Below the pieces are notes generated by a model, which worked only from the letters and a program-made list of their open reading frames with translations, had not been told where the DNA came from and did no database searches. From positions 434,001-498,000 of the forward strand of contig LSRY02000043.1 in NCBI GenBank assembly GCA_001643675.2: a stretch of DNA of 64,000 bases, in the 5' to 3' direction. This document shows, piece by piece, positions 1 through 64,000 of this stretch (position 1 is its first letter; each line of letters starts with the position of its first letter). The stretch is from Monocercomonoides exilis PA203. Lineage: Eukaryota > Protista > Preaxostyla. Position numbers and translations under genes: made by a program.

Positions 1-1
1 A

Positions 2-1660
2 ACAGAAGTCATTCTTCATCCATTGAACAAGCTGCACTTGTTTTTTGAGAATGATCATACAAAACTGTGGCAAGTTTTTCCAGCTCTAATTCAATCAGTT
101 TCATTTCTAATAAGTTTATCAAAACATAGCTTATTCAAAGATTTGGAATTTCACAATGCGATTACAAACATTCTTGTTTTATTACATAATTATTTTTTCA
201 CGGGAACTTATGGTCAAATAATTCCTTTAGCGTTTTCATTAACTCCCATTGGAATGCAATTGTACAGACTCAAAATGTTCACTCAAAACTTTATTAATGC
301 TTCAAATTACCAAGAAAAAGAAAAGGAAAAAAATCATACGGAGAATTCAACAATAACAGTAAGTCTGGATGGTGCTTCTGAATAACATTCTCTATCTTCA
401 GATGCTTCAGACTTTTCTTCTCAAAATTTTGCCTCATTGCAATTATCTCAAAAAGTTTCGACAAACAAGCAAAAAGCATATTTATCAACAAACTCTGTAT
501 TGAATACCGAGGCTCAGTTGTCAGCTTTGTCGCATTTGCAAAATCAAGATAATCATGTTGATAATCATTGTTCAACAATTGACGGGTTTTTCCAAGCAAA
601 GAATAATATTACATCAAGAGAATCGGAATTAATCAATAAAGAGTGTATAGCAAGTATTTTAGATTTGATACATAAAATTGAAAATGATCAATTTGTTTTT
701 TCTATTGAGAATAATATTATTTCAGGAGAAGAAGAAGCAGATAGCGATTCAGAAGACGATGAACTTGGATTACTTCTGGCAGAAGAACTTGCCTCTGATG
801 ATATGTTCGAATTTGGATCTTCACGAAATTTTGAATCAGAAACAATTGCGAATGAGACTTCTGATAGAACAGCAGTGCTTTCCTCCTCCTCCTCCTTTTC
901 GTCGTCGTCTTCGTCTTCCTCTTCGTCTTCTTCTTCATCGGCCTCTGCCTCAGTCTCTGCTTTATCTTCATCCTCTTCCTCATCCTTGCTATCGCCAGCT
1001 TCATCTTCATCTTCTTCAAATTGTCAACTTTCATGTTTCAACAGCTCTTTCTCGCAAGAGATTAACTCCGAAGTTTCCTCGACATTGACATTTAACGATA
1101 CAAGTGAGCCACATTCGATTGATTTTGAACTAAGAAATTCATCTTGTGCTTTCGAAGACAATTCTGACGAAAATGATGATGAACAAGAAATGGATATCAG
1201 CGTACATGATGAAAATGAAGTTGAACTTCTTTTCTCGACAAGAAAGATTGAAGTGTGCAATGAATTATCTTTTGAAAAAGAAATGGAAATATTGAAGAAC
1301 ATAGAAAATTACTTAACAGCCGATTGGTATTCACGATTATTTGAAGCTTTCTCGATGTACACAAGAAAATCAATTCGACACCTGGAAGAAAAATACATAA
1401 ATGGATGCTTATTAATTTTTCAAAGGTTTTTGAAATCAAGCCCAGAAAGTGTGATTGAAAAAGACTCAGAAGTTTTTTACAGGGCCTTTTCCTCCTACGG
1501 AGATCTGCAAATGGTTTTCTCAGGACTCTGCTTGACTCTGATTTGTTCTCCTTGCAGCGAAGCAAGTTGCGAACGAATCATATCCAAAATGAGATTCATT
1601 CTCGGTGATAAACGTTTTCCAATAAGCATTCAGACGCTGGATGCTCTCCTTCGAATATAA
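2..1660 (+). pseudogene. hAT-superfamily transposase, 3' part, with one in-frame TAA (383-385); 5' end lies outside the window
   Basis: ORFs 23-385 and 437-1660 share a frame and are separated only by TAA 383-385. The N-terminal part ILHPLNKLHLFFENDHTKLWQVFP resembles the hAT L-x-P...E-x-D...L-x-x-V-x-P segment. The C-terminus LICSPCSEASCERIISKMRFILGDKR...TLDALLRI matches the hAT C-terminal (Dimer_Tnp_hAT) S-x-A-x-C-E-R-x-F-S motif. A poly-Ser insertion lies at about 880-1020. Confidence 0.75.
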
Positions 1661-2346
1661 TGCTTCTCTTTTTTTAATTTAAACAAAACAAAAAAAAATC
1701 CAAATATTTTCATTCTATGAAATACTTTTAACTTGATTATTCATTTCATCAATTATTCCTGAAACAATACACAAACATTTGGAAATGAAGTTTGTATTTT
1801 TTTTCATAATAATCTTTAATTAATCATATATAAATGAAAAAAAGTTGTTCTTTTGAAAAATTGCAAAGATAGTGCATCAGATGAAGAAGGTTGAATCAAC
1901 GAATACAACAACTGAAATGAGTTCACAAATTCATAAACTCTCTTTTTGGTTTTATTTTCCTTATGTTACTATTTTTCTCACAACAAAATATTTCCTTTTT
2001 GATAGAATAAATCCTTTGAAAAACTGAACATATTCTGGTTAACTCGCAGGGTTCATCTATAAAGTCGATGCTTGCATCATTTTTCTTTTCTTTTCCATGT
2101 CAAGATCTTTTTCAAGATCTTCGTTCTCTATTTCCTCTTCTCTTATTTCATTCTCTTTTATAATTTTCTTCTTTTTTCTTTATTCCGTTTCTCTCCTTCT
2201 CCTGTTCCTCTCTCTCACTCTCTTATGTCATATTCGTTGTTAAGTTACACTCTTTCCCTTTTCAACTTTCACAAATTCATTCAAAATCTGTGCGGAAGTG
2301 TTAGTTGGGGATTTTTGCTTGGAGGAAATGTAATTGAAAGCTAAAG

Positions 2347-4795
2347 TCAGATTTGTGAGAAGAATAGACGATGATAAAGAAGAAGAAGAGGAGAAGAAGA
2401 AGGAGAAAAAGAAAAAGAAAAAGAAAAAGAAGAAGAAGAAGAAGAAGAAGAAGATGATGATGATGATGATGACGATAATGAGGAGGAGGAGGAAGAGGCA
2501 AAAGAATATGACAAAGGAGAAAACGAAGAAGCGAGTGAGGCACCAACAACACCCAAGACCTATGATGTGCGGAGTATGTGGTGATACAACAGCTGGACAG
2601 ATTCTCCGTCTTTAACATTCTGCTTCCTCCCAAAAAACAAGGAAACAGTGTTAGCCTGCGAGAAAGGGAAGAAATCATCTTTCTCTTTTTTCTTCTTTAC
2701 CTTTGGAGAAGCGATGAGGACTGCCGACTGGAACACCTTTTTGATGAAGCGGAGAGAAGATGAAAAGAAAGATTTTTTGCCTGGGCATTGCAGAGGACAA
2801 GGAGATTCCCTGAGGAAAGAGGAGGAAGCGATTGAGGCGCCTTCGTATGTTCTGTGGGAGGGAAACGAAGAAAATGGAGAAGGAAGAGGAAAAGAAGTGG
2901 ATGAAGAAGGCTTGGAGTTGTCAGTAGATGGCACAAGAGAGGAAGGCGATCCTTCGATGTGAGGAAGCGATTCTCCTAATGTGACAGTTTTGGTGAATCC
3001 TTTTCTGATTGTGCTGTCTGTTGAAGAGACTGAAGAAGCAGAAGAAGAAGATAGAGCAGAACGTGTTAGGACGGCGAGTGGAAGAAGCGACAAAGAAAGA
3101 GAACTTGTTGACTGTGAAGTGGAAAAAGAAGAAGAAGGCAGGAAAGGCAGCATGAAAGGAAGAAGCAGAGAAATAGGCAGTGTTGAGGAAAGTGACTGTG
3201 TGGGAGAGGGCAAGCGGAAGAGCAGTGGTCAACGCTGTTCCAAATCGGAGTAAGGGGTGGAAGATGAGGCAGAGATAAATGAAGCAGAAGCAGAAGGGGA
3301 AGGGGAAGGGAAAGGGAAAGAGATTGACGTATCAGAAGACATGCCGGAAATAGTGGATTTAGCAGAGTATTTTAGCGGAGAGATTGGAGAAACAGAAGAA
3401 GGATAAAGAGACAAGGGAGAGAAAATTGGTGAAGGAAAGGTGGAATGAACAGCCTTGTCGGGTATGGAGTCGGAGGCGGTTGGAGCTGCAGCTGTTGCTA
3501 CAGAAGCAGAAGCAGAAGCAGTTGATGTTGAGTTTGTTGTTGCTGCTGCTATTGATGTTGATGCAGATGTTGGAGTTGTTGTGTGTTTATCTGACTATTT
3601 GCATTGCTTCATATAAACCATTTCGAATGTTTCGGAGTCTGATGATGTTTCGAACGTGCTCTCATTATCAGGAAGCTTCCGGTCAGACATCTCTTCTCCT
3701 TCTTCTGATATTTCTTCTTCTTCCTCTTCCTTCTCCTCTTCTTCATTTCTTTCTTTTCTTCCTCTTTTCTCTCATCATTATCTCCATCACCATTATGTCT
3801 TGCTTCTTCCTCTTCTTTCTCGTCATCGTTATCAAGCAGAATAACTACTGTTTCCCACTTTTAACAATCGTGTCATATTTTCCTCCTCCAATTAGTTCAA
3901 AATTGAACTGAAAAGAAACTAGTTTTACATATGATATTTCAAAAAGATAGAAGAATAAAAGAACTCTATCACTTAATTGAGAGGTTTACCACTTTTTTCT
4001 CCTCATTTTCCTTCTCTCTTCCTTTTCTCCGAAATTCCTGGAAATTGACTCTCGCTAATTCCAAGGAATTCCTCCGAAGTGGGAATTTCTCCATCGGTAG
4101 ATTCTGTACGCGATGGAGAAATGGTTGCGTAATGTGATGAGAGACAAGTGCTTATGAGCAACTTACAGCCGCTGCTCCAGCCGATGGCGAGTCGTTAAAG
4201 AGAAGATGGAGGGAAGAGAAAAGGAAGAAGAGATAGAAGAAGTGGAAGTGGAAGAAGAAGAAGATACAGAAGTTAATGCTGATGATGATTGAGCCTCTCG
4301 ATCGCAATGGTGACTTTGTGGGACGAATATGAAGTGGGAGGTATTTTTGCAGTTCCTATGCTGATGGCGATTGGGGGAGTCTGTGTTGTGCAGAGGAGAA
4401 GTTGGTAGAATCAGCAGATACTCAGACAAACATGTGTGTGTTTGGGATTCGGTGATGAACGGCAGCAGATTCTTAGGAGATGGAAGAGAAGGAAAGGCAG
4501 GTGAAGCAAATGAAGAAGGAGAAGGAGAAGAAGAAGAAGAAAAATAAAGGAAGGAAGATGAGAAATAAATACAATTATTAAAGATTATCCATCATTGCTT
4601 GCTTCAAGTCCATCTGAACTTTAAGGAGATGATAACATTGAAGGTCCTCTTCAACTGAGTGCTTCATAAATGAAATCTGCTCATTGCTTATTTGAAGTTC
4701 TCATCTCCTGAATTCTTTTCAAGGTCCATAAAGACAGTCATTTTCCCCTTTGCGTTTATTTTTATCTTCCATCACGTTTTTCTCTTTTTATTTCA
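2347..4795 (-). pseudogene. Decayed host gene (Ser/Glu-rich hypothetical protein), 3' part, downstream of the Merlin insertion; boundaries approximate
   Basis: Minus-strand ORFs 3229-3414, 2560-3213 and 2347-2556 are in one frame and separated by single stops (TGA 3229-3231, TAG 2560-2562). The frame at about 4590-4795 continues the frame at 13031-13320 across the TSD. Confidence 0.55.
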
Positions 4796-4803
4796 CTCCT
4801 AAC
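4796..4803 (+). repeat. Left target-site duplication CTCCTAAC
   Basis: An identical direct 8-mer lies at 13023-13030; both copies abut the inverted termini GGCATAGG.../...CCTATGCC. Confidence 0.95.
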
Positions 4804-7541
4804 GGCATAGGTGTAACTGCGTCCCTTTTGCAATTCTTGTTTTTAGACATTAATTTTGTGATGTTTGAAATGCAAAAATTATTTAAAAACTTTTGTATGG
4901 ACCGATTTTTCGCAAAAATTTTTGTTTCTCGTGAAAAAACTATTTTAAAAAATGACCCATAAATATGAGTATTTTTTCAAAAAATAAATAAAACAAGATA
5001 ATTATGAAATAAAAAGTAGATAAAATGTTATTTATTATTATATTGTCCTATTTTAATAATAATGATTTGGGAAATAAAACATAAAAAAAAATAAATTAAA
5101 AAATTAAAATATTTTGATCAATCCCACAATTAAATTTTTAATATCCAAAAAATAAGAAATTAGTTTCTTTCGTCAAGAATAGAACCCTCGCTTGCGAACA
5201 TATAACAAATCAAATGTTTAGAAATATTATAAAAGTGTGCACTAAATGATTATTAACATTTCATTCAATTCTTTACAATTTTTGATTATGATTTTTAGGA
5301 AGATTATTTGCATGCTGCACAAGGATATTATTATTAAACTATGGTGCCAATGAATAAAGAAGAACAAACAAATCGTGTGAAACATTCTTTTTAATTATTA
5401 ACATTGTTTTATTAAAATTTTTGATAAAACATGAAAAATTTTATTATCTTTCTTCCAAAGAGAGATGCGTATGAAAACAAAGCTCCTGTTAACACAGCAA
5501 CAGCAAAGAAAATAGAGGAGAAATGTTTCAGGCAACGAAATGAAGAGAAAAAATGAATTTTGCATTTGTGAAGATGAAGTTAGATACAGACACAACCAGC
5601 ATGAGGAATGTATTTTCATTGATTGTTACAACATCACATCCCAGATCAATGAAAGTCAATTTCTGTTTGATCTTCGAGAGGGACATAACACTCGTAATAA
5701 TGCAATTAATGGAAAAGATTATTGCGAACACCACAGCGATACGGATTTGAATGGATTTGTAACAATTCATCAAAGTGATACGATTATTGTGAGCAGCGTG
5801 AATGGATCAAACGAAAAACAGTGTGGAACAAACACACTTCCATGTTATTCAATTGAGCATGGGCTGGTGCATCTGACTTCTGATTTCATGAGCGTGATGA
5901 TTGTTGTTGAAGAGAGTGTAATAGGAAGAGATAAATCTGAAGGAGATGGGTTTTAAAGGGGGAGAAGGAATGGAGAAAAACACATCTCTGCGGATATTGG
6001 ATGAGGGATGTCAATTGGGAGGAATCGCGAGTGAAAGAGGATCATCATTTTTCATCCCTGTCTTGGAAGAAGTGAAGAGCACAACACAGGCGAGTGGGGA
6101 CATGGACTTGAGCATTCGTGGGAAGCTGCTTCTTCCTCACAAATTGTCTCTGAAGATCAGCATGAAAAATGGGGATGAAGAGGAGATTGTGAGAAAAGGG
6201 ATTGAAGAAGAAGGGTTTGTTTCAGAGAATGAGATTCGCTCAGTTATTTCATGTTCAGAATTGGAGAAAGTGAGAGACGAGACAGAAGTGAGCGTGTGCA
6301 TTCTGTTTGGAAAAGTTGATTCTCCTTCATCAACTGAGTCTTTCATTCTGAAAAATGGAAGCGAAACACATTCAAGTGGAGATGAAAAACTTGTTGAGGG
6401 AGGAAAAGAAGGAAAATCATTTTGGCCGATTGCTGTTGTTGTTTGAGTTGTTGTTTTATTGTTTGTAATCATTGTTTCTGTGATATTTGCAGTCAGATGA
6501 AGAAAACAAAAGAGAAGAACAAAGGAATTGGAGGAGATTGTGAATGACACAGTGAAAAAGAATCCGAAGGCATTTGAGGTGGTGACGATGGAGATGTCGC
6601 CTGAAGAGCAGTGGCGAAGAGCAGAGAAAGAGGCAGAAAAGAAGAATGAAGAGAGGATAAAGAAGAGGGTGTATGATTCAAATATGGAACATTCAGAGTC
6701 ATCTGAGCATCTTCTATCTGAGAGTGGTTCGACTGAATACATCCTTGGAAGAGACTCTGACAAGATTCCTGAATGGGCATTGGAGAAAGATGAGGAAGAA
6801 GAGATAAGGAAGAGAACACCTTCTCCATCCATTTCATCGACTTCAACCACTTCAACCACATCAACAACTGATTCAGATTTCACATTTGTTCGAGGGGAGG
6901 ATTTGTGTCCAACCACTTCATCCATGTCGAATCTGGTGGATGCTATGGCCTGCTCGTCTCCCCATGAGAAGCTGATTGTGGATCTGAGGGATTCGCTGTT
7001 CATGCTGCTTCATGGAAGGAATGAGAAGAAAGAAATGGCGATTGGGAGTCTTCAGCAAAGAGAGCAGACAGCTGCTCAAATCCTGTTCTGGGTGGCGAAT
7101 GGAGCTCTCCATTCATTTGATGAAATGAACAATACTCTTTCTTCCCTTGCCAACCTCAGTCCTCACATTGTGTTGTTTTCAGAGCACATGGTGATTGCGA
7201 TTGCCATGCACTCCGACTGCTCCTCTGATGATTCAGATTCATCCTCCATCTCATCATCAACAGTTGTGACATCTGCCAGTGGCAACGATGATGATGATGA
7301 TGACTCCATTCCCTCATCGGCATTTGAAGAGGATGAGGATGCCTTCAGAAAGGAGTGCCTGAGGTGGAAGGCACCAGAGCTGCTGATGAACAAGAAGATG
7401 GGGGCAACAAAGGAGTCAGTTGCCTTTTCGATTGGGATGATGTTGTGGGATTGTTTGACCCTTCAAATCCCTATTGGAGATTATAAGGCAGAAGTGGCAG
7501 GGCAGAAGATTGTGAATGGAGAGATATCGAATATGAAAAAA
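4804..7541 (+). repeat. Left inverted arm (2,738 bp) of the Merlin element
   Basis: Mirror ORFs have constant coordinate sums: 5540+12286, 5946+11880 and 6528+11298 all equal 17826, and 7163+10675 equals 17838. The arm appears identical to the right arm over 4804-6614 and 7122-7541 and is diverged over 6615-7121. Confidence 0.95.
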
Positions 7542-7643
7542 GTTGAGTGGTTTCGACTGAAATATATGATAAAAAAAAGTGTACCGGTTCAGATGCCAGA
7601 TAGAATATCATTTTCAGAAATGATAAAAAAATTCATTTGGTAG
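5540..7643 (+). pseudogene. Captured fragment of a receptor-pseudokinase family gene: partial ectodomain, TM helix and TK-like C-lobe
   Basis: Homologous by eye to the 40189-52425 protein (QINESQFLFDLRE, QCGTNTLPCYSI, KGGEG, MEMSPEEQWRR, LRWKAPELL). It has frameshifts, an internal deletion of about 300 codons at about 5950, in-frame TGAs at 6444 and 6498, and TAG at 7641. Confidence 0.85.
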
Positions 7644-8241
7644 TTTCGTGACTATGCAGCAATACAGATTGTGTCAAATGCGATGTGCTATGCGGGAGGA
7701 ATTTGAGAAGAAAGAGTCGATTTCTTTGCTCAAAAAAACAGCAGAATAGTGGAGTGTGTTCTGATAGATGAGCACAAAGATATTATCGTTGTTGGCAATG
7801 GGAACAGCACAAACAACAAAAGCGAAAGAAATTGAAAAGACAATTTTGAAACAAATGAAATGTGTATGTGTGAATGCGTTTATACATGGATTGTTGCATG
7901 CAAATAAATACTTCAAATTAACTCAAAGGGAATAAAATTTTTTTTGTTCTGAATTGTGATAATTGTTTTATAGAACAAACTCTTTATTTTTGCATATATT
8001 GAAAAATCGAATGAATTCAATGTTTGAATTTCTTGCATTTTTGTATTTTTATAAATGTTGTTTTATTTTGAAACTTCATTAAAAACTGTGCAAATAATAT
8101 TAAAATAAAATATGTTTTTCTTTCTTTAAAAATTCAAAATATTAAAGTGCATATTTCACTCGAAAACATAAAAAAAAGAGCCATTATTAATATACATTAA
8201 TTCAAATTTTTTAACTTTAGCAAAGTCAATCCATTTCACAA

Positions 8242-9387
8242 ATGGTTGAAAACAAATCATTTGAAAAAGAATTAACATTCAGTGAGTTTTTAATGCGATC
8301 GAATGGGAAAAATCAATTGGCTATTGAATTGCTTTCCAAATTTGGGATAATAAAAAGAAATCGAATGTGCTGGAAATGCGAAAAAGCAATGGAATTAAGG
8401 ATGCAAAAAAAAGAAAGTGATTACTATGCTTATAAATGCACGAAATGTGGGAAAAATTACAGCTGGAATTATGATTCAATTTTTATGGAATTTCATCTTT
8501 CACCATTCAAACTTACATCATTGTTGTATCATTTTTGGTACAAACACTCAATTAAGGAAGTCACTTTTGAATCGAAAATATCAAACAAAACAGTAGTGAA
8601 ATTATTTGAAAAGTTAAGAAGAATATGCTGTTATTTTGAAACATTCGAAATGGAAAAAATAGGAAAAGATCGAATAGTGGAAATAGATGAAACTTTAATT
8701 CATAAAAGAAAGAACGGTGTTGGGAGATGCAGAGAACAGCAATGGCTATGGGGAGTAGTAGAGAGAAAAGAAATTGGAAAGCCACAAAAATTGATTGTCG
8801 AATTTCTTCCAGATCGAAAAGCTGATACCATATTGTATTTTGTAAAAAAGAACATTGAAAGATCTTCAACTATAATGTCTGACAAATGGTCGGCATATAA
8901 CTGCATTAGTGAAAACGGCTTCACCATTGACAGTGTAAATCATTCTCTCAATTTTGTTAAGCCTGAAAATCCTAAAGTTTACACTCAAACAATCGAAAGT
9001 GTGTGGTCTCATCTGAAAAACCACATTCCAAAAAGAGGAAGAACATTCATTAAGACAAAAGAATATGTTTATGAATTTCAATATCGATTCAACAACAGAC
9101 TCACACCTGCAGCATACATAAAGGAACTTTCAAAAATCAGCAAGAAAAGTTTGGATATTTTTCTTCGTTCTTACAATGAAAGCGTTGCAAGTTTGAAAAG
9201 CATTCTTCTGAAAGAAAGGAAATTTAAATTGTCTTCTTATTTATTAAAGAAAGAGGAATTGAGAAAAAGAAACAACTATGAAATGTATGATGAAAATGAA
9301 CTTGATGAAATGTTGAAGAAAAAAAGATCATTAAAGCTAATATTAGAAATAAAAGAATCAACAAATTTAAAAAAGAAGAAAAAATAG
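8242..9387 (+). CDS. Merlin/ISXO2-like (IS1595 family) DDE transposase, 381 aa; C-terminus possibly extended by frameshifts to about 9787
   Basis: N-terminal Zn ribbon CWKC...CTKC. Catalytic motifs are VEIDET, GR...QWLWGVVER, PDRKADT, IMSDKWSAY, VNHSLNFV, TQTIESVWS and YVYEFQYRFN. Confidence 0.92.
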   Translation: MVENKSFEKELTFSEFLMRSNGKNQLAIELLSKFGIIKRNRMCWKCEKAMELRMQKKESDYYAYKCTKCGKNYSWNYDSIFMEFHLSPFKLTSLLYHFWYKHSIKEVTFESKISNKTVVKLFEKLRRICCYFETFEMEKIGKDRIVEIDETLIHKRKNGVGRCREQQWLWGVVERKEIGKPQKLIVEFLPDRKADTILYFVKKNIERSSTIMSDKWSAYNCISENGFTIDSVNHSLNFVKPENPKVYTQTIESVWSHLKNHIPKRGRTFIKTKEYVYEFQYRFNNRLTPAAYIKELSKISKKSLDIFLRSYNESVASLKSILLKERKFKLSSYLLKKEELRKRNNYEMYDENELDEMLKKKRSLKLILEIKESTNLKKKKK

Positions 9388-9398
9388 ATGATGAAGAT

Positions 9399-9479
9399 GA
9401 GAAAGAAGAGAAAGAAGAGAAAGAAGAGAAAGAAGAGAAAGAAGAGAAAGAAGAGAAAGAAGAGAAAGAAGAGAAAGAA
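9399..9479 (+). repeat. Tandem 9-bp repeat (GAGAAAGAA)x9
   Basis: Read directly; it encodes EKE repeats in the -1 frame relative to the transposase. Confidence 0.9.
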
Positions 9480-10037
9480 ACAGAAACAAAAGTTGAAACT
9501 GAAGATGATATATTTTCATCAGACATTGATTGCAAAACTGCAAGAAAGAAGAAAAAAGAAAAAGATATAGATCATGCGATGGAAGATTTCTGAAAAACAA
9601 CGACAGCCAACAGTTAAAAACGTTAGAGTTTGAAACCCTAAAGTTTTGTGAAAAAAAGAGAGAAAAGATTGAAGAAATGGAGAAAAAAGAAAAAGATAAA
9701 ACAAATGCAATTCTTAATCGAAAAATACTAAGAAGTTTTATTAAGTCAACAAATATTGGAACAGAACAGTCTCCAATAAATTTATGAATTTTTATTTCAC
9801 AACACTATCAATCACATCACATTTTGATCACGTTGCAAAAAAAATCCTAATTAACGCAAGTGTTCGTAAATGAATTTCTAATAAAAACAAACTTCATCTC
9901 CTTTTTGTGAAATTTGAATTACACATTTCGATGCAAATGAGTTAACAATCTTGTAATCGTAAACATAAATAAGTCCATACGCATGTCCATCAGCATATAA
10001 ATTTTCATTTGTTTCATTATATTGTTGAAACCATGCT

Positions 10038-12286
10038 TCACAAACACATATTGGCATTAACATTTGCTTCACTTATTTGTTCCATCTTCACGCGCAAGAC
10101 ACAAATATGCTCAGACAATGCACTCTTTCCAATGGACTCTGCTGCAATCCCGATTATGTCAGTCATTGTCTTCACAGTTGCACCTTCAGGAAAATCTTCA
10201 ACCAGCACACACTTTATTACCACGTGCGATAGTCTGTCTTCAAAATGCGATAACACACTCATCTTAACTTTCTGCTTTAGCCTGTCCTTCAAACCATTTT
10301 TTCATATTCGATATCTCTCCATTCACAATCTTCTGCCCTGCCACTTCTGCCTTATAATCTCCAATAGGGATTTGAAGGGTCAAACAATCCCACAACATCA
10401 TCCCAATCGAAAAGGCAACTGACTCCTTTGTTGCCCCCATCTTCTTGTTCATCAGCAGCTCTGGTGCCTTCCACCTCAGGCACTCCTTTCTGAAGGCATC
10501 CTCATCCTCTTCAAATGCCGATGAGGGAATGGAGTCATCATCATCATCATCGTTGCCACTGGCAGATGTCACAACTGTTGATGATGAGATGGAGGATGAA
10601 TCTGAATCATCAGAGGAGCAGTCGGAGTGCATGGCAATCGCAATCACCATGTGCTCTGAAAACAACACAATGTGAGGACTGAGGTTGGCAAGGGAAGAAA
10701 GAGTATTGTTCATTTCGTCAAATGAATGGAGCGCGAGATTAGCCACCCAGAACAGGATCTGAGCAGCTGTTTGCTCCCTCTCCTTCAGAGTTCCTATTGC
10801 CATCTCCTTCGTCTTATTCCTTCCATGCAACAGCATGAACAGCGAATCCCTCAGATCCACAATCAGCTTCTCATGAGGAGATGAGCAGGCCATTGCATCG
10901 ACAAGATTCGACATGGATGAGGTGGTTGGGCACAGATCCTCTCCTCGAACAAATGTTGAATCTGAATCAGTTGTGGATGTGGAAGAGATGGAAGGTGAAG
11001 GTGTTCTCTTTCTTGTATCTTCCTCTTCTTCTTCATCTTTCTCCAATGCCCAATCAGGAATTTTGTCTGAGTCTTTTCCAAGAATGTATTCAGTTGATCC
11101 ACTCTCACTCAACAAATGCTCAGACGACTCCGAATGTTGCATATTCGTATCATATATTCTCTTCTTTATCCTCTCTTCATTCTTCTTCTCTGCTTCCCTC
11201 TCTGCTCTCCTCCACTGCTCTTCAGGCGACATCTCCATCGTCACCACCTCAAATGCCTTCGGATTCTTTTTCACTGTGTCATTCACAATCTCCTCCAATT
11301 CCTTTGTTCTTCTCTTTTGTTTTCTTCATCTGACTGCAAATATCACAGAAACAATGATTACAAACAATAAAACAACAACTCAAACAACAACAGCAATCGG
11401 CCAAAATGATTTTCCTTCTTTTCCTCCCTCAACAAGTTTTTCATCTCCACTTGAATGTGTTTCGCTTCCATTTTTCAGAATGAAAGACTCAGTTGATGAA
11501 GGAGAATCAACTTTTCCAAACAGAATGCACACGCTCACTTCTGTCTCGTCTCTCACTTTCTCCAATTCTGAACATGAAATAACTGAGCGAATCTCATTCT
11601 CTGAAACAAACCCTTCTTCTTCAATCCCTTTTCTCACAATCTCCTCTTCATCCCCATTTTTCATGCTGATCTTCAGAGACAATTTGTGAGGAAGAAGCAG
11701 CTTCCCACGAATGCTCAAGTCCATGTCCCCACTCGCCTGTGTTGTGCTCTTCACTTCTTCCAAGACAGGGATGAAAAATGATGATCCTCTTTCACTCGCG
11801 ATTCCTCCCAATTGACATCCCTCATCCAATATCCGCAGAGATGTGTTTTTCTCCATTCCTTCTCCCCCTTTAAAACCCATCTCCTTCAGATTTATCTCTT
11901 CCTATTACACTCTCTTCAACAACAATCATCACGCTCATGAAATCAGAAGTCAGATGCACCAGCCCATGCTCAATTGAATAACATGGAAGTGTGTTTGTTC
12001 CACACTGTTTTTCGTTTGATCCATTCACGCTGCTCACAATAATCGTATCACTTTGATGAATTGTTACAAATCCATTCAAATCCGTATCGCTGTGGTGTTC
12101 GCAATAATCTTTTCCATTAATTGCATTATTACGAGTGTTATGTCCCTCTCGAAGATCAAACAGAAATTGACTTTCATTGATCTGGGATGTGATGTTGTAA
12201 CAATCAATGAAAATACATTCCTCATGCTGGTTGTGTCTGTATCTAACTTCATCTTCACAAATGCAAAATTCATTTTTTCTCTTCAT
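10038..12286 (-). pseudogene. Second (inverted) captured receptor-pseudokinase fragment with its own C-terminal tail
   Basis: Mirror of 5540-7541. ORF 10264-11298 is the pseudokinase. After a frameshift at about 10295, ORF 10038-10292 (EDRLS...FPEGATVKTMTDIIG) matches the family C-terminus (FPEGYVMLTMTDTI at about 63400). Confidence 0.85.
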
Positions 12287-13022
12287 TTCGTTGCCTGAAA
12301 CATTTCTCCTCTATTTTCTTTGCTGTTGCTGTGTTAACAGGAGCTTTGTTTTCATACGCATCTCTCTTTGGAAGAAAGATAATAAAATTTTTCATGTTTT
12401 ATCAAAAATTTTAATAAAACAATGTTAATAATTAAAAAGAATGTTTCACACGATTTGTTTGTTCTTCTTTATTCATTGGCACCATAGTTTAATAATAATA
12501 TCCTTGTGCAGCATGCAAATAATCTTCCTAAAAATCATAATCAAAAATTGTAAAGAATTGAATGAAATGTTAATAATCATTTAGTGCACACTTTTATAAT
12601 ATTTCTAAACATTTGATTTGTTATATGTTCGCAAGCGAGGGTTCTATTCTTGACGAAAGAAACTAATTTCTTATTTTTTGGATATTAAAAATTTAATTGT
12701 GGGATTGATCAAAATATTTTAATTTTTTAATTTATTTTTTTTTATGTTTTATTTCCCAAATCATTATTATTAAAATAGGACAATATAATAATAAATAACA
12801 TTTTATCTACTTTTTATTTCATAATTATCTTGTTTTATTTATTTTTTGAAAAAATACTCATATTTATGGGTCATTTTTTAAAATAGTTTTTTCACGAGAA
12901 ACAAAAATTTTTGCGAAAAATCGGTCCATACAAAAGTTTTTAAATAATTTTTGCATTTCAAACATCACAAAATTAATGTCTAAAAACAAGAATTGCAAAA
13001 GGGACGCAGTTACACCTATGCC
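10297..13022 (-). repeat. Right inverted arm (2,726 bp) of the Merlin element
   Basis: Reverse complement of 4804-7541, 12 bp shorter within the diverged block 10717-11211. Confidence 0.95.
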
Positions 13023-13030
13023 CTCCTAAC
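13023..13030 (+). repeat. Right target-site duplication CTCCTAAC
   Basis: Identical to 4796-4803. Confidence 0.95.
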
Positions 13031-13320
13031 ATCTTTTCCTTCTCTTTCTTTTCATTTTCATAAAAATCAAATCGAATAGGCAACATTCATGATAAAAGTT
13101 ACAGGTTGCGAGTTCGCAATATTGCATCAACGAATGTCAAACTCATCTTATTCTGAAGACGTTAAGAGAGCAGAAATTCATTTGGGCATCGCTTAGCTAA
13201 CATTTGCAAACAAGGAGTATTGTCTGAGTTATTAGTCAAGAACAATTCTTCACCATCATGTTTGCTTCAATTTTTTCTCTTCTTCGAAAGATTCTCTGAA
13301 GGAATTGGTTGCGATAAATT
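13031..13320 (-). pseudogene. 5' part of the decayed host gene interrupted by the Merlin element
   Basis: Translates as NLSQPIPSENLSKKRKN*SKHDGEELF...LLS*RLQNK...RNL*LLS*MLPIRFDFYENEKKEKEKMLG and continues in frame through one TSD copy into VK*KEKNVMEDK at 4795 and below. Confidence 0.55.
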
Positions 13321-14733
13321 TTTGATAAGTTTTACAATGAGAATAAAAAGATAACGATAAAGATATAATACTTATAATTGAATTCTTCACTGTTTCAACT
13401 CAAATCTTGAACATCACAGGTTTAATAAAATCATCATCTGTTTCTCATATTTTTCATATTCTTTTTATATTGCGAATGCAATTCTTCTTTCACAATTATC
13501 CGACTAGCTTGAAAATGTTCGATAAAATAAACATCTTTATAGAAGATTAATTTAAAGAAACATACTTTCTCATTCTTTAAGTATTTTTCCTATTTCAATT
13601 TAAAGCAAATATATAGTTCATTTTTCTGAATGAAGTTAAAATAACAATAGTTTTAATGATGTTAATATGGAAAAAAAAGTTGTAAAATTAAAAATTCACA
13701 ACAAATTTAAGAACTGTTCGATAAATCTTTATTCATTGAAACATTAACTGGGTTTTACAGTTTTTCACACTTTCATTCTCTTTAACAATTATTATTTAAA
13801 ATTTGAAATTTAAAAAAAAATTCAGATATTGCTATTTAAAATTCAATAAAGAACTTTTTGATTATTAAATTACAAGAATTTCGGAATATAAAAATTTGAG
13901 CGAAATGCATTTGTTCAATAGCACACAAATTCCTAGCTGTCTTGAGGTTAATTCAAATTTGTAAAAAAAACAAACTTTCATGAATGACTCTTCTTATTTG
14001 AAGATTAATAAAAAAAAATACGATAGATGTATTTAGACACTTTTCCAGTGTGTTGATTGCAACGAATTAGCTTTCTAAATATGATACAAAAACAATGTCA
14101 CATATTTTTTTTATTGCTAAATGAAATAACATAAGTTCAGCAATTTTCTGTTTGAAAAATAAGGATTTCGAAAGGCAGATTGTTTTCAATAGTATTTCTT
14201 CTTCATTTTTTTATGAATTTCTTTTTTGCGACTCAAAAATCCATCGTGACAAATTCGAAAAAAATTTATGGTTCATCCAAGTTTTTCAAATTAATCAAAA
14301 ATTGGAACTCAAAAAATACTTAAATTTAGCAAAAATGACAATATTTATTAACATTTTGTCAAAAAACAATATAAAATAAAATTGAAAAGAAAATGAAAAA
14401 TAAAACACTTTAATAAAAAGTGAAATTATCTACTGACATTTCTGTTTTGTCACTGACAACCACAAGCACAATTTTTTCTTTAGTGTAACACATGCTTAGG
14501 AAAGAAAAAGAGAGAAAGAAAATTTTTTGTTGAACAAGAAATTTATTTTCGATAGCATTATTGGTGAGTGCACAATATCTTGTTGTGAAAGAAATTTTGT
14601 GATGATGATAACAGTATTGCAAACCGTTTCATTATTATGTTTTGTCTTTCTTTTGTGAAGTAACTTTTTTATTGAATAAACCAAATTGGAATTTCCCTCT
14701 GAATATGGAATTGAACAAAAGTTTATCACATTT

Positions 14734-14990
14734 GGGTGATTATTTTTGAAATTATAATTTTTTTAGGAAAAATTTCTTCTCAAATATTCACTTCGAATGC
14801 TAGTTGATGAACACAGAAAAGTGAAAACTCTGATAAAAAACATATCTGTATTGCTTTCATATCAAACATTTTCATTAAAAACAATTGAGATGATTTTAAC
14901 ATTTCAAAGAAAATATCATTTGTTATATCTTGAAATTTTTTAAGTTACCAACACCCAGAAAAAAGCAATGATTTAAAAAAATAGTCACCC
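14734..14990 (+). mobile_element. 257-bp MITE, copy 1 (TIR consensus GGGTGATTATTTTTGAAATCAT)
   Basis: Inverted ends gggtgattatttttgaaattat / atgatttaaaaaaatagtcaccc, flanked on both sides by ATTT; internal motif ATGAACACAGAAAAGTG. Confidence 0.8.
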
Positions 14991-15085
14991 ATTTCTTATT
15001 TTTTTCAATACGTGTGTGATTGTTTTTTGAAATCATTGTTTTTTTTTGTGAGTTGATTCTTTGAAGGTTTGATTTTAATGGAGAT

Positions 15086-15343
15086 GTGCGATTATTTTTG
15101 AAACCATATTTTTTCTGTCAAAATTTTGGGTTTGAATATTTGAAATGAATATCCGCTAATGAACACTGAAAAGTGTAAAATCTATTATATGACTCCAATA
15201 CTATTTTTTTTTGAGATAAATTGTGGCTTTTGAAACGATAGAGAAACATTATTTATTATTATGAAAATTATTTTATTAACAACAATTAATATTCAAAATT
15301 ATGAGCACCCTGAAAAAAGTTATGATTTCAAAAATAATCACCT
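15086..15343 (+). mobile_element. 258-bp MITE, copy 2
   Basis: Ends gtgcgattatttttgaaaccat / atgatttcaaaaataatcacct; internal motifs ATGAACACTGAAAAGTG and CACCCTGAAAAAAG are shared with copy 1. Confidence 0.75.
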
Positions 15344-15403
15344 ATTTTTCATTTTTATATTTTTCTATCATAAGAAACAACGTATACACTCACGATTAAA
15401 TAT

Positions 15404-15660
15404 AAGTGATTATTTTTGAAATCATATTGTTACAAACAAAAATTTCAGTTCGAAAATTTCTCTTTATATAAACAAATGAACTGTGAAAAGTGAAAAGGCT
15501 TATTGAATACATTTTCATCTTTGATTCGGAAAAATCATTTGTTATTTAAAAACAATTATCATGCTTTCTCTATTTTCTATTAACATTTTCTTTCAAAAAA
15601 CCAACAATCTTCATAAAATTAACTCCCCAAAAGGATGAATGATTTCAAAAATAATCACCC
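15404..15660 (+). mobile_element. 257-bp MITE, copy 3
   Basis: Ends aagtgattatttttgaaatcat / atgatttcaaaaataatcaccc; internal motif ATGAACTGTGAAAAGTG; flanks ATAT/ATTT. Confidence 0.75.
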
Positions 15661-16683
15661 ATTTATACACAAAAAATTGTTCAAACTCGATGTCATTATA
15701 TTCAAATCTTTCGAAGTTTATTTTTTAATTTTGTTCTCTTAAAATTTATTTGAGGATATAAATTTAACGAGGTCAAAACAGTGATGACTTTTTCTTGTAA
15801 TTCTATTTATGCTTGCAATAATTATTTGAAAAATTTTATGTGATTGTTTTGAAATTCGTAACAATAAAAAAGAAAATTCGGAAAACAGCTGAACAGAAAA
15901 TTTTTATTTATCCAAAGGATTAATTTCATAAGTGTTTCAGTTATCATTGAACCAATTTTTTCTTGTTTGAAAATAACTACAGATAGATTGTGTTAAATAA
16001 AAAATTAATTCATTCTTCATCCATTTTTTGACTTTCGAAAAACATCACAACGCAAAAGTGATACAATTTGTTATCCACCACATTTTTGAATAACCAATTG
16101 GTAATCGATTATTTGAAGGAAAATACGGACTTTCAAGCTTCTTTTGCACAAAGCACTTAAAATTTGCTTCACTGATAACTTTATTTCCCTTTCTCAGATT
16201 ACAAAATAAATAATATTTTCAGATTCGTAAATAGGTATCGTTGAAATCAAAACATCAGGTTTTCCAACATTCACGAATGTCAAAAAATGGAATTATTTTT
16301 CTTGTGTTTTTTGATATTAATAAGTCAATGAAAAGTCCAGAATTTTCTATGAAAAAGCTTGAAGCAAAATATTTTGTCCCATTTATATTTTCCTTTTCAG
16401 AAATTGCTGTTGATAAAAGTTTCTTATTTAAAATATTTAACCTTGTGTGACTTATAGAGATAATTTCGTCACACGTTGCCAGTTTTCCACTTAAAAAAAA
16501 AAAAAGTTCTGTTGAATGTGAATAATGTCTAGAAAAATTCATTTTTTCATGAAAATATTTCCTATTAATATAAATTATTTTTTTAAATGCATTTGTTCAT
16601 TAAGAGTATAATTTATATATTGAAAATTTCAATGATCACATTCGCATATAATAAATATTTTGAATTGAGAAGAGAGCTTTTTC

Positions 16684-19600
16684 ATGCCAATTATAAGATT
16701 TGAAGCTATTATCCCCAAAGAATTGATTGAACACTTCAACGAACATTTGTTCTTACATATAAAGGGAAATGCTGATGCGCTTGGTAAATGTCAACAATCA
16801 ATCGCACCTGTTATGAAAAGGAATTTAGATACACATTCATTTTGGCTTGAGATTGATCTTCCTCCATCAATTCCAGTTGTATTTCATTATTGCATATATT
16901 TTCATGAAGAATACATTGGAGAAGAATTCAGTGAACTGACTTTTATTGTTCCAGGTTATTTTCAAAATATATATTTCAAAGAATAATTTTGTTTTTTTGA
17001 TTCTAAATTTTCTGTTTAACTTGTTTATCATAGATATAAGATACACACACACGCACATTTTGTTTGATGGTTTTGATCTTTCTCAATTGAAAAGTGAAAA
17101 ACCTTTGAGCGATGCTGATTCATTTCGCAATTTTCTTCCAATGCTAAAAAATCCTTGCCTTAACTGGCAAGATGACAATGCGTTTAATTATTTACCATCA
17201 CATCGTTTTACTCAACTCATGGAAGGTGTTGAAATTCGTGCGATTTTTCACTCATTATTATTGACAGAGCCTCTTCTAAGAAATTCATCGAGCAAAGCGC
17301 TGCTCCTAAGAGTCAAAGATTCGCTTGAGACGCACTTATTACCTCTTCCGCTTCAACACCCATATTCTGAACCATTTATCTTCCGCTGTACAACAAAAAA
17401 CAATTTCAATTTCTTCGCTGAAATTGGATATATATCTCCATCAGACGAAGAAAGAGTCAAGACTGGAACATTCAAGGCCTTGTGTTCATGCAATTTTCTT
17501 GGAATTTCGTTAACATCAGATTGTTGCAGGATAATTGTACCATTTATGTGGGAATTAAACCGCAACGACGGGCAAGATGATTTATTGAAGGAGTTTGCAG
17601 GACAGAAGCCATTGTATGAAAGAGGCCTATCGCAAATTCCTGCGCTTTCTTGCATCAAATTCCTTATGATCACTCCCTTCCGCAACGGGATGATGGCTCG
17701 GCCACTTACAGGCTATATGAAAGAAACCGCAAGCGCGAATCAATCAACATCTCTATCTACAACTACATCACCTTCCAATATTTCTTCTTCAACTACATCT
17801 TCTATTAATTCTCAAAATTTTGATCCTGCTGCTTCACCTTCCGAAATTAATGATTCAAAGATGATTGCAAGCATATCCCAAATAACTTCTGACACGCCAA
17901 CAGACTCAGATGAAACTGAAGTAACCTCAACAGAACACCAACCATCATCATCATCATCTTCTTCTTCTATCTCCTCCTCCTCCAAACAACCATGCTCCTC
18001 AGACCGAAACCTCTTCTTAACACAGACGCTCTCTCACATGCGCACACACGTCACATCTTCTCCTTCTTCCTCGCTGTTGGACGTCGGCCACAGAGGCTCT
18101 GGTGCGAATGCGCGACACGATTTGTCTGTGAGGCGGCCTGTGGTGAAGGAGAACACGCTGCTGTCATTCCTGTTTGCGCACAACGTGGCGCATATTGACT
18201 GGGTGGAGACAGACGCGCAGCTGAGCGCAGATGGTGTGGTGGTGCTGTCACACGACTTTATGGCGACGCTGTCGTCGAAGCTGGATGTGCCTGTGTGCAG
18301 GCTGACCTCAAAGCAGTTCACGGGGCTGAGGGAGGTGTGGACGCGCGGGAAGGAGGAGAGGAGAGGAGGAAGGGCGGAAAGGAAGATTGAGGAAGAATTG
18401 GAAAGAAAGATGGGGGAAAAGAAAGAGGGAAGCGGAGATGAAAAGATTGGAATGAGAAATGAAGAAAACCTTCAATCTGACTCGAAAACCGGAAAAAATG
18501 AAAGATATTTTGAGAGGAAAGGAGCAAAAGGGTTTGGAATGATTGGCAGAGTGGAGCGAGAGACGTACGAGGAACGCGCAAGGAGCGATGTGAATGTACG
18601 CACACGGGCAATGCTGAAAGAAGAAGAGAAAGAGGAAAGAGAAGACAGGGAAGAGAATGAAGATGCTTCAGAGAGTGATGACGGTGATGATGATGATAAT
18701 GAAACCAGTGAAAAAACTGATATTGAGACAGCAAATGCAGAAAACCTTGAAATTAAATCAATCAAAGCGAATGAAAAACAAATTGAGAAACAGTCAGTTG
18801 AGTCAAAATCTTCGCATCGATTGAGCAAACTGCACAAATCACACAGCTGGACATCTCTTCTCTACTCTTCCCAAAGCCATCATGATTGCACTTGCTCCAC
18901 GAAACAGAAGCCTTTCTCACTTGCCACAACTCTGAATAACCATTCAACTGCTCCAGAATCAACAACATTAAACACAAAGCAATCACCTGTTAATTGCCAT
19001 TCTGTTATTTTAATTTCTCCTCCTCCTTCTTCCAAAACGCCTCCTCCTTTCGCGCAAACAGAAGCCGGAGCAGCCGATACGTTTGTTCTGCCGACAGCTC
19101 CTGCAAACTTCTTTGAGGGCATTTCACTCACAAAGGTGTCTGCGAAGCCCCACCACAATTCGGATGAGCAACACAAAGAAGAAGACAAAGAGAAAGAGAA
19201 AGAGAAATACAAGAAAGAAGGAGAGAAAGGCACTGAAACAATGAATGACACATCACATTCACCACATCAGCCTTCTTCTTCTGCTCTTCCTTTCCTGTCA
19301 CCTTCGCAGCCCATCCGCTTTTCTCATTGGGAAGTGCTTGTCGAAGACGATCCAACCACACTTGCCTCTTTCCTGCGCTTCACTCCTCCTTCCTTAGGCC
19401 TATTTTTGGAGGTGAAATATGCCCAGGATGAGTTCCAAGAGTCACAACATATGAAGCTGAAGAGTCGAAACGAGGTGGTCGATGCTATTCTCGACACAAT
19501 CGCTGATTGCTGCTGCTGCGACTGCTGTTTTGGCAGTCAAAATGAAACTTTTGAAGGATCTGCTTCTCCAAAGAAATGCTGCTGCCATTGCAAACCATCA

Positions 19601-20125
19601 GCCACAAGTCAATCGTCGTCTTGCTTGCCGTATGATCGTTCATACCCTGCTTCTGCATCAGCATCTGCAGGCTCAACTCCAAATTGTCTGTGCTCGCGTC
19701 TGTCCCGCATAGTCTTCACAGCCTTTGATCCGGACATCGTGACGATGCTGCTTGTGAAACAGCAGTGGTTTGGGGTGTTTATGAACTGTGTGCATTTCTC
19801 CACGCCAGATATCCAGTCGCACTGCAACTTCCACCCATTTGACCCGCGGGCGATGGTTCCGAACGAGACGGTGCGGTTTGTGAGGAACGAGGGAGGGAGC
19901 GGGATCTGCTGTCTGGTGGACTCGCTGCTGGAGCACCCGCGCATCGCAGCGAATGCGAGGAGGAACGGGCTGGCGGTGATGTCGTTTGGAGAGAGGAATG
20001 TGAGGAAGCCGGTGAGAGTGTATGAAAGAGAGCAGCTGGGTGTGTCGGGGATCATTTGCGACAATGCGCAGATACTCGTGAGGGAGGAGAAGGAGTCAGA
20101 GAGAAGCAAAGAGGGAGATAAATAG
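16684..20125 (+). CDS. Glycerophosphodiester phosphodiesterase (GPCPD1/GDE5-like: CBM20-like N-terminus plus GDPD domain), 2 exons, intron 16955-17033
   Basis: GDPD motifs VGHRGSG, KENTLLSF, WVETDAQLSADGVVVLSHD, LFLEVKY, IVFTAFDPD and GVSGIICD. Exon 1 is CBM20-like (IKGNADALGK...FWLEIDLP). A GT..AG phase-1 intron joins ORF 16684 and ORF 16946 in frame. Confidence 0.85.
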
Positions 20126-21636
20126 AACAAGGGGATTGCGTGGTTAAATGAGATGAGAGAGAAGCTGGTTTTCTAAAGAGAAAATTTCTATTGGTATTCA
20201 AAATTTCATATAAATCACAAGCGAATTTTTTCTTTTCTTTTCTTTTTTTTATTTTTTGTAACACCATTTGTGATTTTTATGTTAAATTATTGAATTTTCT
20301 GTTCTGAAACGTATTCAACATTTTTTTTAATATTCAAACATAGAATTCAGGTATTTTTCGAATTTTATGGCTGAATATTGTTCTTTCTATTTCTTTCTTT
20401 CTTTCTTTCTTTCTATTTTTTTTAAATATTATCTTTGTATCTTTGTATCTTTTTTCTATTTTCAATTTATTTTTCTGATTGTAAAAATTCTAGTAATTTA
20501 TTAGATTCTTTGCAATTTCTTTTCAAAACTATCATTTTCTGATTTTCTGTAATGAGGTAGCATTTATTTTGCATTTTCAAGCTTTTTTTAGAAAAATTCA
20601 GATATCATATTTTCTTTTCAATTTTTACGTTTTGCTCTGTTGAATTGTACTTTTTATTTTTGAACCAATGATACAAATGCGCTGTATATTTAAGAGTTTG
20701 ATATTTTTTATGTTATTTTCGATTTATTATCATTTTCACCATTATTCTTAACAATGTGAATTCTTTTAATGAGATATTTATCACAAACCAAAAATGTTAG
20801 CTTTTTTTTTTAAGTCAGATTCAATTAATAATGAAAAAAAGGAAGAAATCAATCAAATGACTAATGCTGCTTCAACAAATGGATTACGTTTTTACAAGTT
20901 CATTTTGAAAAATAATTCCTTTTTAAGAAAACTTCTTTGAAGATGTAATGTTGATTTGCAAAATTAAAGTGAATTTTTGAATTATGTATCCTTTCATAAA
21001 TGGGGAGCAAAATAACCAGAAAATAATAAAAAATTCTCATTTTTCATTATTTCCATCAATTTTTAAAGGAGGGAAAAAATATATTCTGAAGCAGAAAAAT
21101 AATTATGAAATTTGAAAATTGTAACATTCTTCTCGTAATAATAATTCATTCTCTGTGTTTGTTGATGCAAAAAGCAATAAACAAATTATCAATTTGTAAA
21201 AATTCATAAAAAAAAAAATAGCATTAAACGGGGTTTTATTTCTCTTAATCAAAAACTTTTATCCCAAACAAATATCTCTCTTTCAATTTCAAAAGTTACA
21301 ATTATCTTTTAAAAATTTTGTATAAAATTAAAGAGGAATTTTTGCATAGTTATAGAAAAAATTGAAAAAGAAAATGATTGAAGAAGTTAAAAAAAAAAAA
21401 AAAGAAGAAATTGAACAAGATACAACGATCAGAATTTGATTTTGCAGAAAAAGAAAAGTAAACAAAAAACAAATAAAAGTACTCAGCTTTTGCTCTCCAT
21501 CAAACAGCATTTTATTTTTTATGAAACAAAACATACATAGACAGATGCATACTAATGAAATATTCAATTGTAATAAATCAAATCAAATCAAAAAATTATA
21601 ATTCACAGAAAGCATCGATAATAAATCGGCTCTGCC

Positions 21637-24633
21637 TCAAATTTTCTCTTCCTTAATTTCACTGTATTGTCTTCGCTTTTTAAATCTAACTAAGCACAGA
21701 ATCATCACAATCACGACCACAACAGCAACAACTGCAAAAGCACTCACTGAAACAACGATTGCAACAAGCTGTGCTTTTGTCAGTTTCGTTGGATCATTTC
21801 CTTTTGGATCGTCTTTCTTCTGCTTCACCAAAATCACATTTGCCGTGTGTTTCTTTTCTCCATTTTCAATTCCACTTGAATAAGTTAAGCGACAGATAAC
21901 CGACGTATAATCATCAACGTCCAATAAAGATGAAGGAATCCTCACTTTCATCTCTGTTTCATTCGTGTACTCAATCACTGGACAATTTGTCCACGTTATT
22001 TCTGTTCTTTTCTTTTTTTTCGCAGCTTCAAAAGTCAATTCACAAGGAAATAGATAGGAACCATGAATAACAGCTTCAATATCTTTTTCATTTTCATTTT
22101 TGCTTTGGAGTTCATTCTTATTATTCGTTTCTTCTCTTTTGAGTGTCACGTTCTTCAAAATTGGTGTAAAGAAATATGAATCCATGTTCTCAGCTGCTGT
22201 TCCAACCACTCTATCGGCTGAAAGCAATCCAAAAGGCTTTCCATCTAATCCATCGCTTCCAACTGATAAAGATTGCAACTCAATAAAATTTCCGTTTCCT
22301 CCCCTCATTCGATTTATGATGTTGTGATGCAAAGAGGGAAAATTTTCCCAACCAGCGTCAATAGGATGATTATTAATGAAGCTAGAGTTAATCAAGCATA
22401 TCGTTGAAAAAAAAGTTAGAATCACTCCATCACTGATTCCAATAAATGAGCTGTCTTTTATATCTAACCCACGCACACTTTCCAAAAAAATAAGTCCAGA
22501 ATCCCAAGAGCATAACTTGTTTTCCTCTTCATTCATTCGATCTATTCTCTCCTCTTTAAAACAACCTTCCATTGCAGAGGATCTCTTGCTATCTTCATCG
22601 CTTGTATGTTGACATTTCTTTGTAATATTTCCATTCCTTCCGTAGATAACAAGTTGTGAAAAATCTGCGTCGAAATTATAGCATTTAATCAGCTTATATG
22701 GAAGAAGTTTTCCTTCCCCTCCTATCACGTTTTCACCACATAAGTCAGTGCTCCAAGGTCTTAAGATGACGTCTATAAGAGATAAACTATATCCTCCACC
22801 AAATATGTTTAGCGCATCTCCTTCTACAGCATCTGGATATTCAATGTCAATGTGCTGAAACCTTAGAAAGGTATTTATTTCACCGAACACTGCAATCGAC
22901 TTCCCAGCTTCCATATTTGCTCCAATTCGAAGTGTTCCTCGACTTGGATCTGTGGCTGTCAATGGGATTGAAAAAGCATCTGAACTCGACGAAACAGTTA
23001 CATACTGAAAATCAACCAGTGGCTCGTCAACAGGCACTCTTTTAATGATGTTCAGTTTCAAAATATTAAATCTTAGATTATGTTTGGTGGATGTGCTTAT
23101 CAAATCGCATGGCTCTTCTTTTCGCCCACATGTTTTATCATCGATTGCACTTTCACCTCCAACGTAAATATTTTCTGAACGGTACGGTAATATATTCTCT
23201 TTATCTACCATCACATCAATTATTCTCCCTTCTCTCCTGTCTTCCAACAAAATGTAATTAGGTTTATAGTAAATCCCTTCCATCTCAAATATAAATTGAT
23301 CTTCATTGATCTGCTCTCTTCCGGCTGGAAATGACATGTAAATGTATTCCCCTTTCTCAGCTGCACAGCCTGAAATACTCAACCCATCAATTTTCAAGTC
23401 CAGTGATTCAGCTGCATCATTCGCAACTTGGATAAACAGAGCTCCTCCTTTTGACTCATCATTTTGACGTTCGTTCCTTTTGTTTGTGTTTTCATTTGCA
23501 CTTTTGCACGAGCAATTCGAAAAATTACATCTGCTAAATGAACAAAAATCCTTGCAATTCTTTATTTCCAAATAAATAGCTCCTCCTAATTTGTGATTTG
23601 TTGACCAGCAATTTGTAAACTTACACATTGTAAATTCTGTTGATGAGCACCCGTCAATTATTGTTACAACGGACTGTGTATCGCTTTTTGTTGTGATTGA
23701 ATCCAAAGTAATATTATTCGCATAGACAGTCTCAGAAGCTTCAGCAAGAATTAATGCATTGTAAGATACAAAATGTGAAATATAATCATATTGAAATATC
23801 AATTCTCCAAAATAGCATTCAATAAGAACACAATATAACTCATTTTCAGGAGTAGTATTGCTGATGTTAGAAAAACTTAATCGGAAAACAGATTCCACTC
23901 CTTCCAAAACGATGAATCCTTGATTTCTTCCACTTTCTCGTTTTGTATCAACATAAATGAAGGCTCTGTCCAAGTAAATTTGTCCATTTCCCTTAACATT
24001 GAACAAGCACTCACCATTTTTAACTTTCTTTTCATCTAAAGCAGTCGTTATAGGGAAAATAAGTCCGTATCTGTTTTTCAGTTCAACGCGGCATCCTCCA
24101 AATGTAATCGGCTCAGAGTCGTAACTGTTGGAGCTTTGAGCACAATAAATTGAAATTGTTCTTTTTGGTTTGCAGTACTCAACCGCTTTCTTTATGGTTT
24201 TGCATGGTGGATTCTCTGATAGGCCACATTTTTCGCTATCAATCCCTTTTTCTCCGTCCACATTCACATCAATTTCATCGTTACTTATCCTTTCTTTAAA
24301 AATCATTTTGTTGTACGATTTTGTTGAATATTTTCTGTTTCTTTGAGAGCTGAAATCGTCCAAATTCAAAAAGGAGTTTTTATATGAAACATCTTCAAGC
24401 TCCTTTTCATTCTCCTTGCGTTTGCGATTTTCTGCTTCTTCAATAACATTATTTTGTTCTTGGGCACATGTAATTATGAATGGGCTTTGATATCCTGTGC
24501 ATTCAGTTATACAATCAATATTTTTTGCGGGAAATGCTTCTTCTTTTTTTCTGTTTGGTAATCTTTCATCTCCTTGCCCAACGATGCGTTCGCTATTGCA
24601 CATACAACACAGAACGCTCACGAACAAAAACAT
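21637..24633 (-). CDS. Single-pass type I surface protein of the receptor family, lacking the kinase-like domain (998 aa)
   Basis: Signal-peptide-like N-terminus, two G-x-D-x3-CG-x4-PC modules (one with A for the first G) and GGAI/GGAL beta-helix-like motifs. The juxtamembrane region is homologous to that of the 40189 gene (LCSWDSG, FINN, FFTPIL). TM LVAIVVSV...LCLV is followed by the short tail RFKKRRQYSEIKEEKI. Confidence 0.85.
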   Translation of the reverse strand: MFLFVSVLCCMCNSERIVGQGDERLPNRKKEEAFPAKNIDCITECTGYQSPFIITCAQEQNNVIEEAENRKRKENEKELEDVSYKNSFLNLDDFSSQRNRKYSTKSYNKMIFKERISNDEIDVNVDGEKGIDSEKCGLSENPPCKTIKKAVEYCKPKRTISIYCAQSSNSYDSEPITFGGCRVELKNRYGLIFPITTALDEKKVKNGECLFNVKGNGQIYLDRAFIYVDTKRESGRNQGFIVLEGVESVFRLSFSNISNTTPENELYCVLIECYFGELIFQYDYISHFVSYNALILAEASETVYANNITLDSITTKSDTQSVVTIIDGCSSTEFTMCKFTNCWSTNHKLGGAIYLEIKNCKDFCSFSRCNFSNCSCKSANENTNKRNERQNDESKGGALFIQVANDAAESLDLKIDGLSISGCAAEKGEYIYMSFPAGREQINEDQFIFEMEGIYYKPNYILLEDRREGRIIDVMVDKENILPYRSENIYVGGESAIDDKTCGRKEEPCDLISTSTKHNLRFNILKLNIIKRVPVDEPLVDFQYVTVSSSSDAFSIPLTATDPSRGTLRIGANMEAGKSIAVFGEINTFLRFQHIDIEYPDAVEGDALNIFGGGYSLSLIDVILRPWSTDLCGENVIGGEGKLLPYKLIKCYNFDADFSQLVIYGRNGNITKKCQHTSDEDSKRSSAMEGCFKEERIDRMNEEENKLCSWDSGLIFLESVRGLDIKDSSFIGISDGVILTFFSTICLINSSFINNHPIDAGWENFPSLHHNIINRMRGGNGNFIELQSLSVGSDGLDGKPFGLLSADRVVGTAAENMDSYFFTPILKNVTLKREETNNKNELQSKNENEKDIEAVIHGSYLFPCELTFEAAKKKKRTEITWTNCPVIEYTNETEMKVRIPSSLLDVDDYTSVICRLTYSSGIENGEKKHTANVILVKQKKDDPKGNDPTKLTKAQLVAIVVSVSAFAVVAVVVVIVMILCLVRFKKRRQYSEIKEEKI

Positions 24634-25500
24634 AGTTAATATGAGAGTTAAACAAAATTTAACTTGATCTTGGCCATAATTTTACACATTCGTCATTCAA
24701 AAAAAAAAAAAAAATCTTTCTGCTCTAAACAGAATATTGAAAAAAGTCCTTTTACAGAAACTCACTGATATAGACTAAACGAATAGGTTTTGATTTGAAA
24801 AACTGTTTGAAACATGATAATTCAACATGGCATGCACATAATTTTTATCAACAAATTTGTTTGAAACTATTCTTTCTAATACAGCGACCAAAAACAACAT
24901 TTAATTGCATAATTTATCCACTGTTTAAATATATGAAGGATCCTTAGAACCAAAGTGTGAGAATCTTTGATGAAAGAATCCCACCATTGGATGTTTCAGA
25001 GCGGACGAAGGAAATTATAGAAATATTTTCAGCTGTTGATATCGAAGATTGATTGATGAGAAGCGAATGGTGTGTTGTTTGCAGACCTTAATAAATCTTC
25101 TTTATTCAATAATTATCAACAATAAAGATAATCGGACTTTTCGAATGGATTTAATTTGTGAAATGTTTTATTTTTTTTCACTTTTTAGTGGGAATTCAAT
25201 GTTTTGCATTACAATTGTGGTGTATTATTTTTATGAAATTTGTTTTCATTTTCAAATGGTTATACTGTTCAGTTTTTACAACTTAGTTGATTTTGGGGAA
25301 AAAAAATAATATTTCCGAAGAATTTTTTTCACAAGATTATTCTGCAAGTCATTTTGATTCATCCAAAAAAGGAAATTTTGAAATCATATTCTAATCAAAA
25401 TATAATCCGTTTTTCTAAAAGAATTCCTCAAACTTGTCTTAATGATTTTAACCCAATATCAAATTTTGTCATTGAATAAATATTCCGATAAGGTTTTTCG

Positions 25501-26426
25501 ATGAAGAACCATGCAAAACATAATGATTACATTAAATTTGATGATAAAAATTTGAGTAACACTGAAGATGTTGGATTTATAAAGAAATGCTTTTCTCTTG
25601 CACATTTTTTTGTGATATATAATGTGAAACATATAAAACAGCACTTTTGCAGTTATATATGGGGATTATTGAGGTCTTTATTTTAGAAAATAAAATTTTT
25701 TGCTTTACTAACATATTTTTAATTTCGTTAAGCGTTCTACTCGTTTGCATGGCAACTTCTGTGGTTATTTCCATAAGCACCAAATTTGCAATGATTATTC
25801 TCATGATGGCTGAAAACACAGCAGGAGAAATTGACATGCAAGTGTCTCCTGGGTCGTGGACTGATCAATATGGATTTAATGCGACAAAGGCACAATTTAT
25901 CCTCGACAATTTAGGACATGACGTGTGCATCGTGCTTTGTCTTATCTATTAATTTGGAATCCTTCGCATTTTACATTTATTTTATATAGTATAATAAGTT
26001 TTCGCCCAGGATCGATTTTTATTGCAATGCTTGGAATGAAGTGAGGTTGAGAGGATTTTGTTTTTTAGAAAGAAATTAAATTTTATTTTAAATATTCTGA
26101 TCAATTTTTAACAAAATCAGCAAAGATAAAGTGTACTCAATATATGCTAGTATAATCGCAATCGATTCTGCCAAGGAGGTAATGACTTTTTTGTTCAGTT
26201 TTTATTAGAATTATAAAAATTATAAACAACTCCCCTTCAACTAATGAATAGTCCGAATTGCAAATTGGTAGGAGTTGGACAATTAAAAGAATACCTCAAG
26301 GACAAATCGTTTTGACAAGTGAAGTTGCTAATGCTCTTCGGGTTTGTTGTTTATTTTGTTTTACAAGTATTTTGAAACAATCACATTTTCTAAACAAAAT
26401 TCAATTCTTTTTAATTGTTATCTTTT

Positions 26427-26470
<44 letters not shown>

Positions 26471-27378
26471 TTGCCCGCGGATGTCACTTCATATTGAAAC
26501 CAACAGATATCAGTCGGAGAAACTATCAACATTACACTCGATGGAACACGCTTTTCTCCGATTGCAGCTGACATTGGAAAGCATTTGGCTCCTGCAGCAA
26601 TGAATTACATAGCAAAATCGCTCTCACAACTAAATGTTTCGTTGAGAGTTTATGATGTTTGCAGAATTGAAACTTTAGGAATTTTTATTTTTTTAATATA
26701 TTGCATTCATTTCTATCATTAAATATTTCATTCATTCTTTTCAAAAACCTTTTTTATTTGCTTTTTCATTTAATTTTTCATATCATTACACATTCGATTT
26801 ATTTTTTATTTCTTATTTTTTCCCCTTTGTAATATTTTTCCTTTCATCAACCAGATTGTGAGTGCTGATAATCACAAAATAGCTGGCTGGGATCACATGT
26901 TCGTTGAGCTGGATACATTCTGGGAAACAGTTTGAGAATTTATTTATTTATTTATTTCTATCAAATTTTTTGTAATTTATGTTTCCAACTTCATTTTGAC
27001 ATATTTCTATTACCGATTTTCGATTATTCTGTTTATAACAAATGATTGTTCCATCATTATTTAAATATGCAATTTTTGTTTCGTATTTTTTTGTTTCAAA
27101 ACTTTTTTATTTATTTTTTTATCTTCTTTCTCACTCCCTCTCTTATAAATTTATTATCGTTTTTTTCCCCCGAAAGGTTGTTTCTTCATTCAAAAAGGAT
27201 GTGCTTATCTACATCCCTCGCAATAAGTGGCTCGATGCCTCGCTTGTTGAATATGCCACGTCTTTGGTGTTTGTATACAAACTACCGAGGCAGGCTGCAT
27301 ACAACACATTGGACTCTGATGAATTGAAGAAGTGTGAAATTGAGAGAGAAAGAGAGAGAGAGAGAGAAAGAGAAAGAT

Positions 27379-27419
<41 letters not shown>

Positions 27420-27436
27420 GAGAAAGAGAGAGAGAG

Positions 27437-27505
<69 letters not shown>

Positions 27506-27518
27506 AGAGAGAGAGAGA

Positions 27519-27566
<48 letters not shown>

Positions 27567-27653
27567 AAGAGAGAGAGAGAAGGAGAGAGAAAGGGAAAAG
27601 GAAAGGAAAAGGAAAAGGGAAATGGAAATGGAAACGGAAAGAGAAAGAGAGAA

Positions 27654-27745
<92 letters not shown>

Positions 27746-30700
27746 GAATGCAATGGGGATGTAGAAAATATTACGAAAAGAAAAGAAAGAGAAAAGAAAA
27801 TTTCTTTATAAACGAGTAAATGATCCAATAAAGAAATCAAAAAATTGAGTTTCATTTTCGTAAAACCTTTTTTTAAAAAATAATAATAATGCTTCATTTT
27901 CTTTTCAACTTTATTAATTTCCTTCTTCTTCACAATCCATTCTATTCTATTCTATTCTATTCTGTTCTATTTTAATTTTTTATTCACCCAGAAAAATCAT
28001 GAGCTGGGCGTCCCCCATCATCTATAGCCTCTCCTTCTCTGAGCTCAGCGTCACCTTGCCCATCGCAGCCGCCTACAGCAACTACTCGATGATGGGCATG
28101 TTTGTCAACATGATTGCCCTCATCATCATCGCTGCTCTGTCCGGCATCTCCATCCTCCTCGTCTACTCCCTCTTGCAGATCTCTGTGGACTCCCGTGTGT
28201 TCGACATAGGCATCATGCGCATGGTTGGGTCAACCCGTTTCAAGATCGTCTGCCTCATCATCACACAGACGTTGCTGTATGCAGTACCGGGCTGGGGGCT
28301 TGGGGTGGGCGCAGGGTGCGGAATGAACGTGTTTGCCGTGCGCATCCTCACAAGAGAGACAGGAGTGCCTGTAGAGTTGACAATGCCGCTGTCTGCTGTG
28401 ATGTTTTCACTCTTCATTTCTCTCTTTGTGACGCTTATTGCTGCCATCTTCCCCATCCGCTCGGCCCTCAAGCGCAACCTCCACGACGCCATTGATGTGA
28501 CCCACCGCGTCAACAAGTCAGTCAAAGTGTCCATCGAACGCAGCGACGACTTCAAAAACTCTTCGTCGTATTCGATGCTCTCTTGTGGAATGCTGCTGGC
28601 TGGCATTGGGGTGGGCATGTACATCCTCTTGCCCCAGGCGTTGCTGGCGATGAACGTCACCCTTCTTGCTGTGCTGTTCTTCTCCATGCTGTTCATGATC
28701 CTCCTTGCCTGTGTGGTGCTGTGCATCAACTTCGAGCACGTGTTAGAGAGAGTCATAGCAGGTGTCTTCTTCTTCTGGGAGACACGCTCCATCCGCACTT
28801 TGTCTGTGAAGAACCTCGGGGCACACCGCCAGCGTAACCGCAAGACGACGCTGCTGTTTGCCGACTCGCTGGCGTTCATCGTGTTCATCGACATCGCCGC
28901 AAATGTGGTCGGGAAGACGCTGCAGATGGGCATATTTATGAAACATGGGGCAGATCTGCACCTGAATGCAGCGAAGACACAGTCGATTCAGAGCTCCATG
29001 CGAAGCATTCCGCGGGAGGACGAGGTGGATCCGTATGTACCGCGGGCAATCAGCATCCGCTACATCACAAACATGTGCTATTTGGAGGAAGTGCTGGAGG
29101 ACTTTGACGATGTGGTGGCATCGCACTCGTTTGTGTCGCATTCACTGCAGGACTTGCACACACAGTATGTTCGTGTGCAAGTAGCGAATAGAGGCAGATC
29201 ACATGCGTTCTTCTACCGCCTCTTTGCTGCCACTCCCACGTTCTTTGACGGGATAACTAACAGTGAGTATATGCACTTCTCAGCCACACGCAAAGTCGGT
29301 CTGGATCCTGTGGGCATGCTCTATGCAGATTTGGGCGAGCCAGCACAGACTGTGTTCTCGTCGGGCTTCGAAAAGGCGATGAGCGCAAAGATCGACGAGA
29401 CACACCTGCTGAATGTTGTGCCGGCAATCACTGCAGCTAGCTCTCTTTCTTCAAGAAGGCAGCCATCTGGGTTTGGCAACACGTATCTGAGCAATGCCAT
29501 TGATAGAGTGAACGTGACCGCCGCGGCGTTTGCAACGAGCATCCCGTTTTTTGAGATGCCGACGCAGATGAAGAACCAGGTGAATGCAGATCTGCCCCTT
29601 TCAGCACCGTTTTTCGCGAGTCTGCTGCCCGCGGGTGCTAATTTATATCAGAACATTCGATGGAACCACTTGTTTATTCGGTTCTTTCCCAATGCCACAG
29701 ACGAAAGAAAGTCGCAGCTGTACAACACTTTGCAGATTGTGACTGACACGATGCACCCGGATTACAAGAAGAAGAACAAGAACGAGACGAACTGTGGAGA
29801 TCCGCTGAAAGGGTACGGGTGGTGGACGAATTGGGACGGAGGGGAGAAGGGAGGGAAGAGAAGCAATGGAAAAGAGGATGTGCAAATTGATGATGTTGTT
29901 GATGATGGTGAAGAGAAAGATGCAGGCGATTCTCCAAGTGGAAATAAATCTTCACAAAGAAACACTCAAAGAAGGATTAATTACAGCAATTCAATCAAGC
30001 ATTCATTAAATAATAAGTTCAATCACGCAAGTGATTCAAGTTTTTCTCATATTTCTAATCAATTCTCCTCCTCATCTTCTTCTTTGCAAGAACATCTTTC
30101 TATTCATTCAAATCATTCAATTGATTCTTCTTCTCTTTCTTCTTCTCTTTCTTCTTCTCTTTCTTCTTCTCTTTCTTCTTCTCTTTCTTCTTCTTCTGAC
30201 TTATCCACTTCATCCTTCACCAGTTCACTTTCACAGTCTGAACAAATTTCCACTTCGAATGAAGAAGATCCCGATGATGATGACCCCACAAAGGGGAACC
30301 GATACAACCTGTGGAGCTACCAGCGGTCGATGGAAGGCTTTGGGAAGGCGATGTCGATGCTGTCTATTGTCTTCACAGCTGTTGGTGCGATTGTCGAGTT
30401 ACTCTGCTTCTTCTCGCTGATGGCGTCGATGCACACTAACATTTTAGAGCAGAAGAAAGAGATCGGTCTTATGCGAGCGATGGGTGTGACGTCGTTTCAG
30501 CTGGTGCGTGTGTATGTGGAGGAGGCGTTTATCATCGTGATGACTGCTTCTTTCATCGGCACTTTGTGCGGGCTTGTTGTTGGATACCTGCTTTTGTCGC
30601 AAGTGGCGATGATTCAGGGGCTGGCTGTGCCTCTGTATTTCCCCTGGCAGCTGGTGATGGTAATGATCCTGATGGCAATTGTGACAGCCATCTTGTCAGC

Positions 30701-30761
30701 AGCCGTGCCGACTCTTTCAATCACCCTGAGGCCGATTGTGAATGCACTGAGATTTATGTGA
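25501..30761 (+). CDS. FtsX/MacB-like (type VII ABC) permease family protein, multi-exon
   Basis: Two FtsX domains (SVDSRVFDIGIMRMVGSTR and ILEQKKEIGLMRAMGVT...YVEEA) and an N-terminal MAENTAGEIDM motif. Introns 25674-25732 and 27332-27991 keep the frame. Several small exons between 25.9 and 27.3 kb were not resolved exactly, and the start codon is uncertain. Confidence 0.8.
26426..26470 (+). repeat. (CTTT)n microsatellite, intronic
   Basis: Read directly. Confidence 0.85.
27342..27745 (+). repeat. Imperfect (AG)n polypurine microsatellite inside the 660-bp intron
   Basis: Read directly; it lies between donor 27332 and acceptor 27991. Confidence 0.9.
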
Positions 30762-30886
30762 GTGCAAAAGGAAAAAATAAAAAATAAATAAAAAAGATTT
30801 TTTTTTTTTTGAAATTAATTTAAAAATACATTAGACAAAGCCAGTTGTTTTCCATATTTTATTTTGGGTTCTTTTTTTGAATTGTA

Positions 30887-30917
<31 letters not shown>

Positions 30918-32024
30918 GAAAAAAGAAAACAAAACTTATTTTTTTTTTTTTTTTTTTACCAATTTGAATACGCTTAGTTTATTATTTCATTGTTGGTAGA
31001 GCTTTTGAATTTTAGTTATTTCAATTTAACATTAATGAGTAAATTAGATTTTTGTTAATAATTGTCTAGAATTTTTGAATTTTGATTGAGACTTCTCTTT
31101 TTCCAACAATTTTCTTGTAAATTGACCTCAAAATATTATTTTTTTCCCCCGAAAGTAGTTTTTGTGTTTTCATTTCTGATCCTTTCTTTTATTTTTCCTT
31201 ATTTTCTTCATGATTCATTTTATTTATTTGTTTATTTTTTAAAACATATTTCTTTGTTTGAGAAAGATTTTAATATTTTGATTTAAAATTACAATTGAAG
31301 GAGCAATATTTTTCACAATAGTGGAATATAATTTTGGAAACATTTTCCAATTCATAAGAAATGCTTTTTTTTATAGCGAAATTGTTTGAACAACATTGTT
31401 GTTCTCTTTTTGTTTCTGATTTTCTTTTCTTTCTTTCTTTTTTTTTTCTCTTTATGTTCCTTGTGCCAACAACAGCATTTTTGTATTTTCAGAAATGATT
31501 TTGAAAGTGTTTTTTGTATTTTTTAAAGACATAACCAATTCCAAAACCAGTCGACCAATTTAACCTTTAATAGAACCAACAAGCGATGAAGAAAATTTCC
31601 TTTTCGATATTTTGAAGGATTCAAATGAATCGAAATCACAAACATTTTTCCTGACAATTCAATGCTCCAAAAAACAAATAATTTATAATTGATTCAATAA
31701 GACTTTTGAGTGTGGTTGGAGGAATGCTTTCATGTCGTAGTAATTTTCTCTATGAAAAATGCTTTTGAATTAATCTTATGGACATCTTGTCTCGTTATTT
31801 TTCAATTTTGCAAATGTGAAAATTGCGATTTTAATTGAGTGTAAATTTTCAAAAAAGTTATAGATTCATTCCAAAGGAAAAAAAAAGTCTTACTGTTTGA
31901 CAGAATAGATTAAAGTTTGTAAGTTTTATAAACGAACGAATGGATGTATATTCATGTTTTTCGAAGTTTTGATTTTTTTTGAAGAAATAATGTCTTTGTT
32001 ATATTAATGTTATTCTTTTGATAG

Positions 32025-32058
<34 letters not shown>

Positions 32059-33142
32059 GTCTATGTTAAAATAATAATTTTTATAATTATATGTTCGTTT
32101 ATCTTTCACAACATAATTTTCTAAACAATTGAACCCTTATTGATAATTTTTCATGATCAAATCACAATATTTTTTATGATATGGGACAAAATATAACAAT
32201 TTTTTGTAAATACTTCCACCAAATAACTATTTGAGTTTCTATCTTTATTCAAGAATATTTATGTTTATTTTTTATTAATTTTTTACGCAATAATGATAGA
32301 CTTGTTTCATTAAAAAGCAGAACATGTTTGATACAAACAGTAATCATTCTTCAAAAATGCATAAATAGCCTCCAAATCACAAAAAAATCATTCATATCTT
32401 TGAAATAACAAAAAATGATTTTTCATAATCAACCTTTAATATTGATGAAAAATAATGGAAATTCACATATCAATCATTCGCAAATGAAAATAAAAAAATT
32501 CGTTCTTCAATGTGATTCCATTTTTCAGATGGATTACATGTAAAATTATGTTAAAATATTTTGAATTGTTCACAAAAAATAATGACCATAATATTTTAAA
32601 TTGAGCAGATTTTTTGTTAATCAGTTTCACATATTTACAAATACGTTCATTTATGTGATGACGCATTAATAACAAAATGAATCAAATATCTGCATTCATT
32701 GTTGAAAGAAAAACAGCGTTCACGTTTTGTGAAGAATCATTTTATTGTTTTGAAAGCACTTTCGTCGTCATCTCGAACTTTTATGTTCCAAACTTCGAAT
32801 TTTAGATGTTCCATACATTGCAAATTGCTTCGATGTTGAAATTGTCATTTTAAAATGTTTATATTTGTTGTTCTGTATTCTTCTGAACAATCGACTTTTA
32901 CTCTCGGATATTTTTGATAACAGCTTTCACAAAATTTATGAAAGATATTATTAAAAATTATCTTTGCTACGGCGCATATTTATTCTTGTCATTTAGAAAT
33001 CGTTACAATTCCTGCTTTCATCTGATTCATTGAAGAATTGTTTCAGAATAAATTTGAATTTATCCTTTCTTCCGCAAGGAAATTGAAATTTACACTTTAT
33101 AAAAGGGAAAATCTTGTTTTATCACTTGAAAATTAACTCATT

Positions 33143-36100
33143 ATGTCATCTTCGTTGAATATTATCAGATTCTCCTTTGTTAAAGAGTTCATTTGCGATG
33201 AAGAGAAAAGCGTATTTGAGCAAGAGAAGGATTGAGTTTGATGAAAAAGATAATAATCTAACATTTTAGTAAATAAATTCGTTATTAACAAAAAACTTCC
33301 AATGTGCCTCAGACCTTTCCCATAAAAAAAGTGTTATGTATGGAATGTTCTAAAAAGCGTATTTATAACTTTGAGAGATATATCATAATATGTGGATTTA
33401 TTGGCATTCTATGTTTTTGTGTGTTGGATGTTCTGCAATATTTTGAAACAGACGAAGTGCCTTCTATTACAAACACTCACTGCTCGCTTCATCCTGAAAA
33501 TTGCCAGCTTTCCAAATCTTCTCAATATAGTAAATTTTTATGGCTTTGGGTTGATGGAATAAGCTGGAAGTATTCGAAGGAACTTCGAGCAGTTTTTGAG
33601 GATAATTCAAAAACTTTTATAACAAGAACAAATCAAACTCGTATGACTGTTGTTTTGGCAAGAACATGGTTTTCTGGATGTAACAATGGAAAATTGATTC
33701 CATTTCCTTTAAGAGGAGATTCGTTATTTTCTTCTTTTAGACGCTCATGGAATGAGCAACGATTGGTTGGTGAAGGAAATGTTCAATGGATTGATGACCT
33801 TGCTATTCCACCACCTGGATCACAAAATTTTGCAGACATCATTTTTCGTCGAGACGATGACTCTGTTCCTGAGCCAGTGCTGATGGATTACTTTTTCAAA
33901 AATGATCAGACAAAGGACTTATTCAGAGAAAGATTGAGTGATATTCGTTCAAAAAATCAGTCACTATTTCTCTATTCAGATCTTTCGGATCATGTGCATC
34001 ACTCAGATTTTGTAACTTATTCAGATAATTCATTTCCTCGTTATCTTTATTCAATCAAGCATTTTACAAACGATTCACTTATTTTGAAGAAATTTATCGA
34101 AGAGAACCCTGATTATCTGCTAATTCTTTCTACGGATCATGGCGTTGATGAATTTCGTATGTTTCTGTAATTATTATTATTATTTGCCTAATTATTCATG
34201 CATTATCCAAATCCAAACATTTCCCTCCTCCTCCCCCCCCCCCCCAATATATATATATATATATAAATACAACCAAAATATTCATCTGAAAACAACCCCA
34301 GATCCCACCGGAACATTCCTGCTGCACGGAGGCATGGACCCAGAGAACGAAGGCTGGTTCATGTTCTACAACCCCCGCTTCACCAGAGACCACCGAGAGA
34401 TGGATGTGACTGACATTGCAGCTACCGTGGCCAAGTACATCACAAATGCTGACATCCCTGCCTGCTCCATCGGCAAAGCACAGAACGCATATGAAACACT
34501 GCAGGACGAAGTGGCGGTGAGGAAAGAGGCGATCAGGCAGCTGGAAGAGTACTGGCGGGCGCTTCTGAAGAAGAAGAAGGGAAGCAGACTTCCTGAGGTG
34601 GAGGAGTTTTTGAAGATGGACTTGTCATTTGATCTTTCGCAGCAGCAGCAGAACGAGGTTGAAAGAGAGTTTACAGTCAATCAGACAAATTTATGCAATG
34701 AAGCACATTCTCCTTGGATGCAGCCACTTTCACAGTCAGATTATTCAGAAGAACAACATTCACCACCATCACATCCACCATCACATCAACCACATGATCA
34801 ACACGAGACACATGATCCACCTCCTCCACCACCACCTCCACATCAGCCTCCTCTTCCACCTTCGCCATCGCCTTCACCTCCTCATCATCACCCTCCTCCT
34901 TCTCCACCTCCACCCCACACCCACTCCTTTTCTCTCCTCAACGAATCTCTCTCTTCCCTCACAAAACTGTCCCTTGAAGGCAACGCTGCGGCTCAAACAC
35001 AGCTGCGCCTTCTCCACTCGTTTGAAGTGGCTTACAACACCAGCCATGAGCTGCTGCATGATCAGATCTTGTTTCGCCGTGTGCCTTCTTCAAAGAGAAG
35101 GATGGGCACTTGTTTTGTGCTGGCTGTGTTATGTGCTGCGGCAGGGGCAGCGATGGACTTGTGTACAATGGCAGCATTGTGCGAAGGGAGGAGGAGGAAG
35201 AGAATGAGGAAGGGGAAGGGGAAGGGGAAGGAAAAAAGAGAAGGAAGGGGGGAGAGGGAGAAGGAAGATGAAGAAGATTATGTTGTTGTTGTTGATGATG
35301 ATGATTATGAGGATGATTGCAATGCTGTTGAAGAGGAAGAAGGAGGGGTGTTTGTGAGAGGAAAGAGAGAAGAAGGAGAAGAAGGAGAAGAAGGAGAAGA
35401 GAACGAAGAATACAAAGACACTGATGAGCTGCTGAAGCATCTGCCGAAGCAAAACAATGGATTTTACCCAAATTCCGATGAAAATCAATTTTCTAATGAA
35501 ATTTCTGATTTGTCTGATAATACGCTTTCATTAAGACCTCAACCATCACTGCAAACATCTTCACTGTTTCCTCCTCCTTCTGCCTCTTCGTCATCTTCTT
35601 CCATTTCATCATCATCATCATCATCATCATCTTCTTCTTCTTCCTCCTCCTCATCTTCCTTTCATCCCTCTTCTCGTAGCCCCACCTTCACCACACCATC
35701 GCATTCCTTCTCCCTTCGCACTGTGTTATTCGCATATCTCTTCTTCTTCCTCATCCGATGTGGCTTCGCCTCCATCTTCATCAATTTTTATGTCTCTCTC
35801 TTTTCGCAAACTTTGCTTTCCCTCTTCTGCTTCGTGTATCTTGTGCTTATCACAGCTGGAATTGCTATCTTGTTCTTGCTTATCTCCGCTTTTTGCGAAG
35901 CTCGCAATAATTCTCAGGTTTCTCCGGTTTCTTCAGTTTCTTCTATTTCTCCGATTTCTCCGATTTCTCCGATTTCTCCGAAAAAGACGGAGAAATTAGG
36001 AGATTCTGGAAAATCGCATCATTCTTCGTTAGCTTCTTCAACTGCTTCTATATCTCCATCTACAGCCCATGTTCATCCTCTTCCTCTTCCTCCTTATTCC

Positions 36101-37883
36101 TCCTCTTCCTCCTCCTCCTCCTCTTCTTTATTATTATCATCTTCTTCTTCTGATTCAGCCTCGGTGGGTTTAGGTTTTTCATCTCTTTCACAGTCTGTTG
36201 ATTCATCTTCTTTGTTTACTGCTTCTCCTTCATCATCACTTTCTCCTTCTCTTTCTCTTTCTCCATCCTTTTCGCCTTCTTCTTCTCCTTCCTCTTCCTC
36301 TTCCTCTTCTTTTCCTTCATATTCACAGCCACAAACACAAACTCCTTCATCTTCTTCATCTTTGTCATTCCAAACATTAGCTTCATCATCATCTTTTCCT
36401 CCTCCTTCTTCTTCCTCTCTTTCTCCATCTCCTTCTTCTTCCATTTTCACTCCTTCTTCCCTTTCTCTCTCTCCTTCTCCCTCTTCTTCTTCTTCTTCTT
36501 CTGAATCCTCGCCTTTTGTGTATAGCAATGCTATCCTGTCAACAAAGCTGTCTTCATTTTATTCACCTTCCGCATCGCCTTCCAATCTGAGGTTTCACTT
36601 TGACCAAAGTGAAGATAATTCGAATGTGCCATCAGAATTTAAAGGAAATACAACTTTGCCTACAAATTCTTCTGGTTCAGAAGCACCGTTTTTATGTCAC
36701 AAACAAGAGGGACTATATACTTCTTCTTCTCTTTCTCCATCCCCTTCTTCCTCATCCTCCTCGTCTTCTTCTTCATATGCTTCTTCTTCTCCCAATTCCC
36801 CTCCCTCTCACTCTTCCCCTCTTATCCGCTGGAACATCGTTATCTTCCGTCTTCTCTGCTATTTCCTGTGTATTTTTGTGCCTCGGATGTCTGTGACGAC
36901 TCGCCTCAACACAGGCGGACTGACAGGAATATTCGCTTCCTTCAGCATTTTCAAGCTATCTGCCTTGATGACTGCCTTGTATGTGTTTGATTACTTAGTG
37001 ATTCCGTTTGTGATGACGGTGCTTCTGAAGAAGAGGAAGAGGAAGGGCAAATTGTCGTTTTTTAATTGGCTGTATAGAGTCTACATTATCTGCATGTGGG
37101 GTTGCGTATGTATGCTGAAGAATCTATTTTTCTTTTTCTTTTTCTTTTTCTTTTTCTTTTTCTTTTTCTTTTTCTTTTTCTTTTTCTTTTTCTTTTTCTT
37201 TTTCTTTTTCTTTTTCTTTTTCTTTTTCTTTTTCTTTTCTTTTCTTTTCTTTTCTTTTCTTTTCTTTTCTTTTCTTTTCTTTTCTTTTCTTTTCTTTTTC
37301 TTTTCTTTTCTTTTCTTTTCTTTTCTTTTCTTTTCTTTTCTTTTCTTTTCTTTTCTTTTCTTTTCTTTTCTTTTCTTTTCTTTTCTTTTCTTTTCTTTTC
37401 TTTTCTTTTCTTTTCTTTTCTTTTCTTTTCTTTTCTTTTCTTTTCTTTTCTTTTCTTTTCTTTTTTTGAAAGGAAAATAAAATATTTTCATAATTAACAA
37501 AATTATGAGAGTTTAGAAATGTTTTTGCAAAGATTGTTAATAATCTGAACGAAATTTTATTTGAATTATTTGAGATTGTCAATTTTAATAATACCTTTCA
37601 ATTTTTTATTCTTTTTAATTCTTTTTTAACTATTAACTTCTTCTTCCTCTCATTTTATTTTTTGTTTTTATTTTGTTTTTATTTTATTTCTATCAGATTG
37701 CTTTTGTAATCCAAAGATGATAAGACGGCCTCCACATGCGTCGGTGGCTGAAAAAGGTGTTATTTACATCAAAGATTGGTTTGGGATGAATCCTTTTGCG
37801 GTTTGTTGCAAAGAAGAAGAGAGAGAAATTTTTTTCTGAGATGATAAATATCATTTTATTTATTAATTTTTTTGATTATTTGC

Positions 37884-37928
<45 letters not shown>

Positions 37929-39415
37929 TCAAAGAAAGAGTGGAATATTTATTCACAATGAAAATTCAATCTGTATTTAAACTCTTTTCAAACAATTTTT
38001 TTTAACAAAAAATTTTTTTGAGTGCATTTTGAATAAAATAATCTAACATTTAATATTTTGATCTCATCTTTTCATAAATCATTGATATTTTCACTTTATT
38101 GTTTCTTCATCATAATGCAACTACAGTTGATAATACTTGTTGTCTGTTTACCTGTTTTTGTTGGATCATTCCTTTCTGGCATATCATCTGCGGCTGTTGA
38201 GCAATATTACACCCCCACGTCATTTTACAATTTATTTTCTGCAAAGCAATCTTTGCTTGAATCTATTAGTATTTATTTCGGAGTCCCCACGAAAGGGGCA
38301 TATTCGTTTGTATTTATCGAGCTAATCATGTGCATTGGAAGTCCGATCCACGGGGCCATATTTGTTTTGGGGTTGTTTGCAAACAAGTATTTTGCCTTGC
38401 CAGCCATCGTGGATCTGTATCGTTACGAATCGGCCTCTATTCTGAAAGAAAAGAGACCTTGTTATAAAATTAATGCGAACAAAGCAACACATCCTTCTTA
38501 TTCTTTTGCAAAAGAACCGTCTTTGCAGTTTGGAATACAGTCTCGAAGTGAGGGAAAAAACCTTATTCCTCCTGTTCTTTGCTATTTTTCTCTATGTTTG
38601 CTGTATGTTTCAATGATTCATGCTCCATTTGTTTGGCAGCGAATTGTTTGTGATGCAATGAGCTTTGAGGTTTGTAATGATTGATGCATTTAAAAAGTTG
38701 CATTTTGCTTTTCTTGAGTTTGAGCGAAAAAACAATTTGAGTTATAATTGTATATGTATTTGTTAATTTTGATAATTTTAATAAAGTGCGGAAATTATTC
38801 ATAAATATTTTTTTTCTGATTTCTTTTTTAATGTTTTTAACATTTTTTTTAAATGTTTGTTTCTAAATAATTCAGATGAATGTTGCAGAACTTTGGAAAG
38901 GAATGTCCAGCTATGAAGTTTCATACACCTTAAGTGTGATTCAAATGAGCATTCAGAAATTTGGCATCTACATTATGCCTGTGTTCAATGGAATGGCGTT
39001 GTGTGCTTGCCTGCACTCTGCATTCAGTATAAGATGCAATATGATTTATGAAGATGTTAAAAAAGGAGTTATCGTACCGAACAGAAAGAAAGGCACTCGT
39101 TTTTCATTTGGTGGATTTTTTATCAACTTTTTTGGGAGAGAAAAGAATCACTGGGTTGCTCAATTGCAGTTGCTTCTCTTGCCATTTTCTCTGTTCATTC
39201 CAGAAGTATTTTTTGTTCTTGGGACTAGTTTTTATGTTTGGTCAAAGAAAAATATGCACGCTCTTTGGCATCAGAGCCTGACATTCCTGTATGCTTGCAT
39301 TTACTCTGCAATGGCTTTGCTAATGCTTGTCGGATGGTCTATTCAAATGAGGCATCACAAAAAGCATTTTGATGAAAATGACAGTAGTCTGAATATATTC
39401 AATTTCTTGAATTGA
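33143..39415 (+). CDS. GPI ethanolamine-phosphate transferase-like protein (PIG-G/PIG-O group, alkaline phosphatase superfamily), multi-exon, with large low-complexity insertions
   Basis: N-terminal TM followed by motifs WVDGI, TRMT...FSG, GDSL, DLSDHVHH, STDHG, HGG...E and DIAATVA...IPACSIG, then many C-terminal TM segments. Phase-1 intron 34157-34301 joins the ORFs in frame. Later exons are at about 37697-37800, 38128-38670 and 38876-39415. The first exon and start (33143 or 33340) are uncertain. Confidence 0.7.
37126..37467 (+). repeat. Compound (TTTTTC)n/(TTTTC)n polypyrimidine microsatellite, intronic
   Basis: Read directly; it is the source of the poly-F and poly-K pseudo-ORFs. Confidence 0.9.
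37885..37924 (+). repeat. (AG)n microsatellite, intronic
   Basis: Read directly. Confidence 0.9.
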
Positions 39416-40188
39416 TATTTTAATGTTAGTGATTTTCAAAGGAAGAAAATATTGCAAGTATTTGTTCAGAAGTCCTCTGCAAAATCTTTATTGAGCAATT
39501 CTTAAAAGAAAATGATCGAAAATGTGTTTGCTTGTTTGAACAAGTTGGCAGACAATTATTTTAGAATTCAATTTCAAACATGTTTTTGAATTGGCTTATT
39601 TTGATGTTTGCGCTCGAATTTTTTTTTTTAATTGGATTTTGTGAGAATTTTTCATTAATCAAAATTTTTAATTTTTGATTCTAATTCCATTAAAGTGATT
39701 CTCAAAAACTTTTTCAAAGAAGGTTTTTTGAAAAACTTTTCTATCTTGGAATAGTTTATTAATAACTCTCATCAGTTGCATCGCTCAATTCGGTTCATTT
39801 GCTTTTTATTAATAATAAGTATGAATGCTCTAAGACATTTTTATTTCATAGTTTATTTTTGCAGAATTTTTTTTCTGGTCAATATTTTCATTTAATTATT
39901 GAGCTCGAGATGCTAAGGCAAATACTTGCTGAAAATCAAAAAGAGTATAATGAAAGGTTTAAATCTTCAAATGCTTCATAGAAAATAATAATTCAAACTG
40001 GAACAGTGAAAAGAATTTTTGTTATGATCAATCAAAATCCATTGAGGTCTGTTTTCTCGAAAATTTTATTTACCGAAATTTTTTTTAAAATTTTTCTTCA
40101 TTTATTTGCAGTTGAATATAAAAATAATAATAACTATGTTATGATCAAAATAAATGGATGAGGTTATGGTATGGATCATTAAAAAAGC

Positions 40189-43100
40189 ATGAAGATATCT
40201 GTAATTTTATTAGTGAGATTCATTATTGCATGCATTATATCTCGTTCAGAACTGTCCACATCCACTGAAGATGGATTCAGGCATCAAACTAAAGAAGATA
40301 GCACGTTCATTCGTGCTCCATTTTCTGAAATAGAAAAGTTAAGTCTAACTCAACATCTCACGCTTTCAAGACGGAAACAAATGTCGAATGATCAAGATAT
40401 TCAAAAATTATCAAATGAAGAAAAAATGAATTTTCATATGGTTGAATGCTCTGTTGTTTCTAGTGTCAAAGAAATAAATGCTTCTTTGAAGATAGAGAAA
40501 CTGAACTTTATTTCTACTGAGAAAGCGCACACTGCAATCGTAGAGTCTAGTTCATTTCTGGAATTACGAACTGTTAAAACTATTCTCGTCTCAAATGAAT
40601 ACAAGAACATATTTATATGCAATGAGAGCCGTTTGTATTTTAATAATATTTCTGTGATTACATTCGATGCCAGTGGACTTAGAGAGTCACTCGTGACATT
40701 TACATCATCAAAGGATACAATACACCATTCATCAAAATCAACTGTACTGGAAATAAAGAAGAATTGCTCGCTTTCTGTTGAGAATTCAGTTTTTTCATCT
40801 TTTCTGCACTTGAGCGGAAATCCATTTTTGGCTTCTTCTGGCGCAGATAGAGTAATGGTTAACCGATGTATTTTTCAAAATATCTCTTCAGAAGGGAAGA
40901 AAATGCATTGTTCACAACAAGAACTGCAACCTTCACACACATTTCTTTTTAACAGCATGTTTACAAAAGTTGACATTCCGTTTTATGGCGGGATTGTATT
41001 GACTCTTTGCAATGAGCATTCATTAACAGCAGATAATTGTTCATTTCTTTCAGCACAAAACACGAAAAACTTATCTCAGAAAATTTCAAAAAATGGAAGT
41101 TCCAATTGTTTCATTCATTATTGTTTATTTAAAGATCTACGATCTGGAACAAGTGGCGCAGCAGTGCAATATTCTGGATCTGGAATTTTTAATGTGACAG
41201 ATTGTGATGCTGTTAATTGTCTTGGGAATCATTGCGGAGCATTTGGTTCCTGGGGTTCTGCGGAAAGTCATTTGTTGAGATGTACAGCAACAAATTGTTC
41301 TGCTAACGCATTCGGTGGAGGAACTCTGATGAATGGAGGAACTATTTCTAATATTCAAGACAACAACTATACAAATTGTGCAACGGAAACTACGAATGGA
41401 GGAGGATTGCATCATAGAACTGGCCCACCATCGCCAAATGATGTTATCATTAGGTGTTATTGCTTTAATTGCACAAATAAAGGAGGTGGTGGAAATGCTG
41501 GAGGCGGAGGAATGTGGATTGGAGAAACAAATGGTACAAAGATAATTGAATGCTGCTGCTGCCAATGCTTGGCAACAAAAAGCATAGGCGGGGGAATTGG
41601 GCTATCGTATCCTGCTTCTGGGGAGAAAGGTGAACAAAGTCCAATTCTCAGTTTTTGTTTTTTTAAAAACAATAGTGGGATTAATGGAGGAAATGATGTT
41701 AGTGTTGGGAGAGAATGGAAATCAACAATAACAAAAGATTGTTTTACTCAATGTTATTCATCGTCAGAACTTAATCATGTGATCATTTTTGATGGAATTG
41801 CACAAAACGAGTGGATTCCATTTGCTGCTTTCCCAAATATTCATATCAATCAGTCAGGTACAGATAATGATTTGTGTGGAAATCTGACCATTCCATGTGA
41901 AACAATTGTTTATTCATTAAATAAATGGAACAGGTGGGAAAATCAGTTGTTTATTCTATCTCCAAATTCTTTTTCAGCTCAAAACATTCAAGTAGAAGGG
42001 AAAACATATGAATTTGAAGGAAACCTTAACACGTTAAATATGCAAAATACTGTTTTTGAATCGACAACTCAGTCAGGAGGGAGCCTTTTCGAGATTCATT
42101 CAGATAAACTACGTGTGCGTCGTATCGTATTTAAAATCCCACATCCACCATTTTCACCCACTCTGTTTCGAACAAATACGGATGGAGATGCGATCCTAGA
42201 TATTCAAAATATTACAGTTATGCAGCAGTCATCATCACTGGAAAATTCAGTTTTTATTCTGCTGAGTGGTATAGTTATTTGTGAATCAGTTGTAATTGAC
42301 ACTTTGACAACGCAAGACCATTCGATCATAAAAATGGAATCTTCATGCGTATCATTATCTGCCAATGACTCTGTATTTAAAAATACAAATTGCAAGAAAG
42401 GAAATGGAAGCATTATCAATTCAGTGGTTGGAAACTCATCACAAATTCTTTTAACAGGATGTAACTTCTCGAATTGTTCATGTTCTGGTGGAAGTGGCGG
42501 ATGTTGCTTCTTTAGGATGATGCTTGGAGGTCAAGTTACCCTTGGGTTACATGATATGGAAATATCGTCATGTAATGCAGAAGGAACAGAGAATGATCAA
42601 GGATTCGGAGGTGGAGTGTTTATGGACATAAGAGATGGAGTTTGTGATTTCAAGTTTTATGAGATGAAGTTTCAATCTTGCACTGCAACAAAAGGTGGAA
42701 ACAGTGTGTTTGTTGAAGCAAAGAAGATGAGAGACGCGTTAATTAAGGAAAGAATAGATTTTAATTATTGTGGTATGAGTGACAAAGATCTTGAGGGATT
42801 TGAAGATGGATATTATGGTGAAGCTATTCCATTGATTCCGTATTTGCTAACTTTTTCATCTCCTGCATATGTTGGAGGAACGAAAAGTAGAGACTTCACA
42901 GCTTGTGGATTTAATAATTATCCATGTTCAACAATTGAAATGGCAGTGAGACTTAGATTTCCTTCATCAAAAAGGTTTATTTCTCTTTTTGAGGAGTATA
43001 TGTTTTCGAAAGACATAGAATTGAATGACTATAATTGAGATATAAGATGTGATAAAAAATCGACAATTAACTTGTTGCCTTTTGAAGAGTTGAAATGTTC

Positions 43101-46100
43101 CGCATTAATAACATCAAAAATTGATTGTCAACTGACAAATATAATTTTTTCTGTTCCATTGACAAAGTCTGAAAATGTTAACTGCATGATATCTGTTGAG
43201 GCTGGAACTTTCTTGATGAGTTATTGTGGTCTGAAGATGAGAAATGAACAAGAAAGTCTCAACTGTTGCGTATTTACTGTAACTTCGGGGTCAATGAAAA
43301 TGCATGAATTTGAAGCTTCTTCCATAAGAATTGAAGGAAATCCACTTATTTCACTTGAAGGAAATGATACAAGATATGAAGCCGATCGAATGTTACTCAC
43401 AAATGTGTCGACAACAAGTTGCAATGGGATTATTGAAGTTTCTGACAAAGCATCCCTCCGCATTAAAAATTCAATATTCACTTCTCCTTTGGAGGCTGTG
43501 AACAGTTGTGTTCTTTTTTGTGAATCTTCATCTTCAATTGAGCTCGTGAACAATACGTTGAGCAATATTTCAAGGTCAGATTGCAATGGAGGTGCAATAT
43601 GTGTTAGCATAATTGACAGAAGCGTTCTTTGTATTGATGAATGCACATTTTCATTTTGCGCAAGCAATCGTGGAAACGGAGGTGGAATATGTGTTAATCT
43701 ATTGGGGGATTCATCTCTTGAAATAGGTAATTCATCTTCAAATAAAAACAATGGGCAAATGATAAATTGTGAAGCAAGTGAAGATAATCAAGAAGCATTT
43801 GGGCTTGGGGGTGGGATATACCTAGATATAAAAGAAGGTTCTGGACAGTTTTCTTTTGATAAACTATTGTTTGACAGTTGCAATGCAAGACATGGAAGCA
43901 ACGTGTTTGTCTCTGCTCAAAATCTGTCAGAAAAGATAAATAACATGACATTGAAATTTCAGCTGACTACTTTAGGTTTTCATTCTGTAGAAGGCTTTGA
44001 AAATGCAACAACAGGAGATATATTTGCTATTCCTCTTCTTGTGTTTTTGTGGAACAATTTCTCTTTTCCTGTTCATGTTGGTGGAAGCTCAAGTGGAGAT
44101 TTTAGCAAATGTGGACATTATGAGGTTCCGTGCTCAACAATAGAGCATGCAGTATTGTTGAGATGTGGAGAAGAATCTCGGGACATTGAATTACATCACC
44201 CTTTTTCGTTAGATCACGAGCTGAAGTTAGATCGATATCCATGGAAAATATCAATCTCTGATGAAGAGAAAAGGATTTGCGTGATGTGTAACGAAGAAGT
44301 TCGCCAACAAGGAATTATTGAAACCTCAGTAAAAACAACCATGAAAAATCTTCATTTTCAGGTTTCATCAACTTTAGAAAATTATACATCCTTGATTTTA
44401 TGTGTTAAATCTTCACTATCATTGATTGATTGTCGAATTCTTTGTTCAGAGAGAGAAACGAATGTACACAGTTCATTTCTTATTGTTCAAAGCGGTATTT
44501 CTTCACTCGAAAATTTTGTTATTGATGGAATTAATTTTGATGGGGCATCTGGTTTTATAATTGAGAATGAGGGAACATTTTTGATGAATTCATCTTCCAT
44601 TCAAGAATACGCATCAACTGAAAAAGGAATTATTGAATTTTCTTTCGGAAAAGAAATTATCATAGAAGGATGCAATTTTTCTTTCGTGGAAACGAGAAAA
44701 GGTGATGGATCCGTGATAAAATGCTCTGTTGGCGATGAAGCAAGTGCTATTTTTTATTCCATAAATGCAAGTTCTTGTGAAACAGATGAAGGAAATGGAG
44801 GAGTGATTGCTGCTGAGCTACAAGAAGGAAGTACTTTTGCTTGCGGAAGAATTGACACAACAACAAATATTCAGAAATGTGCATCACGAGAAAAGAATTT
44901 GATAGGTGGAAATGGGGGAGGTATTTGGATTTCAATAAATAGCGAGACTTGCACAGTGAAAATGACAAGCATTGAATTTGGCGTTGGAGAAGAGGGAAAT
45001 ATTGCAACAAATAATGGGGAAAATATATTTTTATTAGGAGAGGATTTAACAAAGCTGTCAATAGATCAATGGATAAAATTAAATATTAGTACAAATCCTG
45101 AAGATCATTCAAAATACATTGGAAAAGATAGAAGCAGAATGCAGATTGTACCAATTGTATCATTCATGCATGAGTGGTGCAAGCCTGCATTTGTCGGAGG
45201 GACGGAGGAATTTTATTACCCAACGTGCGGTTTCTATTTTTATCCATGCTCAAGCATACAATATGCAGTTTCTACAAAGTTTGGAAATGAAAGAGCTGAT
45301 CTGACTTTGCTGAAGCAATTTAAATTTAAGGATTGTACAAATTTTGATTCAAAACCCGTATATATTAATGGGGAAAATGAAGGATTAGAAATAGAAGTAA
45401 TGGGTACTATTGAAGGAACAGGAAATGGACTTTTGGAGATTAATATTCCAGTAACTGTATCAGAAATTGGATTTTCTTTGCCATCGCGATTCAACAAGCC
45501 ATCAATAAACACAATTTTTTTGTGTGAAACCTCAACTTTGGTACTAGAAAATAGTTTTGTTTCGGCAAAAGATGAAAATGTGATGTATTGCTTTATTAAA
45601 GTAATGGGAGGAATTTTGACAATCAGAAAATTTGAGATTGGCCCCATTGTGTTTAAGTCAAGCAGTGTAATTGTTTTTGAAGGAGCAGAATCCAACGGAA
45701 ACATGACTGAAATGGATTTTAAAGAGGTTCAGATAATTGAAGGTAACTCCTTGATATGGATGAGAAATGGAATTGTTAATTTAACTAATTGCACAATGCA
45801 AAAGACGATTCAGCAAGATAATAATGGAGTGCGTATCGAAGAAGGCTGTTCTGTTGAAATGGAAAACAGTACTTTTTCGCAAATGAAACGGGATAGAGGA
45901 AATGGAGGAGTTGTGAACTGTGTTGTTGGAAATGGTAAAACAGTTAGAATCGAGAACTGCACATTTTCAAATGGTAGCACAGGTTCTGGAGAAAGAGGGG
46001 GAGGCTTATTTCTTAATATCAAGGAAAGCAGTTCGTTTTTGTTCAACAGAAACGACATTAACTGGTGCTTTACACCCTCTGAAAGTGGATATGGAGGTGG

Positions 46101-49100
46101 AATTTACGTTAGATTTGATGTAATGCTTAAAAACTATTCGATGAAGAACTTAAGTTTTAGAGAAAATGTTGCATGGAGAGGAAAGGATATTTTTGTGGTT
46201 TGTGCGGCTCCACGAATAGTAATTAATCCTTTGTTGTGGAATGGCACAAGTTCAGAAACTGAAGATGAGGATGCAAGGAGGCGCTTGTGGGTTGTTGATG
46301 ACGAACCCGCTTTATTGATCGACAGATCACTGTTTTATTATCTTTATCCAACAACAGATGAGATACTGTTCGTTGATAAAAGTGGTTCGGCTGAAATGAA
46401 CTGTGGATTCGAGGATACGCCCTGTATAAACGTGGAACTGGGGCTGAAAAAAATGAATGAAGAGAAACTGACAATTCAAATTCAGAAAGAGGCAGAGTTA
46501 AATGGAATAATTAACCGAAATGGTTCTTCCTTGACAATTAGAGGAAATCAGACAAAGGTTAGAATGGAAATAGGCCAAAACGGGCATTTGGAGCTAACAA
46601 ATGGAACTTTGAATACGGGACTAACCCTGAGCAAGCTACAAGTTGGAGTGCCAGAAAACTCAAAGGAATCTGAGCTTCTTGCTGTATGCATTGGGTTGGC
46701 TTCTATCACAAATTGTGAGTTTTTGATACTTGCACGTAGCTATTCTTCCACAAATGTGCAGATTGCATCTGTGAAAGGAGGAGAATTACACATGACAGAT
46801 ACATTAATTCAAGGAATATCATTTACAGCAAAGAAAGGAGTATTTTTCGTTGAAAATGCAAATATGCAAATTGAATTAACATCTTTTAGAAATATTACTT
46901 CTGAGAGTGACAGTTTAATTGCTGGATATGTTGAATCAATTATTACTCTAAAAATGGTTGATCTTGATGAATGCAAGCTATTAAAAGGAAGCATTTGCTC
47001 AGTTGGAAAAGGAAATATCGAAATAACGAATTCTTCCAGTTTTTCAGGTTTTGAAAAAACTTCAAGAGATGGAGGAATGTTGAGGTTTGAAGGGAAAGGT
47101 CAAAATAAAATGATTCTTAAAAATACAAGCGTGGAAAATTTTAAATTAGATGGAGAAAATTGCAAAGGAGGTGGGGCATTTCTAATTCTGGATGATGATT
47201 ACAATAATTGTTTTCAATTCTCAAATGTAACATTTACAAATAATTCTGCCAGTTTTGGGGGAGATTTGTTTGTTACATGTAATGATCTCAATTCCACAAT
47301 CATTTCTGAAAGATTTCTCCTTGAACTGTTTGATGAGTTTGGATCTCAAATAATAAACATGGTCGGAATGGACAAAGCGAATTATTCAGAAAGCCCAGTT
47401 GATTTATATATGCTTTTGGTTAAAAGGGTGTCTGATTGTGTGTATGTGTCACAAATAAATGGGATTGATGTCCAAGGATGTGGCGAGTTATTAACCCCTT
47501 GTTCCACAATCTGGAGTGGTATTGATCATCTCAGTGATAGTGTAACAGAGGAAAATCCTAAGGTAGTATTATTGGATTTTGGAATTGTAAAAGAATGCTA
47601 TGATCTCCAGAAAAAAATTTCCATTATCGGTGAAAAAGAAGATGAAGATTCTATTTGCGAAATTTCGGTAAATGATACATTACCAACAGAAGCACGAGAA
47701 AGCATAATAAATACAAAGCAAAGATTTGAAATGGAAAGATTAATGATAAATATCCCTTCGATGTTGGCTTCAAATCCAACATTTTTATTACAGTCAACTG
47801 ATAATTTTATTGGACTCGCAAAATGTTCGTTTGCTTGTCACGCAAAAGTTTGTATAAAATATGGATTGGTTAGAAAAATAAATGGAGAAATAGAAATGAA
47901 AATGTGCAATATTTCTTGCTTATGCTTTGAATCTACTCCATTTGTTTTTAGCTCATCTGTGATTCTAAATGAGTGCCACTTTGATGAAGTGGAGTCTCCA
48001 ACATGTCAAGATGGGGGAGTATTACACATTAATTTATCACAAAGCCAAACTGCTACATTAAATAAAACCTATTTTACAAATTGTCAATGTTCTTCAATTT
48101 TCGGAAAAGGAGGAGCTGCATTCATTCTATGCAACGAATCAGAATTTTCATTGCCATTTTATTTCAATTCTTCATTTTTCGATAGCAACTGTGCATTTAT
48201 TGGAATGAATGCGTTTATTTTAAGCTTTGATTTGAACACATCAGTGACGTCAAATTCATTTGCATTTGACTGGAATTCGTTTAAAGGAGAAAATAATCTG
48301 TTTGTTGGCAGTGATAAAGTTCATGAGGAAGTTGATTTGTTCTTGTTTTTAGATAAATTTCAAAATGAGTGCATCAGAATATCTTCTGGTGGATATGATG
48401 TGATGAGATGCGGAGATGATAATTTTCCGTGCAGAAGTTTCTGGAAAGGCTATTATCAATTGATAGAATCAACAAATCAGAAAAAGATTGTGATTGAAGG
48501 GGAAACAAAAGTTGAGAATTCTTTTGATTTGAGAAACATAACAATTGAATCATCCGATGCATTCTCAAAAACAGAGAAAATCGGAAAACTGAGTTTTGGA
48601 TTTCTGCAAGAAGGGATTGAATCATATTTATTGAATTATGGCAGCTTAAATTTTGTATTAATAAAATTTGAGATATCTCAAGAGGTGGATAGTGTTGCTT
48701 CTTCATTAATCACAAACAAAAACGGAGAATTAGTTGTTGAAAGCTGCTCATTAGGTTGCTTTATCGAATTCTATACAATTTTTTATTGCTCATTTTGCTG
48801 CATTTATGGAGGATATGCAAATATTTGTGATTTCACTGCTGAATCAATGAATGTTGGAAAAGGGCTAATTATTGTTGATAGTTCCTCATTAGGATGCTTA
48901 ATAGACAGCACTCGATTGCTTTCTTTGAATGTTTCTTCTTCAAGTTTGATCGAAGTCCGCAATTCTGATGAAATAGATGGAATTCACAAATTTAATAATA
49001 TTGGAACTGTAAAGTTAGGGATTGGAAATTGTTTGATATCGAATGTGATTGAAAAGGATAATGAAGCATGCGTGCTAGGCACAAACACTCCTTATGGAGT

Positions 49101-52100
49101 TGAATTGAAGATGAATGGATCTGTGATTGAAGATGCAAAGGCTATTAATAGCCAAGAAGGTGGAGGAGTTTATTTTAGATTGAATTCCGGAGGACTTTTC
49201 AGAATGGAGAACAGTACAATTACAAGGAGCTGCTGCTCAGATACGGGATATGGAGGAGGAGTTTATCTGGAAAGTCAATTAACAGATAAACTGAACTTTT
49301 TATTTTTTAAAATGATTTTCAGCGGAAATACTGGTGGTTTTGGGAGAGACGTATTCGTTAGCTGTGTGAATATTGCTAACCAGGTCAATGAGTCTCATTT
49401 TATGTTTGATTTGCGTGAAGACCATTTTATTCGGCAAAATGCAATTTTTGGTAAGGATGTCACAAAATATATTAATGTTGTTGATTTACTAGATTTTATA
49501 ACAATCTTTCAAGCAGATACAATCATCGTTAGTTCATTTGAGACAAATAATGGGAGTGACACAAGGCAATGCGGAAGCCACTCTTTGCCGTGCTTGTCGA
49601 TCGATTATGGTATAAATCATCTGACAAATGATTATTTGAGTCGCATGATTGTGGATACGAAATCTTTAATAAACGGAGAAATGTCTCTCGAAGAAATGAC
49701 TCTTTCATCAAAAACAAAAAATCAAGCTGAAGTTCAAATAGTTCCAATAACATTGTGTGATAAGGAAAATATTATAAGAACAATCAATAGTGTATCGATT
49801 GAATACATAAAGTTTATTATTTGCGATTCATTGACTGCAGGACATAATTCACTTATTTCACCTGAAAATGGAAAAGTGGAACTATTTTGCTGTTCATTTG
49901 TTGGAAAAGGAAATGAACCGAAGAGTAACATAATATTTCCCTTTCCAGTGATTCTTCTGAAAACAGGTGATTGCATCATGAACAACTGTTCTATTGAAAA
50001 TTTGGAATTTAAATATCAACTATTAATGGCAGATTCAGAAACGTCTTTGATAATGAATGCCTGCTGTATTCAGAATGTAACTTCAGAACAATCTCCAATT
50101 GAATCTTATTTAGCATTGGTGACTCTTTTTTCAACAAGGATTAGCAATGTATTAGTAAAAAACAATAGCATCAACTCAATTATATCTGTTTCAACAAGTC
50201 CGAGATTTATTGTTGAAAACTGTTCATTAACTAATGATTCAGTTCTTTTCCTTATAACAGCCAGGAATTGTATGGACACAAAAATTGAATCGGGCTTGTT
50301 TGAAGGAAATCTCTTTTCAAAGAGTGAGGAAGAAAAATTGTACCAAAATAGCAAAATCAAAGAACTATGTCAATGGAATGAATCAATTGTTGAATTGATA
50401 AATAGCACTGAAAAGATGAAGGATACTATAATCAAGAATTCTGAAAAAGGAGGAGTGAGCATCGAAGAGGGAGATGTATGGATTTCAAAGTGTGAATTTA
50501 TCAACAACGGTGCTGGAGCGGAAAAATATCCATCGGCTCGGAAAAATATTGCATGCAGCGAAAATGGAGTTTTGTTAATTGAGAGCTTGAAAGGGGGGGA
50601 TGGTGCAAAGGAAAACAGCTCACTGTGGATTGCAAACAGTGGATGCTCCCTGCAGGGGATTGTAGACGAACGGATATCCGCTTTGTTCATTCCTATTGTG
50701 GAAAGTGTGGAAATAAAAGCAGATGCCTGGGCAGGAGATAAAGGAGAAGAAAGAGAAGCAATTATAAGAGGGCAAGTTCTGATGCCATGCAACCTGTGGA
50801 TGAGAGTGGAGAAATGGAATGGAGCCGATGATGCTGCAATCTGGCATGAAGTGATTGAAGAAAGCGGTTATGTGTCAGAGAGAGAAGTGCAAGGCAGAGT
50901 TCGATGGCAGGATCTTGGAGGTGGAGATGATTTGGCAGAGGTGCGTATTGGGATAGAGTTTGGAGAGATTGAGGAAAGTGGAGCGCGACAGCATACAGAA
51001 TGCTTTGTGGTGAAGAACAGGAGCGAGCAGAAGAGCTTTGGGGATGAGAAAATAACAGAAGGAGCACAAAGCCCAAATGCATCATGGTCAGTTATTGTTT
51101 GCATCGCAGTAGTAGTAATTCTTTTAATAACATTGATTATATTTATAGTCCGATGGAGAAAGCAAAAGAGAAGAACAGAAGAGCTGGAAGTGATTGTTGA
51201 AGATACAGTGAAGAAGGATCCGAAATCGTTTGAGATGGTGACGATGGAGATGTCGCCTGAGGAGCAGTGGAGGAGGGCAGAGAGGGAGGCAGAGAAGAAG
51301 AGTGAGGAAAGGATTAAGAAGAGAGTGTATGAGAGGAATATGGAACATTCGGAGTCATCAGAACATCTTCTATCTGAGAGTGGCTCAACAGAATATATTT
51401 TGGGGAGAGACTCAGACAAGATCCCAGAGTGGGTGCTTGAGAAGGTTGATGAAAAGGAGATCGAGGAGGAAACAAGAAAGAGAACACCATCACCATCTAT
51501 TTCATCCACTTCAACAACTGACACTTCAGACACAGAATCCACTTTTGTTCGATCAGAGAGTCTGTGTCCAACCACTTCATCCATGTCGAATCTGGTGGAT
51601 GCAATGGCCTGTTCGTCAGTGTTTGAAAAGCTCATTGTGGACTTGAGGGATTCGCTGTTCATGTTGCTTCATGGAAGGAATGAGAAGAAGGAGATGGCGA
51701 TTGGTACTCTGAAAGAAAGAGAACAAACAGCTGCCCAGATCCTGTTCTGGGTGGCCAATCTTGCTCTCCACTCATTTGACGAAATGAACAATCCTCTTTC
51801 ATCTCTTGCCAACCTCAGCCCTCACATCGTGCTGTTTTCTGAGCACATGGTGATCTGCATTGCCCTCCACTCCGACTGCTCCTCAGGCTCAGACACTTCA
51901 TCCACTTTTTCTTCCACCTCGACAATTGTCACCTCTTCCTCAGATTGCTCAGCCATCAACAAGAAAGGCCAAGGCTCACCACCACCACCTTCATCAGCAT
52001 TTGAGGATGAGGATGACAACCGGAAAGAGTGTCTGCGGTGGAAGGCGCCAGAGCTGCTGATGAACAAAGATCTGGGATCCACAAAGAAGACAGTTGTGTT

Positions 52101-52425
52101 CTCGATTGGGATGATGCTGTGGGAGAGTCTGACGCTGGAGATCCCGTTTGGGGAGTATGAAGCAGAGGTGGCGGGGATGTGGCTGAAAGAAGGAAAGCGG
52201 CCGAAGACGGGAGGGCTGGAAGGGAGCAGGCTGGAAGGGCTGGTGAAAGGGTGCTTTTCGCAAGAGGCGAGGGACAGATGCACTCTGACAGATGTGAAGC
52301 GGGTGCTAATTGGGTTGTTCCCGGCCGGGACAGTCATGCTCACAGTGACCGATGCGATTGGGCTGGAGGAAGGATCAGGAAGCTACAGGAAATACAGCAG
52401 GTTCAGTGGGGAAGGAAGCAACTGA
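40189..52425 (+). CDS. Giant receptor-like protein (about 4078 codons): signal peptide, Cys/Gly-rich repetitive ectodomain, TM helix and tyrosine-kinase-like pseudokinase; one in-frame TGA at 43036-43038
   Basis: ORFs 40189-43038 and 43072-52425 are in the same frame. There are eight CG-x4-PC modules and many GG(G/A) motifs. TM WSVIVCIAVVVILLITLIIFIV is followed by the kinase C-lobe LRWKAPELL...FSIGMMLWESLTLEIPF...RP...CFS...R. No GxGxxG, HRD or DFG motif is present. Confidence 0.8.
51229..52070 (+). repeat. 842-bp direct repeat, copy A (cytoplasmic region)
   Basis: Constant offset of 11077 to 62306-63147; the overlapping ORF translations are identical (51302/62379, 51314/62391, 51860/62937). 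Confidence 0.9.
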
Positions 52426-53246
52426 GAAGGCAGAAATTAAAGTGAGCGTGATTCTGACGGATGAGCATAACAATGTTTGAAAATGGAATGTGGAAGAAAA
52501 GAGAAACGGGAAAAGAAGAGGCTGATGGAATTTGTCACACAAGATTTCACAGATAGAAGATCCATTGAAGAAGCATTGGAAGCAAATGAATGGATGGATT
52601 GAAGCCGTTCCTTTTTGTGTGACAAATGTGGTGAGATGCCCTTCATCACGCACAATTGCGACATCTACTTGATTTATCTGGCTCTCTTTTCTTTTCTTTC
52701 TTTTATTTTTTCCTTTATATTTTTTGTTGTGAAGAAAGGATTTCTTCTACGTGCCTTTTCTTCTATTGGCTGATTCATGGCATTTGCATGCACGTGCCAC
52801 ATACACTCTGCATTTCAGCACATGTCTATTTTTGAGGCATTGGCTTTCTTCCAAGTTGAATTATGTTATTAATAGTATTTTTCATTTCAAAGAAATTCAC
52901 CAAAAAAATGATTCAAAATCGGGAGAAAAAATCAATCAAGAAAGCACGATTATGATTCAATAAAATTCTATGTTTTAACTAAATATAAATTCTATTGTTG
53001 TTTCAATTTAAAATCAAATAATAATTTTATATTTGTTAATTCAATACTTGGATTTATGATGATATTAGAAGCAATATTCCACACTTTTTTGGATGTTATT
53101 TAATTGTTTGACTGTTAGCATACAAACAAAAGTGTTTCTGAAAAATCACTGAAAAAAAAAAATTCTTATTCATTTTAATAAAATTCAACAAGCCAATTTG
53201 TGATTATATTTTTTATTGAAAAAACAGGATAGTTATTTGTATTAAA

Positions 53247-53858
53247 GGAAAGAGTGGACTTAACCGACACCCTTAAATTAACATCCATAATCATTTTCCC
53301 AACATATTAAATGATAAATATTTAATATGGGTGATTATTTTTGAAATCATAACTTTTTTCGGGATGCTGATTATTTTGATAATTCATTGTCAAAGAGAAT
53401 CAATTAATCTTTGAAATGAAAAAATCATTTCAATTGTGTCAAAAGCCAATATTTGATGAAAATGGAATACAAAGATTGTCTTTATAGGATTTATCACTTT
53501 CCTGTGTCCATTTATCAATATTCAAAACGATATTATCAAATCGAATTTTTTGTTCAAAAAAATATGATTTCAAAAATAATCATCCATATATTCTAATTTT
53601 ATTTAGAAAAATAACTATATTCAAATATTAAAAATCATCTTCTTTCTTATCATTTATTTACAAAAATAATTAGATTTTCTAGGAAAACCCTAACTTTTTT
53701 TTTTACCTTTTCTTAACCATAGCAAATAAAACGCGAAAACAATTAGTCGTATAACACTAAAAAATCTTCAATGCAGAGATTGTTTAAGAAAAGAAATAAC
53801 ATAAATATGGATGTAATGAGTGTTATCAAAATAGGTGTCGATTGATTCCACTTTTACC
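53247..53858. mobile_element. Degenerate ~610-bp MITE-like element that hosts MITE copy 4
   Basis: Left end GGAAAGAGTGGACTTAACCGACACC versus reverse complement of the right end GGTAAAAGTGGAATCAATCGACACC, plus a subterminal ACATCCATA/TATGGATGT pair. No clear TSD. Confidence 0.55.
53329..53585 (-). mobile_element. 257-bp MITE, copy 4, in opposite orientation to copies 1-3
   Basis: Ends gggtgattatttttgaaatcat / atgatttcaaaaataatcatcc with ATAT on both sides; the internal motifs appear as reverse complements (AATGGACACAGGAAAGTG, CATCCCGAAAAAAGTTAT). Confidence 0.8.
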
Positions 53859-54522
53859 GTGTTAAAAAATTATTATTAAAATAATTTTTAGTCTGTTCGC
53901 GTGTGAAAAAGTTTTCAAAAATAGCAAGCAAAAGTGTTTGTGCACATGACCTTTCGTTAGCACTTCATCAAAAGAAATAATTGTTTATCATCGAAACTTT
54001 ATTGCTATCATTTCCGAGCATTTATTGCGTAAAAGAAACGGAATAAAAAAATTCACACAAAATTTAGTGAGATTGCGTTCATAATTATTTCAATCTGAAA
54101 ACCAATATGAATATATTTCACTTGATTCTGATTTTTTTAAAAGAGAAAAAAATATCTTTTTTTTTTAATATCACATATTTGTCACATTTTAAAATTCACT
54201 CAACCGACATCGTTGAATTCCCTACAAATATTTCAAAATTTGCATTCAAAATTCAAAGTTCTTGAACCATGATAATATCAATAAATTCAGAAAGAAATGA
54301 TAAATATCAGCATTATAGGAACTTAAAAATTTTATGGTAAATTATGAATATGACAAACGATTATCAACACTTTTCTCAAAATGATTATTTTCTTTTGTTT
54401 TTTTTGAATGTTTTTCGAATGAATCAATTCTCTTAATTGCTATTTATTTCTTTCCTTTCAAAAATGAAATAAATTTCACCTGTGTGATTGTTTCAAAAAT
54501 CAAACCATTTTTACTGAAAATT

Positions 54523-54775
54523 GGGTAATTCTTTTTGAAAAGTCGCAAATATTCAATTAATCCTGAGAAATATAGAAGCCTCCATTTAAATAAGAAATGA
54601 TTTTTGATGAAAGCGAGCACCAAGTAAAAAAACAGAATAATCTCTTTTTGTGAACATGAAATTGAAAGAATAGTTTTGTTTTTTGACAGATCAGTTTTCA
54701 ACATTGATCAAAATGGAGGCTTCTATATAAATCAGGATTAATTGAATATTTGCGACTTTTCAAAAAGAATAACCC
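54523..54775. mobile_element. 253-bp MITE with ~65-bp TIRs, related at the tips to the 257-bp family
   Basis: 54521-54587 and 54711-54777 are reverse complements with 4 mismatches. Tips GGGTAATTCTTTTTGAAA; flanks AATT/AAAT. Confidence 0.8.
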
Positions 54776-54827
54776 AAATAAAAATAAAAATAAAAATAAA
54801 AATAAAAATAAAAATAAAAATAAAAAT
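54776..54827 (+). repeat. (AAAAAT)n microsatellite
   Basis: Read directly. Confidence 0.85.
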
Positions 54828-54840
54828 ATACAAATATAGT

Positions 54841-55237
54841 TAGTGTTAATAATGGTGGACACTTTCAATGACTGTGCACAGTTGCATTATCTCAACAACC
54901 GTTGATAGTTTCATTTCAACAATAAGCACAATTATTCCCTTATTGAAAACAAACTTATGAGTCATACAAAAATGAAACAAGTTGCTTACGAGAATAAAAA
55001 ACCTACCATTTAAAATAACAGAGAAATCCGGAGAATCTTATTTCTCCGAGTTTCTCTGAAATTTTTAAGTTATTATTATAAAAATTCATTGAGTTGGATG
55101 AGTGATTAAAACAATTTATTTTTGTTTATATTCATTGTAGGAATAATTGTGAAAATTATCGAAATGCAACTATGAATGGTTGTTTTGAAAATTCCACTGT
55201 CCACAGTTATTGAAAGTGTCTACCATTATTAACACTA
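54841..55237. mobile_element. 397-bp foldback MITE with TAGTGTT...AACACTA ends
   Basis: About 50-bp terminal inverted match with 5 mismatches, weaker complementarity further in, and a central hairpin CAGAGAAA-TC-CGGAGAA...TTCTCCG-AG-TTTCTCTG (about 55019-55058). Confidence 0.75.
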
Positions 55238-55667
55238 ACAATAAACACAAAGTTTTAAGTTTTTAAAAATGAACACGAAAACAGAAAAGAGAAAACGGCA
55301 AGAATTGTTAATTTGTTTAGACAAATATTTTATTTTCATAAAAGAACATCAAAAAACTTATTTATGGGACGAAATATTTTGCTTCATGAATTTTGTTCCA
55401 ATCTCCTCAAACAAATATTTTTCTCATTTTTTTTAATTTTTCCGTGTTTTTTTGACACGTGAAACAAAGACTAATAACAATAAGGTTGAAGAAAAAGGTT
55501 GGAACAAATCGTTGTTTTTTCACTAAACCTGAAATTTCATCCCATATTATTTTCTCACACATAAATTTGAACCCATTATTAATATCACTAACTGTTTTCA
55601 AGACATCGTTTTTTTTTTCTAACTTCATCAAAGGAATTTTTCATACAACATTCAAGTGAAAACAAAA

Positions 55668-58600
55668 ATGCTAATTGTTTTATTTCGACTGTATATTTTG
55701 TTACAAGGATTCTTATTTGGCGAATCTTGTTATAAGTGTTTTGATAGAAATGCAAAGAATGATTTCGATTTCAAACATTCACCACAATCACATTCTTTTC
55801 GTTGTCAAAAAAAAGAGAACTCTCTGGATTATTCATTTATTTTTGGGGCTAAAGATATCGATGGAAAAGCATGTATGTGTCCATCAAATCACAATCAATT
55901 ATTTTGTCTTTTCAATTCCTCAATGGGCATAATTCATTTGAACTTGCTATCATGTTCAAAAACATATTCTTTATATTGTGATTCGCTTTCATCTATGAAT
56001 ATCTTGAGTTGCAGCTTTTTCACATCATATTCATCCTTGAGTCCAATCATCACATCAGGAAAAGTTGAAATGTCAGAAATAAATATCGTTCTTGCAAATC
56101 ATTCACAAACAATCAGACAATCAATTGTTCATGTCGCAAAGTTCGGATCATTGACAATGAGCAACTCAATGATGAAAAATGTTGCATTGGATGAGTTGAA
56201 CGGAACAGTGTTGTATTCAGGAAAGACATCAAATGTTGTGATGCACAACTGTCAATTTCAGAACATTTCAATTTTTCATCGTTCAGCGGATATCCGACAC
56301 AAAAAACATTCAGCAGAGTGTATTGATATTTCTTCCTCATTTTTCGAAAACAGTATTCAGCCATATTACGGATCAATTGTGGCTCCATCCAGTATTTCTT
56401 TCATCGCAAAAAACTCATCATTCAATTCATGCCAAAATAGCATCATTATCTCAATTGAGCCATTTGATCAGAGGCAGTCTTTCAATGAAGGAAACATTTC
56501 ATTTATTGATTGTTTCTTCAAATGCTCATTTCCACATGACACTGGCTGATCTTTGACCATCACAGGTGAAAACACAATTTGTCATATTTTGAGATGCCAT
56601 TTCAATGAATGCTCTTGTGGAACACCAGATATCAATTGCAATGGAGGATCAATGTATACTTATTCGTACAAAAAAGTGGAAATCTTAGACTCAAATTGTA
56701 TAAATTCAAATGCATCTTTTTGTTGTGGAGGAATCACTTCTAATTCTGATCAACAGTTTTTCATGAAAAACGGCTATTTTTTCAATTGTTATTCTATTCA
56801 CTATGCAGCTATTTTAATCCTGTCAACTAATGGTGCGTTGATTGAATCGACAATTGTCTCTGAATGCACGGCTAATTCAAATCCAGGTTTATGTTTCTGG
56901 TCTTCAAATGGAAAGGGGTTTGTAACTGATAGTTGCATAAAAAACTGCGTTTCTGGTTTAGATGGAGCATTGTTGTTCAATATGCCAGATGGCATCAATC
57001 ACGGTGGAACAACAAAATTCAGCTTTTTCAATAGAAATGAGGCAGATGATTCCACACGTGGAAGAGATATTACGCTCATGGAGAGTTGGATTGGTAAACT
57101 ATCTGATTCAGATGTGATTGAATGCAGTTCAACAAGCGACCATCCGCGTGTCGTCGATGGCTCTGTCAATAAAGACTATTGGCTTCCTGATGCTGTCACA
57201 TCTTTAAATGGCTTTGATCAGTTGTTTGTTTCCTGGCTGAGAGGAGCAGATGAATCTGGCTGCGGATATCGGGCCAGACCATTCAAAACCATTGGACATG
57301 CTTGCGCTGAACGGTCAACTCAAAATGTGGTTATTTTCAGTGGGCATTACGAAGAAAATATCATATCAGTCAATTCATTCAAAATGGAATTAATCGGTCA
57401 CAGATGTGACAATTCGGTTGTTCGCTCCATTGATGTCACTTCTGGAAAGTCTCTGATTTCAGTGGAAAATGGAGATCTCATCATTTCAGCATTCACCCTC
57501 ATCCACGATTCTTCAATCTCAGCCAGTGGCAGCCTTTTGTCTGCGAATGGAAACAGCATAATGAAGTTTGAAGGATGTGAGATTCGAAGCGAGTCTGAAA
57601 GTCAGGCACAGCCATTCAGTCGGTCTTTGATTGAAGCAAAAGGTGAATCGACAACAATCATCGACAATTGCTTATTCAAGCACATCTACATGGAGAATAT
57701 TCCCTTGATTTCAATGGAATCTGTGAATAATGTTGCTTTTTCAAAATCAGTGTTCGATAGCATTGTGCGAAAGTCAGGAAACGGTTCATTGGTTGAAGTG
57801 ACTGTGGATGAAGGTGAGAAATTGAGTCTTGTGGATTTAAGGATACGCGACTGCTCATGTCTTGATGGAAATGGTGGTGCATTGATGGTGAAGATGAATG
57901 ATGGAAGCGAAGTGGAAATAGGCAACAAAAGATCAAATGAATTTGGAAGTGGCTTCGAACAATGTAAGGCAGACCAAGGAGAAAGTGAAAGAGGCGTTGG
58001 AGGAGGAATCATGATTGACTGCTCAGCTGGAGGGAAAGCTTTTGATTTTGGAAATATCAACTTCACAGGGAACCAAGCTGTATATGGAAAGAATGTGTTT
58101 GTGGCTGCCACAGAGCTTGAAGAGTTGTGTTCTCGCTCGAAGTTTGGCTTTTTTCTTGATGAAAACTCACAGAATGAGCTGATGGGATTTGAGGAAAGCG
58201 AAATAGGTGCTGCAATCCCTCTTGTTTTGTTTTGGAAGTGATTTCCTTTGGTCGTGGCTGTGAGCGGATCAGCTGGCTCAGATTATTTGAGACGCGGATT
58301 TTCAGTGCCTCCTTGCAGAACATTGCAATATGCTGTAAGGACTCATTTCACCACTTCCATAAGAAAAATAAAAATTATCCTTCCTTTCAAGTTTGATCAT
58401 TCAACAATTTATAATAACTGGGGTTATGAAATATCTGTTGAAGAAAAGGGAACGATGATTGAAGTTGTTGAGGATTCATCGTTGCCTGAGAATGGGTTTA
58501 TTGAAACAAGAATTAAAACAGACATTTCAAACATATCGTTCTCTCTTCCATCCTCGTTGCCTCAGAGCAAGCCATTTCTGTGCTGCACTTCACATTCGCT

Positions 58601-61600
58601 GAATATCCTCAATTGCTGTGTCGTTCCATCTGAAAGTGATGTTGTTATTGAATACAGCTTTTGCGGCGTGCTCAATGGGGCAATGAACCTTGATCAATTT
58701 GGAGTTGCAGACACTTTTTTTGGCAGCTTTCCTATTATTTGCGTATATGGAGAGAATGCAGAAGGAACACTTAATGAAGTGTTTCAGAGGAATGTTACAA
58801 GCAATTCAAAGGATGGTCTGGTTGCTGCAGAGGAAAGAGGATCCATTTTCATCCAAAACTCAGAGTTTTCATCTTGCACATTGGAGAATTGCAGTATCGT
58901 GCTCATAATAAATGGAAATTTTGTGAATATCACAAACACTGATTTTCATTCAATCACGCGTCAGAAGCAAAATGGTGCTTGTCTTTGCATTCCGAGTGAA
59001 GACAACTCAGAAGCTGTGTCAGTCAATGTTTCAAATTGTGAATTTGTGAATTGTGGTGTTGAATCAGAATCAAATGGAGGAGGAGCAATTTATGTCTGTT
59101 CAGAAGATCAAAGCTCATTAGCAGTCGAAAAATGCTGTTTCACTTCTTGCCATGCACCTTGATCTCAGCAAGGCATCACAAAGGATGGAAGAGGTGGGTG
59201 CACTTTTTCTTGATTTGTCTGGAGAGAATCCCTCATTCACAATTGCAGATCCCACGTTCTCAGACAACAAAGCAGAACATAGCAAGAATATGTTTCTGAA
59301 GTGCAATGATCTGAATTCCACTGTCACAAATGATAAATTTTTTTTCAATATGGACAGATGGCCAGCGATGAAACAATTTTTGATGGAAGCGATACGAAGT
59401 TTTTGAATACTGATCTTTTCCGATTCCTCATCAAATATGAGAGTGGAACAGTGTTTGTGTCTGAAGACGGTGCTGATGTTTTGAGATGTGGAAGCAATGA
59501 AGATCCTTGCAAATCCTTTTGGAAAGGGATGAAACAGATCAAGTCCGATTCTGATGGAAAAAAATAAAACTGAAAGGAGAGTGTTCAATCAGAAACGAAT
59601 TTGAAATTTCTGATTTGGCAATTGAATCATCAACAAGCACACCTGATGAACCTGAGATGAGTACTTTGATGTTTGAGAATGTGTCTCCTGACAAAAATGT
59701 GTTGCTGAACGTTAATCACAAGGTGGTAATAAATCACATTCGAATATCCACAAGCTCAGATTTTGTGTGCCTGAATGATGCTCTCATTTCCTGCCTGAAT
59801 GGGAACATCACAATAATGAGTTGCCAGTTCCACTCACTTGCTCCACACACAAATCCTCTTTTAGTTGAATTTGTCCAGATTTTTGAGGGATTTTTGATGA
59901 TTCAAGATTTGAAAGTGGACTCTAAAAACATTGGACGAAGCATGATCGAGACATCCAACAAAGTGAATGTTGGGATTATTGACATGACTGTTCAATCAGT
60001 GAATCTTACTGATGGAAGTCTTGTGAATGTTGTTTCTGTTCCCACAGATGAAAGAAATAAGGAGAAAAAACAGATTCAAATCAACTCTTCCTCTTTTCTT
60101 TCAGTGAACGGAAAGAATGATGAGGGCCGTGTTCTGAGTTGCCTTGACTCCACAAACACAAACATATTCATGGGAACATCGAACTTTTTTGGATGCCTGT
60201 CACCGGAAACACAGAAAGGAGGATGTATTCTCATTGAGCTGTGCGAGGATGGAAAGTTCCATTTGAAAGAATCCGTTGTTGAAATGTGTGGGTGCTCAAC
60301 ATCAAATGGAAGGGGAGGTGGGCTTTATCTGAAAACTGAATTCACAGCAAAGCTCAGCATCCAGATCGAACCAATGAAGTTAGAGTCAAACACAGCCCAG
60401 GTGGGGCGAGATATATTTATTGAATGCAGTGATCTGAACACACAACTGAACGAGACAATGTTCAAAATGGATTTTAATCCGAGTGCCTTTGTTCATCTAA
60501 ATGCTTTGTATGGAATTGATCGAAACGAATTTTCATCTGTGCCTGTGAATCTTCTTGATTTTATTCTCATTTATCAGTCAGACACAATTATTGTGAGCTC
60601 AGAACAGACCAAAGGAGGAAATGATACAAAGCAGTGCGGAACCCTTGCCCTTCCTTGTGCCACCATTGGCTACCCCCTCATCCATCTCACCCATAAAGTG
60701 GACAGCTGGCTTCTTGTCGACTTGCAGAGTGTGATCGACTGTGAAATTAAACTCTGTGATGTGAACTTGATATCTCGAAAGAAGACAGCTGCTGCAATAG
60801 AAATAAAGGAAAATACTGAAATGGAAAAGAGTTGTATTGTTAATTGTTCTGGCTCAGTTACTCTTAAGCTGATTTCTTTCTGCTTCGCAACAAAAATAAC
60901 AACAGCTCACTCCTCATTTTTGTTTTCAGAGCATGCATCCCTTTCAATTGAATATTGTCAATTCTCAGGGATTGAAAACATTGACGAGTCACACATTTCA
61001 TTTGCACTTGTGGAAATAGTTGGTTCAGAGCTGAGTATCCTTGATCTCTTGATTGAAAACATTACTGTGGCATATCCTTATCTGATTCACATTCACTCGT
61101 TTTGTGGGGATTTATCTCTCGAAAAGCTGGGAGTGAATGCTGTCAATGTGGAGAAGAATATGGTATTTGTTGAAGGGAAAGAAGATGGAAATATCTGTGT
61201 GGCTGGAGAATCTTTCGATTTTCTCCTCTCAAAGTACGAAAATATCAGCATTTCTGGTGAACAATCAACAGTGATTAATGTTGAAAAATGTACCTGTCGT
61301 GTCAGCTGTGCCAATATATCTGTTGTTCACAAAAGTGAGGCAAACAAAAAAGGAGGTGCTTTGAAAATGAGTTCATGCCAAAACAATGCTCTGGATTCAT
61401 GTTTGTTTGATGGAATTGCGGATGTTAACGATAAATGGGATGAGTCGAACGCTGTGCAGGATGATGTTTGCAGACGGAACGGATCAATGATGGAACTCGA
61501 AAACACATCAGCAACAGTGAAAGACACCATCATATCTGATGCCTCAAATGGGGCATTGTTTATGAGTGGCGGAACAGTTGTCATTGAAATGGGGTTATTC

Positions 61601-63520
61601 GCAAATAACAATCCAAGATTCTCAAAATATCCATCTGTGAGAAGAAACATTATCTGTTCAGATTCAGGATCATTGGGCATCACAAGTTTGAAAGGAGGAG
61701 ATGGATTAAAGGATAATTCATCATTGTGGATTCTGGATGAAGGATGTGAATTGAGCGGGATTGTAACCGAGAGATTGTCATCCTTCTTCATTCCAGAGTT
61801 GGAAATAGTCGAAATGGAAGAGATGGATGCAGAACTTCTTCTGAGGTTCAAGGGAAAGCTGTTGCTTCCATGCAACATATCGTTCAAGATTGTGAAACAA
61901 GTTGGTGATGAAGATGTTGTGGAAAGATATGAATTCAATGAAGAAGGATGTGTATCAGAAAATGAAGTGGATGGAAAAGTTCCCATTGAAACAATAAGCA
62001 ATGGAGGAGAAGAGACAGAAGTGAGTGTGAGTGTTCTGTTTGGAAAGAAAGAATCTCCTTCATCGACTGATTCATTTGTTCTGAAGAACAGAAGTGAAAC
62101 TCAAGGAAAGCGAGATGACAGAATTGTTGAAGGAGGGAAAGAGGGAAAATCTTATTGGATGTTGAACGTGATTGCGCTTGTTGTGATATTGTGGATTGTT
62201 CTAATCGGATTTATTTTATTTGTTGTTCGGTGAAGGAAAGTGAAGGAAAGAAATGAGGAGCTGCAAGAGATTGTGTATGACAACATCAGAAAAGATCCGA
62301 AGGCATTTGAGATGGTGACGATGGAGATGTCGCCTGAGGAGCAGTGGAGGAGGGCAGAGAGGGAGGCAGAGAAGAAGAGTGAGGAAAGGATTAAGAAGAG
62401 AGTGTATGAGAGGAATATGGAACATTCGGAGTCATCAGAACATCTTCTATCTGAGAGTGGCTCAACAGAATATATTTTGGGGAGAGACTCAGACAAGATC
62501 CCAGAGTGGGTGCTTGAGAAGGTTGATGAAAAGGAGATCGAGGAGGAAACAAGAAAGAGAACACCATCACCATCTATTTCATCCACTTCAACAACTGACA
62601 CTTCAGACACAGAATCCACTTTTGTTCGATCAGAGAGTCTGTGTCCAACCACTTCATCCATGTCGAATCTGGTGGATGCAATGGCCTGTTCGTCAGTGTT
62701 TGAAAAGCTCATTGTGGACTTGAGGGATTCGCTGTTCATGTTGCTTCATGGAAGGAATGAGAAGAAGGAGATGGCGATTGGTACTCTGAAAGAAAGAGAA
62801 CAAACAGCTGCCCAGATCCTGTTCTGGGTGGCCAATCTTGCTCTCCACTCATTTGACGAAATGAACAATCCTCTTTCATCTCTTGCCAACCTCAGCCCTC
62901 ACATCGTGCTGTTTTCTGAGCACATGGTGATCTGCATTGCCCTCCACTCCGACTGCTCCTCAGGCTCAGACACTTCATCCACTTTTTCTTCCACCTCGAC
63001 AATTGTCACCTCTTCCTCAGATTGCTCAGCCATCAACAAGAAAGGCCAAGGCTCACCACCACCACCTTCATCAGCATTTGAGGATGAGGATGACAACCGG
63101 AAAGAGTGTCTGCGGTGGAAGGCGCCAGAGCTGCTGATGAACAAAGACCTGGGAGCCACAAAGAAGACAGTTGTGTTCTCGATTGGGATGATGCTGTGGG
63201 AGTGCCTGTCTCTTCAGATCCCGTTTGGAGAGTATGAGGCAGAGGTGGCAGGACAAAAGATTGTGAATGGAGAAAGGCCAAAACTCGGGATAGTTGAACA
63301 ATCGCATTTGAGTTTGATTGTGAGATCCTGTTGGAGTGACAATTTTTCTGAGAGGATGTCTCTCAATGCTCTTAAAAGGGAGTTCATCAAGCACTTTCCA
63401 GAAGGATATGTAATGCTAACAATGACAGATACCATTTCTCTCGAAGAATCAAGCGGAGATGAAGACAATGGAAGCGCAATTGAGAGCGGAGATGATGGAG
63501 GCTCACCGTTTTCAAGATAA
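55668..63520 (+). pseudogene. Disrupted receptor-pseudokinase family gene (about 2600 codons)
   Basis: Collinear homology with the 40189 gene. In-frame TGAs at 56547, 58239, 59160 and 62231; three frameshifts clustered at about 59195, 59345 and 59560; intact pseudokinase ORF at 62240-63520. Confidence 0.8.
62306..63147 (+). repeat. 842-bp direct repeat, copy B
   Basis: See 51229-52070. Confidence 0.9.
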
Positions 63521-64000
63521 AGATGGATTTTTTGCAGAAAAAGAAGAATCGAAGAAACCAAGCAGGAATTGTGATTAAAATGAAGGAGAAGGAGAAAAAG
63601 AACGATTAACCAATTCATATCATTGAATGATTCTTGCTGTCGAGTGAATTAACGCTATTTTTGAAGATGTCTTATTTATGTTGCTATTGGAGATGTTCTT
63701 TATTTGAATGTTTCATTTTCGATGCCAATGAGTTTTCGTTAATTCATCTTTTTTTATCTTTTTGTGGTTATTTTATTCTTTCTGTAGAAGAAAACAATTC
63801 ACATACATTTCAAATAACAGCAAAGTGAAAAATCATCATCAGGTTCTCTTTCATTCATATTCCTCAAAGTATTTCTTTGATAAAGAAAAACATTTTTCTT
63901 CAAAATTCTTCATTTTTTATCATCAAAGATGCTCATGAAAAAACAAACCTCTTTCTTCTTCTTCTTCTGTTATTCATCTCTTTTAACTTATCTTCAAAAA

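Follow-up and report, generated by a model that had tools for sequence, protein, structure and literature searches.

A Merlin element of Monocercomonoides exilis with kilobase-long inverted arms carrying host receptor sequence

Merlin superfamily TIRs are described as 24-462 bp long, those of most M. exilis families being 23-29 bp, and unclear inner borders have been noted (Lopes et al. 2021, PMC8101967). The available text of that report makes no mention of kb-long arms or host cargo, nor does it contain the word "kinase". In plant Pack-MULEs, acquired sequence can enter extended TIRs (PMC3310237). The Pack-TIRs of animals are mostly single-copy and have an identifiable parent; Merlin is unnamed there (Tan et al. 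2021, PMC8277862). The foldback-type elements FB, Galileo, and Tetris have kb-long variable TIRs with tandem sub-repeats, a structure tied to transposase loss (PMC4079207). Bacterial IS1595-family elements, MTnSag1/tISSag10 and tISCpe8, carry a passenger between 25-bp inverted repeats (PMC5704250). The element described here is quite likely an autonomous Merlin that captured receptor cargo, mirrored it in both arms, had it overwritten by host sequence, and transposes as a whole unit. Each ingredient has a precedent; what is new, as far as the literature search found, is their combination in a Merlin. No report of this combination in Merlin, or of a Pack-TIR with Merlin, was found in the literature.

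The window, i.e. the whole 64-kb stretch of M. exilis DNA analysed, contains an element of 8,219 bp at 4804-13022, delimited by sequence inspection and self-BLAST. Features are on the plus strand unless stated otherwise. An exact 8-bp TSD, CTCCTAAC, flanks the element at 4796-4803 and 13023-13030, and is found in the window at these two sites only. The terminal GGCATAGG, which starts 5'-GG and is present at both element ends, has a single site in the window, at 4804 directly inside the left TSD; CCTATGCC likewise has a single site, at 13015-13022 directly inside the right TSD. The left inverted arm, with its 5'-GG terminus, spans 4804-7541 (2738 bp). The right inverted arm, which contains the mirror copy of the cargo, spans 10297-13022 on the minus strand (2726 bp). 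In self-BLAST, 4804-7541 and 13022-10297 are 96.6% identical over 2744 columns. Self-BLAST and the unique TSD 8-mers thus confirm the originally predicted order of TSD, long arm, transposase-bearing spacer, inverted arm, and TSD; structure and junctions are those of the assembled sequence. The right spacer (9892-10296, minus strand), defined by comparison of copies, includes what is left of the 3' end of another receptor paralogue (~10134-10247) and stands where a longer subfamily has a 2.2-kb spacer.

The outermost ~335 bp (4804-5139) form a terminal core common to short non-autonomous relatives, as judged from matches and arm lengths. These short copies have partial cargo and keep arms of 336-506 bp, and matches on contigs C41, C52, and C58 stop at 334-335; the ~335-bp core is therefore probably the original TIR of the lineage. 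A 3.9-kb non-autonomous copy with 336-bp arms and its own TSD, ACTTCAAT, is nested in a 9-kb autonomous-type copy, between cargo and transposase (C25:1204732-1208630; L017, L059, L054). Further candidate elements, recognised by related termini, include many 3-4.5-kb pairs ending GGCATAGGTGTAAATT or GGCATAGGTCTAAATG and larger pairs at C7:1625522-1636938, C12:950872-961275, C91:696074-706169, and C57:416305-423328.

The spacer encodes a transposase of the Merlin/IS1595 type (ORF 8242-9387, 381 aa). The profile search suggested with the prediction matched this ORF to PF12762, DDE_Tnp_IS1595, with E 2e-21 and 77 bits (cut-off 27); the transposase of a twin copy on contig C13 matched with E 7e-21. 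The DDE core held to have been retained is present: D149 (VEIDET), D214 (SD), and E252 (TIESVW) are invariant in seven aligned eukaryotic and bacterial homologues. A Cys pair lies at the N-terminus, and the best match among database homologues is to an ISXO2-like transposase of M. exilis (46%). The DDE_Tnp_IS1595 domain, DDE triad, 5'-GG ends, and 8-bp TSD bear out the Merlin identity, but arms of 2738 and 2726 bp are far outside the published 24-462 bp, a descriptive rather than diagnostic range. Comparison of the lineage with the published M. exilis Merlin families F1-F7 (PMC8101967) is through their text descriptions. The C13 copy, otherwise identical, has an open 513-aa frame that ends at ~9787 in window coordinates; compared with it, the window ORF shifts frame within an A-run (9369-9379), through either a genuine slip or a homopolymer error of the long reads. 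Between the C13 and C61 transposases there are 61 synonymous vs 29 non-synonymous codon differences, a ratio consistent with long propagation by the lineage's own transposase. At C80:242235-242951 (L004), the transposase of another Merlin lineage (28% aa) directly adjoins a TSD-less family copy. A metagenomic Merlin-type transposase (P0003) is fused to OTU-type peptidase domains (PF10275 and PF02338).

Copies of the element were sought across the assembly by a 16-mer terminal pattern allowing one mismatch, which gave 50 matches vs 1 for the control. The matches form ~20 facing pairs with a spacing of 2.7-13.9 kb. Nine transposase-bearing copies were examined in full: C40 (the window copy), C13, C25b, C80, C7, C25a, C61, C8, and C21. 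They are 8.2-13.9 kb long with arms of 1.6-3.7 kb, and all nine contain this receptor cargo, so the element belongs to a family and is not a one-off. Seven of 11 complete copies (the window copy and six others) have a perfect 8-bp TSD, all seven different; in one more, 7 of 8 positions match, and in three (C25b, C80, and C21) the TSD is absent. The C13 twin shows no substitution relative to the window copy, only small indels in A- or C-runs, and has its own, different TSD. Thus the entire 8.2-kb unit transposed with its cargo very recently, in agreement with the claim that it moved as one. Excision and insertion would be catalysed by the transposase, as the twins with different TSDs suggest, with the biochemistry presumed to follow that of the family.

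Two subfamilies are distinguished. The longer one (C61, C21, C8, and partial copies on C12 and C19; 11-14 kb) consists of a ~720-bp non-coding end, ~1,850 receptor codons, the transposase, a unique 2.2-kb spacer, and a right arm of 1.6-2.5 kb. In the window subfamily (8.2-9.8 kb) the cargo is shorter and internally deleted and the 2.2-kb spacer is lost; almost the whole cargo is mirrored in the right arm, at whose end lies what remains of the 3' part of another paralogue. A distant Merlin on contig C16 (transposase 55% identical, 10.6 kb) has arms that are 100% identical over the 1.2 kb sampled, and carries receptor ectodomain cargo that has no DNA match to the cargo of the window family. Arms with receptor cargo are thus not confined to a single lineage. 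The right spacer of the longer subfamily has matches of 66-68% at four loci that lack a listed family terminus (C9:1104235-1294821 and C17:1218632), and it may itself have been captured from the host, as a second such sequence. In two copies the flanks (L041, C19:133075-134577, and L039, C21:536634-537158) hold frames that look retroelement-like by eye, which suggests that these copies inserted into other transposons.

Putative receptor-pseudokinase sequence makes up ~1.9 kb of each arm. As predicted, the cargo is part of the inverted arms: from 5612 inward, each is homologous to the receptor ORF at 43072-52425 of the window (5612-7541 to aa 2094-2205 and 2506-3096, 52-56% aa). An ectodomain fragment (5612-5938, by homology to host aa 2094-2205) is followed by a lineage-specific deletion junction and a frameshift near 5946-5956. 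The juxtamembrane, transmembrane, and kinase-remnant tail (5952-7685, by host homology and PF07714) has in-frame TGA stops at 6444-6446 and 6498-6500. It covers PF07714 positions 164-257 only, and the C-lobe alone matches Pfam and PDB kinases. The cargo has one strong hydrophobic segment, and no HRD or DFG motif is visible in its translation. Judged from sequence, it is a predicted receptor pseudokinase fragment with a single span and a kinase-like tail. The largest gene family of M. exilis consists of protein "tyrosine kinases" (PMC6759080); the cargo family is taken to be this one. The original prediction derived ~2 kb of each arm from the receptor family at 40-63 kb. The homology to that family holds, but the genes at 40-63 kb are relatives, not donors: the cargo has only 74-79% DNA identity to them (74-78% to the genes at 51 kb and 62 kb), and closer free paralogues are found on other contigs.

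These features set the element apart from its closest counterparts. Like Pack-TIRs and Pack-MULEs, it is a TIR element carrying host gene sequence. However, its family keeps the transposase, mirrors the cargo over kilobases, and bears a mosaic of many paralogues rather than the sequence of one parent; free genes match it at 79-89% over long blocks and at 98% over a short tract only. A Pack-MULE needs a Mutator-type transposase or TIR, whereas the window transposase belongs to PF12762. In its workings the element resembles Pack elements, though strictly it is not one of them. With foldback elements it shares long, variable TIRs (0.3-3.7 kb across all copies, including short ones), but its arms derive from a gene and it retains its transposase; unlike the foldback tandem sub-repeats, no direct repeats of at least 100 bp were found in self-BLAST of 12 copies. 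The bacterial IS1595 transporter elements resemble it in transposase family, 8-bp duplications, and passenger genes, but have no mirrored cargo.

Transposase DNA is 86-99% identical among family copies, whereas their cargo tails are 74-84% identical, no closer to one another than to free genes. Between the window copy and C25b, the transposases are 99% identical and the cargo tails 84%, the differences falling in sharp tracts. Consecutive stretches of 1474, 113, 214, and 891 bp and then the 2770-bp spacer have 2, 22, 1, 157, and 33 differences, respectively; for the 113-bp tract the Poisson P is 2e-19. This tract (6284-6390, maximum extent 6244-6397), present in both arms, is a gene-conversion tract whose donor is a free receptor gene at C5:1406382. 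This gene, an open frame among related C5 paralogues, is 98% identical to the window within the tract and ~80% outside; at 21 of 22 informative sites the window has the C5 version. Outside 6244-6397 the window agrees with C25b, and both differ from the C5 gene by ~20%. C25b, C29, and C14 retain the older version of the tract, and no family terminus was found on C5 (16-mer pattern, at most one mismatch). The direction is therefore host to element, and this is the single tract with a readable direction. For the longer blocks, 6600-7150 (in both arms) and 7125-7520, donor searches gave no free match above 89%; the best, at 88-89%, indicate that these blocks are older, composite, or from unscored loci.

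The two arms are identical except for one block (6615-7121), seen in the arm alignment, in which they are ~85% identical. Its 44 synonymous vs 14 non-synonymous codon differences are expected of sequence shaped in working genes, and the version in each arm is nearest to different free genes. The block is therefore imported sequence and not the product of decay. Hypermutation of the cargo was rejected in view of the sharp tracts, the synonymous excess, and the donor found. Arms within a copy are 96.6-99.9% identical although copies differ from each other by 10-25% (termini 84-99% and cargo tail 74-84% identical between copies). Such homogenisation also occurs in free receptor genes: an inverted pair at C26:432368-446830 is 99.0% identical over 2.9 kb, and seven convergent free pairs have equal scores. 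Since it is patchy and extends to transposon-free pairs, arm homogenisation is probably not transposase-driven, and general repair between nearby inverted repeats would be its simplest cause.

Two other origins of the arm identity were weighed. One end might be rebuilt from the other at each jump, through a panhandle or a replicative step. The outer 1.6-2.5 kb are indeed the most identical part in most copies, and a circular, possibly replicative intermediate has been reported for a bacterial IS1595-family element (PMC5704250). But the window and C13 twins both keep the same 507-bp block of arm difference, so that the jump itself leaves the arms unequalised, which led to rejection of homogenisation at each jump; in the window this block is flanked by identical sequence on both sides. 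Furthermore, C25a has identical inner arms but differences in the outer 500 bp, and free receptor pairs show the same homogenisation with no transposon. Such rebuilding is very unlikely. The inverted structure could also be an artefact of chimeric or fold-back nanopore reads or of repeat collapse, the M. exilis assembly having been made from ONT reads with Canu and ten rounds of Pilon (PMC8767320). Polishing with Pilon could inflate identities to 100% but cannot create the between-copy pattern. An artefact would also have to account for arms that stop exactly at the GG termini, distinct perfect TSDs at seven loci, a defined block of arm difference, unique spacers, copies up to 25% different from each other, and a short copy that sits inside a long one and has a TSD of its own; it is thus exceedingly improbable.

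Whether the elements serve the receptor family is a separate matter. As vehicles, they would spread and reshuffle the family, donating mosaic tails back or seeding new genes. Gene conversion is usually possible in both directions, which counts for this reading. Some copies have an almost unbroken cargo (open over 916 codons in C7 and 696 in C25a, and over ~1,860 with one break in C61), and a 100-bp segment of the cargo in C80 shares 98% identity with a free gene on C26, a match compatible with transfer in either direction. Against this, the window cargo is broken (the 5' part of the gene is missing, with one frameshift and two stops), and the longer cargo has no signal-peptide-like stretch at its start, unlike the host gene at 40189. 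Nor is the cargo significantly better preserved than the transposase, with 2.2 vs 4.0 breaks per 1,000 codons (P 0.15); no selection on cargo frames was detected. For the cargo segment 5960-6240, matches of at least 95% occur in element copies only, the best free gene reaching 87%, so this element haplotype is in no free gene. The ~20 paired termini compare with roughly 1,000 first-look candidate loci of the receptor tail, making the elements a few percent of the family; the contigs of the free genes sampled (C5, C26, and C31) are devoid of family termini (at most one mismatch), and the one traced flow runs from host to element. The predicted role as a vehicle for amplifying and shuffling the receptor family thus finds mostly negative evidence, with export looked at on one segment, and is unlikely. 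The elements borrow from the receptor family, and nothing shows that they built it. A function for the mirrored cargo, either as read-through 2.7-kb double-strand RNA that silences or tunes hundreds of receptor genes, or as mobile mixing stations that export paralogue mosaics to working genes, is somewhat less improbable but still doubtful. Most likely the cargo is a tolerated passenger.

The history favoured here is one of capture, mirroring, and overwriting. Long ago, an autonomous Merlin lineage would have acquired, directly inside one end and upstream of the transposase, the 3' portion of a host gene for a receptor pseudokinase. The cargo tree is a poorly resolved star, uninformative on single vs multiple capture; a single capture is therefore suggested by shared position and junction rather than phylogeny. 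The opposite end would then have lengthened into a mirror copy of terminus and cargo, presumably when nearby inverted repeats underwent repair or conversion with one another, which would also produce the identical receptor pairs arranged tail to tail. With hundreds of host genes homologous to it, the cargo would be overwritten by ectopic gene conversion in tracts of ~100-500 bp, as seen with a donor for one tract and presumed for the rest. Later arm-to-arm conversion copies a patch into the second arm, as the presence of the C5-derived tract in both arms shows. The order of events is therefore: conversion by the host gene, arm-to-arm copying, a further conversion of one block, and the jump that made the window and C13 copies. 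As these twins show, the whole unit still moves and makes 8-bp TSDs, the transposase presumably cutting at the GG termini.

The family extends the known Merlin build from TIRs of up to ~460 bp to autonomous elements of 8-14 kb with host-gene arms. It offers a clean, ordered record of ectopic gene conversion, from host-to-cargo tract through arm-to-arm copy to transposition, to which the window contributes the C13 twin, free of substitutions, and a conversion tract with a mapped donor. With the 99%-identical backbone of the element as an internal clock, the rate of conversion and the length of its tracts can be measured in the largest gene family of M. exilis. Part of the "unclassified repeats overlapping tyrosine kinases" in this genome (PMC8767320) may also be elements of this kind.

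The host receptor at 40189-52425 consists of 949 and 3117 codons separated by a stop-containing gap (43036-43071), a possible intron or break, and the two frames were kept separate. A second giant receptor, in at least five ORF pieces, lies at 55656-63520. The tails of these receptors (51118-52175 vs 62195-63252) are 95.6% identical over 1059 bp, with almost no differences at ~51300-52100 and ~50% or more mismatch outside; the pattern is that of local conversion between direct-oriented neighbours. Other host genes in the window, in 16946-20125 and 27999-30761, encode a GDPD-domain protein (PF03009) and an FtsX-like permease (PF02687). AT-rich imperfect palindromes and dispersed repeats of ~270-430 bp at 54507-55243, 14730-15496, and 53309-53597, 68-75% identical, are probably MITE-like.
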